Source of the DNA: a virus
Taxonomy: Duplodnaviria > Caudoviricetes
Strand: one strand, 5' to 3'
DNA length: 64,000 nucleotides
Virus record (IMG/VR): IMGVR_UViG_3300037067_012889
Location: 64,001 to 128,000 of that record
The notes beneath the pieces were generated by a model. That model worked only from the letters and a program-made list of their open reading frames with translations. It did no database searches and had not been told where the DNA came from. Position 1 is the first letter of the stretch. The number at the start of each line of letters is the position of its first letter. This document shows positions 1 through 64,000 of the stretch, in pieces. The translations under genes and the position numbers were made by a program.

Positions 1-160
1 AGCTCATCGACGCGGTGCCGGTCGTCGGCTCGCTCTAGTCCGCACTATCTGCCGCTGAGACCCTCCCTGGTCTTCGTGATCGGGGAGGGTCTTGATTTTG
101 GTCTATCGGTGTTGGTCGGCCAAAATCAAGACCCTCCCTATTCTCTTTCAGGAGATAGTT

Positions 161-355
161 ATGGACGAAGTTGTCGTATATCACTCACCAATCAAGATGT
201 CGCCAAAAAAGCGACTATGCCGCCTTATCAACGGTATGATCGATGAGGTGAAGCGAACACATCCTCTGGTTTCCATCGAGGAAGCGCGGACGATGTTGGG
301 GATCGTGCTGGTTGCGAGCAGAAACAGACTCGTAGAACAGGCGACCAATCTGTAG
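161..355 (+). CDS. hypothetical protein
   Basis: ORF with AGGAG RBS before ATG 161; followed by palindrome at 369. Confidence 0.65.
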   Translation: MDEVVVYHSPIKMSPKKRLCRLINGMIDEVKRTHPLVSIEEARTMLGIVLVASRNRLVEQATNL

Positions 356-451
356 AAACGAACGCCGGTTTCCAGGACGGAAACCGGCGTATGCTTTCGT
401 GCTACAACAGTACTTTGGCAGGAGTCTATCCCAGAGTATAGGAGCAACGGT

Positions 452-631
452 ATGCCAACACTGGCACAAGCAATCCGACAGAATCTCGTGCAGGCTGCAG
501 AGCACACGTACGGTTCGTGTGTCGTGGAATTCGAAGGCCGCGAAGTCTCCTTCCGTTGGCGGGACGGAGTGGCGACCGTCGAAGACGGCGAAACCGAGCG
601 TAGATTCCGTATCGAGGTCGTAGAGGAGTAG
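452..631 (+). CDS. hypothetical protein (59 aa, MPTLAQAIRQ...; not in ORF track)
   Basis: manual translation; AGGAG RBS; GTGCTACAAC promoter at 399-408. Confidence 0.65.
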   Translation: MPTLAQAIRQNLVQAAEHTYGSCVVEFEGREVSFRWRDGVATVEDGETERRFRIEVVEE

Positions 632-668
632 TCCAGGTTTCCATCGTGGAAAATTGTGGAGATCATGT

Positions 669-866
669 ATGTCTATAAACGTCATTCGTGGCGACAGGAT
701 CGAACTCCTATCCATGTCAAACGATCCGCACCCAATCGAAACTGGGGCGCGAGGCACGGTGCTTTTCGTGGAGCCGATTGACGTCGGTATCCAAATCGTC
801 GTCGACTGGGACAACGGCAGAAAGCTCAACCTCATCGTTCCACCCGACAGGTACAGAAAGATCTAA
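669..866 (+). CDS. DUF4314-like small protein
   Basis: GDRIEL..M..DP.P.E.G.RGTV...QI.VDWDNGR.L.L pattern; GGAG RBS. Confidence 0.7.
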   Translation: MSINVIRGDRIELLSMSNDPHPIETGARGTVLFVEPIDVGIQIVVDWDNGRKLNLIVPPDRYRKI

Positions 867-929
867 TCCGAGGTTTCCAGCGTGGAAACAAACACCTATC
901 ATGGTGCTATAACAACATAGAGGGACATC

Positions 930-1145
930 ATGCCAACGAAAAAAGAGCTGCAAGAAGCCTGTCGCAGGTTTGCAATTGAATCAATCAGTGCCGATCATTT
1001 CTTTGATCCCGTCTTCGACCATCTGATGGATAGGATGGCGGATGAAGAGATTGAGCGATTATGCGAATCTGATGACAGGAATGCAGCAGCTCTGGCGGCG
1101 GCACAAGAGATCAAAGCAGCAATCAAATCGCTGCCAATGTTGTGA
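930..1145 (+). CDS. hypothetical protein
   Basis: ORF with own promoter (904-913) and GAGG RBS. Confidence 0.65.
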   Translation: MPTKKELQEACRRFAIESISADHFFDPVFDHLMDRMADEEIERLCESDDRNAAALAAAQEIKAAIKSLPML

Positions 1146-1266
1146 TCCGATTTCCATCATGGAAACAAACACCTATCATGGTGCTATAATTAGGTGCAAC
1201 GGCGTCAAAAACGACATCTCAAACGCGGTGCCGGGATCCGCCAAGAAGAATCGAGCAAATCATGAA

Positions 1267-1497
1267 ATGGCATTTGTGAGTCGAGCGGCAGAACAGCGTA
1301 TCTTCAAACTTGCCTGTGATGGGTATGGATTTGAAGAGATCGAACAGACAGCAGATGGGCTATACTGCACTGGTTGCCAACAGGTCCACCATCGTCCAAT
1401 CAAGATGTATTCGAACGGACAAAACGAAGTGCTCTGCAAATCGGCAGTAGTTCGCTTCTATAATCCCGAGATTTCCAAGGAGGAAACAAAGAAATGA
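1267..1497 (+). CDS. hypothetical protein with CxxC
   Basis: 3' part of ORF 1042..1497 lying downstream of promoter 1181-1190. Confidence 0.5.
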   Translation: MAFVSRAAEQRIFKLACDGYGFEEIEQTADGLYCTGCQQVHHRPIKMYSNGQNEVLCKSAVVRFYNPEISKEETKK

Positions 1498-1742
1498 CAT
1501 ACGTTATCGTCCGCAGCCAGATTGACTATCAGAACGAGATTTTGGCGGTCAGATCGACCAAGAAGGCGGCCAATACCTGTATGACCGAAATCGCCAAGCA
1601 GATGGTCGAGGATGCAAGCGACACGGAACCGCTTGGCATTGATACCACAAAGAGCGGCGAAATCACGCTGACCAGGACGGAGTTTGAGAATGAGGAACCG
1701 AAGTGGGTCCTGGAAATAATCATGGTTGAGGACGATAAATAA
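1494..1742 (+). CDS. hypothetical protein
   Basis: AAGGAGG RBS; ATGA overlap with upstream ORF. Confidence 0.65.
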   Translation: MTYVIVRSQIDYQNEILAVRSTKKAANTCMTEIAKQMVEDASDTEPLGIDTTKSGEITLTRTEFENEEPKWVLEIIMVEDDK

Positions 1743-1764
1743 CGTAGAAATCATCCACATGGCG

Positions 1765-1797
1765 AAGCCTCACGGCCCGAATAGCCGTGGGGCTTTT
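1765..1797. terminator. intrinsic terminator between convergent genes
   Basis: AAGCCTCACGGC...GCCGTGGGGCTT stem followed by T-rich tract. Confidence 0.7.
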
Positions 1798-1802
1798 GTG
1801 TT

Positions 1803-1991
1803 TTAGCACGAGCATTTTGGATAGTGGGTGATTCTGATCGGTCCGACATCAACCGTGCAGCCTCGGACCTGAATGGGTCGGAATTGCCACCCTATCGGCT
1901 TGGATGGATGAGATTGGCCCTCTCGATAGATCCAGCGGCCAAATGTGGTTCGCCATCCCGTCCAGAGCATTTCGATCTTCCATCGCTTCAT
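1803..1991 (-). CDS. hypothetical protein
   Basis: promoter, leader hairpin and AGGAG RBS upstream. Confidence 0.6.
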   Translation of the reverse strand: MKRWKIEMLWTGWRTTFGRWIYREGQSHPSKPIGWQFRPIQVRGCTVDVGPIRITHYPKCSC

Positions 1992-2062
1992 TTTCGAATC
2001 TCCTGTGCTTGGGGCGGACCTCCCTCCCCGGTACCAAGTTGTAGCACGAGAGCAGGTGATTA

Positions 2063-2431
2063 TTAACCGGGGCTTGCAGCGAAATCGGCTTTTGCCCATT
2101 CGAGCATCTGGTTTGTGATGGTCGGGAAGTCGCCAAGCTGTGTGAATTGTTCGCAGCAATCCGTTGGTGATTCTCCCCACGACATCCCACCAGTTATTAG
2201 CAGGATGAAGTTCATTCCGTCGATGCGAAACTCGGAGTATTCCTCTGATGGTCCGTTGACGATTTCAACTAGTTCGTTGACTGTGGTTTTTGCGATTTTT
2301 CGCCAGTCGGTCATTTCTTCGTTGCTTGTACCATCCGGGAATGGAATTTCGTCAGCGAGTTGTAGTAGCTTGGCAACTCGGTCTTCGGTTAGCTTACAAG
2401 CCGGAACCGTAGCATAAATGAACTCTGACAT
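2063..2431 (-). CDS. hypothetical protein
   Basis: ORF with own promoter 2485-2513; ITGGMSWGESPT motif. Confidence 0.7.
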   Translation of the reverse strand: MSEFIYATVPACKLTEDRVAKLLQLADEIPFPDGTSNEEMTDWRKIAKTTVNELVEIVNGPSEEYSEFRIDGMNFILLITGGMSWGESPTDCCEQFTQLGDFPTITNQMLEWAKADFAASPG

Positions 2432-2587
2432 GGCATCTCTTTCTAGGCTGAAAACTTGAAGCTGACCTTCCTCTCCGGTACCAAGTTATAGCACAAGAAG
2501 AGGTGATTGTTAACCGACCATACACAAGCACCCGCAACGACTACGAGCCATTGCGGGTGCTAAGCACAGGAGACCACCACACTTATT

Positions 2588-2764
2588 TCAAACTTCTCCA
2601 AGTGGGAGAGTTGTCGATTCGGTCGTCACTTTGCCGCCATCTCTGATTGCCAAGTCGGACTTGTAAGCGAAATCACGCTTCGATTCGGCGTCATCCCAGT
2701 TGATGACACGCTTGTGGCATTCACCGGTGTCGGCATAAAAGACGGTGCAAAGAACTTTGAACAT
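2588..2764 (-). CDS. hypothetical protein (58 aa, MFKVLCTVFY...; not in track)
   Basis: manual translation; hairpin at ~2528-2561 follows it. Confidence 0.55.
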   Translation of the reverse strand: MFKVLCTVFYADTGECHKRVINWDDAESKRDFAYKSDLAIRDGGKVTTESTTLPLGEV

Positions 2765-2777
2765 CATCGGCCTTTCT

Positions 2778-3040
2778 CAAAAAGACCCCGCAATAGCTTC
2801 AACACCAAGCCTACTGTTACGGTGTTAGTTTTACCGACACAGCAATATGTCGGCGTGGCTTGGCTCCACTATCGCGAGATCTCTGCATGATGGGTTACGC
2901 AGCCCTTTCGGGCACTTGTTTATAGTGGGCTTATATACCACGTTGAGCGCTACCCATCTCTGCGTTATGTTTTCGGTCTGTGGCAGAGGGTGTCGTCACT
3001 GACGGCAGCCTCTGCCACCCTCTGCTGAGAGAGTGGCGAC
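2778..3040 (-). ncRNA. candidate structured non-coding RNA or long leader
   Basis: six or more helices, GAAA tetraloop, G-U pairs consistent with minus strand, TATAAT upstream, U-tract at end. Confidence 0.5.
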
Positions 3041-3072
3041 CATTATAATACGCAAAAGGCTTTTGCCTGCAC

Positions 3073-3207
3073 CTAACCCCATCCGACTTTCCAGACGTTC
3101 GTTTTTACGTACGCTTTCTGTTGACGCCCATTATCTTGTGGCGTCGTTCTGGAAAACCAGCAAAGGTCCGAGAGCAGGCACCGCAGAAAAATCGCGATGC
3201 CGAACAT
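3073..3207 (-). CDS. possible 44-aa peptide (MFGIAIFLRC...)
   Basis: AAGGAG RBS directly after promoter 3256-3284. Confidence 0.4.
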   Translation of the reverse strand: MFGIAIFLRCLLSDLCWFSRTTPQDNGRQQKAYVKTNVWKVGWG

Positions 3208-3288
3208 TCAAGCTCTCCTTTTTCCGATGACCACGATTGGTTTCATCCGCCCTTCGTTGTAGCACCGCGATGGTGCCCGCTTAACTGA

Positions 3289-3582
3289 TCACGCCGTGTC
3301 TCTGGATTCGTTGAAATTCACGATGGCGTCCCTGAGGACTTCGAAGACGGTCTGCCGTGCTTTCGGGCTGTCGAGATAGTAAAAGGCCGCAGCCGCTTCG
3401 GACGTGAGCCACCAGAAGCTGAACTCAATGCCGTTGATCTTCACGCCGACGCACGGGCAGTGGTCGTCTTCCCAACCAGAAACGAGTTCGACCGTCAATT
3501 GTTCTGCATTGGTGATGTTCTCCAACGTCTGGAGTTCGTCACCGTTCAGATCGTCAATCATCCGGGTGCATCGTTCGGTCAT
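3289..3582 (-). CDS. hypothetical protein
   Basis: promoter, leader hairpin and AGGAG RBS. Confidence 0.7.
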   Translation of the reverse strand: MTERCTRMIDDLNGDELQTLENITNAEQLTVELVSGWEDDHCPCVGVKINGIEFSFWWLTSEAAAAFYYLDSPKARQTVFEVLRDAIVNFNESRDTA

Positions 3583-3653
3583 CGCGTCTCTCCTGTGTGT
3601 TGGAGAGGACCTTCCTCTCCGGTACCAAGTTATGGCACGAGGGGAGGTGATTG

Positions 3654-3944
3654 TTAACCGGCGTCTTTGATGGCTTCCTCAACCATCTGGTTCAGATAGC
3701 CGCTATTGAGTGCGAAATCTTCTGCCGACTTGTAAGAGCAGTTGCCAAGATAAGCCGTTCCTACGCAAGTTCCAACCTTGGCCAAAACCGTAGCCGTACA
3801 CCAGCCCCATCTTCCCTCTGCCGTCTTCATAACCTCTCTGACAGCCTTGGCGTAACCGGGTGTCGATTTTGTTCGCCTCTCGGACTGTTCTGGCGTCTCG
3901 TCCTCTTCAAGCGTACTAATTGTGATCGTGATTTTCGTCGCCAT
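3654..3944 (-). CDS. hypothetical protein
   Basis: promoter 3973-4001, AGGAG RBS, start MATKITIT. Confidence 0.7.
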   Translation of the reverse strand: MATKITITISTLEEDETPEQSERRTKSTPGYAKAVREVMKTAEGRWGWCTATVLAKVGTCVGTAYLGNCSYKSAEDFALNSGYLNQMVEEAIKDAG

Positions 3945-4103
3945 TTCGGAATCTCCTGTGTGACCTCGAACGTTTATAGCACCAGAGCAGGAGATTATTA
4001 ACCGGCTTGCGACGGCGATCAAAGCGGTTAACAATCACCGCCCATCGTGCTATAACTTGGCATGGGGAGGGAGGTCCGACCCAGAAACACAGGAGATTTC
4101 GAA

Positions 4104-5666
4104 ATGCTCAGCTTCACCGAACAGTTTCTCGCAGCTCGCAAGGTCGGCGTTCCTCTCATCGGAATCGAAAGCAGCGATCCTGGTGCGACGATGAAGACGC
4201 TGGTCAAGGACTGCTCCGAAACGCCTGTTTCTGCTGCTGTCGTTACGTGGAATTCGGCCACTGGTGTTGTTGGCAACAACGTTGCTGGTGAGAAACTGGC
4301 ATCGCGTCTGAACGAAGACCCCGACATCGCCGCTCCGATCGCTTTTCTGACCGCAATCGCCAGCGACGTCACGCCGGGATGGACCATCATCGGGATGCAA
4401 GCGGCAACCGATTGGTTCGACAACCCGGTCGTTCGTCAGGCCATCTGGAATCTCCGCGACAACTTCAAGCGTCGTGGTTGCACTCTCGTCCTGCTCTCGG
4501 ACGTCATCCAGCTACCGAACAGCCTCAAAAACGACGTCGTCATCATCGAAGAGCCGATGCCGAACGAAGAGCAGTTGGCCGGAATCGTCAAGACGCTCGA
4601 CGCACAAACGAGCCGTTGCGATTGTGGCGGCGTCAAGGGCTGCACGAAGTGCAAGGGGACTGGCATCAAGACGAAGCGGCCGTTGTGTGACGAGGACACG
4701 GTTGGCCGCGTGGTCGAAGCCGTGAAGGGCTTGCCGTACTTCGGTGCTGAACAGGTCGTGGCGATGGCACTCCGCAATCAGCCGGTCGCCGGACAGAAGC
4801 CCACGAGCTGCATCGACCTCGAACACTGCTGGAGTGCGAAGCGGAAGCAGGTCGAGCAGACGAAGGGGCTGTCGATCCATCGTGGCGGCGAGACTTTCGA
4901 TGATCTCGGTGGTCTCGACCAAATCAAGACCTACTTGAGTCGCATCATGACGGGCCGCAAGGCTCCGAAGCTCATCGTGTGGCTCGACGAAATCGAGAAG
5001 ACCGGCTTGGCAAATCGTGGCGACACGAGCGGCGTCAATCAGGACCAGGAAGGTACACTGCTTTCCTGGATGGAAGATTTCGACGTCTTCGGTGTCATGC
5101 TCCTTGGCGTTCCGGGTTGCGGCAAGTCGGCCATCTGCAAGGCGGTTGGTGCCGAATACGATCGCGTCGTCATCCGAATCGATCTCGGTGCGATGCAAGG
5201 CTCGCTGGTCGGCCAAAGCCAGACCAACATCCGAGCAGCCTTGAAGGTGGTGCAGGCCATCGGTGGTACCGACACGCTGTGGCTGGCGACGAGCAACAGC
5301 ATCAGCGGCTTGTCCTCTGCGATGAAGTCCCGATTCACCGACACCTTCTTTTTCGACCTGCCGCCGAAGGAAGAGCGTCTGCCGATTTGGAAGGTGTGGC
5401 TCGACAAGAACGGCCTCTCGGACAAGCCTTTCACGAACGACGAAGGCTGGGTCGCCCGCAACATCAAGAAGTGCTGCGACAAGGCGTTCCGAATGGGCAT
5501 CTCCATCGCGGAAGCCGCCACATACATCACCCCTGTTGGCCTGACCGACCGCGAGGACATCAAGAATCTGCGGTCCTGCGCCGACAACCGGTACCTCTCG
5601 GCCTCTCATGCTGGCGTCTACAAGGTGCCGAAGACCGTCGAGCCGGAACGGGCTTTGAGCCTCTGA
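4104..5666 (+). CDS. Ycf46-like AAA+ ATPase with permuted core (Walker B before Walker A) and Cys-rich insertion
   Basis: DLGGLDQIK, LIVWLDEIEK, GVPGCGKS, LVGQSQ, ATSN, SRF..FFFDLP motifs; degenerate N-terminal AAA-like domain. Confidence 0.85.
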   Translation: MLSFTEQFLAARKVGVPLIGIESSDPGATMKTLVKDCSETPVSAAVVTWNSATGVVGNNVAGEKLASRLNEDPDIAAPIAFLTAIASDVTPGWTIIGMQAATDWFDNPVVRQAIWNLRDNFKRRGCTLVLLSDVIQLPNSLKNDVVIIEEPMPNEEQLAGIVKTLDAQTSRCDCGGVKGCTKCKGTGIKTKRPLCDEDTVGRVVEAVKGLPYFGAEQVVAMALRNQPVAGQKPTSCIDLEHCWSAKRKQVEQTKGLSIHRGGETFDDLGGLDQIKTYLSRIMTGRKAPKLIVWLDEIEKTGLANRGDTSGVNQDQEGTLLSWMEDFDVFGVMLLGVPGCGKSAICKAVGAEYDRVVIRIDLGAMQGSLVGQSQTNIRAALKVVQAIGGTDTLWLATSNSISGLSSAMKSRFTDTFFFDLPPKEERLPIWKVWLDKNGLSDKPFTNDEGWVARNIKKCCDKAFRMGISIAEAATYITPVGLTDREDIKNLRSCADNRYLSASHAGVYKVPKTVEPERALSL

Positions 5667-5679
5667 TACGTCCTGTGTC

Positions 5680-5730
5680 ACAACTCGATCGGATGTGGCT
5701 CGTAGTCGCTCCGATCGGGTTGTTTTCTTT
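5680..5730 (+). terminator. intrinsic terminator after the ATPase gene
   Basis: ACAACTCGATCGGA / TCCGATCGGGTTGT stem plus TTTCTTT. Confidence 0.7.
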
Positions 5731-5925
5731 GAGGTAATAGATGAAAACCCGCGAATTGGTGAAACTGTTAATTGGTGCGCTATTAATAACTGGTGTGTGT
5801 TGGCTTGTGCATCTGGTCGAGTGGTGTTGTCAGCCATAGTCGAGATGGCAAACAGGCGGTTAATAATTACCCCTCATCGTGCTATAACTAGTTACCGGAA
5901 AACAACATCTAACAGGAGATAGACG

Positions 5926-6882
5926 ATGACCGAGATCGAAAAAGCCCAATCAGAAGACGCTCAAGCCGCAAACGTGCTCGATTTGACAACCTGCTTGCTG
6001 CTCCGATTCCACAAAACCGGCCTCATTCGGAAGGGCAACATCACCAAAATCCAAACGATTGCCAACAAGAAACGTCTTGGACTCAACAAGAAGATTCTGA
6101 CCAGCGGGAATTACGACAGCATGATGCTCATCGCCCGCGACATTCGCCGCTACGCCGTGAAGCGTCAGGTCCCAGGGTCGCCGTTCTCGGAAGGAACTCA
6201 CCTGATCCCATTGCCACTCGTCGACGACCTGAACGACAAGATCACGAATGCTGAGAACGCGTACAACACGTGGGCCGACATGTTCGTCGACGAATACGCC
6301 AACCTGGTCGAGGAAGCGAAAGAGGAATTGCAAGATCAGTTCGATCCCAACAACTACTTCGACGTGAGCACCGATTCAGGTCGCAACGCACTGCGTGCCA
6401 AGTTCTGGGTAGAGCGGCGATGGTTCGACTGGTCGCCGTCCAGCGACAAGAAGGTGTCGAGTGTGGTTGCCTCACAGGAAAGGCGTCGTCAAGCAACCGA
6501 AATCCAGGATATGGCACTGCAGGTCAAAGCAGCGTTGCGGATGGGCTTGAAGAAACTCATCGACCATCTGGTCGAGCGTCTGACGCCTACCCCTGGTGGC
6601 GCTCGCAAGATGTTCGCTCCGACGACGATCACGAAAATCGCTGATTTCTTGGAGTTGTTCTCTGCCCGCAATGTCTGCGGTGACAAGGAATTGGCACTGC
6701 TCGCCGATCAAGCACGTGAGGTGCTCGACGGTCAAACTGCAGAATCTATCAGAGGCGACGAAGAAGTACAATCGGTCGTCGCCGGACATATGTCAACGAT
6801 CAAGGAAGGGTTGGACAAACTGCTGCAAGACATGCCAGAACGTGTCATCAACCTGGACGATGATGAGGATGATGATGAATAA
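5926..6882 (+). CDS. DUF3150-like alpha-helical protein
   Basis: PF..GTHLIP..LV..L...F..EY..L..A..EL..QFDP..Y pattern; adjacent to AAA ATPase. Confidence 0.55.
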   Translation: MTEIEKAQSEDAQAANVLDLTTCLLLRFHKTGLIRKGNITKIQTIANKKRLGLNKKILTSGNYDSMMLIARDIRRYAVKRQVPGSPFSEGTHLIPLPLVDDLNDKITNAENAYNTWADMFVDEYANLVEEAKEELQDQFDPNNYFDVSTDSGRNALRAKFWVERRWFDWSPSSDKKVSSVVASQERRRQATEIQDMALQVKAALRMGLKKLIDHLVERLTPTPGGARKMFAPTTITKIADFLELFSARNVCGDKELALLADQAREVLDGQTAESIRGDEEVQSVVAGHMSTIKEGLDKLLQDMPERVINLDDDEDDDE

Positions 6883-7210
6883 GCTCGTCAAATTACTACT
6901 ACAGGTCCTAGTGTGGCCTGTAGTAGTAATTTTTCGATGGTTCGATGGTGATCGATTATCATCACTTCAAGCATGGTCTGATGAAGTCTTAAAGGACGAC
7001 CAAGACCTCGACAATGAGGGATTTCTAAAGAAGGTCCAAGAAGATAATCTCACCAAAACACTATTCCCTACCGAATTTGCTAAGAAGGTAGCAGAGATTT
7101 ACGGTGCAACGGGGTGTGTTAGCACTGCTGCTCCTCTCGACATCCAAAATAAGGACTCTGACAAGCCAGAAATAGATACAGGCGACGAAAGAGTTATCTG
7201 TCTCGATTAA
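6875..7210 (+). CDS. hypothetical protein with N-terminal hydrophobic helix
   Basis: 3' part of ORF 6596..7210; GAGG RBS; overlaps upstream stop. Confidence 0.55.
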   Translation: MNKLVKLLLQVLVWPVVVIFRWFDGDRLSSLQAWSDEVLKDDQDLDNEGFLKKVQEDNLTKTLFPTEFAKKVAEIYGATGCVSTAAPLDIQNKDSDKPEIDTGDERVICLD

Positions 7211-7267
7211 TAATTACCCGGATTCGTGCTATAACTGGGTAGCGGGAAAGCAAATACAGGAGCAATC

Positions 7268-7714
7268 ATGTCACACGTCGTCGCGATCAAGCTCGAAATC
7301 AAAGACCTGAAAGCATTGGCCGAAGCAGCGAAAGCTCTCGGAGCCGAATTCGTCGAAGGTAAAAAGACCTTCCGATGGTACGGCAGATGGGTGAACGACT
7401 ACAGCGAAGAGAATGCCGCGTACAAGAACGGCATCGACCCGAAGGACTACGGGAAGTGCGATCACATCATCAGTCATCCCGACTGCTGCTACGACATTGG
7501 ACTCGTCAAGCAGTCGAATGGCACGTTCCTTGTCGTAGCCGACGAGTGGCATGCTGGTGGATTGGCACAGGTGTTCGGAAGTGGAATGTCGAAGCTCAAA
7601 CAGCGGTACGCGGTTTCCGTCGCCGCTCGAACCATGCGAGCCAAGGGATGGCGTGTCTCCGAGCGACCCGGCCAAAAGGCCGACAGCGTTCGTCTTGTCT
7701 GCACCAAAATGTGA
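7268..7714 (+). CDS. DUF1257 (Ycf35-like) protein
   Basis: MSHVVAIKLEIKDL.AL..A...LG, YDIGL....GTF..VAD.W, KLKQRYA..VA......G..V pattern. Confidence 0.75.
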   Translation: MSHVVAIKLEIKDLKALAEAAKALGAEFVEGKKTFRWYGRWVNDYSEENAAYKNGIDPKDYGKCDHIISHPDCCYDIGLVKQSNGTFLVVADEWHAGGLAQVFGSGMSKLKQRYAVSVAARTMRAKGWRVSERPGQKADSVRLVCTKM

Positions 7715-7724
7715 AAGGGAGAAA

Positions 7725-7910
7725 ATGCAAACGATCACGATCGATATCGATACCGATGGGTCACCAACGATCAAAGTCAACGGTGTCCCCGGCAAGTCGT
7801 GCAAGGACGTCACAAAAACCGTTGAACGTGCTCTCGGGACAGTCACCTCGGATAAATCGACGCCTGAAATGTACCAACCGGAGAAGGCCCAACGACATGT
7901 CAGCCAATGA
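7725..7910 (+). CDS. DUF2997-like protein
   Basis: ITIDI..DG...IKVNG..GKSC..VT..VERALG....D..TPE.Y pattern; follows DUF1257. Confidence 0.75.
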   Translation: MQTITIDIDTDGSPTIKVNGVPGKSCKDVTKTVERALGTVTSDKSTPEMYQPEKAQRHVSQ

Positions 7911-8157
7911 ACTCTTAATCGACGTGCTCGATGACGGCAGCTTGGCCGCGATCCACAACGATGCGTTGGTGGATTTGTATAGCGAAGGCCAGACGACCAT
8001 ACGGCGTGCAAGCAACGTTGAGCCGGTCGTAGTAGATGGCAAGGTGGCATGGGTTGCAGACCTCTCGCCTGTTGGTGGTCCGAAGCTCGAACCATGCGAC
8101 CTACGGGCCGACGCACTCGCGGCCGAGGTTGTTTGGTTGCAAGAGAACGGATTCTAA
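7897..8157 (+). CDS. conserved hypothetical protein accompanying DUF1257/DUF2997 clusters
   Basis: IRRASNVEP...WVADLSPVGGP.L.P...R.DALAAEV.WL, recalled from planctomycete clusters. Confidence 0.6.
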   Translation: MSANELLIDVLDDGSLAAIHNDALVDLYSEGQTTIRRASNVEPVVVDGKVAWVADLSPVGGPKLEPCDLRADALAAEVVWLQENGF

Positions 8158-8338
8158 TCTTTCCAGAATGGAAATCAAGTGCAAGTAGGTCATCACATCC
8201 TGGAAGCATTGCGGTACGCAGCGAAACAACCGTGCCATCGATCTAACTGCGGCACAGTATGTAAGTGTGGTCCATGTCACGCACGAGCAGCACTCCAAGT
8301 TGTTGAAGAACGAGAACACAAACGCCTAAAGGCAAAAT

Positions 8339-8998
8339 ATGAGCAGCGAAACACATGAAAGCTATGGCATGGTAGGGTTCTCGCGGACGAGTTGCCGCCC
8401 TGGTGTCAACCTCTTCGGATCGGCTATCAAACACGCCAACATTATAACACTACGTATCAAGCAGGCCAAAAAAGAACGCAGCTTGAACGAAGATCGGTAT
8501 TATGGTGGCGAATCGCTCATCGAGGTCGCCATGAGCCAAAACCAGTTTGCCGAAGCTATTACAGCGATGAATGTCGGCGACGGCGTTCCGTGCACTATCC
8601 GGCGAATTGGGAAGACCGGCGTGGCTGATTGCCCAGAAGAAACTGTGCGGCAAGTGTTCGAACAGGAATTCAAGCAGCATTGTGCTGAAATCGTAGAAGC
8701 TGCTGCTGGTCTGGTATCGAAGGCAGGGAAGATGCTGGAACAGAAGACGGTCAAAAAATCGGAATTGAAGGAACTTATCTCCGTTCTCAGGAAGCTTTCG
8801 ATTGAGCTTAATTGCAATCTACCATTCGTCGGCAGCCAGTTCAACGACGCGATGGATAAGATTGTCACTGACGGCAAGAATACCGTCGAAGCCTACATCT
8901 TACACCGGCTTACCGAGCTTGGTACCAAGGCACTCAGCAAAGAGATTGACGATTCGAACGAGCTTCCGGCAATCACTTTCCAGGGTACATTGGGTTAA
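8339..8998 (+). CDS. conserved phage hypothetical protein
   Basis: HESYGM..FSR, LFGS.I.H, MS..QFAEAIT.MN.G.GVPCTI motifs. Confidence 0.7.
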   Translation: MSSETHESYGMVGFSRTSCRPGVNLFGSAIKHANIITLRIKQAKKERSLNEDRYYGGESLIEVAMSQNQFAEAITAMNVGDGVPCTIRRIGKTGVADCPEETVRQVFEQEFKQHCAEIVEAAAGLVSKAGKMLEQKTVKKSELKELISVLRKLSIELNCNLPFVGSQFNDAMDKIVTDGKNTVEAYILHRLTELGTKALSKEIDDSNELPAITFQGTLG

Positions 8999-9065
8999 AT
9001 CCGTTACTATTTCGTGCTATAACTGGGTAGCGGGGAGGGAGGTCCGACCGCATAGGAGGCATGAA

Positions 9066-9275
9066 ATGGCTAGCTCGAAAATCGTCAGAATTCCGGTGGA
9101 TCGTCTCGACTTCATTGTCAATGTTCTGACCTCAATCAACGACGCATCAGAAGAATGGGTCTTGTCATTTTCTGGCAAGACAAAGCATGAAGCCATCAAG
9201 AACGTTGTTGAGGGACTCAGGCTCATCGCACATCCGGTCGAAGCGATCGCACCAAACACAGGAGATTCAAAGTGA
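9066..9275 (+). CDS. hypothetical protein
   Basis: promoter 8995-9023, leader hairpin, AGGAGG RBS. Confidence 0.6.
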   Translation: MASSKIVRIPVDRLDFIVNVLTSINDASEEWVLSFSGKTKHEAIKNVVEGLRLIAHPVEAIAPNTGDSK

Positions 9276-9673
9276 TTACGACAACGATCGATGTTAAGCT
9301 CCACGATGTCGTCAAGATGCCCGATGGTTCCCAATTCATCATTGTCGACATCAAGCCGAATCGGCCATCCAACCAATTTGTCGGCATCTTGGTCAACGGC
9401 AAAGGTGCCCCGTACAAATTCGGCTTTCGGCATCGTCCGGCAGTGGTAGGACATGCCGAAGACAACCACCCTGCACTCGTGGCATATCTGCAACGCACAC
9501 AACGTGTCTTTACCGGATTCTGCAACAATTCGAATCCAGCTATGGCATCGACGACTGCGGTGTTCTTTCACCTTCTCGAAGCCGTCGAAGCCGACGACAT
9601 GCCGAAGGCAAAGATTCTTGCCGCCGCCATCAGAACGATGCCGGGATACGCCATTGCAAACCTAATTAAGTGA
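9272..9673 (+). CDS. hypothetical protein
   Basis: AGGAG RBS; GTGA overlap. Confidence 0.65.
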   Translation: MITTTIDVKLHDVVKMPDGSQFIIVDIKPNRPSNQFVGILVNGKGAPYKFGFRHRPAVVGHAEDNHPALVAYLQRTQRVFTGFCNNSNPAMASTTAVFFHLLEAVEADDMPKAKILAAAIRTMPGYAIANLIK

Positions 9674-9695
9674 ACGATGTATCCAGTTTTCCAAG

Positions 9696-10046
9696 ATGGA
9701 AAGGAAGTGCATCATACCCTGCTACACCGTGCAAACAATGTCGGTAGCTTTCAAGGCCGAGAATAAGGATCTCCTGGTCGAAGCTTTGAAAGCCATCGAC
9801 TATCCATTCCGTTATATCGGAAACAAAATCGAGGTCCGGACTCCCGGTGGAATGATAACTTTAGACCTCGCTGCCGAGACGGCCTCCCTCTCCGGCCAGG
9901 ATACCAAATTCCTCCAAGAAACGTTGAACAAACTGAAACGGTCTTACAGCATGGAAGCCATCAAGGTAATTGCTAAGAAGCAGCACTGGACGCTCAAGAC
10001 CAAAGCTTCCAATAAAATGGCGGGTGTCCTTCAACGCCGGAATTAG
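9696..10046 (+). CDS. second, divergent DUF1257-like protein
   Basis: DLLVEALKAI.Y...LNKLKRSYS.EAIK..AKKQ.W pattern; followed by DUF2997-like gene. Confidence 0.5.
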   Translation: MERKCIIPCYTVQTMSVAFKAENKDLLVEALKAIDYPFRYIGNKIEVRTPGGMITLDLAAETASLSGQDTKFLQETLNKLKRSYSMEAIKVIAKKQHWTLKTKASNKMAGVLQRRN

Positions 10047-10051
10047 GAGAA

Positions 10052-10309
10052 ATGGTGGCCACATTATCTGAAATGAATGGCGGTTTTGACTCGATCCCAT
10101 TTGAAATTCTTGAGGATGGCACGATTAGCATCAAAACCGATCGCATCAGCGGGACAAATCACATGTCAGCCGACGACCTACTGGCCGACTTAGCTAAGGT
10201 CATGGGTGGCGAACACACATCAAAACAGCGGGAAGACGTCAAGGTCCCACTTCGTCATCACCATCACGGCCACGAGCACGGACACGAGCACGGCCATCTA
10301 CATCAATGA
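10052..10309 (+). CDS. second, divergent DUF2997-like protein with His-rich tail
   Basis: I.FEILEDGTISIKTD.ISG.NH..A..L...LA..MGG; ends HHHHGHEHGHEHGHLHQ. Confidence 0.5.
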   Translation: MVATLSEMNGGFDSIPFEILEDGTISIKTDRISGTNHMSADDLLADLAKVMGGEHTSKQREDVKVPLRHHHHGHEHGHEHGHLHQ

Positions 10310-10947
10310 AACTATCTGAATTGCAAAACGGCTGGGAACTAATCGAATCCATGAATAATGAGATTCGATTAGCCGATGGCATCGTTGGCGAGATTCAAGA
10401 CCACAATCGCCGACGAGCTGCCATGCAGTTTATGCAGCATAAACTGTTGAAGGAAGACGAGACCACAGATCCGCAAACGGGGATCTTCTTCTGGGTTCCG
10501 ATCATCGGATCCAAAATCACTTGGCGTCTCGAAACGTTTTTCGATTCACAATTCCCAGTCAACTCAGAACATAGCCAAGGTTTGGATCATCAAGGCATTT
10601 GGCTCCGATGGGCAAATACCATTCTTGGAAAAGATGATTCCGACGCACCAAGAGAAATAAGGCATCATTATAGTGGTTTGCCGCGTGGCAGGGTGACAGT
10701 TACGAAAGAACGAAAATATATCGGGGCACCAGCAACCAAGGTCTGGCTGATTCTCAACGGTGGCGATGCACCAATGCCGGAAGCAAAAGCAGGCAAGCTA
10801 CTCGCCTCACGATTCTGTCTTCCGGACGGCCAATGGAAGTACGTATTTGACGATCATGAACGCATGCTAGCCGATGACGTCAAGGCCATTCAACGCTATC
10901 TTGGCCGCGATTTAGGGTTACTCAAAAAAGTGGCCAAATTCGACTAA
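10306..10947 (+). CDS. hypothetical protein
   Basis: 213-aa ORF; ATGA overlap. Confidence 0.7.
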   Translation: MKLSELQNGWELIESMNNEIRLADGIVGEIQDHNRRRAAMQFMQHKLLKEDETTDPQTGIFFWVPIIGSKITWRLETFFDSQFPVNSEHSQGLDHQGIWLRWANTILGKDDSDAPREIRHHYSGLPRGRVTVTKERKYIGAPATKVWLILNGGDAPMPEAKAGKLLASRFCLPDGQWKYVFDDHERMLADDVKAIQRYLGRDLGLLKKVAKFD

Positions 10948-11031
10948 TTGCTAGTTTTAGTTAACGAGGAATATGTCTGGTGCTATAACTAGACAGAGGG
11001 GACACAGCACACAGCAAATAGGAGATTTATC

Positions 11032-11460
11032 TTGGCGAAAATGACCGAAAACGACAAAATTGCGAAGTATGGTGTGGTTGTGCAACTCGTCATGAGCCAC
11101 TCGAAACCCGACGAGGGAGCACATGCTATCCGGATGAAGGACGGTGTTTACGCTTGCGATTGCAAGGGGTGGGTCTTCTCGAAGTCCGTCCCAAAAACGT
11201 GCAAGCACATTGACTTTTACCTGAAACAGGCAAAGGTCAGCCAGAAAGTCGTCGAGCTGACTGAGATCCAGATCACCGAGAAGTGCCTGAAAACTGCTGG
11301 TTGCTACGACGCCGTCAAGAACGACTGTCCGACGCTTGAAGCTTTTCAGCACAAGCTGGCCCGTCTCGCACAGGCTCTCCTTCCGTATTTCGGAGGGAAC
11401 GGTCCTGCCCTCGCCATGGACACGACCAACGACATCCGTACCATTTGGCTCGACGATTAA
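11032..11460 (+). CDS. SWIM-type zinc-finger protein
   Basis: Y.CDCKGW...CKHI motif; own promoter. Confidence 0.7.
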   Translation: MAKMTENDKIAKYGVVVQLVMSHSKPDEGAHAIRMKDGVYACDCKGWVFSKSVPKTCKHIDFYLKQAKVSQKVVELTEIQITEKCLKTAGCYDAVKNDCPTLEAFQHKLARLAQALLPYFGGNGPALAMDTTNDIRTIWLDD

Positions 11461-11493
11461 CACTCTTTCCTTTATAGAAATCTAGGAGAAACC

Positions 11494-11724
11494 ATGAACG
11501 TCGACGAAATTATCAAATCCGCCAAGGGTCCAAAAGAGAAGATGGCGGAACAGGTCGATCTTGAGGCCCATATTCAGATGTGGGTCCCCGAAGCCGAGCG
11601 AGAAATATGTCTCTCGAATCTTTGCTTTTTGCTACAGATGGAGTATCTACGCGGCCAGCGTGATGCTCTCATTGAAAACATCGAGAGGCAGAAGACTAAG
11701 GCTGACCAGGAACGATCAGCTTAG
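11494..11724 (+). CDS. hypothetical protein
   Basis: AGGAG RBS. Confidence 0.6.
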   Translation: MNVDEIIKSAKGPKEKMAEQVDLEAHIQMWVPEAEREICLSNLCFLLQMEYLRGQRDALIENIERQKTKADQERSA

Positions 11725-12010
11725 GCGGTTCTGGTGAGACGATCTGCGGTTGGAATTTCGACCGATATTCCGCCGCAAGTTGATCAATGCACACAGATTC
11801 TGTCAAAATATGTGCCGTCGCCACCGCAACAGGCTTGTCCATATCCGATGGGCACCACATCTGTAGCGCAATACCTTGCTGAGTGAAAGTCATCTTCAAC
11901 GGTCGCCTAACGAAGGTGACATCACTATTAGCGGGGTCTGGGTTGTCGGTTGAATCCCAATCGGCAATCATTGTCTCGCCGTTGACGAACTTGTAAATCT
12001 TAGTCAGCAT
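11696..12010 (-). CDS. putative Sm-like fold protein of large myophages
   Basis: KI.K..NGE..IA...RPL...L..W.P...Y...F..IV.P pattern. Confidence 0.45.
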   Translation of the reverse strand: MLTKIYKFVNGETMIADWDSTDNPDPANSDVTFVRRPLKMTFTQQGIALQMWCPSDMDKPVAVATAHILTESVCIDQLAAEYRSKFQPQIVSPEPPKLIVPGQP

Positions 12011-12086
12011 TTGATGGTCCTCCTACAATCTAAGTAGAAATTCCATCAAATACATCATTCGATTTCCAAGATGGAAACTAAACACC

Positions 12087-12575
12087 CTACTCGCCGCTGG
12101 TTGTATATTCGAAGTAAGGTGCAAATCCACCAGCTTCAAGCCGAGGATCCCACGACTGTTCGAGAATCTTCTTTTCCAACTCTTCGACCGCTGTGGCCTC
12201 TTCTTCGAAGGCACAGACATGGCGTTTGGTGTTCGAATGGTCATAATAATACAAATGACCAGAGAACATTTTGTGTCGACGGCTGGTATGTGCACCGGAC
12301 AAATCGATGACATGAGTGGGTTCTTCGCTGTTGATGTCGGCCCAAATACGTAGTATGGGCTTCCCATCGACATACTCCAAGTAGATTGGAGCGTCATCAT
12401 ACCCATCAGCGGACGTCTTAGTAGAACAACCTTCGAGCGAGATGGCAATCCCGTCGCTGTCTTCGCTTTTGACAGTAATGCCGAGACGCGTATCAGCACC
12501 GAGATCTCGAATCTCGAAATATGAACGCGTTGAGGTTGCGATAATTGATCGTTCCATTCTGGCTGGCTTCGTCAT
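12087..12575 (-). CDS. hypothetical protein
   Basis: TGATG coupling to upstream gene. Confidence 0.65.
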   Translation of the reverse strand: MTKPARMERSIIATSTRSYFEIRDLGADTRLGITVKSEDSDGIAISLEGCSTKTSADGYDDAPIYLEYVDGKPILRIWADINSEEPTHVIDLSGAHTSRRHKMFSGHLYYYDHSNTKRHVCAFEEEATAVEELEKKILEQSWDPRLEAGGFAPYFEYTTSGE

Positions 12576-12796
12576 CAAAGTACCCAATCTGCTGTTGCGT
12601 GTGTGATGGTTTCTTTGCACTTGTTCTTCTTGACGGTGAGCGTGAACCTGACACGCCCATTTACGAGTTTTGCCGACAAGAATCCGATAGCACGATTACC
12701 GGCCTCATCCTCAACAGCAACCCTGGTAATCGTCTTGTCGGAATCGGTGAGCAAACCCTTGCTGAAGGTCGTGTCGAAATCAACTTTGTCTTGCAT
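12575..12796 (-). CDS. hypothetical protein
   Basis: promoter 12816-12844; AGGAG RBS. Confidence 0.65.
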   Translation of the reverse strand: MQDKVDFDTTFSKGLLTDSDKTITRVAVEDEAGNRAIGFLSAKLVNGRVRFTLTVKKNKCKETITHATADWVL

Positions 12797-12849
12797 GCTG
12801 TTTCTCCTATGCCCTGTTATAGCATCACAGCGGTAGACGCTTAACCTGA

Positions 12850-13155
12850 TTAATGAGGGGACAGAGCATCAAGCTCGTCCAACTCTGCTTCGGTGAGATC
12901 CCAGACGTCGATTTCTTCTCTGGCGATTTTGTAATCGCCAAATTCACCATCGTTGAGCGCTTCTACCATCATATCAACGGTGACACCGAACCAAAAAGCA
13001 GCGCTCTTAACCAAATCGCTCAAATTCGTTGCCGTGATCGGCAACATCGGAGGCTTACGGCCCATTTCGGTCGGATTCGGTCCACTTTCCATCACTACCG
13101 GACACAATGTAGTCTTGTCGACCAATGTGTATCGTACATAATGACGTAATGCCAT
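12850..13155 (-). CDS. hypothetical protein
   Basis: AAGGAG RBS; in minus-strand run. Confidence 0.65.
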   Translation of the reverse strand: MALRHYVRYTLVDKTTLCPVVMESGPNPTEMGRKPPMLPITATNLSDLVKSAAFWFGVTVDMMVEALNDGEFGDYKIAREEIDVWDLTEAELDELDALSPH

Positions 13156-13167
13156 CGCAACTCTCCT

Positions 13168-13617
13168 TTATCCTACCTCAACGCACCAATACACAAATGG
13201 ACGTTTCGAATGCAGTAGCAGCCGCAAATTCTCATCTAACGTTTCACAAGCATCACAATACTTGGAAATCGTACTGACTTGTACTGGCTTCACCCTCAGT
13301 ATCTCGTAACCATTGATATACTCGCCGACGACAGGCTTGTTGTCGCCCTTGATTGGTGTGTGTGATTTGGCGACCGGAATGTCGTCATAAAATATGGTCG
13401 CCTTAGGTTTAAGTTCATCAAGCCTGACCTCTGACTCTTCACCCAAACGTGTTCGGACATAAGCCCTCTCACTGATATCGTTGTATGAGAGGATCTTCAC
13501 GAAATCGCCACGGTGGATGAATTCTTTGTCGGCTCGAATCATCAATGTTTGAAGACTCGTGCGACAAGCATAGGTCATACCCTCTTTGACTTCGACATGT
13601 CCGGCCTTAGTGCTCAT
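13168..13617 (-). CDS. hypothetical protein
   Basis: AGGAG RBS; overlap with upstream stop. Confidence 0.65.
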   Translation of the reverse strand: MSTKAGHVEVKEGMTYACRTSLQTLMIRADKEFIHRGDFVKILSYNDISERAYVRTRLGEESEVRLDELKPKATIFYDDIPVAKSHTPIKGDNKPVVGEYINGYEILRVKPVQVSTISKYCDACETLDENLRLLLHSKRPFVYWCVEVG

Positions 13618-14111
13618 AACTCTCCTTTGATCGGCTTGAAATCCTTAAATTGCGGCTTGAGAATCTTCTCATTTTCAAGGAAGAATCGGATCTCGCCACG
13701 AATGCTGATGTTCTGCATTTCGTGCTCGACGAGCTTCCCTTTGACTCGCATCTTAAACATGACTTTGAGATCGCAGTCCCAGACGCGACCGTCACGCATC
13801 ACTACGCCGCTGTAGTAGAAAACATGGCCGCCGATGTTGAGCCGATTTGGTCCGGTCCGCTTCACATAGCGAGCGAGCTTCCACCGGTCATTGATGAGAA
13901 CTGGCAGCCAATTGCGATCAAAGAGATGCTTGTTTTCTTTCCGCATCAGGTAACGTTGAGCTTGGACCTTTGTGACCTTGCGGTCAGCAGTGGTCATCTC
14001 GCCTTTGCCGTAGACCCAGCTCAACGACAAGCAGCCATCACCGCTGTAATAGCAGTGCATTCTTGGATAGATTTTTTGGCCGCAGCACGTGCAAACCCGA
14101 TATTTCGACAT
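13614..14111 (-). CDS. hypothetical basic protein
   Basis: promoter 14132-14160; AGGAG RBS. Confidence 0.65.
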   Translation of the reverse strand: MSKYRVCTCCGQKIYPRMHCYYSGDGCLSLSWVYGKGEMTTADRKVTKVQAQRYLMRKENKHLFDRNWLPVLINDRWKLARYVKRTGPNRLNIGGHVFYYSGVVMRDGRVWDCDLKVMFKMRVKGKLVEHEMQNISIRGEIRFFLENEKILKPQFKDFKPIKGEL

Positions 14112-14175
14112 AGTTGGTTCTCCTATACTCCGTTATAGCACCAGAACCCATATTATTTAACGGGTGGGCAGCTTC

Positions 14176-14370
14176 TTATTGATTTAGCTTCGCGAGCATC
14201 TTCGAGACAGCTTCTTCCGGAGTTGCTCCGAGCGTATTACGAATCTCTCCATTGGTATGGTAGTTGACGCAAGCACATACCCATTCATCTTGCTTGCGTA
14301 GTTCGTAATACTCACCAGCTTCGGTGACTGCTGGTAATCTATTGAGAAGCTCAACTAATGACTCATTCAT
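14176..14370 (-). CDS. hypothetical protein
   Basis: ATGA overlap with ligase stop. Confidence 0.55.
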   Translation of the reverse strand: MNESLVELLNRLPAVTEAGEYYELRKQDEWVCACVNYHTNGEIRNTLGATPEEAVSKMLAKLNQ

Positions 14371-16433
14371 GGTAGCTCACGTTCTCCATCCAAGACGGCT
14401 CGCAGGCAATCGATACTGATGATCTTCGTGCCGTAGCTTTCGGCCTTCAATGTCTTGCCAGACGAAGATGTCGCATCTTTCTGAACCAGGTAGTCGAGTC
14501 CTTTGCTTACGCCGCTCTTTACGACACCGCCCTTCGCAACAACCTCGTCGATATAATCGCGGCAACCAGTCCAGCAGAATGACGATCCGGCAATTTGTTT
14601 CTGCTTCGGCTCGCCATCGACCGTCTCGTCTGCCACCTCGTTTACCACGACAGCAATCGGCACAATTGGCGAAACCACGACACCAACCGATAACAAATCA
14701 TCGATGATTGGTCGAGCAGCCGCCAGACCTTCAACGATCGATTTCTGCATTATCTTGCTTGGAATTGCTGTTTTCAGTTTCTCCTCGTCCAGCCAATCTT
14801 CGAGTGTTGTCAAACCTTGTTCGGTGGCGATGATCTCGACGCGGCGACGTCCAAGCAATGAAATGCCGAGAGCGCCGAGAAACTTGTGTAATTGCAGCTG
14901 TTTCGATTTCTCGATCTCTGCAAGCAGGCTTGCTGTTCTGCTGTCACCGAGGCGGATCGGCGTTCCAGTCTTGCTCTCACCAATTTTCAGATCGACAAGC
15001 TGTTCGGCCTTAAGACGATAAAGATCGGCTGGCGTCGAAACAAGCTCCGCATCAACAAGAGCTTGCAATACCGAATCACCGATACCCACAATACCGACAC
15101 CCTTGTCGGAACTACCGATGTAGTGCTTGATTTTGCCAGTCGATTGGCCTGCACAGTCGAGATTTGTGCAATATGTGACCGCACTCATCTTCTCCCGCAG
15201 CATTCTGGTCGTTGGCGAACCACAAATCGGGCATACTTTCGGTTCTTCAATCGGCTGACGGTCAGCGGGACGATCAATGATGCTAACGACCTTGGGAATG
15301 ACGTCGCCTTGCCGTGCAATCTCGACGATATCGCCGATGGCGACGTGTGCTGCTGATGGATACTCGCTTGCAGGATTCCAGTTATTCAACAACACGTTCG
15401 TCACTGTGACGCCGCCGACGAAGACCGGTTCGAGAATTGCTGTGGGAATAATGGCCCCGGTGTGTCCGAGCGTGATTGTGACGTCCTTGACTTTCGTCTG
15501 TGCCTTTGCAGTGACGAACTTGACGGCTCGTCCATACTTCGGACGAAGCTCATCTTTCCGATCTTTTGTAATCTGTTTCTGCATCACGATGTCGTCAACC
15601 ATCACCACGACGCCGTCGATCTCGAATGGCAGTGTTGGCCGTCGTGCCTCGATCTCGGAAAAATAGTCCTCGAACGACTTGACAGCTTCGTCTCCGCCGA
15701 TGACAACATACTGCACTGGTGTGAAGCCAAGCTTTCGAAGCGTTTTGAACTTCATGTTAAGCGACGGGAAGCTCAGGCCATCGCTAACGACATTGAAGGC
15801 CACGAACTGAATCATTTCATTCTGTGTACCGTCTGTCCGACCAAGAATGCCACTCCCGACATTTCTCGGATTGGTGAGCGTCGGGTCAGCCGCCTTCATC
15901 ATGTCGAACCAGCACTTGTAGAGAATCGCTTCGCCGCGCACAGTTCCAGTAAACGGAACCGGCAGGCTCGTCGGTACACCGGCCCATTTGACGGCATTCG
16001 CGGTAAGCGATTCACCGATTTCGCCATTCCCACGGCTGATAGCTTCGACGAATTCACCTTTAACGTAGCTCAACGCTACGCTATTGCCGTCCATCTTCAA
16101 CGAAGCATTAACGTCAAAACCGTCAACGCCAAGCAAGGCGCAGGTTTTATCATACCACGACGCAAAACCGCTCAGACCACCATCGGTGTTGTCGAGTGAC
16201 CCCATCGGGATTGAATGTGTTCGCTTCTCCCTCATGTCGTCCGAGGAGAATGGGGTGCCGACCCGTGTCAGGCGAGGATCATCGGGGACCAGCTCGCGAA
16301 GCTCACCGATCAGGGCTTCAAATTCATCATCGGTGACTGGCGACTCACAACCCGGAGTGTAGTAGAGTTGTGCGGCACGGTCGATGGCCGACCGTAGTGT
16401 TGCCAATCTGGCTTTTTGATCGCTATCTTTCAT
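14367..16433 (-). CDS. ligA: NAD-dependent DNA ligase
   Basis: YY...TD.EF, H..PMGSL, KMDG adenylation motif, SRGNG..GE, RGE, NPRN, EIDGVV, R.GDVIP, C4 zinc finger, HhH, C-terminal BRCT. Confidence 0.96.
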   Translation of the reverse strand: MKDSDQKARLATLRSAIDRAAQLYYTPGCESPVTDDEFEALIGELRELVPDDPRLTRVGTPFSSDDMREKRTHSIPMGSLDNTDGGLSGFASWYDKTCALLGVDGFDVNASLKMDGNSVALSYVKGEFVEAISRGNGEIGESLTANAVKWAGVPTSLPVPFTGTVRGEAILYKCWFDMMKAADPTLTNPRNVGSGILGRTDGTQNEMIQFVAFNVVSDGLSFPSLNMKFKTLRKLGFTPVQYVVIGGDEAVKSFEDYFSEIEARRPTLPFEIDGVVVMVDDIVMQKQITKDRKDELRPKYGRAVKFVTAKAQTKVKDVTITLGHTGAIIPTAILEPVFVGGVTVTNVLLNNWNPASEYPSAAHVAIGDIVEIARQGDVIPKVVSIIDRPADRQPIEEPKVCPICGSPTTRMLREKMSAVTYCTNLDCAGQSTGKIKHYIGSSDKGVGIVGIGDSVLQALVDAELVSTPADLYRLKAEQLVDLKIGESKTGTPIRLGDSRTASLLAEIEKSKQLQLHKFLGALGISLLGRRRVEIIATEQGLTTLEDWLDEEKLKTAIPSKIMQKSIVEGLAAARPIIDDLLSVGVVVSPIVPIAVVVNEVADETVDGEPKQKQIAGSSFCWTGCRDYIDEVVAKGGVVKSGVSKGLDYLVQKDATSSSGKTLKAESYGTKIISIDCLRAVLDGERELP

Positions 16434-16505
16434 GTGTATTTCTCCTATGTGCAGTTATAGCACGAGAGTACCGAGGAATTAATATAATCCTAGTACTCAG
16501 ATACA

Positions 16506-16682
16506 TCAAGATCCGATCCAACCAGATGCCAGTTTGTCATAACCGGCGTTACTTTCGGCGACATATTCCTCATAGCATGCCTCGTGCATACCATTCTTAT
16601 TCGGACCGTCCAATGGTTTGTCGCACCACGGGCACACAGGAATAAGAATTTCGGCATGCCCAGCTTCGTCTACTTGAACCAT
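16506..16682 (-). CDS. hypothetical protein (58 aa, CPWC..H..C; not in track)
   Basis: manual translation; TAATG coupling. Confidence 0.5.
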   Translation of the reverse strand: MVQVDEAGHAEILIPVCPWCDKPLDGPNKNGMHEACYEEYVAESNAGYDKLASGWIGS

Positions 16683-16981
16683 TATTCACTCACTTTCCGA
16701 TGTTCGAGCCATCGTTTGGCGTCCGCCTCATTGATATGACACTCAAACCCGACGTCTTTGATGTTGTGGGCCGCTTCGACGTACGTGAACATCCTAGCCA
16801 ATTCGTCATTGTGATCGGCCATGAAGATCGCCACGTTGTCGGCTGGGTAGTCGCCACCCCAATCACATGCTTCCAGATCCGCGATTTCCTTATCGCTTGC
16901 TTGCTCGAACCAAGGCGTCGCATCGAACTTCACTTCGCTCGCATGGTCGTCGGAATGAGCCTCAGCCATTACTTTGCACAT
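16682..16981 (-). CDS. hypothetical protein
   Basis: promoter 17012-17040; AGGAG RBS. Confidence 0.65.
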   Translation of the reverse strand: MCKVMAEAHSDDHASEVKFDATPWFEQASDKEIADLEACDWGGDYPADNVAIFMADHNDELARMFTYVEAAHNIKDVGFECHINEADAKRWLEHRKVSE

Positions 16982-17044
16982 CGTTTTCTCCTGGTTAGTT
17001 TCCTATACTTCGTTATAGCATAGGAATAGGTCCTATTTAATCGA

Positions 17045-18514
17045 TCAGACAAAGCAGCGGTTGAACTTCTGACGTTCTTTCAGAACAACGCCAGTCATCT
17101 TAGTGAGAGTGCTGCTGTAGCATTCATCGTGAGCACTCAACCCCATAGTGCCGTGCACAAATTCGTGCAGTGCGTCTGCGACGATGGCCCAACGTCCGGC
17201 TGCGTTGAATTTCCATCGTTTCGACATAGAGCGGCTATTACTGTTGTCTTGTTTGACGATTGAGATTGGATTGATGTAGTACACCTTGCCATATTCATAG
17301 GTCTGCTCGTGCTCCGCTTCCCTGCTCTCGTCGAAAATGAAACCGACAGAGAACGTAGCTTCCCTGCTGAATAGGTCGTGCATCGTGAGCATCACTTTCG
17401 ACCAGATCTTCGTCAGCTTTTCGCTATACTCGCTAAACTCTTCCGGCTTGTAGTGCGAAGGAACGACCATTCCTGTGGTGTTCTTGATCACGAATTCATG
17501 ATTGATTCGTGATCGCCTTCCAAGCATTCGGACAACTTCGTCGCCCTGCTGCACGAAATCAACCTTCTTATCGACAACCGCATTATCGACAACCTTGTCT
17601 TCGTCACTAGAAGTCGGAACCGTGGCATAGGCTTCTGACACAATCTGCTCCATCGTCGCATTGGCCTTGATAGAACGGAGCTTATCGCCGTGATAGTGAA
17701 TGTACGATGGCTTGACTTCGCGAAGAGCCGACACTTTGTTGACGGTGATTTCGTCGACGAACGCCTCAAGTTGTGCGTGGTATTGCCACTTCAAAGAATC
17801 GCGGTTCGATTGAAGAACATCGGAATTGCCATTCTTCAATTCCACCACAACACAACGACCGTTGCATTCCAGGTGGCGATGGAACATCGGAATGCCTTTG
17901 ATACGCACTATCATTCGATTGGTAATCGACTTGTTCGTATGAACTGTGCACCATTCGAATTCACGACGTTTGGAACCCTTATGAAGCCTGCAATCACAGA
18001 TTTCATTGTTGATCGTAACCGTACCATTCCATTGAGCCATCTGCATGAATAGGTTGAAGCTCATACGCAGCTCGTTGCTGTGATCTCCTTCAACCATCAC
18101 TCTCGTAGCCGTACCAGGAAAGTATTTGTCGCTCTTCTCGATTTCATACTCACCACCACATCCGACGACACGATAATAGCCAGTATCGATTTCATAGCTG
18201 AGATGTGCCATCATCAGCACTTCTTTTGCTTTACCGAAACCACCGACAGTGTCCTGAAAATCCTTGCCGGATTCACCAAGAGTAAGGAGCTTTCCGCTCA
18301 GAATTTCTTCTGTCATCGGATCGCCGTCATTCTGCCACGCAAACAGCGTATTGCCATTTGCTTGCGGTTCGATAGACAGTTCGATGTTTTTAGAGTGCGG
18401 CGCGTCCATGCTGTTCTGCATGGCTTCGCGAACCAGTGCCCACTTCCAATCACGATAATCGTTGAACGATTTCTTGAAGAAGTTCGGGCCGATTCCAACT
18501 CGCATTTTAGCCAT
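17045..18514 (-). CDS. GHKL (HATPase_c/Hsp90-like) ATPase
   Basis: REAMQNSMDA (N box), NDG.PM (G1), G.SGK....VGGFG.A (G2), GT (G3); C-terminal HEFVH (HExxH). Confidence 0.8.
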   Translation of the reverse strand: MAKMRVGIGPNFFKKSFNDYRDWKWALVREAMQNSMDAPHSKNIELSIEPQANGNTLFAWQNDGDPMTEEILSGKLLTLGESGKDFQDTVGGFGKAKEVLMMAHLSYEIDTGYYRVVGCGGEYEIEKSDKYFPGTATRVMVEGDHSNELRMSFNLFMQMAQWNGTVTINNEICDCRLHKGSKRREFEWCTVHTNKSITNRMIVRIKGIPMFHRHLECNGRCVVVELKNGNSDVLQSNRDSLKWQYHAQLEAFVDEITVNKVSALREVKPSYIHYHGDKLRSIKANATMEQIVSEAYATVPTSSDEDKVVDNAVVDKKVDFVQQGDEVVRMLGRRSRINHEFVIKNTTGMVVPSHYKPEEFSEYSEKLTKIWSKVMLTMHDLFSREATFSVGFIFDESREAEHEQTYEYGKVYYINPISIVKQDNSNSRSMSKRWKFNAAGRWAIVADALHEFVHGTMGLSAHDECYSSTLTKMTGVVLKERQKFNRCFV

Positions 18515-18707
18515 TTCGAGAATCTCCTATGTGCTTGGCTTGTCTAACAAGTTATAGCATGAGAATATGGCGGAATTAATTCCTGGTTGGCGATTCCTGA
18601 CAGTATTTAAACTGTAGATGAATATCGACGGCAAAGTTGAGCTGGTTAATCACCGACAGACGTCGTGCCATAATGAAGTATCACCGATTTCACACATAGG
18701 AGCAACC

Positions 18708-19082
18708 ATGACAGCGACAAAGACCAGAAAGCCTCTCACCGAAGCGAAAGAAGAGAAGGCACCAGTGCTGCTGACCGAACTCACTGAAAAAGCTGTCCTC
18801 ACTGCACTCGGCAAACCAAGCGATTTTCACAGCATTGGCGTCCATCGGCACGACTCATCGCGTTGCCGCGTCAACGTCAGGCGCGCTATGAATAAAGAAG
18901 CAGCAACGGCTTACTTCCGTGCCAATGGCGTCGAGAAGGCCGAGGCCGAGAAGATGATCGACCAAATCGATCACACCATCGCCAGAACGATTGTCTTGAT
19001 TACCGATAGCTTCTATCTTCGCACCAATTTCGACGGCTCGCTGCGTAGCGACAACAAGCCAATTGAGAGGAAGTACAAATGA
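18708..19082 (+). CDS. hypothetical protein
   Basis: promoter 18646-18674; AGGAG RBS. Confidence 0.7.
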   Translation: MTATKTRKPLTEAKEEKAPVLLTELTEKAVLTALGKPSDFHSIGVHRHDSSRCRVNVRRAMNKEAATAYFRANGVEKAEAEKMIDQIDHTIARTIVLITDSFYLRTNFDGSLRSDNKPIERKYK

Positions 19083-19360
19083 AGCGGCAAAAGAAGCCAA
19101 AGGTTGAGATCTTGTTCGAAGTCGGTCTCGCGGGAGAGCGGATCAAACAAGATGACTTTATCGAATACTTGGAGACAGTTCACAACATCTCTAAGGTTTA
19201 CCCTGAAGCACTTACGGCCGTCATCGATGCACCTGAGATAGAGAGCCTCTTTTGCATCCCTTCCTTTTATGTCATTTACCGCAAGATTGCGAAGCGTGTC
19301 ACGGAAAATGACATTCGTCTCGCACTTAAAGAACTCATTAAGAGTGAAAATGACGAATGA
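19079..19360 (+). CDS. hypothetical protein
   Basis: ATGA coupling. Confidence 0.6.
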   Translation: MKRQKKPKVEILFEVGLAGERIKQDDFIEYLETVHNISKVYPEALTAVIDAPEIESLFCIPSFYVIYRKIAKRVTENDIRLALKELIKSENDE

Positions 19361-19650
19361 AGGTTGGCAAAAACAAAGTCATGGTCGATGGATTTGAGGG
19401 GTTGCTTGAACGGGTCGAGAAACCAAATCAAGCTTTGACCCTCAAACTCCATCTTCCATGCGTTCTATCTGTTCGCAATTTCGACGTATTCAAAGTCATC
19501 AAGCAACTCGCCATATCACTCGAAATACGATCGAAATGGTGGCAGGTGGACGATAAATACTACGCTATACTCTTCGAAAGTCGAATAACAGGACAAGAAA
19601 TCTCAAAACTCGTCCACGAATTCGAAGATTCGGTTAACCAGTGCTCCTGA
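19357..19650 (+). CDS. hypothetical protein
   Basis: ATGA coupling. Confidence 0.6.
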   Translation: MKVGKNKVMVDGFEGLLERVEKPNQALTLKLHLPCVLSVRNFDVFKVIKQLAISLEIRSKWWQVDDKYYAILFESRITGQEISKLVHEFEDSVNQCS

Positions 19651-19700
19651 TAGTGCTATAACCCAGTGTAAGGGGATGACACTGTCACAGGAGAAACGCT

Positions 19701-19973
19701 ATGGGCGAGAAATTGTGTATCGTTGTTGACGTCAGCAAAGAAACGAGGATGCTCGGATTTCAAAAAGCAGACGTCATTATTATTCGAATGCTTAATGACG
19801 ACCGATGTGGTTGTCATCCGACCACGCCGATTCGTCTTTCGGACATCGACGGTGGCCGTCATATACAGGCCAGCGAGATCGTCAAGGGCCAGCGAATCTG
19901 GCTCCCTGTCGATCACCTCGTCAAAGAGCATGTGTTCTTTCTGAATCCAGAAACAATCGACGCCCTCGAATAA
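19701..19973 (+). CDS. hypothetical protein
   Basis: promoter 19634-19662; AGGAG RBS. Confidence 0.65.
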   Translation: MGEKLCIVVDVSKETRMLGFQKADVIIIRMLNDDRCGCHPTTPIRLSDIDGGRHIQASEIVKGQRIWLPVDHLVKEHVFFLNPETIDALE

Positions 19974-20044
19974 CCGAATTAAACGACGGCATTTGTTGTG
20001 CTAAAACAAACAGGACACGAAACACTCATAATAGGAGATCTGAG

Positions 20045-20788
20045 ATGGCGAAGAAACCCGCAACCGCAACCAAGAATGCCGCTCCGAAGCCGAATTTGTT
20101 CGCGAAGGCCAAAGCTGCCGCTGTCGCTGCGCCGCCGAAGTCGGCCGGATCCGTGATCGAACTCCCGAAGGAACTCGATTCCGATGGCAAGCTCATTGGA
20201 GAGTCCGCACTGCTGAACAGCGCCGTCACCGAAGCCATCGAAGCCGACGCAGAAGCGAAGGCGGCAAGCAACAAATCCACGCTCGCCAAGAACAGGCTGG
20301 TCGGCTACGCTACCGGTCGATTCGTTGAGATGACTGCCAAGCTTGGTGTCCTCCCGCCAACCCCGGTGAAGATCATCAACCACAATGGTGAATCCGTCAC
20401 GTTTATCGTGATGGACAAGTCGCAGCAATACCCGATTCGCTCCGAACAGATCGACCTGTTCAGGGGAATCCTCGGCGACGACGGAGCAGCCCGTATCGTG
20501 AACACCAAGACGGTCTACGCGTTCAACCCGGCCACGATGGACGAGAAGGCTGCGAACGCCGACATGAGCGTTGCCGAAATCGTCGCGGAACTCGTGAGCA
20601 ATGCCCTGATGTCTGACTCTCGGCTGAGCGATGAGCAGAAGGGCGATTTGATTACGAGCAGCGAGAAGACCTACATCGCACAGAATACGCTGACCCGCGT
20701 GGCGGAGCTGTGTGGTGCCGACGCCGGTCGCATCGGCCAGTTCATCACAGCGGCTGGTACGGCTTTCACCAAGTACATCAAGACCTGA
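20045..20788 (+). CDS. hypothetical protein with Ala/Lys/Pro-rich N-terminus, probably highly expressed
   Basis: promoter, AGGAG RBS, strongly biased codons, terminator after. Confidence 0.75.
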   Translation: MAKKPATATKNAAPKPNLFAKAKAAAVAAPPKSAGSVIELPKELDSDGKLIGESALLNSAVTEAIEADAEAKAASNKSTLAKNRLVGYATGRFVEMTAKLGVLPPTPVKIINHNGESVTFIVMDKSQQYPIRSEQIDLFRGILGDDGAARIVNTKTVYAFNPATMDEKAANADMSVAEIVAELVSNALMSDSRLSDEQKGDLITSSEKTYIAQNTLTRVAELCGADAGRIGQFITAAGTAFTKYIKT

Positions 20789-20809
20789 GGCATTCATTTG
20801 CCTCGGTCG

Positions 20810-20845
20810 GCCCCGGCAGGCCCTCCTATCCTGCCGGGGCTTTTT
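20810..20845 (+). terminator. intrinsic terminator
   Basis: GCCCCGGCAGG / CCTGCCGGGGC stem plus TTTTT. Confidence 0.85.
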
Positions 20846-20849
20846 ATGT

Positions 20850-20961
20850 GCCCCTGTCGTCCAAATGGCAAAGGGTTTGACGCGTCACCCTTGGCATGGA
20901 GTAGCACTCCGTGTCAGGACACCTGTAAAAGGAAATTCACGTTCGATTCGTGATGGGGGCT
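20850..20961 (+). ncRNA. tRNA-like RNA with expanded D-loop and degenerate anticodon arm (CTGTAAA, Tyr-like)
   Basis: acceptor GCCCCTG/TGGGGGC, D-stem GTCC/GGAC, perfect T-arm TCACG-TTCGATT-CGTGA. Confidence 0.6.
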
Positions 20962-20965
20962 ATTT

Positions 20966-21208
20966 ATGCAACCTTGGCTTATTACCGATCCACAGGAATT
21001 CTATGACGAGATAGTCGTCCCGTCTGGATTCTTTGAAAAGGCTAGGGAAATCTTCCCCGATTACAATAATCGCCAGTCCGACGCCGCAGCCTGTTGGATT
21101 GTGTATATGGTCGAGGAATCCATTGATGTCGATGCCGATCTCAAATGGTCGAACCTTGTCTCAATGCGCGACGACATTTTTGAAATGATCATCGCAGGAT
21201 TGACATGA
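20966..21208 (+). CDS. hypothetical protein
   Basis: ORF in coupled run. Confidence 0.55.
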   Translation: MQPWLITDPQEFYDEIVVPSGFFEKAREIFPDYNNRQSDAAACWIVYMVEESIDVDADLKWSNLVSMRDDIFEMIIAGLT

Positions 21209-21408
21209 ACAGAAAATTCCTATGTCTCGTTCTTGACAGAACAAGTAAGGCAACTATTAAGGAATACCCAGAAGTTGTCGCTATCGATGCCTATCATGCA
21301 CTTAGGATGACGGCCAATCGATATGCCGAAGAAATCGGATCTTGGTCCGGTGATTGGTACGTGGATTGTTTAGAAACTACCGAGGAGAATGATCATGGCT
21401 CAACCTGA
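21205..21408 (+). CDS. hypothetical protein
   Basis: ATGA coupling. Confidence 0.55.
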   Translation: MNRKFLCLVLDRTSKATIKEYPEVVAIDAYHALRMTANRYAEEIGSWSGDWYVDCLETTEENDHGST

Positions 21409-21553
21409 ATTCTGTGTCAAGCTGATTGTCGAAGGCAAGAATACCCAGACGACCGTCTACGCCAATGATGCTGCTTCTGCAGCACGACTGGCTCGCGAGC
21501 AGTACAGTGGCAGCAACGTGCGAGTGCTCAGTACCGACAAGGTCAAAGGCTAA
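21395..21553 (+). CDS. hypothetical protein (52 aa; not in track)
   Basis: GAGGAG RBS; manual translation MAQPEFCVKL... Confidence 0.55.
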   Translation: MAQPEFCVKLIVEGKNTQTTVYANDAASAARLAREQYSGSNVRVLSTDKVKG

Positions 21554-21866
21554 TCAACTGCACTTTGTGAACAGGCATCTTATGTTCCTGTTCGGCAGCT
21601 TTCAAGGTTAAGACAGCTAGAACCCTTTTCTGAATCTCTGTCTTAGCCTCAATGACCTGACCTGATCGCGTAACTTCCACAAAATCCCTTAGAAGTCTGT
21701 TAAAGCATTCCATAGCTTCCTCCGTAATCAGTATTTTAGGTATGGCGATAGTAGTGTTGTCATAGATGTCTGCGCATATATTTGCGGTGTCACGCAGTTA
21801 AATAGTACCCCTATTTGTGCTATAACGTGGCATACGGAAACCACACCCGCTGACACAGGAGTCATA

Positions 21867-23078
21867 ATGCCAGCCGCAGAAGCCAGAGACTACCAGATCC
21901 GATTGGTCGACAAAACGATCCATCTCTTCAATAATGGATTCAAATCAGTACTACTCAATTCGCCGACCGGCTCTGGCAAGTCTTATATGGGTCTAAAGAC
22001 CGTCGCAGAATTGCAGAGGATACACAACGTCGGGGCGATGTGGGTCGCGATGCGTCGGAATCTGCTCAAGCAAGTCGTGGCCGAGAATGAGAAACTCGGA
22101 GTTGGAGCAGAAATCACCCCGATTTCGATGTTCAATAGGAATCCACCAACTCATGACAACCTCGGACGGCCCATCAAGATCGTCGTACTTGATGAGAGTC
22201 AGCACGATCCTGCTGGCAGCATGTCGAATATCTACAACATTGTCAAGCCGAGTTGGATTCTCGGAATGACGGCAACGCCGTTTCGGACCGACCGGATGCG
22301 ACTGAGTTTCGACAAGGTGCTACGCGATATCGGCATTCATCAGCTAATCCAATCGGGGTATCTCTCGCAGTACCATCAATACACGATTCCACAATGGAAC
22401 GTCGATGAGGTCGTCTCCTGCTATCTTCGCGAACCAGAGCGATGGGGCAAGAGTGTCTTCTATTGGTTTACGCACGAAGACGCCCTCAAATGCACCAATC
22501 GTCTGAACGCAGCCGGTGTCAGGACAGAACTAGTGACGGCTGAGACCGACCGCGAGACACAACTCGCTCAGTTCGAGAGCGGCGAAGTGAAGTGTCTCGT
22601 GAACATGCAAATCCTGACAGAGGGATTCGATTCTCCGTCGCTCAGAACGGTCTTCGTCCGAGACTCGCAGCGTGGCCCAACTATCCAAATGGCCGGTCGC
22701 GTCTTCCGGAAATACCCCGGAATCGAGTTCAAACAAATCGTTCAGAGCAAGATGACTCACTGGCCAATCCAACGAACAGCCGCACCGGCTCACGCGAGTG
22801 TCTGGCTGCCGGAAGAGCGGGAATGGAGGAGCTACGCTCAGAGCGAAGCGATTGAGAAGGTATCCATGCGGGTCTGCATCACTCTCGCCCACACCAAGAC
22901 CTCGATGCCAACATTCATCGTCAAGGCACAAGAGAAAAAAGGTCGTCGGCATCGCCGAGTGGACGATACCGGAGGGCGGGCAAATACCGAATCTGGGTTG
23001 CCACAACGTGACGATAGCCAATTCGACGCTCGTCCGGGATGGGTGGGTGGATTTGGTGGCGGTGCCATCATTCACTAA
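21867..23078 (+). CDS. superfamily 2 (DExH-like) helicase
   Basis: RDYQ, SPTGSGKS, DESQH, MTATP, LTEGFD, QMAGR motifs. Confidence 0.92.
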   Translation: MPAAEARDYQIRLVDKTIHLFNNGFKSVLLNSPTGSGKSYMGLKTVAELQRIHNVGAMWVAMRRNLLKQVVAENEKLGVGAEITPISMFNRNPPTHDNLGRPIKIVVLDESQHDPAGSMSNIYNIVKPSWILGMTATPFRTDRMRLSFDKVLRDIGIHQLIQSGYLSQYHQYTIPQWNVDEVVSCYLREPERWGKSVFYWFTHEDALKCTNRLNAAGVRTELVTAETDRETQLAQFESGEVKCLVNMQILTEGFDSPSLRTVFVRDSQRGPTIQMAGRVFRKYPGIEFKQIVQSKMTHWPIQRTAAPAHASVWLPEEREWRSYAQSEAIEKVSMRVCITLAHTKTSMPTFIVKAQEKKGRRHRRVDDTGGRANTESGLPQRDDSQFDARPGWVGGFGGGAIIH

Positions 23079-23227
23079 TCGTGACTATTTCTCGTTTTCT
23101 GACAGAGTGCAACATGTATTTCAAAATCCAGAGGATTTCACTCCATCTGGATTTGCAATTAAATCCGATACACTATCGTGCTAAAACCTGATGGGTTTGA
23201 TTCACCACCTTTTTCTATGAGGGACAC

Positions 23228-24430
23228 ATGACCACAGCAACGCAAGCTCCGAAGCTCGATTACGCAGTCGCACCGCTCCGCTCGATCAAAATCGAAGAGG
23301 TCGGACAGAAGGGACGGGTGTCGATGTTAAGCATCGACGATCGCAAATTCTGCCCGACGTCGCGATTCTGGACCAGCCTGTGCAGCACCTACAGCACCCA
23401 CGGCCTCAGCACGAAGGTCTTCAAGCTGTTCAGCCACCAGGAAGTGCTGCAACGGCTGACCGACGTCCTGGGCGGCGACGACAAGGCCCGGATTCGCTTC
23501 ACGTTCGAAGACAAGGGAACGGCTCCCGGCAACATTCTAGCAATCACGCTCCCCTCGAAGCCGGTCATCACCTACGAGACGATCAACGGCACCTTGAGCA
23601 AGTATAACGCCCTCTCCGTCACGTACGGCGACGGTATCGTCCGCTCCACACACACGCCGAACCATATGCAGGATTTCAAGATCGGCGGTGACGGATTCGC
23701 CCATCAATACGTTCTTGAAACTCCCATCGACGGCTTCGGCTCCCCGCTGATCTATTTGTCGCTCCTGCGCCAGGTCTGCAGCAACGGTGCCATCGGCTAC
23801 TCTCGTGCATTCCGGAGTGAAATCTCCATGGGTCGCGGCGATACGAAGAATGCCGACCTCATGTTCAGCATGGAGCGGGCACTCGATTCGTTCAGCAACG
23901 AAGAGGGCTTCGCGGCCTTGCGTACTCGCTTCGAATCGTCTACCCAATCGTGGGCGTCGATCTCCGAATGCAACCGCATCTACAAGGTGCTGGCGGCAAT
24001 GGCTCAGAAGGGCCTGTTCTTGAAGCAGGGCACCGAAGGGGCCAAACTCGTCGAGAAGCATGCGGCCCGTCGTGAAGCCGTCATCAACGCCGGCGGCGAA
24101 GGTACCCAAGAGAACCCGGTTGTCGTGAAGATCATGCGGGCTTACGCTTCGCTGACCGGCGACCTCTGCTCCATCTACGGTCTGACGCACTTGGACGCGC
24201 TCAGCCGCAAGAAGATGCAGCAACTCCCTGCCCATTGCACGATGTACGATTTGCTCAACTTCGCGACCGAGGTCGCCACGCACCACTGTGAGGAGAAGAA
24301 CGGCCGTCTGCTCCAAGCCGAAGTCGGCAATTTCGTCAGCAACGAGTATGACCTGGAAGGTTCGAAGGTGTCGAAGGAGCAATTCGCTGATTGGTTCCTC
24401 GACACGTCGGACATTCCGCCGAAGGAATAG
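23228..24430 (+). CDS. DUF932-like protein
   Basis: DGFGS...LLRQVCSNG and T.YDLLNF.TE.ATH motifs. Confidence 0.6.
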   Translation: MTTATQAPKLDYAVAPLRSIKIEEVGQKGRVSMLSIDDRKFCPTSRFWTSLCSTYSTHGLSTKVFKLFSHQEVLQRLTDVLGGDDKARIRFTFEDKGTAPGNILAITLPSKPVITYETINGTLSKYNALSVTYGDGIVRSTHTPNHMQDFKIGGDGFAHQYVLETPIDGFGSPLIYLSLLRQVCSNGAIGYSRAFRSEISMGRGDTKNADLMFSMERALDSFSNEEGFAALRTRFESSTQSWASISECNRIYKVLAAMAQKGLFLKQGTEGAKLVEKHAARREAVINAGGEGTQENPVVVKIMRAYASLTGDLCSIYGLTHLDALSRKKMQQLPAHCTMYDLLNFATEVATHHCEEKNGRLLQAEVGNFVSNEYDLEGSKVSKEQFADWFLDTSDIPPKE

Positions 24431-24449
24431 TTCCGGTTTCCAGAATGGA

Positions 24450-24481
24450 AAGCCGGGAGAGAAATCTCCCGGCTTCTTTTT
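24450..24481 (+). terminator. intrinsic terminator
   Basis: AAGCCGGGAGA-GAAA-TCTCCCGGCTT plus T tract. Confidence 0.85.
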
Positions 24482-24492
24482 AGGATTATGAA

Positions 24493-24876
24493 ATGAGACT
24501 TCTACTAGAAATGGCTTTTACCAGGGATGGTTTTAAGAATCAGCTTGAACACAAGCTGGTCGGTGCCATTATCCATCATTATCAAGCCGAACTTGCTAAG
24601 GCAAATGGTAAGAATAAGTGGGTGGTACACTGGTCGAACGAATCGAAACGCCTGTTGGTAGAATTCCGAACACTTCTATCTCATAGTATCAAAGGGACAT
24701 GGAGCCGTACAAAAGCTGCTAAAGAGGTAGTCACACTGATGAAGAGAAACGACAAGCAATACCGAAGAGTGGCATATAATGTCGTTTGTCGAGATTTCAG
24801 ATCCAAGCTTTCGAACACGCTACCAGAAAGAACGAAATTCTGGGATAGAGTTGGAGATATTATCTCAGATAGTTGA
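24493..24876 (+). CDS. hypothetical basic protein
   Basis: 127-aa ORF; AGGA RBS. Confidence 0.6.
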   Translation: MRLLLEMAFTRDGFKNQLEHKLVGAIIHHYQAELAKANGKNKWVVHWSNESKRLLVEFRTLLSHSIKGTWSRTKAAKEVVTLMKRNDKQYRRVAYNVVCRDFRSKLSNTLPERTKFWDRVGDIISDS

Positions 24877-24968
24877 TATTCACCCCGCGCTGGTATCGTC
24901 GGGTCAGCCTTCGGGCTGGACAGCCAGAGCAATAAACGAACGAGCCTGAAAAAATTGCTCCCTTTCGG

Positions 24969-25008
24969 GGCGGCGATGCAACGAGTCTCCTGCATCGCCG
25001 CCTTTTTG
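24969..25008 (+). terminator. intrinsic terminator
   Basis: GGCGGCGATGCA / TGCATCGCCGCC stem plus TTTTT. Confidence 0.75.
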
Positions 25009-25024
25009 TATTTAAATGTATCTT

Positions 25025-25112
25025 GGCCGTGTGGAGAAATCGGTAAACTCAACAAATTTAAAATTTGTCACCTATTCAAACGGGTTTGCGGGTTCGAATC
25101 CCGCCACGGCTA
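25025..25112 (+). tRNA. trnL: tRNA-Leu(TAA), CCA not encoded
   Basis: acceptor GGCCGTG/CACGGCT, anticodon arm ACAAA-TTTAAAA-TTTGT, long variable region, T-arm GCGGG-TTCGAAT-CCCGC, discriminator A. Confidence 0.9.
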
Positions 25113-25147
25113 CTAACCTCCATTACGTAAATAATGTGGAGGTTCGA

Positions 25148-25840
25148 ATGATACCAGATAATACCCTCTTCGAGATGGCACACGAATCCTATTCAGTATG
25201 CGACGTTATGATAAAGCTTGGCTTAGTACCTGCGGGAGGTAATCACAGATTATACAGCAAGCGGCTTGCAGGATTCGCCTTTAAAAAACGACCACCGTTA
25301 GGTGCTGCGGGTAAGAGTAGGGCAATCATCGATTATCTGGTACTTGACGGTCCGGTGATCTTGACATCCAAGCTAAAGAAGAAGCTATTCAATGCAGGTC
25401 TCAAAAAGAAAATCTGTGAAATATGTGGGCAGGGGCCTGTTTGGAATAATAAACCACTAACCTTCCATCTAGATCATGAAGATGGAAATAATAGGAATAA
25501 TCGATTAGAAAACCTACGTGTTTTATGCCCTAACTGCCACACTCAAACTCCGACGTACGCAATTAGTGTGCAAAGAAAAGAACCCCGAGAAGTAAGAAAT
25601 GGCGTCATAAAACCGAGAAAACTCATAAGATGTAAGTCTTGTGACTGTCGATTGAAGACTCGCAGAAAGACTGGTTTGTGCCGTAAATGCTTCGAAGTTA
25701 AATTTCCACCACCACGCAAAGTGTCGAATAGACCAGAAAAGAACGTACTATTAAAAGAGATAGCCGAAATGGGTTATTGTGGTGTTGGTAGAAAATATGG
25801 CGTATCTGATCACGCTGTTCGAAAATGGGTAAAAACTTAA
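25148..25840 (+). CDS. HNH (homing-type) endonuclease
   Basis: CEICG..W..KPL..HLDH.DGN..NN.LENLR.LCPNCH; C-terminal zinc finger and HTH; GGAGG RBS. Confidence 0.88.
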   Translation: MIPDNTLFEMAHESYSVCDVMIKLGLVPAGGNHRLYSKRLAGFAFKKRPPLGAAGKSRAIIDYLVLDGPVILTSKLKKKLFNAGLKKKICEICGQGPVWNNKPLTFHLDHEDGNNRNNRLENLRVLCPNCHTQTPTYAISVQRKEPREVRNGVIKPRKLIRCKSCDCRLKTRRKTGLCRKCFEVKFPPPRKVSNRPEKNVLLKEIAEMGYCGVGRKYGVSDHAVRKWVKT

Positions 25841-25894
25841 ACACTTACTATTGTCGTGCTATAACCTTGCGTAAACCCAAACATAGGAGACATT

Positions 25895-26599
25895 ATGATT
25901 CATTACGACGAGTCCGACAATCCGAGTAATGGCTGGCGTGCACCAGATCCCGACGAGGTTGACGATATCGAAAATCGTCTTCACGACCTCGAACCCGGTG
26001 CCGAAGAAAATCCGCTTGAAAAGGCACCACTGGCCTACAATCCGCTCAATCATGCCTACCCCATGACCGCTGAAACGACCATCGGCGTCGTCGAATTCAT
26101 GGTGCAATTCACGATTATCAAGGGAGCTAGCAACCTCCCTGTTGAATTCTTCAGCAGCACCAACGAGTTGCAGTTGCCCATGTCAATCGAAGACGTGCCG
26201 GTCACCGAGAACCCCGGCCAATCCTTCTTCGGCCAAGATTTCAAGGGTTGGGCCAATGATCAGGTTAACGAAAGTGCCCTCGTCAGCGAGTTGAAAGGAG
26301 ACGAGAGGTATTTCTTGATACCGATGATCGTCCGAGCACGACGTCTCGTAACGGGAGAACCTGACGCCACCGATACCTGGGAGCCACTTACTGTAGAGCA
26401 AACGGCGGGTCTCATTTCCGGCCAAGCTCTACTCGATCTCATTCTCGGCTATTACGAGAAGATCTCCGACGACGACAATGCTCCTACGGCCCTCTTGGAC
26501 ATTCTGGAACATTTCACTGGCAGATACGATCGCAACAAAACCAAATATCCCGGAGTCGCCGACGAGGAGTGGGAATCCGGCGAGGAAGAGTGGAACTGA
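25895..26599 (+). CDS. acidic hypothetical protein
   Basis: promoter 25837-25865; AGGAG RBS. Confidence 0.7.
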   Translation: MIHYDESDNPSNGWRAPDPDEVDDIENRLHDLEPGAEENPLEKAPLAYNPLNHAYPMTAETTIGVVEFMVQFTIIKGASNLPVEFFSSTNELQLPMSIEDVPVTENPGQSFFGQDFKGWANDQVNESALVSELKGDERYFLIPMIVRARRLVTGEPDATDTWEPLTVEQTAGLISGQALLDLILGYYEKISDDDNAPTALLDILEHFTGRYDRNKTKYPGVADEEWESGEEEWN

Positions 26600-26668
26600 T
26601 ACTGAAGAGAGCTTGCGGTCACCTCGGATCCAAGTTCTACTGAACTAAGCTAGTCTCAAATAGATAGG

Positions 26669-27547
26669 ATGGATAAAATGCCCGATCAAGCCGTCGAAAA
26701 TATAGCGGCCCTCTTGGCCGCATCGTATCTGAACAAAGCTGGTGTCATTAGCTGCCAGTTTGTAATCAAACTGAAGCAACAGACGCCTGAAATAATCGCC
26801 GCCACGAATACCAAGCTTGTCGAGATGGGATATCCGGCGTACGACATCGACGCAAAGAAATCTCGCAACCGAAACAAGACGCGAGCACAACCAGCAGGAC
26901 ATCCTATCGCATTGTCTGGCGAGGACGCCGAGAAGGAACGGCAGATCATCGCCATGCTGGAAGAAATCCAGCGAGACAAAAACGCTGCCCAATCGTGGCT
27001 TGATACCGTCATCGGCGCTGAAAACCACTACCAGCAGAAGCTGCATGAACTCCGAGGGACCAAGTTCACCCCAAAACCCGATCCATATGTTGAAATTTAC
27101 GCACCGGCCCACGATCATGCTCGCAACAACCGAGCCGAACTGGCGGCAAGTTCCAAATGCGGTTGTTTCTTCTGCCGAGCCATCTTCGATCCAAAAATTA
27201 TTGCCGAATTCGCCGACAACGGGCAAACGGCCATATGCCCAAATTGCGGGGTCGATTCACTCATCGGCGACAAAGCCGGATACGAACTGAACAACGAATT
27301 TCTTATCGCTATGTTCAGGCGGTGGTTTGCAGTGCCAATCCGGATCCGTAAGATCCGGGAATTGAACCCTATGGCTATTGCACCTCCAACAGTACCTCCT
27401 GCTATTGCACCTCCAATACCTCCTGCACCACCGGCCCCCGAGCCGGAGCCGGAGCCGGAATTGCCCGAAATCGATGACGAGAAGTTGGCCGGTCTTGGTA
27501 GTAAGTTGATTGCCAACCTCCCGGCCGATGACGAAGAGGATATGTAG
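26669..27547 (+). CDS. zinc-binding domain protein with Pro-rich linker and acidic tail
   Basis: CGCFFC..IF...TAICPNCGVDS.IGD motif. Confidence 0.7.
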   Translation: MDKMPDQAVENIAALLAASYLNKAGVISCQFVIKLKQQTPEIIAATNTKLVEMGYPAYDIDAKKSRNRNKTRAQPAGHPIALSGEDAEKERQIIAMLEEIQRDKNAAQSWLDTVIGAENHYQQKLHELRGTKFTPKPDPYVEIYAPAHDHARNNRAELAASSKCGCFFCRAIFDPKIIAEFADNGQTAICPNCGVDSLIGDKAGYELNNEFLIAMFRRWFAVPIRIRKIRELNPMAIAPPTVPPAIAPPIPPAPPAPEPEPEPELPEIDDEKLAGLGSKLIANLPADDEEDM

Positions 27548-27568
27548 TTATTCTTGAAACGTGAAGCG

Positions 27569-27607
27569 AAACGGGGCGTGTTGGAGAAATTCAGCACGCC
27601 CCGTTTT
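27569..27607 (+). terminator. intrinsic terminator overlapping next promoter
   Basis: AAACGGGGCGTG / CACGCCCCGTTTT. Confidence 0.75.
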
Positions 27608-27635
27608 CGTGCCATAACGTACTGGAGGAGTCTAA

Positions 27636-27839
27636 ATGCAAGACGAATGTTTAGTGATTTGTAAAGACGACGGTGTGTACTATGTGGCTACTCGCCAACT
27701 TATGACACAGTCGGATGCCGAAGAATACGTCAAGCGTTGCGATCCCAGCCGCGAACCCATTATCGTGCATCCAAATCGCAATTGGCAACTGCGGTCAGCC
27801 TCAATCGCCGCAGCGTGGCGAGCAACTCTTGGTCTTTGA
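27636..27839 (+). CDS. hypothetical protein
   Basis: promoter; GGAGGAG RBS. Confidence 0.65.
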   Translation: MQDECLVICKDDGVYYVATRQLMTQSDAEEYVKRCDPSREPIIVHPNRNWQLRSASIAAAWRATLGL

Positions 27840-27846
27840 GACAACG

Positions 27847-28200
27847 ATGCCAGAACATGACGAACAATGGCAATGGATTGTCGATCTGACAACCGATGAG
27901 CCGAAGCTACCACCTCGGCCGCAGTCAAAGACCGATAAAGAAGACGAGAGGAAGGTATACGCTCTTCTGCACAAACGCATGTGGACCTGTGCAGAAGAGC
28001 GTATAGGCAGATGGATAGGGTTTGTAACCGCAGTGTTGTTTTGGGGCATGATGGCCATTTCCTATTACAATTACACCATGCAGCCAAAGCCTGTTATGTA
28101 TTATGACGCCGACACTCAGACGATGAAGCCAATTCCTGGACTCTACAAAGTAGGCGGGAAAGAGATGTTTCTACAGGTTAAAGATGAGAAAACAAAGTAG
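27847..28200 (+). CDS. single-TM hypothetical protein
   Basis: WIGFVTAVLFWGMMAISYY hydrophobic segment. Confidence 0.55.
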   Translation: MPEHDEQWQWIVDLTTDEPKLPPRPQSKTDKEDERKVYALLHKRMWTCAEERIGRWIGFVTAVLFWGMMAISYYNYTMQPKPVMYYDADTQTMKPIPGLYKVGGKEMFLQVKDEKTK

Positions 28201-28354
28201 GATTACCTTCGCAGAACTCGATAAACCCATGCTTGCTTGGTATAGCTTCAAATGGTTTATCATTTGGAGTGGCCGAATCCTGACATTGGGTCTGGCAGTC
28301 ATCGTCGCTATCACTGCTTTGCTGGCGTCCTCTAAGAAATCCGATCAATCTTAA
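28184..28354 (+). CDS. small membrane protein (56 aa; not in track)
   Basis: manual translation; stop abuts palindrome 28355. Confidence 0.55.
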   Translation: MRKQSRITFAELDKPMLAWYSFKWFIIWSGRILTLGLAVIVAITALLASSKKSDQS

Positions 28355-28374
28355 TTTCCAACTTGGAAACCACT

Positions 28375-28641
28375 ATGAACGACATCCCCTGGTATCGATA
28401 CCTTCTATTCCCAGTCTGGCTTCTCTTGGTGACCGGACGTTTTGTCGCCAATCTATTCAGGCCAGATCCACCCGATTGGAAAGAAAAGCGAGCCGCATGG
28501 CTGGCAAAAGTAGAGGAGTCGGACGACCGGGCCAGAGCTCTGTCTGAGCTAAGTCCGGAAAATCAAGAGAAATTTAAACATCTCGCTCCTTGGCAGCAGA
28601 AGAAGTTCATAGCTGCTTTGAAGTCTAAGAAATGTATTTAA
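28375..28641 (+). CDS. hypothetical protein with N-terminal hydrophobic segment
   Basis: flanked by palindromes. Confidence 0.6.
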   Translation: MNDIPWYRYLLFPVWLLLVTGRFVANLFRPDPPDWKEKRAAWLAKVEESDDRARALSELSPENQEKFKHLAPWQQKKFIAALKSKKCI

Positions 28642-28671
28642 TTTCCATCATGGAAACCATAAGGATATAAG

Positions 28672-28878
28672 ATGTCTGGGAAGATAGAACTCGGTAAGGT
28701 AGTGGCCGGAACAGCATGTGTCAGAGAAGTCCGGTTAGATCCAGCAGGCAGACCGGTATTCTGCACGAGTTCAGCTGTAATGGCTATCAATACCAAGCCA
28801 CTATGTCAAAGACACGCCCAAGAGGCCATGCTTGCCTTTGAAGCTCAACAGACAGCGACGGCTAACGTGGCGTCTTAA
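28672..28878 (+). CDS. small putative zinc-finger protein
   Basis: C..C..LCQRH; flanked by palindromes. Confidence 0.6.
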   Translation: MSGKIELGKVVAGTACVREVRLDPAGRPVFCTSSAVMAINTKPLCQRHAQEAMLAFEAQQTATANVAS

Positions 28879-28908
28879 ATTTCCAAGGTGGAAATTCCAG
28901 GATATGAT

Positions 28909-29091
28909 ATGAATAAACCAGAATTAGATCTACTCAAAGCGGCCAAGGTATTATTAGCCTTGATGGACGATGTCCCACCAGATCCAACGCCGGGACTTAG
29001 TTACGAGCAAAATGACCGTTGTTTTGCTCGTTACGAGTTTGAAGACCTCCGTGCCGCCATCGCTAAAGTAGAAGGCAGCATGGAGGTCTAA
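28909..29091 (+). CDS. hypothetical protein
   Basis: DLLKAAK...LRAAIAKVEG phage-type motif; flanked by palindromes. Confidence 0.6.
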   Translation: MNKPELDLLKAAKVLLALMDDVPPDPTPGLSYEQNDRCFARYEFEDLRAAIAKVEGSMEV

Positions 29092-29121
29092 TTGTGGCGT
29101 CTTGAATTTCCAAGGTGGAAA

Positions 29122-29616
29122 CTACTTACCCATCTTCTTGCGATAATACAGATCGGTTCGCAGTTGCAAGATGTCGGTTCGCCCCAACTTCTTAGCAATC
29201 TTCTTGGTAATGGCCCAAGTAGCGCTCTCGACATACGGGAGCTTCTCGATCACACTGCAGTGACTTGGTTCGAGAGTATGCTTGCATTTTGCTTGGTCGG
29301 ATTTCAGGTCGTGAAACTCCTCCATCTCTGAGTGAGGAATAGACGAGTTACCCTTACTCAATTTGATGACTCCATGCCCCTTGCGATTCGAGGTTGCACG
29401 GACTCCTTTCTTCTTCTCGATAAGCTCATTCAGCTTATCACCAGCGTCGCCTTCCCAACTCGTCTCGCAAATCCAGGAGTCCTCCGTCTTCTTAGGCTTT
29501 GAACAGCCGAGAGGATGATGCTGACCAAGCTCCACGCGATCGATAGAAGTAGCGACCACCAACTCAATAGCCGTCTCACACGAACATTCAACACCATTCA
29601 ACTTGAAGTGATACAT
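29122..29616 (-). CDS. hypothetical protein
   Basis: 164-aa ORF; stop abuts palindrome 29107-29121. Confidence 0.65.
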   Translation of the reverse strand: MYHFKLNGVECSCETAIELVVATSIDRVELGQHHPLGCSKPKKTEDSWICETSWEGDAGDKLNELIEKKKGVRATSNRKGHGVIKLSKGNSSIPHSEMEEFHDLKSDQAKCKHTLEPSHCSVIEKLPYVESATWAITKKIAKKLGRTDILQLRTDLYYRKKMGK

Positions 29617-30715
29617 CTGAATATCTTAGGTTAGAGAGGTTTTCGCAGAGTTAACCGGTGTGCTCTTTCCAGAAAAAGATGCAGGATTTGTACCGGGATG
29701 CTGCAAAATGGAACTGGCTTATCAAAATAGCGAGCGGGATAGCCGTGTTTAATAATCGCCCGTCGAATCCGACGATTGTACGGTTTGCTCATAGGCTGCA
29801 TGTCGTTCTCAAATCATCTGAATAATCAAATATTTGAGAATTTGCTGAAAATGCCATCTTTTTAGTAATTGATTGTTCACACTATGTCAAATCATCCTTA
29901 ATGGAGATTCCAGATCGGCTGGGTTAGGGAGTAGTATGACTGCAGGCACAAGATGTGTCTCTTTAGTCTTCAAATTCCCGCTCCCAGCCGAGTCTATTCA
30001 TGCGGCTCTCTTTGTTGTGGCGTGCCGTCTGGATAGCGATTCCCAAACTAACACGCCTGTCACTACCGTCTTTAGACAGTGCCGCGAACATCTTGTTATA
30101 GCACGAATTGCATAATTTTTTAACTATGCAATTCGCCACTGTCGGGTTAATATAAATGGCTATCATTGGGGTATCATCCATATTTTGCGATAATATCGGT
30201 CGACCCCCACGAGCTTCCCGATATATCTCCGAGGCTTTCCTTTATATCTTCCGTGCATTCTCTGCATATCGTAAATAGTCTGAAAGGATAAAATCACGCA
30301 CGCACGGAAGATATAAGCGAGATACCAGGAAAGCAGGCTTTTCCCTTTCTTTTCATCTTGTTATTCTTTAGGTTTATATTTTCCTTTCAGTCGTTTACGG
30401 ATTGATAACTAAAAATGTATTATTGTGTCGACAATTAGACAACTTTTGTGGTATCTAAGTCCTATATTCTAAGCTCTAAATGCAGGTATAAAAATCGTTA
30501 TCTATCTGTGAAAACGCTCGCTTGTTCCATTGGATACTGAAAATCGTTTCGACACAGGATGGCCATCCTGGGCAAAACGACCTCAATACCGTATTAGTTT
30601 CAGGATGAAAAAACAACAAATTCACTAAACAGCAAGTAAAACCTGATTTCATCTTTTTCCTTCTTTTTCATTCTCCCGTTATGCTCTCTCCCGTCTCTTA
30701 CGCTCTTATCTCTTC

Positions 30716-31120
30716 TTATGGATGACTTTGTTGTTTCGAAATTGCTACGCTTCCTCTGAAATCTGCTAGAGTCATCTTATGTTCTTCTAATTCCTCAATC
30801 TTCTTAGCTGCCATTATAGCAAGCGTTTTAGGCGTCTCGGATCCACCTATCTTATCCAATGGAAAACCAAGTGCCTTACCAAGAATCTGCTTAACCTCAT
30901 AGTTCTGGCGTTCACATATGTCCAACTTTTGAAGCGTTTCACGAAGCTCATATTCGTTATCAACGCGTCTCTGTATGAGCCTATCCTCTATCTCTTCTAG
31001 GACGTCAGCGGCCAACTTAAGAGGGCGTAACACGTCCAACTCTGCTTGCTGTTGCTTTACGATGGCAAGAAGCTGTCTACGATGGGTGTTTGCATGGTCT
31101 AAATCTTTTCGTAAACTCAC
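30716..31120 (-). CDS. coiled-coil hypothetical protein
   Basis: AGGAG RBS; GTG start. Confidence 0.6.
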   Translation of the reverse strand: MSLRKDLDHANTHRRQLLAIVKQQQAELDVLRPLKLAADVLEEIEDRLIQRRVDNEYELRETLQKLDICERQNYEVKQILGKALGFPLDKIGGSETPKTLAIMAAKKIEELEEHKMTLADFRGSVAISKQQSHP

Positions 31121-32193
31121 TATAGTCTCCTATAGACTCTGTCATTTCCGAATCGCTGGCTTCCTCTGAAAATTGCTAGAGTCATCTTCCGGAAACGTTC
31201 TCACAAACTTCTGCTATGTCGTCTTCATCAACCTTAAACGACAATTCGGAAGCAACCTTCTTAGCGATTTCTTCACGCGTGGATTCCGGGTCACACTTAA
31301 CGGCCCAGTTGATAGCCGCATGGAATAATTCCATCTCCTTGGTTGTTAATAGCTTGGCCTTCATCACTTCGGGCTCCTGTTTAAATGCTTCATTCTTATA
31401 CCTAAGTACTTCCTCATCGGTGAAAGTGCAGCGATGGTCGGAAACCTCTTGCCATTTCTCGTTCGTTAAACCGTTCTTCCAGGAATCCCAGGTCTCATAC
31501 CAAGTCCAATAAGCAGGAGTAGCCTTACCGTCAGCGTCAAGCGGTTCGACTCCAAAACGGGGGAGTTCCTTAATGATCTCCAACTGTCGCGATTTTACCC
31601 TCTTAACGTCCTCATCAATAGCGGCATGTTCTATCTGAGGGATGCGTCCATTGCACATATCGTGCTTCATACGCCAGATAAAAGCACCACAGGCGTTAAT
31701 AGTAAGATATGCGTCAAGTTCCTTAAATTCAGAAGGATTCCTAACAGAAACATCGTCACTCATTTGTGAGTCCTTTTAATCATCCGGTTATGTATGAAAT
31801 GACTTTCTCATAAGCATTGTGCATTGAAAGACTATATAGGGGATTCTCGAAGCTAAACTGGCTTCGAGAGCTAACGAGACTGAACACAATGCGATTCAAT
31901 TCACTACGCCAGTACTCGTTCAAATAAAAGCCCGATAGACCTGCCTCGAAAACGCCGTCAAGTCCAAAGGAATTAACTTGATAATATGGACCTGTGTTTG
32001 ACCACATACAAGACTGCCACCAAAGGGTTCCAGGAGAATTAGATTGAAATTGGATTACCATCAAACTCCTCAAAATTATTGCGGGGGTTAGCTATGGCAA
32101 CAGACTATATAATACCCGGTGTAACGAGACTCATAAGATAGAATCTATTGTTTACGAATCGCTACGCTTCCTCTCGAAAACCGCTAGAGTCAT
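30738..32193 (-). repeat. three copies of a ~38-bp repeat (30738-30778, 31150-31188, 32156-32193)
   Basis: minus-strand consensus TGACTCTAGC-N6/7-AGAGGAAGC(G)YAGCRATT(T)C. Confidence 0.8.
31182..31763 (-). CDS. hypothetical protein
   Basis: 193-aa ORF; AGGA RBS. Confidence 0.7.
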   Translation of the reverse strand: MSDDVSVRNPSEFKELDAYLTINACGAFIWRMKHDMCNGRIPQIEHAAIDEDVKRVKSRQLEIIKELPRFGVEPLDADGKATPAYWTWYETWDSWKNGLTNEKWQEVSDHRCTFTDEEVLRYKNEAFKQEPEVMKAKLLTTKEMELFHAAINWAVKCDPESTREEIAKKVASELSFKVDEDDIAEVCENVSGR

Positions 32194-32570
32194 TTAGTGT
32201 CCTTGCAATTATCGCACTTCCACATACATGGCAATTCGACAGCAATAAGATCACTAGATTCACACCACATTTTACAGAATGGGCATTGTTCTATGTGTGA
32301 GTCCAATGCCGCTGCTCGAAATTCTTCCAAAGTCCATCCCATCTTCTTCTGAATTCTGTCGGCTCCGTCCAGGAAGTATAGGATGAGTTCCTTCTGCTGT
32401 TCGGTGAGTTTGTGGCTCTCCTTCTCCTTATTAATGATGTCATCGACCTCTTGAAGAATCGATGCAGCACCGCAAGAGCAGTCGGGGTGATAATAACATT
32501 CGTCAGTATGACGAACATATTCCTTCATCTTAGCCAGGAGCCTTATCATTTTCTTTTCTAGCTCTGTCAT
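32190..32570 (-). CDS. Cys/His-rich protein, paralog A
   Basis: RH..C..CSCG and QCPFCK.WC..C..C motifs. Confidence 0.7.
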   Translation of the reverse strand: MTELEKKMIRLLAKMKEYVRHTDECYYHPDCSCGAASILQEVDDIINKEKESHKLTEQQKELILYFLDGADRIQKKMGWTLEEFRAAALDSHIEQCPFCKMWCESSDLIAVELPCMWKCDNCKDTK

Positions 32571-32967
32571 AATCTTCCCCCTTGGCAGTACGTTCCTGAT
32601 ATTGCCAAATCATTTTCTGGCCGATAGACATAATGCCCAGGGCACTACGTCCACATCCCTTATTGTGCTCGTTAGCGTAGGATTGTTGCTGGATTTGAAA
32701 ATCGATAGGAAGGCCCGTCATCTTCTGGCCGAGAGTGGCATAGGCAAGACACAAAGAGACCCATTTGGGATTTCGCTCATCGGGCTTTCCGAATTCCATC
32801 CTCTCCCATTCCTCGTCACCGAGAATGACGCGAACATCAACGTCGCGCCACGTCTTACCCTCTAATGCGGAGCCTACTAGATAGGGATATTCCCCGAATG
32901 CGTGATAGACAAGCAAACCAAACTCGTCCAACCACAACGATGCAGGCATACCAGTTCCAACAGGCAT
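32530..32967 (-). CDS. minimal Pol-beta-family nucleotidyltransferase-like protein
   Basis: YLVGS......RDVDVR...IDFQIQ (GS, DxD and third Asp). Confidence 0.6.
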   Translation of the reverse strand: MPVGTGMPASLWLDEFGLLVYHAFGEYPYLVGSALEGKTWRDVDVRVILGDEEWERMEFGKPDERNPKWVSLCLAYATLGQKMTGLPIDFQIQQQSYANEHNKGCGRSALGIMSIGQKMIWQYQERTAKGEDYDRARKENDKAPG

Positions 32968-32973
32968 ATAAAC

Positions 32974-33348
32974 CTACCTACACTTATTGCAGCGACCATC
33001 ATACTCGCCTTCGCTGATAAGATCGTCATCGTCGCACCATATCTTACAGTTCGGACATTGTCCTAAATGTGCTTCAGACACGGCCGCATTAAATTCGTCG
33101 ATGGTCCACCCTGTTTGTGTCATAACTTTAGAAGGACCATCTAAATAAGATATGAGGAGGTTCTTATGATCCTCGGTGAGCTTATAGCTGTCTTTAATCT
33201 CCTCAACAAGACCCGCCATGTCTTGAAGAAGATCGGAGACGCCACAGGTACATTTAGAGGGATTCGAGCAGGGGCACGTTTCTGAATGGCGAACATGTGC
33301 CGCCGACTTTCTGACCATATCAGATATTCTATCTAGTAAAGATGTCAT
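32974..33348 (-). CDS. Cys/His-rich protein, paralog B
   Basis: aligns by eye with 32190..32570 over its length. Confidence 0.7.
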   Translation of the reverse strand: MTSLLDRISDMVRKSAAHVRHSETCPCSNPSKCTCGVSDLLQDMAGLVEEIKDSYKLTEDHKNLLISYLDGPSKVMTQTGWTIDEFNAAVSEAHLGQCPNCKIWCDDDDLISEGEYDGRCNKCR

Positions 33349-33354
33349 AATCTT

Positions 33355-33771
33355 CTATTCCTCCACATGGTTGCTATTGTTATCTATTTTACCGTGCTCC
33401 GCATACTTCATTTCGACACCATTCTCATACCGCGCTGCCCTTATTACCCCTATCCCTGCTCTCTCGGCTTGTCGAATCATGTCGGCCGTACCCCTACCTC
33501 CTGGAAAAGCCATAACGAGGTCTGGCTTTTCTTCAAGCATCTCCCTATTCCTTATTGGTCCGGCCGACCTTCCATATTTATCCCATTTAGCAAGATGGAT
33601 AGAAATATGAATATTATTATCTCGTGCCCACTTATCAGCTAGAGAATCTGCTCCTCGTGCACCGCCATGTATGAGAGTGTCGATAGGATTTTCCTTATGT
33701 AAACCGTCCAAGACGGTCTTAAGCATCTCGTAGTCATCAAAATCTCTACCACCAGTCACGAGGATCTTCAT
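33355..33771 (-). CDS. DUF2493 / YspA-like SLOG family protein
   Basis: KILVTGGRD, IHGGARGAD, AGPIRN..ML, AFPGGRGTADM. Confidence 0.88.
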   Translation of the reverse strand: MKILVTGGRDFDDYEMLKTVLDGLHKENPIDTLIHGGARGADSLADKWARDNNIHISIHLAKWDKYGRSAGPIRNREMLEEKPDLVMAFPGGRGTADMIRQAERAGIGVIRAARYENGVEMKYAEHGKIDNNSNHVEE

Positions 33772-33783
33772 AATCTCACACCA

Positions 33784-35177
33784 TTACGATTCGTCATTCC
33801 TGAAACCATCGTCGTCTTCTCCATGCCCTTCCAGCGTTTTCCTTGCTATTTCCACGGCCCTCTCTGCTATCAGACGGTAAGAGGAGCAAGCACGCTCAAA
33901 ATGCCCTTCTCTTGAAAAGGAAGCGGCTTTCTTTAAGTCTACCTCAAAAGAGGCAATCTGCCCCAAATAATGTCGAAATCTTCTATCTTCTTCCTGAAGA
34001 CCAGTAGTAACAAGGCGCAATCTCGCAAGTTCTGCCTGACTATATGCTTTTCTCTTTCCGTTCATATAATAATCCTAATTAAGCTCGATACGCCTCTGCA
34101 ATTCTCTTCGCACGCTGTCAAAGAATGAGGATATTATATAGTCGGGAGAAATCCCTTCCTCCACTGCTTTTCGCGCTTTCTCTTTTTCACCTATCAGCTG
34201 ATCCCGGTGCTTTGCAAATGCAGGATTTGCAATAATCTTATCGAATAGCTGACACATCTCTTCTAGTGTCATCTTCCATCTCCACTAGTTCGACTAATGC
34301 AATAGATTTAGGAAGACTCATGTAATATTGGTGAAAGACCTTTATAGCTACCAATCTATCCATAGCATATTTATCTGTGTTATTAATGTCGCCCAATAAG
34401 AGTGTGGCTAATTCAACGTCCTCGTCTTCAAATGCGTAATTTTCGTGTGACTTCATATACTTATTTCTCACACTTGTGCAGTATCGTCAGTACGTTTAAT
34501 TCCCAAATCGTCGGCAATAGTATCTCTCATGCCGCGAAGTCTTTCAATAAGCCTGCCCTCACGACGTGGAATACTAGAGAGGTCGAAAGGTTGTGATATA
34601 CTATACTTATTTGCTATATAACCCTCAATCTCAAGTAATATGTCTTCTATCGCCTTGTATGTCCTTGTGGCGTCTGCTTTCTTCACGCATCCTCTCCCTA
34701 TTCTACTAATGGATCTATGGCATCAACAATCTGCCAGTCAGCATACTCTACACCTTTGCATTCTCTCAGTATCGCCTTTATAGCATAGTGATCACCAGAT
34801 CTAGCTCTTTCAAGTGCATTCGTAAACGATATATCGTCGAAACAGCTTAACTCATCGAGGGTTTTGAAAAGCTGTTGCATAGCCGCTCTTTGCTGCTCTG
34901 GCGAATCGGCAAGCCAATACTCATTATCATTTTTCGCGTGATAGACAAGTATCTTCATTATCTTATCCTACGAATGTTCAACCACTTCCCATATAGAATA
35001 TGGGATAAGAGTAACGACATCACACTCTACGACGGCTATTTCTTCTATTGGGAAATATACGGCGCACATATTATAGCCAAATACGGCATAAGTATCGTCC
35101 GACCTGATAAAGAATCCTACATATGAAACGCCAGCATATAGAATTCTATACAATTGTCCCCGTTGTAATTCATCCAT
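33784..35177 (-). other. run of six small hypothetical genes (33784-34065, 34075-34272, 34238-34471, 34468-34686, 34698-34958, 34968-35177)
   Basis: tightly packed same-strand ORFs with RBS-like sites or overlaps. Confidence 0.55.
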
Positions 35178-35442
35178 CTTTATGTTCTTTGATTCTCTTC
35201 TCTGCCTGTTCTCTGGAACTCACTTCGATAGCCCCAAGTCTCACGGCTTTTAGTCTTCGCCCATTAGTAAGATCGTAATGTGGATGGCGTCGGTGATCCT
35301 GAAACCATGAACGACTTAATCCTATACTTATGGCGAATTCGTGTAGTTCTTCAAGCGTATCGGCTGTCAAATGACACGCTTGAAGATATGGCCACTTGCG
35401 AGATTTCTCTGTGTTAAAAAGTTCATCAACATATACAGCCAT
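35170..35442 (-). CDS. DUF4031 family protein
   Basis: MAVYVD...CHL.ADTLEELH.FA..IGL.R.WFQ...HYDL...RR..A...GA. Confidence 0.88.
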   Translation of the reverse strand: MAVYVDELFNTEKSRKWPYLQACHLTADTLEELHEFAISIGLSRSWFQDHRRHPHYDLTNGRRLKAVRLGAIEVSSREQAEKRIKEHKDG

Positions 35443-35722
35443 ATTCTGACTTATTACTCCAAAAAGATGATTCGCTCACCATAAAAATTCCTCTATTTCG
35501 TCCAATACATTGCCATTAGGAACGATTAATCCTTCGTCCTTCTTAATGGCTATGCATTCGTCGCATAGACAGAATATGAATTTATATGTGTCGAATTTGC
35601 TACCATAATTGCATGTGACTTCCCATGAATTACCACCACCAAGCAACCCCATCCATGGTTGCTTGGTATTGTTTCCAAATTCGACTTCTAATTCTTTTCC
35701 ACAAATAAGACATCTTGCCATT

Positions 35723-35986
35723 CTATTGCTTAAACGGTTTGAGAGGAGGTGGTACAGGACTATCATTCGACCGAGCAGCTTCGCCACAGGATAGATGAGG
35801 AGAACCTGGGATACTCTTACATCCATACCATTGTTCTCTCGCACACACTGCTTCATTAAAAGCGGAGAGACACTTATGTATATAGATAGCTAGTATGAAA
35901 TCTGGCGTGTTACTGCCATTCTCAATCGAATATTTGTTAATAAGATGCTCTAACTCTTTGACAAATCCTGGCTCTTCTGAAACCAT
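35723..35986 (-). CDS. conserved phage hypothetical protein
   Basis: LIN.YS.ENGSNTPDFILA.Y...CL motif. Confidence 0.65.
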   Translation of the reverse strand: MVSEEPGFVKELEHLINKYSIENGSNTPDFILAIYIHKCLSAFNEAVCAREQWYGCKSIPGSPHLSCGEAARSNDSPVPPPLKPFKQ

Positions 35987-36376
35987 TTATTCTGTCTCCT
36001 GCTTTGTCTGATAACATCTTGCTAATGGGACATCTGGAGCAAGATGCATAGGTGCGTGATTCCAAACACTTTGTGTCTCATTTCTAGCACTCGCTGTAGT
36101 TTGTCGGATGACGCATTCGAGATCGTAGGCAACTTTGAAATTGGTCCTGACATTCTCACTAGAAATACCGTGAGACCCATTATGTGGATGGCCAAGGATC
36201 TTCTTAATATCCCTACAACATTTGGTTATACAATCATTCTGATCGCAAGTAGTATCCCCGTCCGACAGAAGATGGCCAACCTCTTCAATCTGCCCGATGC
36301 CAACCCTAACATAGAGATCCAGCGCGGCTGTTAAGATCCTTATCTGATCGTCACTCATCTCTAAGTTGTACATCAT
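35987..36376 (-). CDS. hypothetical protein
   Basis: ALDLY.R.GIGQ motif; GGAG RBS; promoter at 36507. Confidence 0.65.
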   Translation of the reverse strand: MMYNLEMSDDQIRILTAALDLYVRVGIGQIEEVGHLLSDGDTTCDQNDCITKCCRDIKKILGHPHNGSHGISSENVRTNFKVAYDLECVIRQTTASARNETQSVWNHAPMHLAPDVPLARCYQTKQETE

Positions 36377-36536
36377 TATCTCCGTCTAGAAGAATAATAC
36401 GCTCAGTAGTGGCTATATCGGCCACTCTAGCTGTGGGTGTGGGAATGATATGGGTACTTACGACTTCCCCATTTCTGATGTGCTCAATAGTGAAGACGCC
36501 CGCAAACTTATAGCACGAAGAGTCGTCCATTTGAAT

Positions 36537-37630
36537 TTATTCTGATACATCTCCGACGTAATGGTCTATAAACTGATCCGATTGCCACTTTGCTATGACT
36601 ATCTCTGCCATAGTCGGATGTAATCGGAACATGTGATGTAAATGTGCAACCTCATACTCTGGCTGAACATGCATCAGCACATTCGTACCTTCTGATGTAG
36701 ATGTGTTTTTATCGTTGGCGTATGTTTTCTGCGGTGTATGTATAAGTTCTGCCGGATACTCTACAATAGAATCTTCATTTTCAGAAACATAATACCTCTT
36801 CTCGCTCATCGTCGTCTCCTATCAACTATTAACGTCCATATCAGCATAATTATGCCGACAGGATAACCAAGAAATTCTAGCCACTTACTCGGAACTGCTG
36901 TCGGAGTTAGGGTGTACCAAACAACAGCAATAATAGATGCTAATAAATAAACTACAAGAATCGCAAGTATCAGCAAGGTCCAAAACATCATGTACTCTGC
37001 AATAATTGGTTTATGCCAACTTCGTCAATCAAGATCTGGTTAAGACATATCAAATCCAAACCGATAAAATTCTTACGAACGCAATCGAAACAGTCAACCA
37101 TATTTACGTCACTATTTCCCTTCAATGTCAGGTATAATTCTCTAAGTAGTTGAACTTTGCAGTCATCACGTCCATCGCGTGCCTTGATATGCAAACCAAG
37201 AAGAATTATTCTGTGAAGAGTGTATTCTCTTGGCGTCATAACGACTTCCTAAGACCGCTGGAGTCTACTGGATCGACATGATATTCACCAATAGTCACGA
37301 CAAACCCTCTGGAGTTGTTCTTTACTTATCTTGATGACATTCACATTTGACCCAGGCTCTCTGAGCGATACGTTTAAGATTTCTTTTGTATTCTCTTTTA
37401 TGAGCTTTGCGTCTTCTTATTCGCAAATCGTGAAAATATAGAAACAATTCTTCCTTTGTCATTACCAGCATTGCTTCAAGATCTGAATCGAGCGATGTGT
37501 GAAATTCGTCTCTCCTAATGTATAGCCTGTGCCACCACAATTTGATGCGTTTATTCCAAATTCTTCTTCGTAGGTCTGTGAAGAATTCTCGCATATTTTC
37601 TGAAATACTGTCGATGCAGTATTTAAGCAC
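36537..37630 (-). other. run of small hypothetical genes (36537-36809, 36806-36991 membrane, 36988-37239, 37322-~37594)
   Basis: coupled ORFs. Confidence 0.5.
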
Positions 37631-37633
37631 ACC

Positions 37634-38494
37634 ATGAATAAAGAAGCGGAAAAATACTATGAAGCTATGAAAAGATACTACGATAGTAAACGTCTCTCAA
37701 ACGATGTTGAATTCAAACAGGAATATCTTGGTGAATTCATAGAACCAGAACCAATAGAACCAAGAAAAATATGGGCCGCTCGCCCAAATATACTAAATCA
37801 AAGACGCATTGGAGAAAATGATATGCATCTAGTACAATTATCAGAGGGTATGTCGAAGGCTCCGCGTAGTAGATTATGGAAGTTAGAACAAGAGCTGAAA
37901 CAAGCTAATGGACGATGCTGCATACATAGTGGCCAGGGTGAGCGATATTTCATGTATGCTATGAAGAGAATGCGAATATTAGAACAAATAGCAAAATACA
38001 GACCGCTTAATAAGACCGAACAATATGCAGTAGAGCAAGGGCACAAGATAATAGATAAATATTATTCAAAGCCAATAAGAGAATCGAATGACTCCAAAAT
38101 ATTGGCGTCAGCATTGCAGAAATTGGATGCCAGTCCAGAGCAGATGCCATATAATACAATATGGACAGATATGTATCCAGTCATCAAACGATTCGGACTC
38201 ACCCCAGAGGAAGGATTAGCACTGCGAACTAGTAAAGCTTGGAGAAAAGCACATAACGGACATGAAATAGACAGAGATGTTCTGAAATTAAGTTCTCAAC
38301 GTCCAGATGTACCCGTCCTAAAGAAGAGTAAAAGCCTAGATAGAAGAGAAAGCGGCCCATACTTCGAAGAAGAAGAAAAGCCAACATGCGTTGCATGTGG
38401 TGGAACCGGCAAATCGAGTACTGGAAGGCCATATGTTCCTTGCCAAATACGCAAGCAGAGAGAAGCTAAGCGCAAGCCGCAAGATAAGAAATAG
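37634..38494 (+). CDS. hypothetical protein with C-terminal CxxCxGTG motif
   Basis: 286-aa ORF; internal GGAG plus ATG near 37823 may be the true start. Confidence 0.6.
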   Translation: MNKEAEKYYEAMKRYYDSKRLSNDVEFKQEYLGEFIEPEPIEPRKIWAARPNILNQRRIGENDMHLVQLSEGMSKAPRSRLWKLEQELKQANGRCCIHSGQGERYFMYAMKRMRILEQIAKYRPLNKTEQYAVEQGHKIIDKYYSKPIRESNDSKILASALQKLDASPEQMPYNTIWTDMYPVIKRFGLTPEEGLALRTSKAWRKAHNGHEIDRDVLKLSSQRPDVPVLKKSKSLDRRESGPYFEEEEKPTCVACGGTGKSSTGRPYVPCQIRKQREAKRKPQDKK

Positions 38495-38573
38495 TATTTT
38501 ATATCTATTAAGTGATTGCCACTTCTAATTAACCATTGTTACGTTTTGTGCTATAATCGTATAAAGGATAATT

Positions 38574-38834
38574 ATGTTGGAAATTCTCGTATCTGCTATT
38601 AGTATAGGCCAAATCGTTGGCCTATTTGTTATTATGGAGATGTTCCATAGCAGAAGAAAGTCCAGGTACATAGGTACTGTTCTGATATTGGCAGGCGTTC
38701 TTCCAATTATCAAAATATTGATTGTGAAGCCGGGCCAAACTAATCTACCATACTTAGCAATGTGGAGCGGGATCGCTATGGTTATAATGGGTATCTTGTG
38801 GATTATTTTCGGTGAGGTATACAGAAATAAATGA
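38574..38834 (+). CDS. 3-TM membrane protein
   Basis: three hydrophobic segments; promoter 38529-38557. Confidence 0.6.
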   Translation: MLEILVSAISIGQIVGLFVIMEMFHSRRKSRYIGTVLILAGVLPIIKILIVKPGQTNLPYLAMWSGIAMVIMGILWIIFGEVYRNK

Positions 38835-39148
38835 ATTGGCATTTTTATGAGTCAGAGTTGCAAGACGGAAAACAAGTGCAGTTCCGACCTCACGGCAATT
38901 CGATGGAGCCGAAAATCCACAGCGGCAATCTCGTTACTATAAATCCAATTACAGAAGCGGATTCGTTGATCTCAAAAGGCGACATCGTTTTCTGCAAGGT
39001 GCATGGAACGTATTATGTCCACCTTGTAGAATCAGTACATCTGACATCTGGCGGCTATCGCTATCAGATTCGCAACAACAAGGGGCATATCAACGGAGTC
39101 ATCGGTCAAGACAGCATCTTCGGGAAGGTTGTAAAGATCGATGATTAG
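38831..39148 (+). CDS. S24/S26 peptidase-like protein
   Basis: GNSMEP.I.SG, GDIVFCKV, VHLV, N.KG. Confidence 0.7.
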   Translation: MNWHFYESELQDGKQVQFRPHGNSMEPKIHSGNLVTINPITEADSLISKGDIVFCKVHGTYYVHLVESVHLTSGGYRYQIRNNKGHINGVIGQDSIFGKVVKIDD

Positions 39149-39641
39149 GAAGAGATTGAGCGAGCGTGCCGTTCTATGGTACAAGGATCCAAAATGCTAC
39201 TGGTGTAGGAAGCCTACGAGGTTACTGCCAGAGATAACGGGAGGCAAAGCACCAGATGATATGGCAACGATCGACCATCTTTATAACAAGCTCGACAAGA
39301 ACCGCCAAGACATAGATCTTGGGATTATCAAGAAAAATCGAAGAGGCAAGACAGTAGTCAGGCGGCATGTACTAGCCTGTTATGCTTGCAATCAGAAACG
39401 CGGATTACTAGATTGCCAAGCTGCGAAATCTGGAATAGAATTCACTGTATCTGAAACATGTGCGACTAGACTACCGCAGAAAGAAATTGTAGAAGAGCCA
39501 ATCGATCCAGATATGACTCCGATTGAAGCTGATTGGTATTTAGACAGACATTACCGACTAAGAGATTGGAAAAGGCAAGTTGAAGAAAGTTTGGATGGCC
39601 TAGTGTCTGTCATGGGTTTGCCATTGAAAGGCGGCAAGTAA
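39141..39641 (+). CDS. HNH endonuclease
   Basis: CYWC...ATIDHL...VLACYACNQKRG. Confidence 0.78.
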   Translation: MIRKRLSERAVLWYKDPKCYWCRKPTRLLPEITGGKAPDDMATIDHLYNKLDKNRQDIDLGIIKKNRRGKTVVRRHVLACYACNQKRGLLDCQAAKSGIEFTVSETCATRLPQKEIVEEPIDPDMTPIEADWYLDRHYRLRDWKRQVEESLDGLVSVMGLPLKGGK

Positions 39642-40699
39642 TGCATTATGAAGAAGCTATCAAGCACTGCATTTTTCTGTACACGTCCGGATCGCATCAA
39701 TATGGTACAAATCGCCCTGATAGCGATGTTGATAGGCGTGGTGTATTCATCGCTCCACTTGAATGTGCATTCAACATATTCCAATCCAGCTTCGTCGGTT
39801 CTGGAAGCATCAAGAGCGATCTTCACATAGCACTCGATGCTATCGAATATGGCGACTCGATCAAAGCGAAGCATGCTATCGAATCGGCATTACAAACAGA
39901 TAGGGGCGATTTAACATTATCTGTCGAAACTGTGCACAAAACTGGTGAAGATACAGAGCTTCAAGAGTTAAGGAAATTCATGAAGCTGGCCTCAGATTGC
40001 AACCCGAACATCATCGAATTTCTCTATGTCGAACATCTCATCGACATTTGCAAACCAGAATGGGATATGATTAGAGAGCATAGAGATTTTTTCTTATCGC
40101 AAAAAGCTAGATGGACTTTTGCCGGATACGCAATCCAACAACTTAAGCGCATCAAAATTCATCGCGGCTATTTGTTGAATCCACCTACACATCAGCCGAC
40201 AAGGAAAGAATTCGGACTTCCAGAAAACAGCAAGATTCCAAAAGAGCACCAAAACGCCATTCTGTCTCTCCCAGACGAGTGGATTATTGAAGGCTCAAAA
40301 GATCAGGTTATCCAAGAAAAACGGTACGCATCGGCATTGCAAGCGTGGAATGCATATCATAAATGGGATAAGGAGCGCAATCCTGCTCGAAAAGAATTAG
40401 AGAGAAAATACGGTTATGACGTTAAGCACAGTATGCATCTCGTCAGACTGTGCAGGATGGCCGAGGAGATTATCAGAGATCAAAAAGTTCTGGTTAAAAG
40501 ACCAGATGCTGAAGAATTGCGTGGCATCTTGAGGGGCGAGTGGAAATATGAAGAGATTGAAGCTGTCGCCGACAACTTAGATGCAAAACTTGACGCCTTC
40601 TGTAAAACCTCAACACTTAGGAAAGTGCCGGACAGGAAGCGAATTGCCGCTTTATATCAAACAATCTGCGAATTTCGATATGGGATAAAACTGCCGTGA
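39641..40699 (+). CDS. Pol-beta-superfamily nucleotidyltransferase (Nuc-transf / YcgL-like)
   Basis: GSH.YGT..PDSD.D.RGVF, NPN.IE.L, F.GYA..QL, YD.KH.MHL.RL. Confidence 0.88.
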   Translation: MHYEEAIKHCIFLYTSGSHQYGTNRPDSDVDRRGVFIAPLECAFNIFQSSFVGSGSIKSDLHIALDAIEYGDSIKAKHAIESALQTDRGDLTLSVETVHKTGEDTELQELRKFMKLASDCNPNIIEFLYVEHLIDICKPEWDMIREHRDFFLSQKARWTFAGYAIQQLKRIKIHRGYLLNPPTHQPTRKEFGLPENSKIPKEHQNAILSLPDEWIIEGSKDQVIQEKRYASALQAWNAYHKWDKERNPARKELERKYGYDVKHSMHLVRLCRMAEEIIRDQKVLVKRPDAEELRGILRGEWKYEEIEAVADNLDAKLDAFCKTSTLRKVPDRKRIAALYQTICEFRYGIKLP

Positions 40700-41004
40700 A
40701 CAAGCTCAGAGTTTGGTGGATGATACCAGCGCCCGGTAAGCAACATATATTTTATGTCCCTGTAGCTGGGTTGGCAGAGGCTAAGAAAATTCTCGAAGTG
40801 CTTGCAGACCACACAAATTTTCTTATTGCACATGACTTGTGTAATGATTACGCAAATGTGAATGGTCTTGAAGAATTTGATCCAGATGACCCTATTGATG
40901 ATCCGGAAGGGTCATGGTGTGAATGGGAATCGGATGATGGTGATGACATTCACCAAATAAACATTGTCCAAGCAAAAACAAAAGACCGTTTAGCAAAGGG
41001 CTAG
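40696..41004 (+). CDS. P22 gp17-like protein (often labelled superinfection exclusion)
   Basis: KLRVWW..P....F.V.V..EA..L..LA...DYAN.NGLE.FD...W..W pattern. Confidence 0.6.
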   Translation: MNKLRVWWMIPAPGKQHIFYVPVAGLAEAKKILEVLADHTNFLIAHDLCNDYANVNGLEEFDPDDPIDDPEGSWCEWESDDGDDIHQINIVQAKTKDRLAKG

Positions 41005-41005
41005 T

Positions 41006-42991
41006 ATGCCGAGTCATATTTCAGAGACCAGGGTTGTTTGCCCGTATTGCAAAGTGTCCGATTGCAGATCTGAGAGATTTGATGCAGTCCCTGGCGAAGA
41101 TCCGACCGACGATTTCGATGTGAAATGTGGTAATTGCGGCAAGACATTCTATGTCGAGAGACATATACAAATTATATATGTATCGACAAAGCGAAAAGGT
41201 AAAACAAGGAAGAGCGGCACTCTTTGGGCTTGTAGTACGGAGAATTTATAATTCATGATTACATTCTATCGTCGAATTCGAATTTGGTCACGCTTCTTAC
41301 GATTTTGGCATGCGCTATTACACTTTCACTGCATGATTGATATCGTTCACAAAGACGGCACAATCATCGCTTGCTCGTGCGGTAAGATGTGGGGCAAACC
41401 CGATATAATTCCAGCAGAAATAATGGTTTTACTTAATCATGGCAGGAAAAAGTAAAGAATTGTGCGTTTTATGCAGCAACAACTACTATAACTATGCGGC
41501 GGCTAGCGGTTGTTGGTCCTTTGATAGCGCCAAAGTAGTTACAAGAACTCTTGTTGGCGTGTGGCAAAATCCGCCATATAAATGGAATCCGCAAGACACT
41601 TTATCATGTTGCACACCAGATGGTCAGCGATTCATTAGCAAGGACGATCCAAGGGTTATTGATTGAAGTGTCGAAAGTTAATAGGTGATTATATGTCATA
41701 TTCAGATTATGGTGGGTTGTGTTGGAAGTTCAAAGACGGCGAGGGACCAGAACGTTATGCCGCAGCCGAGGATGCTAGCCTTCATTCAGTAGGTCCAGGT
41801 GATGATAGGCCGTTGGAGAAAGCGACCGGCTTCAAATTCGACGCCTTATTAAAAGCAGATCCGGAATATATGACGCCGAAAGCAAAAGGTGAGAATGATT
41901 GGCTTACAATCCATGCTCATCATGTTGTAATCGGAACGCTTTCCGGCATCGGCCTTATCAATCACAAAGGCTCTGTATGGATCACTATCAATGGTGAAAC
42001 CATATTTGAATATTCATGGGATGACGAAACATTTGCAAGATTCGAGTTCGAGGGACATGAGTGGGCTGTCGAATTTAAAAAAGATCCGTATGTTTCTTAC
42101 AACTGGATTCGCTATCCAGATGGTACAAATTACTTGGCGGTCGGCGGTTATGGTGTTGGAGAGCACTGGTGGCTCGATGACGACAACAAAGTCGTAAATT
42201 CGATTGGAGATGGATATAGTGAGCAATATCCAACAATACAAGAGTGGTTTAACGAATTGATTTCCTGGTACGATAGTCTGAAAAAAGATACCAAGGATAT
42301 GCAATCGAAACCACAAGCCACTGGGGTGCAGAATGAGCAAGGAGACGAAAAAATGCCCGGATAGATATGTTCCGGACATAACATGCCAAACATGCAAACT
42401 GTGGGATAGAATTGATAAAGGCTGCCCTGTTGAACATCCGGGAGTAAATTTTTCTTGCTCGAAACATCAAAACTTCGCAGTCTTTACTGAAATGGCTATT
42501 AAAGCTATGGTGTTGAGCAATCAAGCTCGCACAGAAAGTGGACATTGTTACGGGTGCCAAACGACAATATGGAGTGATGAAGCATTTGTAAAGAAAGGCG
42601 AGAACCTTTACCACCTCACATGTCTTATTACCCAAAGAGCGCAAATGGCAGAATCAGAGGTTGAGAGATTAACTAGCGTTAACAAGACTTTAGGAAAGCT
42701 TATCAAGAGTAGATGAATCCGGCTGACAGATTAGACGACTATCTTTTAGCCTATTACCTCAACCCACATTCCAAAAGGTGGAGCGTTGGCGTAGGGCAAG
42801 TCATATTAGGTGCATCTGAGCAGGATCGAGAACAATTTCGACAGCTACGATCTAAGGATATATCTGATTTTGTGGATAACGAGTTAGCTGCGGCCAAAGC
42901 TATGAGCGAATCAGATAGAAGACGTAATCAATTCAGATTGGAAAATAAAAGATTAGCTAGCCTCTTAATGGTGGGAAAAGATGAACGATGA
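41006..42991 (+). other. run of small, mostly Cys-rich hypothetical genes (41006-41251, 41255-41455, 41439-41666, ~41693-42364, 42333-42716, 42713-42991)
   Basis: coupled same-strand ORFs with CxxC motifs. Confidence 0.55.
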
Positions 42992-43161
42992 CTATATGAC
43001 AGAATGGTTTTATGTCGACGACTGGAGTGACTGGGGTGACGACCCATATCAAGATTGCAGAGCCAGCACCAGTTCGCGAACAAGATGTTCGCGTCATCTG
43101 TCTAGACTAGCTATAGTAACCTTGGATCCCATAGGGACTCCCAAACGTTAAAATATGTAGA

Positions 43162-45921
43162 CTAGACATCCAACCTTAACGACCAAGGCGTACGTCTTAT
43201 CGTTAGAATACCCCTATCGATCGCGTGTTGGAAGCGGCTATATAGCGCAGAGCACAACTCTTTAGCTTCCAATTCTGTACAATGGCAACCAAGATGCCAA
43301 CTTCCACAACCACCACCAGAATCTGTCAGATCCCAATTTGACATAAAGAGTCTGACTTCGGATGGCAATGCACCGAATCTTTCCACATATTTGTGACCAA
43401 AATCTTCCATTTCAGCAACAAGTGATGGTGAGACATCACATTCTGTCTGATACCCTATGGCATCAACCATCCAACATTTAACATGCTCAAAAGATCTAGG
43501 ATGTCCGAGGACGGCTTGTGCTTTGCGTTTCAAATTGACCTGCAACTCGTCAATTTTCGGATCTGGTTTAGCAGGCCCTTGTGTTGGCTGTATTGCATTT
43601 AATGCTTGGCGTGCATCTTCATATTCCTGCCAAATAGTTTCAAACGTCATGGTCTTCCCTAATCTATGACCATCGCTGCACGTTGATAACAAACATCAAG
43701 AGTCCCAAATGAAACATTACGGCAAAGAAAGTTGATCGCTACCGAAATTTGTTCGGCATCATCTGACTTTTGAGCCATCTCACTTTTTAACTCGCCCTTC
43801 GCAAAGTGGTATCCAGCGAGATACCAAATTTCCCAGAATCGACCGTCGTGTCCTCGCCGTGATCGAAGGCATTCAAAGCCATAAGATTGAAGTTTTCTAG
43901 CCTCGTATTCATATGGCGTATTGTTGTAGCCGCAGAGGTATTTCACTATGAAAGCTGGACTGCTATATTTTGGATCTGGCTCTTCCGGCAGCGGCGGTAT
44001 AGGATTAGAAAGAAACGGAGCTTCTTTAGTCCAATCGATTAATGGTATCCATTTAGGCGGTTGATATGGATCTTCAACCGGATCAGGCATTTTAACAAAA
44101 CGTTCTCGCCTCTCTAGGCGACCATCTTCTGAAACTCTTATCCAGCAAGACCCAAGAGTAAACGCCTCCATTGATTCCATTTCTTCGGCAGTCAATTCAC
44201 CGATTGTAACCTCACCCTGATTGCACTTGCGATGAGATATACCGGCTACTCTGATCTTTTTTAATTTCGGTTCTTCCATAGGATTTCTAGTCAATTAGTT
44301 CGAGGACTTTTTTAATTTGTATAGTCTTTAAATTCTTTCCCATCATAACAAGGCTATGTAATGCATTGACGTCAGTGGTGTGGTTTGCCTTTCTAGCAAA
44401 GAAGATCATAACAGCACTATCAGCAGATGTCACCTCAATCGATTTGTCATAAACTAAGTACTTAATATCATCTCGAATGATAATAGCAGCTGCGGCCATG
44501 TTCACGCTCCAATGTCACTCGTAGTATATGTGTCGATCATGAATTTGATTGCTTTATAACAGTCTAAGCATAATATCTCTTTCCAATGCTCTTCTGGGAC
44601 ATATTTTCTCCAATCGGATGTTGGTACCATGAAGAGATTTGGCCATAACTTACCACAGCGACAACAGATATTAGGGTAAACAATATATGGTATCAAGCCT
44701 TTTTCATCGAGTATCTTATCCCATTGCTCTTGTTGTGCAACAGTAAGCCCGTTAGAATAAGCCCATGTTCCTTCACTACAGTCAATGTTAAGAAGTTTAT
44801 AACAGCATCTACACGAAATCAACTGCCTGCCACAGAACGGGCAACGCTCTACATCACATCCATGCCTGTGAAATTGTCCCTCGTATACACCACAATCATG
44901 ACAAATATGTCTATCGACCTTGGGTGGATCAATCTTTATAGATTCGGCGATAGCAGCCGCTGTAGGCTCTCTTTCTTTCTCTACTATAGCCTGTATCTTA
45001 GCTCGATCAGACGCCGTCAACTCTAGCTCGTACATTTTGTAGTTTCCAAGAATGGTCACAATCTGACCATCGATATAAGACAGTTTCGCTGCCATCAAGG
45101 TTAAATCTGATAATGCAAGGGTTTATACCGCATGGAACAGATTCTAGGACATCAAGAAGACGTGGAGTTGGGCCATCGAACATACCAAATGAGCCTGGCT
45201 CTTCTTCATACCCAGCACCATAAACGACTTCGTTTCTCTTTTCTATTTCTGGCGGGCCATATGCCGATGGAGTATAGCTCTCAGGCGGCGTATTGTTTTC
45301 GTCCGTTATAACATCTATTGGGACAATCGCTACTGTTGGGCTTTCTATAAATCCGACAACGGCGGTGCGGAATCTATCTAATCGTTCTTTAGCTATGTTT
45401 TCTGTAGAATAAACTACTGGACTATAAATCTTGCGCTGAGTACCTGTTGAGTCATTACCAATAGCTCGTAATTGAAAGACTCGTCCCATATCAGTTTACT
45501 CGTTAGCAACGGTTGTGGTCGTGTTTTGGTCTATAGAAACATTCTTCATCGGTTGTTTCGGTTTATCTAATTCTTGCTCCAACTCAGTGAGAACTTTTTC
45601 CGTTTCTATACTTTCTTCTCGAAATTCTGGTTCATCGTCTGGCACTATTTCTACGAAATAGAAATTTGCCCAGTTAATGTTGAGATCGATCTTAACACCG
45701 ATGCCACTCATAGATGGTAGAATCTCGTACACCCTATGCCAAAATAAATATTTCGGTAACCTCTTGTGAAGGTTCTTTTTCTTCATCATGTCATCATAAA
45801 GTCTGATGATCTCTTCAGTATGCTCCTCTGGCACTCTCCAACGTTTTGGGTCCCGTTTCTTCTTAGAAGCTTTTGGAGCTTCTACTTTCTTCCTAAATAG
45901 TTTCGTGATTATACTAAACAT
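43162..45921 (-). other. run of hypothetical genes (43162-~43650, 43659-44294, 44287-44505, 44502-~45034 Cys-rich, 45007-45489, 45496-45921)
   Basis: coupled ORFs; CHDCG...H..GCDVERCP.CG.QLISC zinc-binding motif in the 44502 gene. Confidence 0.55.
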
Positions 45922-45924
45922 AGT

Positions 45925-46734
45925 TCAATATCCTGATAAGTTTTCTCTACCAAGAACAGGACCAGTCGTTGATCGTATAAATTTCGGGACGTGTTGTCTT
46001 ACAATTGGATTAGCTTTAAAGCTACCAACAAAAGCAGTGCCTTGGCATCTACCTGTCAACTGTATTGTCCTCGCTCGCTCAGTCTCTACATCTGCGAAAG
46101 CATTTCGAAGCATTTCTTCTGTGAGAGTATGCAAATGATAAGTGTCGACCGGGGTATTCAGCCATTCGAAAATACGAATTCTTCTTCCTATTTTCTTTGC
46201 ATTCTCTAATATTTTAACTGGATCTTCTACGTGCTGTAGGCAATTATAGATCCAAACCTCGTCGGCCATAGGCAAGTCGCCGACATCTTCACCACCTTTG
46301 TTGATAAATCCAATACCATATGTCTTGTATCGTCTAAATACTGACGGTGGCCAAGGTACAGGATCTACCGCAATAAGCTTGCCAGTGTTGTAACATCGCA
46401 ACAGCAACGACCATGGGCCAGATCCGATATCGATAACCGATGCACCATCGAGATCGATATCGCAGTTTTCATCACCATACTCATCAAAAATACCCATCTC
46501 ATAGGCATACGTCGTCTGCTTGACGATTTCACCTAGGGCATTCATGTCGTAGCAATTACCCCAAAACTCTGCTTCCGCTGCACGTCGTTTAGCTATATCG
46601 GCTTCACTTGCCATTTTCTTTTGTTCTGCCTCTAGACATATGTTACAAATCCATTTGCTTTTTGGATCAGTTTTATCTCGTGATAACTCTTTGGCGTACT
46701 TGCCACATTCTTCACAATGTCCTATTGTAGTCAT
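45925..46734 (-). CDS. class I SAM-dependent methyltransferase with N-terminal zinc finger
   Basis: VIDIGSGP, AVDP, DEVWIYNCLQHV.DP. Confidence 0.82.
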   Translation of the reverse strand: MTTIGHCEECGKYAKELSRDKTDPKSKWICNICLEAEQKKMASEADIAKRRAAEAEFWGNCYDMNALGEIVKQTTYAYEMGIFDEYGDENCDIDLDGASVIDIGSGPWSLLLRCYNTGKLIAVDPVPWPPSVFRRYKTYGIGFINKGGEDVGDLPMADEVWIYNCLQHVEDPVKILENAKKIGRRIRIFEWLNTPVDTYHLHTLTEEMLRNAFADVETERARTIQLTGRCQGTAFVGSFKANPIVRQHVPKFIRSTTGPVLGRENLSGY

Positions 46735-47063
46735 TCTGGTTTCTTGTGCTCTTGTGGTACATGTTCCCGAATTGCCTTAAGTTCTGGCACAAACGCTTTG
46801 TCTTCTGGACCCCATTCCCACTCGGTTTCTATTTCGGGAAGCTCCATAGAACGAAATATGCCATTCAACAGGCCAACGACACTGACGCGATTTCCTGACA
46901 TTGTCTTAAAAGCGCCAACTTCAATAGTTGGGTGATTTGCGAGACAGGCGTTGCAAGGAATGCGTACGCTTAGTAATGTGCTCATCGCTACAGGATCGTC
47001 TTCGACAGCTAGCCGTAGGCAATCAAGAGCCTTCTGGTATTTTTCTCGATATATGTCGTCCAT
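46731..47063 (-). CDS. conserved hypothetical protein
   Basis: DP.A...L...R.PCN..LA.HPTI.V...VGLLNG motif. Confidence 0.65.
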   Translation of the reverse strand: MDDIYREKYQKALDCLRLAVEDDPVAMSTLLSVRIPCNACLANHPTIEVGAFKTMSGNRVSVVGLLNGIFRSMELPEIETEWEWGPEDKAFVPELKAIREHVPQEHKKPE

Positions 47064-47246
47064 TATCTATCGACCTTCTTTGGTGGCCCGATCATGTGAA
47101 ATGATTCTATTTTAACAAGCAAGTTATCAAAAGCTTGATCTCTTGCTTTTTCTGTTAAATACCAATGGAAATTTGTATCTGAATGCTGTATTCCGAAAGG
47201 CTTCTTCTTCACCGATTTTTTACGATGCCGTGGAACATCATCTTCT

Positions 47247-47756
47247 TCACACATGACATATCCTTTTTAGAAACGCTGTCGTTCCGATTATATCGTCTAT
47301 ACCATAATCGTCAGACTTACAAAAGTCTTCTACAGCACGTACAACTGCTCTGGCTATTGTGCGCCTAAGCGTCCCCTTGGCAAAATCGTGCACAGCAAAC
47401 AACCCATTGGGCTTTATTAGCGTCGAACTTACTTCGAGATCGCGATGACATGAATTATATGAATGATCCCCATCAACAATAATTGCGTCGAATTTTGTAG
47501 ACACACCCAATTCGATTAAATCATCTACAGTGCCAGTGAGCAATCTCATGTTCGGTTTTCGATTCTCATACCATTTAAGCCCCGCACGTCTCCATAGTAA
47601 CGGATCAACACTATAGAAAGTGACGCCCGGCCGTGCCATGGCCCATAACGAAACAGTAACACCGTGAAATGTACCGATTTCTAAGACCTTACCAGTATTA
47701 GGTAATCTTTCTAGAATAGCTTCATATTCTTCGACAAGCATTAATGACTTACTCAT
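47247..47756 (-). CDS. Methyltransf_24-like SAM methyltransferase
   Basis: VLEIGTFHG, SVD, FDAIIVDGDHSY, G...VHD. Confidence 0.85.
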   Translation of the reverse strand: MSKSLMLVEEYEAILERLPNTGKVLEIGTFHGVTVSLWAMARPGVTFYSVDPLLWRRAGLKWYENRKPNMRLLTGTVDDLIELGVSTKFDAIIVDGDHSYNSCHRDLEVSSTLIKPNGLFAVHDFAKGTLRRTIARAVVRAVEDFCKSDDYGIDDIIGTTAFLKRICHV

Positions 47757-48028
47757 CTTAATCCTTTATATGCCGAAACCTACTATATTTCGGAGCACTT
47801 GTAACTGCACGTTGATACGTACTTTTCGGTTTTGCGGAACTACTACGCATATCGGCTATATGCTTCTTTTTTATTTTCTTCTTTAAAGCTGCGATTTCTT
47901 CTAGGCTTGGCAAATATTTTGGCTCTTCTTTCATGTTGTCTCCAAATCACGGTTTATATACTCAAATAATATTGCTACAAGTATGTCAATAGTATCTAAT
48001 GAAAAATGACAATTTAATCGAGTGCTCA

Positions 48029-48778
48029 ATGTACAAATTGATAAATGCTAATTGCTTAGATTATTTGAAGTCATACCCAGATTTACAGTGGGATACGATT
48101 ATGGCCGATCCTCCGGACGGGATAGACCTAAAATATGACACATATTCAGATAAGATTACAAGCGATGATTATATGTCGATGATGCGCAAATGGTTAAGCA
48201 TTTTTGTCATGCGTGCTAAAACAGTATGGGTATCATATAATGCGATATGGACGTTCGAAATAGGCAAAATCGTAACTGATTTGGTTGGCTTAAGAGCGGG
48301 AGTGCTAGAAGCCAAACCGTGCGTACAAGCATTCACATTTGGCCAGCACAATCAAAATGATTTGGGCAACAACTTCAGACCATTGTTACGACTACGTTGG
48401 CATGATGCTCCGCTACGACCAGATAATATAAGAATTCCGTCGTGGCGTCTATTAAATGGAGACAAACGTGCCGATCCGCGTGGTAGAGTTCCTGGTGACG
48501 TGTTCCATTTTCCGCGTGTCACTGGCAATTCAAAACAGAGACGTAGATGGTGCCCCACACAACTCAATGAGGGTCTTGTTGAGCGATGTCTTAAGATGAC
48601 AACACCGGATGGGGGAACGGTTCTTGATCCGTTTTGTGGCACTGGAACTACATTAAGAGTATGTAAGGTTCTCGGATATTCATGCACGCTCATAGACGTA
48701 GAAACTTTGTATTGCGACGAAATCGCAAAAGAACATAATATAAAAATCGAATATCTGCATGAATCAGAAACCAAATAA
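48029..48778 (+). CDS. DNA N6-adenine/N4-cytosine methyltransferase, beta class (start may be 47999)
   Basis: motif IV ADPPD near N-terminus; motif I VLDPFCGTGTT near C-terminus. Confidence 0.85.
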   Translation: MYKLINANCLDYLKSYPDLQWDTIMADPPDGIDLKYDTYSDKITSDDYMSMMRKWLSIFVMRAKTVWVSYNAIWTFEIGKIVTDLVGLRAGVLEAKPCVQAFTFGQHNQNDLGNNFRPLLRLRWHDAPLRPDNIRIPSWRLLNGDKRADPRGRVPGDVFHFPRVTGNSKQRRRWCPTQLNEGLVERCLKMTTPDGGTVLDPFCGTGTTLRVCKVLGYSCTLIDVETLYCDEIAKEHNIKIEYLHESETK

Positions 48779-49139
48779 ATGCCCGTATTGCGGGCAGGAT
48801 GTAGTTTGTAAGGATTCTTCCATCATCTATGGTAGATCTTATGGTATGGTGTGGATATGCTCTGGATGGCCGAAATGTGATGCGTATGTTGGTTGTAAAA
48901 AAGGCACGAGCCAACCACTAGGTAGACTGGCAAATCCGGAACTTAGATATTGGAAGAAGCATGCGCACGACACATTTGATAAGCTCTGGAATCACGGAAA
49001 GATGACACGATCAGACGCCTATACTTGGCTATCCAGAGAATTATCAATTCCACCAGCAAAATGCCATATCGGGATGTTCGATGTAGACCAGTGTAAAGCT
49101 GTTTGTAACGCTATAACCGAATTCAACAAACAATTTTGA
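48759..49139 (+). CDS. DUF3268-family zinc-finger protein
   Basis: CPYCG...IYG...C..CDAYVG...PLG.LA..ELR..K..AH..FD.LW...R..AY.WL...CHIGMFD. Confidence 0.85.
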   Translation: MNQKPNKCPYCGQDVVCKDSSIIYGRSYGMVWICSGWPKCDAYVGCKKGTSQPLGRLANPELRYWKKHAHDTFDKLWNHGKMTRSDAYTWLSRELSIPPAKCHIGMFDVDQCKAVCNAITEFNKQF

Positions 49140-49402
49140 GTAGAAAAATGAGTCGAGGAGATTTGGGACCCACCGAACCACATCCAGCAGCACGCGCAGC
49201 ACAAGAATATCTTGCGGCCATGGCGGGCCGAGGAGAGTTGTCTGTGTGGGTCGAATCATTTGCATCGTGTGCTATTGAAGGTAACCGTCTCGCCGAGGTA
49301 TGTAGTGAAACTCTTGACAGACTTTTACATGGCCAGCCGGTGAGTGATCGTTACATTCTCGGGTTAGCATTCACAATCATCAATAGCAAGACATCTGAGT
49401 GA
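49136..49402 (+). CDS. hypothetical protein
   Basis: coupled ORF. Confidence 0.6.
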   Translation: MSRKMSRGDLGPTEPHPAARAAQEYLAAMAGRGELSVWVESFASCAIEGNRLAEVCSETLDRLLHGQPVSDRYILGLAFTIINSKTSE

Positions 49403-49725
49403 TTATGTCTTTAATAGCTAGCATTAGTATCTCAGGGGCTCCAGAACACTATCTTTCGGTAAGTGATGTCCTGTATACTCTTGAAATCGCCCTATTCCTT
49501 TGTAGCACATATTTGTTCTTTAGGATTTTTAAGATATCAAGGTTTAGGATCAATTTAATAGGTGAAGACTACATAGCATATTTAAATCTACCGAGCTTTG
49601 AGAACATGTTATTACATTTCTGGATTTGGCCGCTATCCAGGTTTATAACAAGACGTAAAAAATCGGACGAAGAAGAATTGGAAGCCTTGGTAAAAACATA
49701 TAAATCCTGGCAAAATACCAATTAA
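49399..49725 (+). CDS. membrane hypothetical protein
   Basis: hydrophobic segment; LPSF..ML.HFWIWPL motif. Confidence 0.55.
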   Translation: MIMSLIASISISGAPEHYLSVSDVLYTLEIALFLCSTYLFFRIFKISRFRINLIGEDYIAYLNLPSFENMLLHFWIWPLSRFITRRKKSDEEELEALVKTYKSWQNTN

Positions 49726-49767
49726 AACTTCATCTCAATCGTGCCATAACAATAAAGGATTCAGGCT

Positions 49768-50556
49768 ATGCAGAGATCTATACTTAAAGATTCGTTGTGG
49801 CTCGTAACTTCCGGTGGCACAAAAGTGCCTATCGATACCGTCCGCGACATCACCAATATGAGCAAAGGCACATTCGGTTGTAAGATTATGACCGAAGCTC
49901 TAAAACGTGGCAATAGGGTCCATGGGTTGATAGCAACCGGTAGTAAGTCGCCCTTCGATTTCTGTATGAACTTCTGGCGACAAGAAGATGCAGAAATAGC
50001 GGCCATGATTGAAATGGGGGAAATGGCTAAATTCGCTCTCGAATATAGAAGATGCTATGTAGAGAACGAATACCGCAACTTCAATGACTATGAAAAGTCA
50101 TTAGCACAGATTATGGAGACTCGTGTTCCAGATGTAGTGATCTTGGCCGCAGCCGTCAGCGATTATGGAGTGAAGCCGATGGCTGGCAAGATTAGATCTG
50201 GTAGCGACATGACAATCGAGCTTAGGCCATTGCCAAAATTGATTTCACGTATCAAGGCTGCTCATCCGAATTGTTATCTTGTTGGATTCAAACTTCTTGT
50301 CAATTCTACCGACGAGGAGTTGGAAGCCGCAGTTCGACATAGTATAGAAACAAACCTTTGCGATCTTGTAGTCGGAAACGATCTTCGTGATATCAAAGCT
50401 GGTAAACATCGGCTGTTGCTTGGTAAAACGGATGGTAAATCGATAACGATTACATCACATTGTGCTGATCCGAAAGATCCGAGCTATTTGGCCGAAGTAG
50501 TCGTTGACACTATCACGGAGCAACAGCGGTGGCCCCTAAATACAACATCTTATTAG
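49768..50556 (+). CDS. coaB: phosphopantothenate-cysteine ligase-like (CoaB/DFP domain)
   Basis: LVTSGGT.VPID.VR.ITN.S.GTFG, LAAAVSDY, PKLI, LVGFKL, VVGND. Confidence 0.85.
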   Translation: MQRSILKDSLWLVTSGGTKVPIDTVRDITNMSKGTFGCKIMTEALKRGNRVHGLIATGSKSPFDFCMNFWRQEDAEIAAMIEMGEMAKFALEYRRCYVENEYRNFNDYEKSLAQIMETRVPDVVILAAAVSDYGVKPMAGKIRSGSDMTIELRPLPKLISRIKAAHPNCYLVGFKLLVNSTDEELEAAVRHSIETNLCDLVVGNDLRDIKAGKHRLLLGKTDGKSITITSHCADPKDPSYLAEVVVDTITEQQRWPLNTTSY

Positions 50557-51725
50557 GTCTGACAGGTAGTGTTGCAACAAGGCTTGCACCAAAGCTGTTA
50601 AAATCTCTATCAGAACATGGTAACGTCAAGGTCATAATGACCGAAGCGGCAACACATTTCTGTACTCACGACCAATTAAGCGCGGTTATCCCATCAATTG
50701 AAGTATATCGCGACGACCACGAATGGTCGATTTGGGAAGGCAGTATCCGATTCAGAGAATATTGCAAAGCAGTGAAGCTAGAATCGGATGTTCCCGATGA
50801 GTTGATTCCGCATATCGATTTGCGGCGATGGGCTAGTGTATTTGTCATTGCCCCACTATCGGCAAATACGTTGGCTAAAGCGGCAAATGGATTGTGCGAT
50901 AATTTGTTGACTTCGACCCTGCGTGCCTGGGATACGAATCGCCCAATCATTCTCGCACCCGCAATGAACACATTGATGTGGGAGCATGCCGCAACACAGC
51001 ATCATTTAAGCCAATTTAACGTCTGGTATCAAAATGCACATGTAGTAAACCCTATTGCAAAAAAGCTGGCATGTAATCAAATCGGCATTGGTGCAATGGC
51101 TATGGTCGATGATATTGTACAGGCAATGCTTGACTCTCTACAATGGCGATTCCCGTTAATGAATAGCTGTGTCCAGGATTGGTATGGGCGTCCTTCAACG
51201 CCGAACAACTGTCCCGGAATTCCAATCGATGACCATCCTGGTGCATTTGGTGTCAAACGCAATCATGATATACATAGTGGTATAGATCTTTATTGCAGCA
51301 AAGACAGCTATGTGACACCTGTAGAGTCTGGTACTGTTGTTTGTATTGAACCATTCACAGGACCAAGCGATGATACACCATGGTGGAATGATACATCTTG
51401 CATTATGGTTGAGGGAGCGTCGGGTGTAGTTAATTATGGCGAACTCTCGCCATCGTCGAACATCAAACTTGGTATGACAGTGCGAGTTGGTGATGTTATT
51501 GGTAAAATAATACCAGTTTTACCAGAAGAGAAATTAAGATCTGATATACCGGGACACAGCACATCGATGCTACATATTGAATTATATAAGCATGGCGTAT
51601 ATTCGCCATCAAAAATTTGGCCACACAATGAAAATCCGCCTTGTAGCTTAATCGACCCAACGCCATATCTATTAGGCAATATCGACGGTCCTTCGAACAC
51701 TTTAAGTGTGCTATCAACTACTTAA
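50529..51725 (+). CDS. coaC: phosphopantothenoylcysteine decarboxylase-like flavoprotein fused to M23-peptidase-like domain
   Basis: ILLGLTGSVA, HI.LR.W, APLSANTLAK.ANG.CDNLLT, APAMNT.MW, KLAC..GIGAM; C-terminal HSGIDLY...G.VIG...LHIE. Confidence 0.82.
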   Translation: MAPKYNILLGLTGSVATRLAPKLLKSLSEHGNVKVIMTEAATHFCTHDQLSAVIPSIEVYRDDHEWSIWEGSIRFREYCKAVKLESDVPDELIPHIDLRRWASVFVIAPLSANTLAKAANGLCDNLLTSTLRAWDTNRPIILAPAMNTLMWEHAATQHHLSQFNVWYQNAHVVNPIAKKLACNQIGIGAMAMVDDIVQAMLDSLQWRFPLMNSCVQDWYGRPSTPNNCPGIPIDDHPGAFGVKRNHDIHSGIDLYCSKDSYVTPVESGTVVCIEPFTGPSDDTPWWNDTSCIMVEGASGVVNYGELSPSSNIKLGMTVRVGDVIGKIIPVLPEEKLRSDIPGHSTSMLHIELYKHGVYSPSKIWPHNENPPCSLIDPTPYLLGNIDGPSNTLSVLSTT

Positions 51726-51752
51726 CCGCTATCTCTAATTACGGAGAATGCT

Positions 51753-52799
51753 ATGACTCTCACTACTAGTGAGTGGATTAATTTGTATCAATCTACGAGT
51801 AATTCAGATCGAATCAAGGCCGGTAAGGTCGTAGTTGGTATGTCGCCAGAACAGATCGCCGATATAAAAAAAGAACTTGAACATCGCAAAATCCCAATCA
51901 AAGGCAAGCTTGCTGCTATGATTAAGTTTCCAGAGCAAGCAAAGGCTACGAGCAACAACACATCGAAAGTCTTTTGGGGTGAAGACGAGTGGGATTTCTT
52001 AGTTTCAAAAGTTTCTGCTCTCGCTCTCAAAGAACCAACGACTGGTCTCGCTTGTTTAGCCGGTCGAATCATGGAGCAAATGCCTGTTCATCAAAGAAGA
52101 CCTACACACGCAGGTCTTGTATCTGATCTAAACAAGCGATTGATCGAATACAATCGAGAACATTGGCTCGAAGTAGAGCAAGAATTAAGAACAGCGAAGG
52201 ATGAACTTACACGACGAAAAGAAGCATTGTCGAGGGAAGAGGTGATCGCTTCTCTCACCGATGAAGAGATCGGGCAATTCACACAACGAATCATCGACAA
52301 TCTATCACCAGACGATCTGTGCTCTCAATTCTCAGAACAAACCGTTCTAGATTGTATATCTCAGGAAGCTGTCGTAGCACATGCGATTGCTAAATCTTTT
52401 GCCAGATTTGGAGAGCACACGAGAATACTTGAAGAAAATCTGACGATGCTTTCGCGTCTACTCTCAGAATTACCACAGGAGAAGATTCGGAGACAACTTC
52501 AAGAAAAGGCGGCTGCTCCTGCCAGATTACCGCAGGTAGCATTTGTCGGATTCAAAGCTGAACAAATCGCAATCGTGGCCGATTCGTTACGTGGGCGAAT
52601 TAGAATTGACGTGATCGACAAGAATCGCAGCAGATTCGACTCATCAGCAGAAATCATCATCATATGGACGAAATTTATATCTCACTCTTTTGAAGCGCAA
52701 GTAATCCAGAACATGAAGAAAGGTGCACGCCTAATTCGCTTCAGTGGCGGATTAGAAGCAGCATCTAGAGAAATCGATCGTGCCATTAGGATGGTATAA
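51753..52799 (+). CDS. hypothetical protein with coiled coil and C-terminal DUF2325-like domain
   Basis: VAFVG...[11 protein letters not shown]...GG C-terminal pattern; GGAG RBS. Confidence 0.55.
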
Positions 52800-55700
52800 C
52801 CCAACTCAGCACGCCACTGACTACTCTTAATACGTAGTCTCCATCCAATGTCGGTGCGGCTGGGTAACCTGAAATTCCAGATGCACCAGCAGCACCAGCT
52901 GGACCAGTTGCACCACCAATGCCAGCTGGACCAGTTGCACCAGGATCTCCGCCACCCGGTCCCGTTGCACCAGTAGGTCCAACCGGGCCTGATGCTCCAC
53001 CGGTATCTCCCTGAGGCCCAGTAGCACCAGAAGCACCAATGCCAGTCGCACCGGTCAAACCAGTCGCACCGGTCAAACCGGTTGCACCGATACCGGTCGC
53101 ACCTAGCGGACCAGTAGAGCCGGTTGCACCAGTAAAGCCAATAACACCAGTTGATCCCGCTATTCCAGTAGAACCAGTAGAACCCTTGGTGCCAGATGCA
53201 CCAGTAACAGACGTTCCACTAGCACCAGCAATACCCGTGGAACCAGTAGAACCAGCAATACCTGTAGAACCAGTAGCACCAGTAGGCCCAGCGGGGCCAG
53301 ATGCACCGCCCGTATCTCCTTGAGGCCCAGTAGCACCAGATGCTCCTACACCAGTAGCACCAGCAGTACCAGTAGCACCGGCAATACCAGTAGCACCGAC
53401 CCCCGTAGCACCTATAGGGCCTGTAGGGCCTGTAGAACCAGTGGCACCAGCACTACCAGAAAGCCCAGTTGCTCCTGTTGCACCAGCCGGACCAGAAGGA
53501 CCAGAAGCACCGCCAGTATCTCCCTGAGGACCTTGTGGTCCAGTGGATCCAGTAGCACCAGTAGGACCAGAAGCACCACCTGTTGGTCCTTGTGCTCCGG
53601 TTGCACCAGAAGCACCCAATCCTGTAGCACCAGTGGCACCTCCATATCCCGTTATTCCAGTAGCACCAGTAGGACCTGTGTATCCAGTAGCACCAGAAGG
53701 ACCGGAAGCACCACCAGTTGGACCTTGTGCTCCTGATGCCCCAACCACGCCAGTGGAACCAGTAGCACCAGCAACCCCGGCACCGGTAGCACCACCTAAA
53801 CCAGAAGCACCAGTAGGTCCAACAACACCGGTGGAACCGGTGGCACCAGCAACCCCGGCACCTGTAGCACCGGTTAAACCAGTAGCACCATCAACACCGA
53901 TTGTGCCAGATGCACCGATTGGACCTGTTGAACCTGTAGCACCTGTTAAGCCAGTAGCACCAGTGGCACCTGTTAAACCGGTAGCACCATCGACACCGAT
54001 TGTACCGGACGCACCGATTGGACCTGTCGAACCAAGACCAGTGGCACCAGTGGCACCAGTTAAACCGACAGAGCCTGTGGCACCAGATGCACCGTCAATA
54101 CCAGCACCGGCAGGTCCGGTTGCACCAGTTGCACCAAGGCCAGTAGCACCAACGAGACCACTTGCGCCTTGAATGCCAGTAGAACCAGTTGCACCACTAA
54201 TACCCGTAGCACCAGTAAGACCAGCACCAGAAGCACCCTGTACGCCCGTTGCACCTTGAACACCAGTAGATCCAGTTGCACCAGAAGGACCAGAAGAACC
54301 ACCAGTTGGTCCTTGTGCTCCGGTCGAACCAGAAGCACCTTGAACACCCATTGGACCGGTCGCACCGACAGGACCACCAAATGGGCCAGATGCACCGGTT
54401 AAACCGGTAGATCCAGGTGCACCGGAAGCACCAATGCCACTTGCACCTTGAACGCCAGTTGCACCGATACCAGTAGCACCGGATGCCCCAAGACCAGTCG
54501 CACCGGTCAAACCAGTTGCGCCACCAGTGCCAGTAGCACCATCAAGCCCAGTGGCACCTACAGTACCAATACCAGTCGCACCAGTGGCACCTATCGGACC
54601 ACCAGCAGGCCCGGTGGCTCCGTCGATACCGGGTGTTCCGGTTGCACCAATCACACTTAAACCAGGTACACCGCTTGCGCCAGTCGGACCAACTGCACCA
54701 GTAGAGCCAGTGGCACCAATTGGACCGCCAGAAGGCCCTGTGGCACCAGTATATCCAGTAGCACCAGAAGCACCAATCCCTGTAGCACCGGCTATTCCAA
54801 GACCAGTTGCACCAGTTGCACCACCTACTCCAAAGCCAGTGGCACCAGTTGCACCTGCCTGACCAGTGGCACCAACAGGACCACCAGAAGGCCCAGTTGA
54901 CCCTTCTTGTCCAGCAGGACCTGTAGCACCTGTCAGACCAATACCGCTCGCACCTTGTACGCCGGTCGCACCAGAAGAACCAGCAGGACCAGATGCACCA
55001 GTAGGACCACCAGCAGGGCCAGATGCGCCTGTTTCACCTGTTGCACCAGAAGCGCCGGCTATACCTGTTGCACCAGATGCACCAAGACCGGTGGCACCAG
55101 TAGCACCGATAGGACCGCCCGCAGGACCAGTAGCACCAATCTGGCCTATACCCGTTGCACCTGTTGCTCCGGTTGGACCGCCACTTGGACCGGTGGCACC
55201 AGCTATACCAGTCGATCCTGTTGCACCTGTGAGTCCAGTACCTGTTGCTCCTCTGGGACCAGAAACACCAGTAGAACCAGTAGCACCAGACTCTCCGGTT
55301 GCACCTGTAGGTCCTCCTAAAGGACCAGTAGCACCGGTCAAGCCCGTAGAGCCAGTTGCACCGGGACCAGTTGCACCAATTGGACCGATGGGGCCAACAG
55401 AACCTTGAGCACCAGTGGAACCAGTAGCACCTGTTGGGCCACCACCGGGACCAGTTGCACCAGCAGGACCGGCCGCACCCGATGCCCCCGTAATGCCACT
55501 TGAAGTCCACGACAAATGCTTCAATCCATCTGTGACTAGGACTTGGCCAACCGTGCCATCGACATTAGGGAATTGCAAATTGCTAATAATAACATGCTTA
55601 CCGCTGCCCCATGCAGAAACCTCCAAATCAGTCCCGGTAACTGAATGAACAACAGATGTCTGCAAGCCATCGGTGCTACTATATGATAAACCAGCATTAT

Positions 55701-58700
55701 CAACAAGACGACCGTTCGTACCAGCAAATGGAATTCTGTTTGGTGTCAGCGCAACACCATCGTTCAAGACAAAACCTTTCCTGGCGTTATCTGTAGTGAT
55801 GGTGAAATAAATATCGTCGGTTGTAAATTCAAAAGCACCGGCTTCCGGAATAGCAAGAACAACACCACTAGCGAATTTTAGTAACGCCGTTCCTGGTGCT
55901 GCACTACCAGCCTTTATATGTAGTCTTGCTGTTGGATTATAGAGGCCGATACCAATAGCTTCGCCATTTATAGTGACATTTTCACTATTTCTATCACGTT
56001 CAATTAGATTATAAAAATTAGTTAAACGTTCTGCATCGTATGCAGGAACACCAGCGCTTTCAGTAAGAGTAACAGTGCCGAGCCATCTATATCCCTTATT
56101 ACTACCGGTAGTGGCGTAGACCGGAATACCGTCTAACGTAGCTAGGCCATCAGAATCGACTTGCGACCAATAACCAGCAGCCAAATCATCGGCAAACACA
56201 CCAGCTATGTGATCTACTATACATGCATAAACGTTAACGTTCGAAACACGGGTACCAACACCATACGATGTCCCAGTAACCCATTCTTCTATGCGACTTG
56301 TCGATTCTGGTGAATACTCTACAAACTTAATTTCACCGATCATGCAATACCAGAAAATCGTGCTATACCACAAAGCCTGATATGGCATCGTGCATGCCGT
56401 GGCATCTATTCTATAATAACGATATGCTACAGTGTTGTTAAATGTGAAATAACTCGACCAAATCCCAACACCGGCTGGTGGATCTATACCTACTTTCGTA
56501 TCGAGAACCGACCAGTTCACATTATCATTTGATCCAGATAATGTGAAATCTCGCGGTAGCGAAGGATAATACATCTTCGCTTTAAACGCATATTTATTTA
56601 TAACCTTCTCATTGTGCTCACCGAAATCGTATGTAATCCATACGGGAGATTCAAAGGGATCTCCTGGGGTATAGGTATTGCCACCGATTCGTACGCCCCA
56701 CCCAGGATTGCTTGGCGTGAGGTCTTGGTTAAATGCATACCAACCATACAAATAGATATCAAGTGTTTCCCCATATATAACACCGGTATCGCTGGTAATG
56801 ACGACATTCGGAATAGGTGTCGTGAACGACGTCATTGCGGTAGTACATGTGGTAGTTCCAGGGTTGTACTTACCATCTGATGGTATAAACTTCCAAGGTG
56901 CAAATTCTATATCAAAAGATGTCGGTGTACTGTAAGATGCAAATACGTCGTAAGTTCGGTATGAAATGAGCGGAGCCGCGTCCATGTCGTTGACAATATT
57001 CGACACCGATGGTGCCACGGCCGTATTAACGATATCCCATGTAGATGTGGAATTGTTATAAAGCCGAATCTGGTTAGACTCGACAAAATTCCACACTAGA
57101 TTAGTAGCACTAATGACCTTTAAGTTACCATCGACAACGTCCGTTGGTGCCACACCCGCACCGTTATTTGCCCAAGATAAAGTACCAGTTCCATCTGTGG
57201 CGAGTACCTGCCCAGATAAACCATTTGTTCTTGGAAAATCAAGAGAACCAAGGAAAATATTGCCAATGCTACCAGTATCGATTACGACATCGCCAGTATC
57301 TTTCTTTTTCTCGACAGTGTTGTAGAAATTACCAATCAAGGCGTTACTAAAATTAGCAACGCCGTTAACTGAGTATAACGAGACTGTACCAAGCCATCTA
57401 TAGCCCTTGTAGAGGCCAGAGTTAGCATAAATCGGAACACCATCGAAAATACCCAGTCCATCTGGATCTGATAATATCCACCTACCACTAGCCAAATCAA
57501 CATCAAAATCGTTTGATGTATGAGCAGAAATACATGCATATTTGCTGCTCTCGTGCAATACCCGATCGCCGATTTTGTAGCCAGTTGCTGTAATCCAATA
57601 TCCAGCTCTTGTGTTGGCCGACACTCCACGAACTAACTTTACAGCCCCAAGCTCTACATAGTATTGTGCTGTGCCTGCATCAGCTGGACAGTTAGTTACT
57701 AATCTATAATAACGATAAGCTGTCCCATTGCTAAATGTGTAATATGCGCTCCATGTCTGATCACCAGGGCCTGTTATACCCGTTCTAGTATCAAGCAGTA
57801 TAAAAGTCGTTCCATTATGCGATCCATATAAACTGAACGCTGTTGGAAACGCAATATTGCTGTATGCTTGCAAAGCATACTTATTTATAATCGTTGGTAC
57901 ATTAAAATCGTATTCTATCCATGCAGATGTGGCCAGAGGTGTTGGGACCGACGACCAATATTTAGTGATATCACCACTAAATGCATTCCATGCACCGTAC
58001 AATTCACTGCTCGCACTTGCAACTTGCGGTGCTGGTATGCTGTTCGCAGTCATTGTAGTTGTGCATGTAGTAGTACCAGGATTAGCACTACCATTAATCG
58101 ACGCAACAACCCAAGGCGCAAACGTGAGATCGAATGACGTAAGTGAATCATATGTAGCGAAAACGTCATATACTAGATCATATGTTAAAGCATCACCACC
58201 CATATCGGTGGCTGTATTCGACGCTGTTGGTTCTGTCGCAACATCGACTATAGCCCATGCTACAGAGGTTGCATTATATAGTCGTATATGGTTTGATGAA
58301 TAAAAGCTCCAAACCAATGTGCTTCCAGCACTCGATCGCAATCGGCCACCAAGAGTATCGCTACTTTCTACTCCTGGCGTTATGACACTATTGACGTATT
58401 GGATTGTCGCAACGTCATATGGCAATGCTGGTGCAGTAGCGTGATTGTTTATGAATTGATTACCAGTACCAAGATCAGTAGCTGGTATCCTGAAAGTATT
58501 ATGGTTGATCGTATTGTCTGTAGAGGTGGCGTCTAAAGAAAACGATGAGCCAACCAGACGTTCAACAAGTGTATTGTTCTCTATGGTATTAGAATCGGAA
58601 TCAACGAGCTTAACAGAGTCTAGATTGTCGATAATCCTATTATTGTAAATCGAATTGGTATCGGAGTTTTGGACATAAAATCCAGTATTGTTGGATTGGG

Positions 58701-59343
58701 ACAAACTCTCGGTAACAGTGCATTTTGTAGCATATACCAGAGAGTATCCAGTACTCACATTCAATGAGCTATTATTCTCTTCACAATTATTTCCTGTAGA
58801 ATTAAATATCCCGAGACCATCTGCATTATTTGTAGTAACATTATCATGTAAAATGTTATTATCAGATGAATCTCGTAACAAAATACCAAATTCAGTATTG
58901 TTATCAGCGGTATTGTTGACTACGATATTATTACTACTGGCTGCAAGCTCAATGCCATTCTTGTTACCAGTACAAACACATAAATCGATTTTATAGGTAT
59001 CAACACTACCCGAATTATCAAGTAAGATACCTGATTGATTAGGGGCCGTCGCTGTTACTTTGAATCTGCTAAAAGATCCAGCAGCAGCCGTTATATGGAC
59101 AGCTGGTGTCACACCATTACCAGTCAATGTCGTTGTGTCGCTGTCATCAGTATAGATATCGAGAACTTTATTAATTACTAGGTTCTCAGTATAGGCACCT
59201 GGCCTTACATAGATCACATCTTTTTCAGCTGATGCATCAATAGCGGCTTGGATTGTTGTATATTCTGAATCAACAGCACCAACGGTTGTGGTATAATCCG
59301 CTGCAGCTTTTGTGACTATCCTATCAGTATTTGTTAACATCAT
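52786..59343 (-). CDS. giant fibre/adhesin (2185 aa): parallel beta-helix, duplicated F5/8-like plus CBM5/12-like module, ~870-aa collagen-like region
   Basis: TIQAAID..V..G.Y.E and NN-rich beta-helix repeats; F.L.GS.....YRYYR; W..T.Y..G.RV; Gly-X-Y repeats; ATGA coupling to upstream gene. Confidence 0.8.
52860..55495 (-). repeat. collagen-like Gly-X-Y coding repeat (GAT/GAS/GST/GPT-rich, interrupted)
   Basis: 9-nt periodic GCACCAGT-like units. Confidence 0.9.
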
Positions 59344-59624
59344 TCTCCCTCTGCCGTTATATGAACGACAACGTCGTTGGCTGCACACTCACTGAAAAGA
59401 AGATCGCTAAGATTTGCCAGTGTTACTTTATAAACTTTAATAACGACCGACGTAGAAGTCAGACTAATGATTTTGTGAGACAATGGATAAATACTATCTG
59501 CTAGACCACCGTCCTTTAGCTGAATTCCTACACATACTACAGGCGGTTGGCTGAACGGAACATCGAAGTTCCAGACAGCACCACCAACAGCATAATTTAT
59601 CCTGGCGTCAAGTATTGTATTCAT
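59340..59624 (-). CDS. small beta-rich protein, likely fibre-associated (H-type-lectin-like pattern)
   Basis: F..PFS.PPVV.V...I.S.T......V...V...A.G; coupled to fibre gene. Confidence 0.45.
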
Positions 59625-59726
59625 ATATTCTTTCCATTATTTTTGCGGAATCGACAAAAGCCAAGACAAATTAAAACCACCACTTAATTTTGATGGTTTC
59701 ATTTGTAGATACCAAGGAGAACATCA

Positions 59727-60025
59727 TGGAACACGGACCCAATGTTCGTGAATTGATTTGTAGGCGGATGACGGCACTAATGGTGTCGAACAATGAGCCG
59801 GGTAATTCGCGAGATAGCCTGCTATCTCGTGTCGAGCAACTTTCGTCGATCGCAAAGAGTGCAACTAACTGGGTAGAATATGCATTGCAACTGATAAAGA
59901 CCGCCAAAGATAATCCATATCTAGACGATGATGAGAAAATAGCAGAAGCGATTTTGCATGCAATAGATGAGAGTAAAAAATCAAAATTAGAATTAGAATA
60001 TCCTAATCATTGGAAGAGAACATAA
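59727..60025 (+). other. hypothetical gene (3' part of ORF 59690..60025, likely start MEHGPNV)
   Basis: AAGGAG RBS before internal ATG. Confidence 0.55.
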
Positions 60026-60279
60026 TGGCGACACCAATCCATGTAGCACGTATCGCACTAATGTCGGTCAATGACCTTGGCGCAGTAGTGAATAAGAATA
60101 CTGCAACAATAGGTCAGATGATGCATACATCATCTGAGGAGCGGGTTATAGCAGACCCGACGCTACCTCATACGGCTTCAAATCCGACACCAAAAGCATA
60201 TTTGGAATTGGAAGCGGCAGATGACTTCCTTTTATACCATATCGATCAGACTTACATCATAACATATCTGTTGCTGTAA
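60025..60279 (+). CDS. hypothetical protein
   Basis: TAATG coupling; start MATPIHVA. Confidence 0.6.
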   Translation: MATPIHVARIALMSVNDLGAVVNKNTATIGQMMHTSSEERVIADPTLPHTASNPTPKAYLELEAADDFLLYHIDQTYIITYLLL

Positions 60280-60480
60280 TTAGATAGTCTTGATACGGCT
60301 ATCATCTAGTGGAGCTATTAGCGACAGATAAACTGTGAATTCTTCACTAATTAATGCGTCATAATCAACAGCACACCCTATATCATCGCCAAAATCGCAT
60401 ACGACAAGGATGACATTTGTCATGCTCACCGCTTTTTCGATTATTACACGCTCATCACCGGTTAGTTGATAAATTTTCAT
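60280..60480 (-). CDS. hypothetical protein
   Basis: AGGAG RBS. Confidence 0.6.
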   Translation of the reverse strand: MKIYQLTGDERVIIEKAVSMTNVILVVCDFGDDIGCAVDYDALISEEFTVYLSLIAPLDDSRIKTI

Positions 60481-60567
60481 ATCGTTCTCCTAGTCTATAT
60501 ACGACAGTGGCGTACGAAGTAGTTTCGTACGCCACTTACTAGGTGACTTCGAGATAAGATTCCCGAA

Positions 60568-61164
60568 TTATCTGCGTCTATTTTTCTGCTTCGCCTGATC
60601 CGGTTTGGCTTGGTCTGGCTTCGCCTGATCCGGTTTGGCTTGGTCTGGCTTCACCTGATCCGGTTTGGCTTGGTCTGGCTTCACCTGATCCGGTTTGGCT
60701 TGGTCTGGCTTCGCTTGGTCTGGCTTCGCTTGGTCTGGCTTCGCTTGGTCCGGTTTGGCCTGATCCGGTTTGGCCTGATCCGGTTTGGCCTGATCCGGTT
60801 TGGCCTGATCCGGCTTCGCTTGGTCTGGCTTCGCTTGGTCTGGCTTCGCTCGCCGAATACCAACAACATTAACATCGGTGCTTTGCCAAATTGACGCTTG
60901 AGCTTTTCCGGCTGGAGCACAGGCGGCTGGCATAGTTGACTTCGGAGAGCATGACCTTGCAGTCTGGCGTGCAGAACGTCGAGACTCGCGAGATTTCGCG
61001 ATAGCTGACGCAAGACCGCGAACGGGTCGGCATGCGACCAATTTTCGAACCGGCTTGCGAGTATGTGCGGCGGCAGTTTTGGTTGCAGGTGCAGCCGCTG
61101 CACATGTAGATGGCATACAAGGACCACCACACAACATCACAGACAACAAAATAGAACTCATCAT
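60568..61164 (-). CDS. putative exported basic protein with 17 [AV]KPDQ repeats
   Basis: N-terminal hydrophobic stretch plus Cys; GGAGG RBS; hairpin 60506-60536 after stop. Confidence 0.65.
   Translation of the reverse strand: MMSSILLSVMLCGGPCMPSTCAAAAPATKTAAAHTRKPVRKLVACRPVRGLASAIAKSRESRRSARQTARSCSPKSTMPAACAPAGKAQASIWQSTDVNVVGIRRAKPDQAKPDQAKPDQAKPDQAKPDQAKPDQAKPDQAKPDQAKPDQAKPDQAKPDQVKPDQAKPDQVKPDQAKPDQAKPDQAKPDQAKQKNRRR
60595..60849 (-). repeat. 15-nt tandem repeat x17 encoding [AV]KPDQ
   Basis: GCGAAGCCAGACCAA and GCCAAACCGGATCAG variants. Confidence 0.92.
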
Positions 61165-61310
61165 GACAAGATTCCTCCAAGGTTATTGCAATATTGGGCC
61201 ACTTAGACCAATAAAATTAAAATACACAGACATCCACTGTGCAATTATACCATAGTTTTGTTTAAAACCGCAGCGCGTCTAGAAATCTCCTTCTGGTATT
61301 ATAAATCCTT

Positions 61311-61787
61311 ATGGATATAATCACCTCCGATACTTTTGGTAACCCTGTAAAATTAATCCCGCAGAAAATTCACAGCGTTTTACATCAACCATGTGAGGGG
61401 TCTGCACATGTTTATGCACATTACCCTAAGATGGTTGTTATTAGTCGTCTGAAAGAGAAGAATATTTGGTCTATAATAGTTGAAGAATTGTGGGATGATA
61501 ACCCAGATAAGATGAAACTTACATCGGTTTACTGCGTTCATTTCAAAGACGAAGAAATAGATGCCGCGATAGAATTGTTCTTGTCCCTGATAAAATCGCC
61601 GCGTAAGGATTTTGTACAGTACATGCACAAGAAACTAGGAAGATGGATAATAATCCCTAGGCTCGAAATCACAAATATATCAGATGTGCAAAGTTATTTG
61701 TATGAGAAACTTCGAGAAGACATTAGGAATAATTCTGGCAGAAGACGACTTCGATCTACTACCAGAAAAGCAAAAGCGTGCGGTTAA
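61311..61787 (+). CDS. hypothetical protein
   Basis: 158-aa ORF. Confidence 0.55.
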   Translation: MDIITSDTFGNPVKLIPQKIHSVLHQPCEGSAHVYAHYPKMVVISRLKEKNIWSIIVEELWDDNPDKMKLTSVYCVHFKDEEIDAAIELFLSLIKSPRKDFVQYMHKKLGRWIIIPRLEITNISDVQSYLYEKLREDIRNNSGRRRLRSTTRKAKACG

Positions 61788-61875
61788 AACGGCCAAAAAA
61801 CTTGGCACAGATAAGCTGGATGATAGAGAGCAGGATGAAATAGAACACGAATATTATGCTGGCGATTCTGACTAA
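61702..61875 (+). CDS. small acidic hypothetical protein (MRNFEKTLG...)
   Basis: 3' part of ORF 61684..61875. Confidence 0.45.
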   Translation: MRNFEKTLGIILAEDDFDLLPEKQKRAVKTAKKLGTDKLDDREQDEIEHEYYAGDSD

Positions 61876-61910
61876 TCTCCTATCAAAGCTACTATAACAG
61901 GAGATCCAAT

Positions 61911-62138
61911 ATGAAGACGCCAGTATACATTCTTGGAAATAATTCCAATCAACCAACTAGTGTCAACTACCAAGCAGGCACTGCAGCTGCTGTTGGTGAC
62001 GTGGCGCAGACAGCTCATGGTTTATTGACCATCTTGCCCGGCAAAAAGGTCACGATCGAGCAAAATCGCGTCAACTTCGGTCAACTCCATACTCTAGCTG
62101 CCTCGAATTTGCTCACAATGACGGATACCTATATCTAA
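61911..62138 (+). CDS. hypothetical protein
   Basis: AGGAG RBS; TATAAC just upstream. Confidence 0.65.
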   Translation: MKTPVYILGNNSNQPTSVNYQAGTAAAVGDVAQTAHGLLTILPGKKVTIEQNRVNFGQLHTLAASNLLTMTDTYI

Positions 62139-62150
62139 TAGAGGTGGATT

Positions 62151-62468
62151 ATGAGTCTTGAGACGATTAGTATCATAAGGCAGTGCCCTATTATAAACGG
62201 TTTCTGCCAACTACTCAATAATAATCCATCTGGAAAGACATCCGTACCAGTAGCTGCATTTATAGCTCTAACTGGCGGAGTCGTCAATCGATTATCTCAG
62301 GACAGTGGTATGGGTAGAGGTGGCAGACGATTTGGTCCACAAGAGTGGGTCGAATTTACAGAGCCACATGCATGCTGCCAGGAAGATGCTGCATTAGAAG
62401 CTGGCAAGACAGCATATGGCACGAATACGAGAACAGATATCGACGTCGCATGGAATGCTCAGAGATAA
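62151..62468 (+). CDS. hypothetical protein
   Basis: GAGGT RBS. Confidence 0.65.
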   Translation: MSLETISIIRQCPIINGFCQLLNNNPSGKTSVPVAAFIALTGGVVNRLSQDSGMGRGGRRFGPQEWVEFTEPHACCQEDAALEAGKTAYGTNTRTDIDVAWNAQR

Positions 62469-63017
62469 TTATTTCACTTGCGTTGCTTCTGCTGCTATAT
62501 CATATTGCTGTCTGATATAGTTCGACGCCATAATCAATAGCGTATTGAGATTTAGGATGATCTTGGAATTGGCGTCTGAGTCCTTAGAAGGACATTCAAG
62601 ATGCACCAAAAGTTCATCGTTTATCTTCCGACTACCTGCTAACTCAACGGCACCGACATCATTTCCAAGCATACGACCAGTAACATATGCGACAACACCG
62701 TGCCCACACGGATCTGCCCAATCGTTTGATAGTCCAGCATTCTCCATGAACTCTAAAAGATTTATGCATTCTGGGGATCTAGCCAAACTCGACGCCATGC
62801 CGTAATTGGGTAGGCGAACCACTATATCTCGCGGGACAGGCATATCGTCATCTTCGAATTTGACTAACCATGTCTCGTATGGTTGTTTAGCTGTATGGCA
62901 CCTACGAACCAACTTGACCAGTGTGGCTCTGCCTTCAAGAACAATAGGAAAATCTCCTGCTTCTAAAGCTGGTCGATAAATGTTTTCCTGTTGTCCGGCC
63001 TTCAAGATTGTTTTCAT
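62469..63017 (-). CDS. hypothetical protein
   Basis: 182-aa ORF; ATGA coupling. Confidence 0.65.
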   Translation of the reverse strand: MKTILKAGQQENIYRPALEAGDFPIVLEGRATLVKLVRRCHTAKQPYETWLVKFEDDDMPVPRDIVVRLPNYGMASSLARSPECINLLEFMENAGLSNDWADPCGHGVVAYVTGRMLGNDVGAVELAGSRKINDELLVHLECPSKDSDANSKIILNLNTLLIMASNYIRQQYDIAAEATQVK

Positions 63018-63289
63018 GATGTCTCTTTCACAAGTTGCGACAAATCTGGTAGTGCTGGTTGAATTATCTTCTGGAAATAGCCTTCTCCGCCTTCCGATTT
63101 GTATAAAAAGCCGCCATTCGTAGTAAAACTCATGCTACCTTTTTCTACACTACCAAGCCAAAGAGCTTTTACCAATTCTAATTTTGGCTCTTTATCAAGC
63201 TTCCGGCCATATATCCATCCATAGAACCAATATAAACCCTCTTCGATCGGCCATTCTGTCGTCCATTCTCCAACTTCTATTCCAGTCAT
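63014..63289 (-). CDS. hypothetical protein (W..E.P...G.YW motif)
   Basis: promoter 63317-63345; GGAG RBS; start MTGIEVG. Confidence 0.6.
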   Translation of the reverse strand: MTGIEVGEWTTEWPIEEGLYWFYGWIYGRKLDKEPKLELVKALWLGSVEKGSMSFTTNGGFLYKSEGGEGYFQKIIQPALPDLSQLVKETS

Positions 63290-63341
63290 ATTATCTCCAT
63301 ATGTTGTTCTTATTGTATTATAGCACCACAAACACACACGA

Positions 63342-63788
63342 TTAACTACACTTGCGTTCTGAAACTTGTTCTATGATCTTGAACGCTTCGTAATATGATG
63401 AGAAAAAATAGTCAGCATTCACTGGTGCCGTATGCCATTCTCCATCACGACACAAGTAATTGCACCAGCCATCATGGATATACCAACCACGCGCATTGGG
63501 TGCTGGTTCTTTAACAATGTGCATCTGATTTTCAAATCCAGCACCAAAAGACTGGTTGGACGTATTATTAACCTTTGTTTGGCCGGACAAGAATACTACA
63601 GTATATTCAAAGATTTCTTTCCAATCAGCCAGCGAGCACCAAATATGTGAGTTAGTAGTTCTATATTCTACCTCCCCATTAGATATACCTATTATTACTG
63701 CATCGTCATAACGCCCGTTCCATAATTTTATCTTTATTACATCACCAACACGCGGGTCAATACCCGGATTTCTAAATGCGTGGTCCAT
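63342..63788 (-). CDS. hypothetical protein
   Basis: AAGGA RBS. Confidence 0.6.
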   Translation of the reverse strand: MDHAFRNPGIDPRVGDVIKIKLWNGRYDDAVIIGISNGEVEYRTTNSHIWCSLADWKEIFEYTVVFLSGQTKVNNTSNQSFGAGFENQMHIVKEPAPNARGWYIHDGWCNYLCRDGEWHTAPVNADYFFSSYYEAFKIIEQVSERKCS

Positions 63789-63861
63789 AATGGTTCCTTA
63801 ATAGGTATGACGATTAAATACTTCTGTTCGTCGTGCTATAATTAGTTATAAGGAAATCACA

Positions 63862-64000
63862 ATGAAACTCACAAAACGCTACATTTTTCCACCCCGACCA
63901 TTACACGACCCGGTCCCCTTCGACAAAATCGGGATGTATGCCAAATATGGTTGGCACACAATGTTGAAGTTCAACGACAAGCGCACGGAATTTTCCGTTA
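63862..64000 (+). CDS. 5' end of a gene cut by the window edge; possibly ligase/capping-type nucleotidyltransferase
   Basis: promoter 63814, AAGGA RBS; MKLTKRYIFPPRP...W...KFNDKR resembles motif I KxxGxR. Confidence 0.35.
   Translation, partial: MKLTKRYIFPPRPLHDPVPFDKIGMYAKYGWHTMLKFNDKRTEFSV

What the first reader, a model, noticed from the sequence alone, without database searches (positions are those of the whole stretch)
4104..5666. AAA+ ATPase with Walker B placed BEFORE Walker A: a block-swapped nucleotide-binding core
Seen, in one open frame: DLGGLDQIK - LIVWLDEIEK..GDTSGV...TLLSWME (Walker B plus following helix, ~4971-5076) - GVMLLGVPGCGKS..RIDLG..LVGQSQ.NIR.AL (Walker A, strand 2, pore loop, ~5091-5260) - LWLATSN (sensor 1) - SRF..FFFDLP. 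Established: in Ycf46-type and classic AAA+ domains the order is Walker A, strand 2, Walker B, sensor 1, Arg finger. Two adjacent blocks are exchanged while both flanks stay in place, so this is a non-circular permutation (strand order 3-1-2-4-5). Catalytic Lys, Asp-Glu, Asn and one Arg are intact, which suggests an active enzyme with rewired topology. I know of no described example, but could not search.
Basis: partly seen in the sequence, partly recalled or inferred. Interest (0 to 1): 0.92.

Follow-up and report, generated by a model that had tools for sequence, protein, structure and literature searches.

The report
AAA+ ATPase with Walker B before Walker A
A jumbo-phage gene encodes an apparently functional AAA+ motor protein whose two central sequence blocks are exchanged, so Walker B comes before Walker A, and this rewired order is shared by a very large, undescribed family of phage and bacterial proteins.

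Summary
ORF 4104-5666 (+, 520 aa) lies in a 364-kb virus record. It has a degenerate AAA-like N-domain followed by a classic-clade AAA+ domain. In that domain the block beta3(Walker B)-loop-alpha3 (aa 290-329) precedes the block beta1(Walker A)-alpha1-beta2-pore loop-alpha2 (aa 330-388). Sensor 1, the Arg finger and the lid follow in normal order.

Evidence for the swap:
- Pfam AAA and profile-profile alignment both give out-of-order hits.
- Exchanging the blocks in silico restores one collinear alignment to canonical-order phage relatives.
- All 210 family members that a motif test could classify have the permuted order, and the other 47 align collinearly with them or carry inteins. A profile search gives 3518 clusters at E<=1e-30.
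- E296, K341, N398 and R410 are invariant in 242 of 242 sequences, and D295 in 239.

Evidence that the fold is kept:
- AlphaFold gives pLDDT 92.8 with exactly five core strands.
- Coevolution places the Walker B strand between the sensor-1 strand and beta2, which is the canonical 5-1-4-3-2 sheet.
- On a tree the permutation maps to one branch.

The gene sits in a conserved AAA / DUF3150-like / DUF1257 / DUF2997 module that canonical-order relatives share. I found no description in the searchable literature. ATPase activity, oligomerisation and biological role are inferred, not shown. The scan's earlier notes concern this same stretch, not other DNA.

The parts
4104..5666 (+). Whole gene: 520-aa two-domain AAA+ protein (P0001). 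An upstream in-frame ATG at 4062 exists, but homologs align from the Met at 4104.
4104..4853 (+). N-terminal D1-like degenerate AAA-type domain plus lid (aa 1-250). It has no P-loop lysine and its strand order is canonical.
   Evidence: AlphaFold secondary structure. The whole model aligns to p97/Cdc48/Rix7/NVL D1-D2: Z 18.5, 403 aligned, rmsd 4.9.
4617..4664 (+). CxC...CxxCxGxG zinc-ribbon-like insertion (aa 172-187) in the N-domain. It is present in only about 35 of 242 family members.
4890..4970 (+). Start of the active AAA module: DLGGLD motif, helix alpha0 and a linker ending in 'PK' (aa 263-289). In canonical relatives this linker leads into beta1; here it leads into beta3.
4971..5090 (+). 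Block B (aa 290-329): strand beta3 with Walker B (D295/E296, nt 4986-4991), the loop at the pore-loop-2 position (GDTSGV), and helix alpha3. It lies ahead of Walker A.
   Evidence: Pfam profile 47-96. hhalign out-of-order hit 290-328 to template 352-391. The boundary scan is optimal at 290/330/388. Coevolution couples it with beta4 and beta2.
5091..5267 (+). Block A (aa 330-388): beta1, Walker A GVPGCGKS (nt 5106-5129, K341), alpha1, beta2, pore loop 1 L368-V369-G370 (nt 5205-5213), and alpha2.
   Evidence: Pfam profile 1-54. PDB sequence hits to p97, Vps4 and spastin. K341 is invariant in 242/242.
5268..5363 (+). Block C (aa 389-420), in normal position: beta4 with sensor-1 N398 (nt 5295-5297), alpha4, Arg finger R410 (nt 5331-5333), and beta5 (FFFDLP).
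5364..5666 (+). Alpha-helical lid and C-terminal region (aa 421-520), then the stop codon.
5926..6882 (+). Co-encoded 318-aa protein with an acidic tail. It is homologous to proteins next to permuted AAA genes elsewhere, some of which carry a faint DUF3150 hit.
   Evidence: There is no Pfam hit of its own.
7268..7714 (+). DUF1257 (Ycf35-type) protein, 148 aa.
   Evidence: E 1.3e-8, over cut-off
7725..7910 (+). DUF2997 protein, about 61 aa.
   Evidence: E 1.2e-13, over cut-off

Best explanation
The gene encodes a genuine classic-clade (Ycf46/SpoVK/Vps4-like) AAA+ ATPase. Its active domain carries an ancient non-circular permutation that is fixed across the family. Along the chain, the beta3(Walker B)-alpha3 block has changed places with the beta1(Walker A)-alpha1-beta2-alpha2 block, giving strand order 3-1-2-4-5. 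The three-dimensional core keeps the normal 5-1-4-3-2 sheet, so Walker B D295/E296 still sits between the P-loop and sensor-1 N398. All beta-alpha-beta crossovers stay on their usual face, and only three short connections are rewired (alpha0 to beta3, alpha3 to beta1, alpha2 to beta4). Inferred mechanism: K341/S342 bind ATP, D295 holds Mg2+, E296 activates water, N398 senses the gamma-phosphate, R410 acts in trans from a neighbouring protomer of a ring, and pore loop L368-V369-G370 pulls on a substrate. The N-terminal pseudo-AAA domain would serve as a scaffold. The most economical origin is a tandem duplication of the beta1...alpha3 segment followed by loss of the first A block and the second B block. 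This happened once, in a phage or mobile-element lineage of AAA / DUF1257 / DUF2997 module ATPases. Shown here: the order, its conservation, residue invariance, a high-confidence model, coevolution contacts and a single origin on the tree. Inferred: catalysis, ring formation, the origin mechanism and the biological role, which I take to be remodelling or unfolding of a partner from the co-encoded module.
For: Order and homology: Pfam pieces are out of order. The hhalign second hit aligns aa 290-328 to canonical 352-391 with probability 96.9%. The in-silico swap raises blastp from 63-80 to 98-110 bits and hhalign from 384 to 480, leaving a single hit. Of 150 random adjacent-block swaps, the mean score fell; all five top-scoring swaps, the only ones listed, overlap the true blocks. 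The best boundaries are 290/330/388. Family: all 210 members the regex could classify are permuted, none canonical. The 150th-best 50%-identity cluster is still collinear at E 1e-158, with 3518 clusters at E<=1e-30 and 326 loci in species-representative bacterial genomes. Junction lengths are uniform. Function retained: E296, K341, G338, N398 and R410 are invariant in 242/242 and D295 in 239/242. Inteins are inserted exactly in the P-loop (GVPG|C) of six homologs. Fold: AlphaFold gives pLDDT 92.8 and pTM 0.84 with exactly five core strands. Mean-field DCA gives an in-register beta3-beta4 ladder (292-393, 295-396, 297-395, 298-397), beta3-beta2 pairs (292-359, 293-358), and alpha3-alpha2/alpha4 pairs (316-404 is the top score at 5.4, against a column-shuffle maximum of 2.1). 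Against p97 D2 (3cf0_A) the permuted model aligns 202 residues at 2.3 A (Z 16.7), while a canonical-order relative aligns 263 at 2.7 A (Z 25.2). The deficit is about the size of one swapped block. Single origin: the permuted sequences form one side of one branch with support 100. Canonical-order relatives (Aeromonas phage HJ05, Rhodobacter phage RcMenchie) carry the same downstream DUF1257/DUF2997 genes.
Against: There is no experimental structure or ATPase assay. Several beta3 couplings (scores 1.4-1.9) lie within the upper tail of the shuffle null, and only three exceed its maximum. Canonical-order sampling for the tree was narrow (the HJ05-like clade plus three phages), and block order was normalised in silico before alignment. 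Pore loop 1 has Leu rather than an aromatic residue. In this protein only one Arg of the usual RxGR pair is kept (K408, R410).
Confidence: 0.8

Rival explanations
1. The permutation is real, but the family is a pseudo-ATPase. It binds nucleotide or merely scaffolds the module without hydrolysing ATP.
For: The N-domain is already a degenerate AAA-like domain. Some members have a weakened P-loop, for example Tunturi_3 gp103 with GVPGVSKS. Position 340 is Ala or Ser in about a third of members. Pore loop 1 lacks an aromatic residue in most members.
Against: The Walker A Lys, Walker B Glu, sensor-1 Asn and Arg finger are invariant in 242/242 sequences, with about 206 effective sequences. Such conservation is not expected without catalysis. 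Inteins target the P-loop.
Confidence: 0.1
2. Block B does not complete its own domain. Instead it inserts into the neighbouring protomer as a 3D domain swap, so each active site is built from two chains.
For: Coevolution cannot distinguish intra-chain from inter-chain contacts. The rewired block sits at the N-terminal edge of the domain, after a 7-8-residue linker.
Against: The AlphaFold monomer packs the block in cis at pLDDT 87-95. The alpha3-to-beta1 and alpha2-to-beta4 connectors are only about 3 residues long and invariant in length, which ties block B tightly to its own beta1.
Confidence: 0.05
3. The hhhhDE segment before Walker A is not homologous to Walker B. It would be a convergent look-alike in an N-terminal extension, and the domain would simply have lost beta3/alpha3.
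For: Short acidic-after-hydrophobic motifs do arise by chance.
Against: A 39-column profile-profile match to the canonical Walker B/alpha3 segment has E 1.7e-10. The GDxSG and G(T)xLxWM(E/Q)(D/E) motifs are shared with canonical relatives. The core has five strands, not four. Coevolution pairs the segment with beta4 and beta2.
Confidence: 0.03
4. It is an assembly chimera or sequencing artefact in this one contig.
For: None.
Against: The same order with the same junction lengths occurs in hundreds of independent assemblies from JGI, ENA, NCBI and Logan, down to about 37% identity. These include an isolated phage (Tunturiibacter phage Tunturi_3 gp103) and a finished Lignipirellula cremea chromosome.
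Confidence: 0.01

Closest known systems
Canonical-order phage AAA-ATPases of the AAA/DUF1257/DUF2997 module (Aeromonas phage HJ05 gp65, Rhodobacter phage RcMenchie gp62; also Mycobacterium phage Firecracker gp100 and Streptococcus satellite Javan368 ORF2)
   Same: They share the two-domain architecture (pseudo-AAA N-domain plus active classic-clade AAA). All motifs are the same: GGL(D/E), Walker A GxPGxGKS, VGxSE pore loop, hhWhDEh(E/D)K, GDSG, TWMQE, ATxN and RF(D)E..F..LP. HJ05 and RcMenchie have the same downstream DUF1257/DUF2997 genes.
   Different: They have the normal order Walker A - beta2 - alpha2 - Walker B - alpha3. Identity to the window protein is only about 21-26%. They keep both Arg of RxGR.
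Ycf46 / SpoVK / Vps4 group of classic-clade AAA+ ATPases (COG0464; Pfam PF00004)
   Same: The Pfam AAA score is above the gathering threshold. Source annotations of relatives use this name. The best structural matches of the active domain are p97 D2, Vps4, spastin and fidgetin-like 1, at rmsd 2.3-3.4 A. Cyanobacterial Ycf46 (slr0374) is likewise of unknown function and sits in a three-gene stress operon (PMC7496141).
   Different: The collinear core order is broken. Sequential aligners lose 50-60 residues relative to a canonical relative. Orthology to cyanobacterial Ycf46 was not tested.
Type II AAA+ proteins (p97/Cdc48, NVL/Rix7, Drg1/Afg2)
   Same: The whole model aligns as D1-D2 (Z 17-18.5, about 400 residues).
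   Different: D1 here has no Walker A lysine. There is no N-terminal adaptor domain of the p97 type. D2 is permuted.
Circularly permuted GTPases (YlqF/RsgA/YqeH type; from my own knowledge, not tested here)
   Same: They are a precedent for a P-loop NTPase family that works with its nucleotide-binding motifs in a non-standard order along the chain.
   Different: Those are true circular permutations (G4-G5-G1-G2-G3) in the TRAFAC GTPase class. Here an internal segment is permuted while both flanks stay in place, in the ASCE/AAA+ class.

Membership tests
AAA+ ATPase, classic clade (Pfam PF00004) | Profile score above the curated threshold | tested here: met
   53.7 bits against a cut-off of 21.2, in two stretches. 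The genome scan shows these are profile 47-96 followed by profile 1-54.
AAA+ ATPase, classic clade (Pfam PF00004) | Walker A GxxxxGK[ST], Walker B hhhhDE, sensor-1 Asn, SRH Arg finger | tested here: met
   G335-S342, D295/E296, N398 and R410 are all invariant or nearly so in 242 homologs.
AAA+ ATPase, classic clade (Pfam PF00004) | Collinear core order beta1(WA)-alpha1-beta2-alpha2-beta3(WB)-alpha3-beta4(S1)-alpha4-beta5 | tested here: not met
   The order along the chain is beta3-alpha3-beta1-alpha1-beta2-alpha2-beta4-alpha4-beta5. The canonical relative P0258 shows the normal order.
AAA+ ATPase, classic clade (Pfam PF00004) | Spatial 5-1-4-3-2 parallel sheet with Walker B next to sensor 1 | tested here: met
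   This is indirect. DCA gives a beta3-beta4 ladder and beta3-beta2 pairs. The model has five strands at high pLDDT. 202 residues superpose on p97 D2 at 2.3 A.
AAA+ ATPase, classic clade (Pfam PF00004) | Aromatic-hydrophobic-Gly pore loop 1 | tested here: inconclusive
   The loop is L368-V369-G370. Position 368 is Leu in 179/242 and Tyr or Trp in 24. Canonical relatives have Y/F/L-V/I-G.
AAA+ ATPase, classic clade (Pfam PF00004) | ATP hydrolysis and ring (hexamer) assembly | not testable with these tools
   This needs biochemistry or cryo-EM.
Ycf46 (cyanobacterial/plastid) | Orthology to slr0374-type Ycf46 | not tested
There are only COG-style names on relatives.
Phage/mobile AAA - DUF1257 - DUF2997 module | AAA gene followed on the same strand by DUF1257 and DUF2997 genes | tested here: met
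   Window genes at 7268-7714 and 7725-7910. Tunturi_3, HJ05 and RcMenchie have them too. 42 of 54 bacterial loci with full flanks have all three partners.
IetA/IteA anti-phage ATPase (PADLOC, NCBIfam NF042959) | Full-length profile match above the cut-off | tested here: not met
   29.6 bits against a cut-off of 510, covering only the Walker A segment 331-380.

The most novel reading that the evidence does not exclude
This would be the first recognised natural AAA+ (and, to my knowledge, ASCE P-loop) ATPase family whose catalytic core is non-circularly permuted, with Walker B N-terminal to Walker A, yet remains a working ring motor. It would show that the beta1-to-beta5 connectivity conserved across AAA+ proteins is not required for function. 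It would also provide thousands of natural sequences, plus canonical-order sister proteins from the same gene module, as a matched pair for studying folding, topology and intersubunit signalling.
Probability: 0.6. Interest if true: 0.88.

Novelty: new variant of a known kind. Interest (0 to 1): 0.8.

Why it matters
To my knowledge, the order Walker A then Walker B and the beta1-alpha1-beta2-alpha2-beta3 connectivity are treated as fixed in AAA+ and other ASCE ATPases. Annotation HMMs, structural aligners and classification schemes assume that order. This family scores only partial or "faint" AAA hits in the public pipelines and has stayed "hypothetical". A natural, abundant and strongly conserved internal permutation offers several things:
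- It shows that the fold tolerates rewiring of three crossovers without losing its catalytic residues.
- It gives a natural test case for how chain topology affects folding, the alpha3/ISS-type intersubunit communication and pore-loop coupling, with canonical-order relatives as built-in controls.
- It is a rare documented example of a non-circular permutation arising in nature, probably by duplication and deletion.
- It flags a widespread four-gene phage and mobile-element module of unknown function, which is also multi-copy in Acidobacteriota genomes.

Tried and rejected
Misassembly is excluded by family-wide conservation instead.
- Complex prediction with three copies of aa 250-520 plus ATP returned "no answer" (score 0.01). 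This is not evidence either way.
I substituted DCA contacts and a comparison of sequential-aligner coverage against a canonical-order control.
- Literature searches for permuted AAA, P-loop, ATPase or Walker order found nothing relevant. DUF3150, DUF1257 and DUF2997 have almost no literature.
- Known defence-system ATPases: PADLOC and NCBIfam gave only partial IetA/IteA/TRIP13 hits over the Walker A segment, so membership is rejected.
- The name "DUF3150" for the neighbour at 5926-6882 is not supported by Pfam on this protein. It rests on faint precomputed hits in homologs, so I call it DUF3150-like.
- Relics of a duplication intermediate (a second Walker B after alpha2, or long junction inserts) were not found in 242 members.
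- The other AAA+ gene of the phage (G000:C1:30050-30343) has Walker A before Walker B and looks like a RarA/MgsA-type ATPase; that name is my reading of the translated sequence, not a tested match. It was not useful as a comparator.
Full report
WHAT IS THERE. The window is bases 64001-128000 of a 363,885-bp IMG/VR virus record that CheckV rates as complete, so this is a jumbo phage. Other genes in the window fit that: an NAD-dependent DNA ligase, a DNA helicase, a nucleotidyltransferase, an HNH endonuclease and a 2200-aa collagen-like tail fibre. ORF 4104-5666 (+) is open and encodes 520 aa. An in-frame ATG at 4062 lies upstream, but homologs align from the Met at 4104.

OBSERVATION.
- DLGGLD
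- PK-LIVWLDEIEK (D295/E296)
- GDTSGV
- EGTLLSWMED
- GVMLLGVPGCGKS (K341)
- VVIRIDLG
- LVGQSQ
- TLWLATSN (N398)
- SRF (R410)
- FFFDLP

Pfam AAA (PF00004) scores 53.7 bits overall. It does so as two out-of-order pieces: profile 47-96 at nt 4926-5084 and profile 1-54 at nt 5094-5255. PDB sequence searches align only aa 330-384 (Walker A to pore loop) and aa 398-444 to p97, Vps4, NVL and spastin, and skip the region where Walker B should be.

NOT AN ARTEFACT: A LARGE FAMILY. A word-index search found more than 900 relatives. The 120 listed range from 99% to 37% identity, nearly all at full-length coverage. Twelve diverse members show the same order column by column.
- By a motif test, 111 of 121 and 99 of 136 further representatives have Walker B within 80 residues before Walker A and none after it. 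No member has the canonical order.
- The members the regex missed either carry inteins or have motif variants. The non-intein ones align collinearly with the rest.
- An exhaustive profile search over 1.84 billion representatives gave 3518 clusters at E<=1e-30. The 150th best still matches the permuted profile end to end at E 1e-158.
- Members occur in an isolated phage (Tunturiibacter phage Tunturi_3 gp103, annotated "ATPase").
- They occur in the finished Lignipirellula cremea chromosome.
- They occur at 326 loci in species-representative bacterial genomes, mostly Acidobacteriota (Bryobacteraceae, Terriglobia), Planctomycetota, Armatimonadota and Nitrospirales. Some lie on Mb-scale contigs, and some genomes hold several copies.
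- The three junctions have the same length in more than 90% of 242 aligned members.

HOMOLOGY OF THE BLOCKS AND THE SWAP TEST. tblastn against phage genomes turned up distant relatives with the same N-terminal domain but the normal order: Streptococcus satellite Javan368, Aeromonas phage HJ05, Rhodobacter phage RcMenchie and Mycobacterium phage Firecracker gp100. A search seeded with HJ05 gp65 gave 120 more relatives, 114 canonical by regex and none permuted.
- Native P0001 against Firecracker gives two out-of-order HSPs: query 330-520 to subject 301-552, and query 289-325 to subject 359-397.
- Exchanging aa 287-328 with aa 329-390 in silico raised blastp from 63-80 to 98-110 bits. E-values improved from 1e-14..1e-19 to 1e-25..1e-29 against all four relatives, with fewer gaps.
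- At profile level, the native family against the canonical family gives a main hit (score 384, 435 columns). It also gives a second, out-of-order hit of aa 290-328 to template 352-391 (probability 96.9%, E 1.7e-10).
- With the columns swapped there is one hit (score 480.5, 462 columns, E 1.3e-61) and the second hit vanishes.
- In the control, 150 random adjacent-block swaps lowered the summed Smith-Waterman score on average (1280 against a native 1460). All five top-scoring swaps, the only ones listed, overlap the true blocks.
- A boundary scan peaks at B = 290-329 and A = 330-388 (score 2437).

FOLD. AlphaFold2 with a 107-sequence alignment gives pLDDT 92.8 and pTM 0.84. The active domain has exactly five strands and the usual helices, in this order along the chain:
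- alpha0 272-282
- beta3 290-294
- alpha3 311-325
- beta1 329-335
- alpha1 341-351
- beta2 355-359
- alpha2 369-387
- beta4 391-397
- alpha4 405-410
- beta5 413-417
- lid from 422

The canonical relative P0258, folded the same way (pLDDT 91.4), has the same elements in the textbook order. Foldseek and VIA-align match the whole model to p97/Cdc48/Rix7/NVL D1-D2 (Z 18.5, 403 aligned). The N-terminal 250 residues are therefore a degenerate AAA-like domain without a P-loop lysine.

The active domain alone aligns to p97 D2 (3cf0_A) with 202 residues at 2.3 A (Z 16.7). The canonical relative aligns 263 residues at 2.7 A to the same chain (Z 25.2). The figures are 198 against 248 on 6g2v and 201 against 254 on Vps4 4d82_B. 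A sequential aligner thus loses 50-60 residues, about one swapped block, while the rest superposes equally well.

INDEPENDENT CONTACT EVIDENCE.
- The strongest couplings link alpha3 to alpha4 (316-404, score 5.4), alpha3 to alpha2 (326-384, 322-384, 314-373) and alpha3 to beta4 (322-393).
- The Walker B strand couples in register with the sensor-1 strand (291-392, 292-393, 295-396, 297-395, 298-397) and with beta2 (292-359, 293-358, 293-356).
- It shows no coupling to beta1 or beta5 among the top pairs.
- Column-shuffled controls reach a maximum of 1.6-2.1. The alpha3 pairs and three beta3 pairs exceed that. The remaining beta3 pairs lie in the upper tail but form a coherent parallel ladder.
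- This is the canonical 5-1-4-3-2 arrangement, with E296 beside S397/N398.

Geometrically, the rewiring only lengthens three right-handed crossovers by one or two strand positions. That is compatible with the 3-residue (alpha3 to beta1, alpha2 to beta4) and 7-8-residue (alpha0 to beta3) connectors. This last point is inference.

IS IT ACTIVE? In 242 sequences, E296, K341, G338, N398 and R410 are invariant. D295 is present in 239/242, S/T342 in 241/242 and G370 in 240/242. Six homologs carry inteins of at least two types inserted exactly at GVPG|C in the P-loop, a site class that inteins typically occupy in functionally constrained proteins. Most members have ELRRRF at the SRH, whereas this protein has AMKSRF. 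These data argue for a working ATPase, but this remains inference.

ORIGIN. On a FastTree of 70 permuted sequences (block order normalised) and 64 canonical sequences, the permuted group is one side of a single branch (support 100, one state change). Together with the uniform junctions, this indicates one ancient event.

The junction sequences fit a tandem duplication of the unit from the G of "PKG" to the first residues of beta4, followed by loss of the first A block and the second B block. "PK" is kept before beta3. "VF", which is the start of the canonical beta4, is kept before G-hhLLG. No intermediates were seen, so this is inference.

CONTEXT AND FUNCTION. Downstream on the same strand lie three genes:
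- A 318-aa acidic-tailed protein at 5926-6882. Its homologs sit beside permuted AAA genes in metagenomic phage contigs, in L. cremea and in Tunturi_3, where gp96 is annotated as an HNH endonuclease, which may be a mis-annotation. Some homologs have faint DUF3150 hits.
- A DUF1257 protein at 7268-7714.
- A DUF2997 protein at 7725-7910.

In 54 bacterial loci with full flanks, 42 have all three partners, always co-oriented with the AAA gene. The canonical-order phages HJ05 and RcMenchie carry DUF1257 and/or DUF2997 just downstream of their AAA gene. The permuted enzyme is therefore a topological variant within an existing module, not a new system.

Nothing matches known defence systems beyond partial Walker A hits. 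PHROGs has the family as phrog_8638, function unknown. In cyanobacteria, DUF2997 and DUF1257 (ycf35) form a conserved cluster with fed7 (PMC4284462). Ycf46 (slr0374) sits in a three-gene stress operon of unknown function (PMC7496141). Whether that operon's partners are DUF1257 or DUF2997 proteins I could not verify.

My working model, held with low confidence for the biological role, is a ring-forming substrate-threading or remodelling ATPase that acts on or with the three small module proteins.

NOVELTY. Four literature searches on permuted AAA, P-loop or Walker order found nothing relevant. The library covers only open-access papers and bioRxiv, so a prior description elsewhere cannot be excluded. 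From my own knowledge, the only well-known motif-order permutation in P-loop NTPases is the circularly permuted GTPases, which belong to a different class and are a different kind of permutation. I therefore rate this a new variant of a known kind, of high interest to AAA+ and protein-topology specialists.

The scan's earlier notes are first-reader notes on this same stretch (e1-5658621) and on the module (e1-5658638), not findings on other DNA.

Noticed in passing
window 5926-7910 (+), with the AAA gene at 4104-5666: There is a conserved four-gene module: AAA, a DUF3150-like 318-aa acidic-tailed protein, DUF1257 and DUF2997. It is shared by permuted and canonical-order relatives in phages and is present at 42 of 54 bacterial loci with full flanks. 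Its function is unknown.
   Followed up: partly
homologs P0007, P0008, P0067, P0076, P0083, P0095 (not in the window): Inteins of at least two kinds (Pfam PF14890; PF05203/PF14528) are inserted at the same P-loop site, GVPG|C, of permuted family members. The canonical relative P0262 also carries an intein.
   Followed up: partly
window 4617-4664 (aa 172-187 of the AAA protein): A CxC...CxxCxGxG zinc-ribbon-like insertion (DnaJ-type motif) sits in the degenerate N-domain. It is found in only about 35 of 242 family members.
   Followed up: partly
L014-L093 (bacterial genome loci): Several Acidobacteriota MAGs carry four or more separate copies of the permuted AAA locus, for example Bryobacter sp. 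Bin_54_2 and MFD05580.bin.1.127. Some copies lie on 2-3.6 Mb contigs. This suggests repeated prophage or mobile-element insertions, or a host-domesticated module.
   Followed up: no
L004 9696-10655 (Tunturiibacter phage Tunturi_3 gp96): This gene is annotated 'HNH endonuclease' in GenBank, but it is homologous (E 1e-17 to 1e-32) to the DUF3150-like module protein. It may be a mis-annotation; no HNH profile was run on it here.
   Followed up: partly
window 25016-25840 (+) and 25025-25113 (+): A tRNA-Leu(TAA) gene lies inside the 5' end of the ORF that encodes an HNH endonuclease (the PHROG match starts at aa 47). The true start of the endonuclease is probably downstream of the tRNA.
   Followed up: no
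window 52786-59388 (-): A 2200-aa ORF has many collagen-like tail-fibre repeats (several PHROG tail-fibre families, E down to 5e-102).
   Followed up: no
G000:C1:30050-30343 (-), outside the window: A second AAA+ gene of the phage (383-aa open frame). Pfam AAA positions 2-126 match collinearly, and Walker A precedes Walker B. From the translated sequence it looks RarA/MgsA-like, which I did not test.
   Followed up: partly

Follow-up and report, generated by a model that had tools for sequence, protein, structure and literature searches.

The closest described counterparts of the gene set reported here are found in cyanobacteria and plastids, where Ycf46, Ycf35 (DUF1257) and DUF2997 represent the same three protein families. 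In cyanobacteria, the DUF2997 gene is adjacent to ycf35 (PMC4284462), and a correlated loss of ycf35 and ycf46 was described for red-algal plastids (PMC5940233). Stress induction of Ycf46 and a contact with KaiC have been reported (PMC13683863). The link between the three families, stated in an earlier note on this DNA, is real: we found the trio on a Geminocystis plasmid and on the chromosome of Cyanobacterium aponinum, where, as on a Paenarthrobacter plasmid, it occurs with ATPases only 22–23% identical. Compared with this trio, the module analyzed here is phage-borne and adds a DUF3150 protein, the small protein p86, tail-bearing accessory proteins and a second DUF1257/DUF2997 pair. We found no published description of it in the literature.

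The window, a stretch of 64,000 nt, corresponds to bases 64001–128000 of a 363,885-base IMG/VR phage record rated complete by CheckV. Within it, 13 ORFs, all on the + strand, occupy positions 4104–11460. The gene cluster pointed out in the earlier note was confirmed, and its domain calls were upheld, some at the family level only: the ATPase, DUF1257 and DUF2997 were recognized by Pfam, DUF3150, the SWIM protein and the second pair via their relatives or family profiles. We compared the neighborhoods of 165 loci with an ATPase relative (85 in the viral set and 80 bacterial), including phage contigs, plasmids, an ICE-like island and bacterial MAGs. The interval as a whole did not hold as one module. 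Three genes at 8339..9673 (+; 219, 69 and 133 aa) and one at 10306..10947 (+; 213 aa) are passengers outside the conserved module; relatives of 8339–8998, 9066–9275, 9272–9673 and 10306–10947 occur in 0–2 of the 85 viral-set loci (10306–10947 in one). The 219-aa product belongs to the functionally unannotated PHROG family phrog_6452 (E 8e-44), a relative of the 133-aa product occurs in the related phage L007, and the 213-aa product, of no known family, had no match in Pfam, PHROG, PADLOC or NCBIfam.

The conserved foursome that travels together consists of the Ycf46-type AAA+ ATPase, DUF3150, DUF1257 and DUF2997. In the viral set, DUF3150 is present in 78, DUF1257 in 77 and DUF2997 in 74 loci, with all partner genes on the strand of the ATPase gene and the gene order shuffled. 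The bacterial set contains DUF3150 in 70, DUF1257 in 67 and DUF2997 in ~70 loci, contig ends accounting for many of the gaps. A few Nitrospirales loci possess the ATPase and DUF3150 without DUF1257 or DUF2997 inside 8 kb. Whatever the phylum or element type, the four families stay only a few kb apart, and DUF1257 adjoins DUF2997 nearly everywhere. Natural fusions were observed in one case each, DUF1257 with DUF2997 (L043) and the ATPase with DUF1257 (L144), both in metagenome assemblies with possible frame errors. The ATPase, DUF1257 and DUF2997 genes are consecutive in the cultured phage Tunturi_3, a Ca. Manganitrophus plasmid carries an annotated set of the same genes, and in Nitrospira moscoviensis the module adjoins genes for a TraG/TraD-like coupling protein, a primase, an SNF2 helicase and a DUF6094 methyltransferase. 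The co-occurrence of these genes, which spans unrelated phages as well as plasmids and integrated elements, is far above chance.

The first gene (4104..5666, +) encodes the 520 aa Ycf46-type classical AAA+ ATPase (PF00004, E 3.7e-14; phrog_8638, E 4e-36), which ends in ..PERALSL. In this protein, Walker B (WLDEIEK, residues 292–299) precedes Walker A (GVPGCGKS, residues 335–342), an order kept in 20 of 20 aligned relatives, whereas the cyanobacterial-type relatives that we checked show the normal order. Residues 289–325 align to residues 373–411 of Mycobacterium phage Dylan gp95, exactly the gap of the main alignment. Comparison with relatives of normal order shows that the Walker B strand-helix unit has been relocated ahead of Walker A. 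More than 900 ATPase relatives were found, some with inteins. Walker A K341, Walker B D295/E296, the sensor-1 N398 and R410 are invariant in the 20 relatives, and the pore-loop glycine is present. Every catalytic residue of a working classical AAA+ unfoldase is kept, in support of the ATP-driven machine proposed earlier.

The best matches among solved structures were NVL, Vps4, p97 and spastin, along the stretch from Walker A to the pore loop, but these matches span only ~55 residues (E 1e-5 to 1e-7). Like classical unfoldases of the Cdc48/p97/VAT and Vps4/CdvC types, this ATPase has a pore-loop glycine, a sensor-1 Asn and an Arg finger. Cofactors of classical AAA+ unfoldases bind the motor via short motifs. 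In contrast to the Cdc48/Vps4 type, the core order is rewired here, the partner families are unrelated to known cofactors, and the N-terminal 240 residues contain no known cofactor-binding domain; they show a weak likeness to a degenerate AAA tier (hhalign probability 8.7%).

The next gene (5926..6882, +) encodes a 318 aa DUF3150-family protein with the C-terminal tail ..PERVINLDDDEDDDE. Its own sequence gave no Pfam match, but 18 of 44 relatives matched DUF3150 (PF11348; best E 4e-10). The structure model (pLDDT 91) predicts a small sheet, a long helical hairpin and a four-helix bundle, and resembles a BFVD “DUF3150 domain-containing protein” (E 1e-13, TM 0.71–0.77); the last 20 residues are predicted to be unstructured (pLDDT 49–69). 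In the manner of plasmid MoxR-VWA pairs, a Cupriavidus plasmid carries a DUF3150 relative flanked by a MoxR-like ATPase and a VWA protein, with a PRTRC ThiF gene nearby, which suggests that DUF3150 is a general partner of AAA+ motors. The Cupriavidus locus differs in that its ATPase belongs to another AAA+ clade, DUF1257 and DUF2997 are missing, and its DUF3150 protein has no tail. The start codon of the following gene (6875..7210, +) overlaps the DUF3150 stop, and the two genes are predicted to be translationally coupled. Its 111 aa product, predicted to be membrane-anchored from a hydrophobic N-terminal segment, ends in ..GDERVICLD. No relatives were found by phmmer among the 85 loci, and the ORF at the equivalent position in L007 (13021–13389) is unrelated in sequence, yet ends in ..APRVINLD. 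This small protein is lineage-specific except for its tail.

The first DUF1257/DUF2997 pair, called subtype A, comprises a 148 aa DUF1257 protein of the Ycf35 family (7268..7714, +; PF06868, E 6.8e-8, 33.1 bits, cut-off 22.2) and a 61 aa DUF2997 protein (7725..7910, +; PF11211, E 1.7e-13, 50.7 bits, cut-off 24.1), both without a tail. The DUF2997 gene starts 10 nt downstream of the DUF1257 stop, and its product contains a conserved G-x2-G-x2-C followed by a PE[Y/M]Y motif. The DUF1257 model reached a pLDDT of 93, and we found no clear PDB relative of it; as no solved structural relatives were found for DUF1257 and DUF3150, no fold supports a role for either. Overlapping the DUF2997 stop by 14 nt follows the gene for the fifth partner, p86 (7897..8157, +; 86 aa), the RRASNVEP/DLSPVGGP protein of the earlier note, with the motifs R-A-S-H/N-V-E-P and W-x-A-D-L-S-P-x-G-G-P. 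The p86 family comprises 2,987 representative clusters of short proteins throughout and had no match in Pfam, PHROG or NCBIfam. It occurs in 46 of the 85 viral-set loci, only with subtype A and never with subtype B. The divergent subtype B pair, 116 aa (9696..10046, +) and 85 aa (10052..10309, +), had no Pfam matches. However, the family profiles of the two DUF1257 subtypes match (hhalign probability 95.9%, E 5e-9), the iterated profile of the 116 aa family merges with DUF1257, and the profile of the 85 aa family matches that of DUF2997 (hhalign probability 94.9%, E 4e-8). The 85 aa protein has N-H in place of the Cys motif and a His-rich C-terminus, as seen in 24 subtype-B loci. The presence of both subtypes in one phage is unusual.

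The last gene (11032..11460, +) encodes a 142 aa SWIM-type zinc-finger protein, an occasional accessory present in 17 of the 85 viral-set loci. C42, C44, C57 and H59 (CxC...CxH) and the tail R136 are invariant in 17 relatives, four of which matched Pfam SWIM (PF04434). With its end ..NDIRTIWLDD it shares with the ATPase, the DUF3150 protein and the membrane-anchored protein a common C-terminal tail, R-x-[I/F/V]-x-[L/F]-acidic. The strict pattern occurs in 57% of DUF3150, 62% of SWIM and 18% of ATPase members, compared to 1.0–1.4% of other ORFs in the same loci and 0% of DUF1257, DUF2997 and p86 members. The anchored R-x-hydrophobic part is found in 79–90% of unique tails across the three tailed families; the Arg never varies in the alignments of DUF3150 and SWIM and hardly does in the ATPase, whose tail is looser than that of DUF3150. 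An acidic run of variable length (0–10 residues) follows. Codons differ among the tails of the window; hence the likeness is at the protein level. Two proteins of the Paenarthrobacter plasmid have such ends, ..RKLDI in a helix-hairpin-helix protein and ..RQIDF in the ATPase.

The five recurrent promoter-like boxes noticed earlier are also real. Exact copies of GTGCTATAAC start at 4047, 5879, 7226, 9014 and 10980 (+), every one in an intergenic gap, and with up to one mismatch we counted 34 matches in the window versus 3 expected by chance. Unit 1 (4025..4070, +), in front of the ATPase gene and picked up as repeat families D4/D5, consists of a TTAAyAAT-like box, ~12 nt and then GTGCTATAAC (4047–4056). 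Repeat families together with the exact box also precede the DUF3150 gene (unit 2, 5857..5902, +), the DUF1257-DUF2997-p86 operon (unit 3, 7204..7249, +) and the SWIM gene (unit 5, 10977..11000, +), while unit 4 (9011–9034, +) lies within the passenger stretch. The TG-n-TATAA form of the box would fit an extended -10 promoter. The proposed early expression has this promoter-like motif as its sole basis and is not supported as first worded.

Our best reading is a conserved four- or five-protein machine of mobile DNA. The ATPase would assemble into a hexameric unfoldase, while DUF1257 and DUF2997 may form an obligate pair serving as hub or adaptor. The tails would dock on this hub by contributing an additional strand to it, by analogy to the docking tail of proteasome activators, where the C-terminal peptide that they share inserts into the ring of a common partner. 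The HbYX/GQYL tails of PAN, Rpt, Mpa, Bpa and Cpa likewise place one short C-terminal peptide on unrelated proteins including an AAA+ motor; the motif here differs in being R-x-hydrophobic-x-hydrophobic plus 0–10 acidic residues without a penultimate Tyr, the free carboxylate is at no fixed distance, and the module has no proteasome-like or protease gene. We assign the receptor to DUF1257-DUF2997 by elimination, as no other universal component lacks a tail; alternatively, the tails could bind the N-terminal region of the ATPase itself or some host protein. Variable tail-bearers might direct the motor, the SWIM and helix-hairpin-helix proteins to DNA and the anchored protein to the membrane, and the machine would remodel or unfold a putative target soon after entry of the element into the cell. 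In this phage, one motor may be served by either of two hubs, one formed by subtype A together with p86, the other by subtype B and its His-rich end. For this detailed scheme, an unfoldase with tail-docked partners acting as mobile DNA establishes, we see about even chances.

That the genes are mere neighbors, independent accessory genes brought together by shared regulation or hitch-hiking, would agree with the varying gene order and the foreign genes often inserted among the members. We consider this highly improbable, since the four families remain close neighbors (a few kb) in different phyla and types of element, even where ATPase identity drops to 22%, unrelated members share a tail motif, and starts and stops overlap. 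The tail might instead be a degron, a recognition tag by which tail-bearers, including spent ATPase subunits, are unfolded by the motor, with DUF1257-DUF2997 as the adaptor presenting them in a timed, self-limiting switch. Classical AAA+ unfoldases often begin at terminal tags (ClpX/ssrA, Mpa/Pup), and the tails fit this in being C-terminal, short, unstructured in the DUF3150 model and carried by a variable set of proteins. Yet the near-universal, well-folded DUF3150 protein would be an odd mere substrate, it would be costly for the motor to bear its own degron in most lineages, and the varying acidic run leaves the free end unfixed. We consider a degron unlikely.

The module might also act by stripping off or unfolding a protein of the host, for instance one involved in defense or a nucleoid silencer that sits on incoming DNA, in line with the host takeover or anti-defense role suggested in the earlier note. 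It resides on phages, plasmids and ICE-like islands, its neighbors (primase, SNF2 helicase, methyltransferase and ParB-type genes) are typical of establishment regions, tail-bearing accessories with DNA-binding domains exist (SWIM, helix-hairpin-helix), and the genes lie downstream of host-type promoter-like boxes. This support is all context, the one tie to such a role being residence on mobile DNA: known defense and counter-defense families went unmatched except for a short partial PADLOC match to IetA (a 50-residue P-loop), and cyanobacteria and plastids have relatives among their core genes, where no phage conflict is involved. We regard this role as rather unlikely. Maturation of a metal, iron-sulfur or redox cofactor, with the motor loading or repairing it on a client such as a radical-SAM or NrdG-type activase or ribonucleotide reductase and DUF1257-DUF2997 handling the metal, appears doubtful. 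In its favor, DUF2997 has a conserved Cys, in whose place subtype B has Asn-His besides its His-rich ends; cyanobacterial DUF2997 and ycf35 adjoin the ferredoxin gene fed7 (PMC4284462), freshwater red-algal plastids have lost ycf35 and ycf46 along with ycf34 and pbsA (PMC5940233), and 4Fe-4S/radical-SAM or ribonucleotide reductase genes lie near some loci. However, a cluster site requires more than a single Cys plus a His that is only partly conserved, the radical-SAM and ribonucleotide reductase neighbors are sporadic, and no such client is encoded in the window.

The gene set is widespread, yet unstudied. Because several partners carry the same end peptide, assembly of the proposed machine is directly testable.

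The interval 4104-11460 comprises 13 ORFs, all on the plus strand. The 363,885-base parent record is rated complete by CheckV, and a DNA-level search of the INPHARED phage collection with the interval found no resembling phage. Exact copies of a GTGCTATAAC box lie at 4047, 5879, 7226, 9014 and 10980, all in intergenic gaps and usually ~12 nt downstream of a TTAAyAAT-like box. When up to a single mismatch is allowed, 34 copies are present in the window, counting both strands, versus 3 expected, a number reached in none of the shuffles. Judged by its TG-n-TATAA form, the box appears compatible with a host-polymerase promoter of the extended -10 type, a reading under which the units it precedes would be expressed early. 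The boxes delimit five units within the interval: the ATPase gene alone; the DUF3150 gene with a coupled small gene; the DUF1257, DUF2997 and p86 genes followed by a gene for 219 amino acids (aa); five genes, among them a second DUF1257/DUF2997 pair; and the SWIM gene.

On the minus strand, further copies of this promoter-like box lie at 2038, 2485, 3629, 3973, 12816, 14132 and 16454; from these copies, in 1-4000 and 12000-16500, divergently transcribed small-gene blocks are therefore taken to flank the module. A TTTCC-N5-GGAAA palindrome is repeated at 369, 1151, 1472, 8160, 9688 and 12063. A single tRNA-Leu (anticodon taa) lies at 25025-25113, and the G+C content falls from ~0.50 at 1-28 kb to ~0.42 at 30-52 kb, with an island of 0.52-0.55 at 52-56 kb.

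The domain assignments of the earlier note were largely confirmed. The product of 4104-5666 matched PF00004 (E 3.7e-14, 53.7 bits, cut-off 21.2) and phrog_8638 (E 4e-36), as expected for an AAA+ ATPase, and both DUF1257 (7268-7714; PF06868, 33.1 bits) and DUF2997 (7725-7910; PF11211, 50.7 bits) scored above their Pfam gathering cut-offs of 22.2 and 24.1. The second pair (9696-10046 and 10052-10309), without a match in the Pfam search, was borne out by hhalign, in which its family profiles, built from phmmer relatives, matched the DUF1257 and DUF2997 profiles with probabilities of 95.9% and 94.9%. The 318-aa protein encoded at 5926-6882 itself has no Pfam match at E up to 0.1. PF11348 (DUF3150) was matched by 18 of its 44 aligned relatives (best E 4.4e-10), its AlphaFold2 model (pLDDT 91) matched a BFVD 'DUF3150 domain-containing protein' (E 1e-13, TM 0.71-0.77), and its counterpart on the Manganitrophus plasmid is named DUF3150 by NCBI. 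Through its relatives and modeled fold, the protein can be placed with good reason in DUF3150, as had been proposed. The SWIM identification likewise stands, as C42, C44, C57 and H59 of the CxCxnCxH signature are invariant in 17 relatives; PF04434 was matched by four of the 17 (best E 4e-4), and the window's own protein had no Pfam match.

The 86-aa protein with RRASNVEP and DLSPVGGP motifs (p86, 7897-8157) falls in a family with 2,987 representative clusters, short proteins throughout, and matched no model in Pfam, PHROG or NCBIfam. Neither DUF1257 nor DUF3150 has a clear solved structural relative. A Foldseek search of the PDB with the DUF1257 model (pLDDT 93) found nothing below E 0.1, and its best VIA-align Z of 5.1, to adaptin-appendage and KA1-like platforms, is below the tool's stated noise level. 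DUF3150 yielded generic four-helix bundles only (Z <=9.3), and sequence-profile searches of the PDB with both families gave no match.

All 20 relatives share the ATPase's Walker A K341, Walker B D295/E296, sensor-1 N398, arginine R410 and pore-loop G370, which points to an active unfoldase type. The canonical AAA order (Walker A, pore loop, Walker B, sensor-1) is violated: Walker B (residues 292-299) precedes Walker A (335-342) and, with its following helix, forms residues 289-325, N-terminal to Walker A. Alignments to Pfam and the PDB extend from Walker A through helix 2 and resume at the sensor-1 strand, skipping the usual Walker B position. Against gp95 of the Mycobacterium phage Dylan, a relative with normal order, the main alignment is gapped at gp95 375-415, and window residues 289-325 align with gp95 373-411 (E 2e-7). 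Normal Walker order is likewise seen in the ATPases of Geminocystis, Paenarthrobacter and Manganitrophus. Together with the gp95 alignment, this indicates relocation of a ~40-residue block in the lineage of the window's ATPase, which takes in bacterial members. By tblastn, residues 103-507 aligned with the Geminocystis plasmid ATPase (22.6% identity, E 4e-18), a presumed Ycf46. A comparison of ATPase residues 1-238 with 255-520 for a double-tier architecture gave a weak match (hhalign probability 8.7% over 55 columns).

A Cys-rich insert, CDCGG...CTKCKGTG with a DnaJ-like CxxCxGxG, lies in the N-terminal region (window 4630-4700, residues ~176-198); it is present in this phage and some relatives and missing in most others of the alignment (A1). 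Five ATPase relatives (P0006, P0007, P0066, P0082 and P0094) are 690-850 aa long and carry intein/homing-endonuclease domains (PF14890, PF05203, PF14528).

For the conservation analysis, a viral set of 85 loci (80 IMG/VR loci with an ATPase relative plus Tunturiibacter phage Tunturi_3, a Lignipirellula chromosome and several metagenome contigs) and a bacterial set of 80 loci with an ATPase relative were searched, every ORF being queried with iterated profiles seeded from the window's proteins. DUF3150 was found in 78/85 viral and 70/80 bacterial loci, DUF1257 in 77/85 and 67/80, DUF2997 in 74/85 and about 70/80, p86 in 46/85 and 10/80, and SWIM in 17/85 and 4/80, many of the absences being loci cut at a contig end. 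The confirmed stretches number 142 viral and 354 bacterial. Module genes are without exception on the same strand as the ATPase gene, and gene order is shuffled among loci. Relatives in just 0-2 loci mark the genes at 8339-8998, 9066-9275, 9272-9673, 10306-10947 and 11494-11724, together with the small 6875-7210 gene, as lineage passengers. Of the multi-protein system proposed earlier, the ATPase, DUF3150, DUF1257 and DUF2997 genes are thus a conserved set that recurs across the 85 and 80 loci, to which these other genes do not belong.

Two subtypes can be recognized. In subtype A, DUF1257 is long, DUF2997 carries a conserved Cys and a PE[Y/M]Y motif, and p86 is present; in subtype B, DUF1257 is short, DUF2997 shows Asn-His in place of the Cys motif and has a His-rich end, and p86 is absent. 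Both occur in this phage, and a single subtype in the other loci; its nearest relatives, the phage loci L007 and L008 (ATPase 76% identical), carry subtype A and SWIM only.

Four of the window's proteins share a C-terminal tail: the ATPase (..PERALSL), DUF3150 (..PERVINLDDDEDDDE), the membrane-anchored protein (..GDERVICLD) and the SWIM protein (..NDIRTIWLDD). Codons differ among the four, so the likeness lies at the protein level, and a DNA-level origin through overlap with the promoter boxes is ruled out for these proteins. The consensus across loci is P-x-R-[K/A]-[I/F]-x-[F/L]-[D/E]-[D/E] for DUF3150, R-x-[I/F]-x-[L/F]-[D/E] for SWIM and a looser G-R-x-[I/V/L/F/M]-x-[V/L/A] for the ATPase. 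The strict pattern is carried by 57% of DUF3150, 62% of SWIM and 18% of ATPase members, by 1.0-1.4% of other ORFs in the same loci, equal to shuffled tails, and by 0% of DUF1257, DUF2997 and p86. The tail is not enriched on the other ORFs of the 165 loci (44 versus 37 expected) and is therefore confined to a few families; with a loose pattern, all ORFs of the phage genome gave 14 matches versus 9 expected, likewise no enrichment. Co-variation of the ATPase and DUF3150 tails within a locus is weakly supported (odds ratio 9, p 0.008 without correction for relatedness). In L007, the gene after DUF3150 ends in ..APRVINLD though its sequence is unrelated to that of 6875-7210, and on the Paenarthrobacter plasmid the ATPase ends in ..RQIDF, and the place of DUF3150 is taken by a helix-hairpin-helix protein ending in ..RKLDI.

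The tail differs from the HbYX tails of proteasome activators, which need hydrophobic-Tyr-X at the extreme C-terminus, whereas the logo here has no Tyr and a variable acidic run follows. Readings as beta-clamp-binding, PDZ-ligand or RVxF-like motifs were dropped because the hydrophobic spacing or the free-end requirement mismatched.

Elsewhere in the genome, outside the window, a 266-aa product that falls in no known family (G000:C1:214229-215029, minus strand; L174 2230-3030) ends in ..EELRVINLD, a module-type tail; its gene directly follows a TROVE+VWA (Ro60-like) gene (L174 3145-4536). At G000:C1:24301-24781 (L175 1802-2282), also outside the window, two convergent ORFs of 76 and 87 aa overlap by 14 nt and both end in INLD because the overlap is a perfect palindrome, TTAATCTAGATTAA, so the resemblance to the tail may here reflect a signal in the DNA and not a protein motif. 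The 87-aa product carries CxxC...CxxCGGDG.

The module is found on several kinds of replicon. NCBI annotation of the Ca. Manganitrophus plasmid gives AAA, DUF1257, DUF2997 and DUF3150, then a p86-like gene, and ATPases at 22-23% identity are still accompanied by DUF1257 and DUF2997 on the Geminocystis and Paenarthrobacter plasmids and the Cyanobacterium aponinum chromosome. Nitrospira moscoviensis has two copies; the module is flanked by ribonucleotide reductase and primase genes, and the neighborhood also encodes a DUF6094 methyltransferase, an SNF2 helicase and a TraG/TraD-like coupling protein, so the setting is ICE-like. The Nitrospira ATPase product, looked up by sequence identity, was not on record, probably owing to a different choice of start codon. 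The bacterial loci belong to Acidobacteriota, Planctomycetota, Nitrospirota, Armatimonadota and others, often with multiple copies per genome. In Dylan (L087 5059-7651, gp95-gp94), the ATPase adjoins a 275-aa protein with a fold match to the DUF3150 model (E 1.4e-3), and profiles detected neither DUF1257 nor DUF2997. The ATPase relative of Corndog-type mycobacteriophages, of normal order, ends in ..KVRVLDL and its 275-aa neighbor in ..YALDFEEVV. On the Cupriavidus plasmid NZ_CP017753.1 (L169 5832-9057), genes for a MoxR-like ATPase and a VWA protein flank that of a DUF3150 relative, with a PRTRC-system ThiF gene nearby; AAA+ motors of plasmids may generally have DUF3150 as a partner.

The tail-bearers are the motor and a changing accessory set, and the universal tail-less parts are DUF1257 and DUF2997. 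Their genes are adjacent in almost all loci, and single fusions join DUF1257 with DUF2997 (L043) and DUF1257 with the ATPase (L144). From this we infer that DUF1257-DUF2997 is the hub and the tails are docking peptides. Motor and accessories would dock on this hub by their tails, the SWIM and helix-hairpin-helix variants directing the motor to DNA and the membrane-anchored variant to the membrane. The phage, plasmid and ICE-like island setting suggests a role in establishing incoming DNA. An anti-defence role, raised in the earlier note, is possible but unsupported: PADLOC-DB matched only the ATPase P-loop region (~50 residues; IetA and TRIP13 models) and none of the nine other proteins, and an NCBIfam search of the module gave partial P-loop matches only.

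A role in metal handling or redox chemistry is a credible competitor of the docking-hub reading, favored by the Cys/His switch of DUF2997 between subtypes and the His-rich ends. It is also favored by the cyanobacterial neighborhood, in which DUF2997 and ycf35 adjoin the ferredoxin gene fed7 (PMC4284462), and by red-algal plastids, in which ycf35 and ycf46 were lost together with ycf34 and pbsA (PMC5940233). The full docking reading, in which DUF1257-DUF2997 is a hub or chamber of a new type, unlike any solved structure, into which the rewired AAA+ motor and a set of exchangeable targeting proteins plug through one universal C-terminal peptide, with ycf46 and ycf35 in the same class as the module, is offered tentatively, and we rate its chances well below even.

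Full-text searches on DUF1257, DUF2997, DUF3150, Ycf46 and Ycf35 yielded no description of the module, the tail or the rewired core; the papers found were confined to lists of plastid genes, one review of cyanobacterial ferredoxins and Ycf46 stress-regulon work. New in this window are two hub subtypes beside a single motor, a putative tail-bearing membrane protein coupled to DUF3150 and an apparent layout with five promoter-like boxes. The module is common, with >900 ATPase relatives and ~3,000 p86 representative clusters, and three of its families are without a solved structure. Cultured carriers include Tunturiibacter phage Tunturi_3, Nitrospira moscoviensis and Corndog-type mycobacteriophages (ATPase and DUF3150 only). 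The shared tail offers a handle for mapping the assembly by deletion or swap, and the Walker B relocation is a natural rearrangement of an enzyme core usually held fixed. The long-orphaned cyanobacterial and plastid genes ycf46 and ycf35 gain defined partners, and phage or plasmid results could therefore explain both genes too. If the docking reading is true, these orphans and the mobile-element module would together make up a single class of ATP-driven machine, not recognized before, that uses a docking code of its own.
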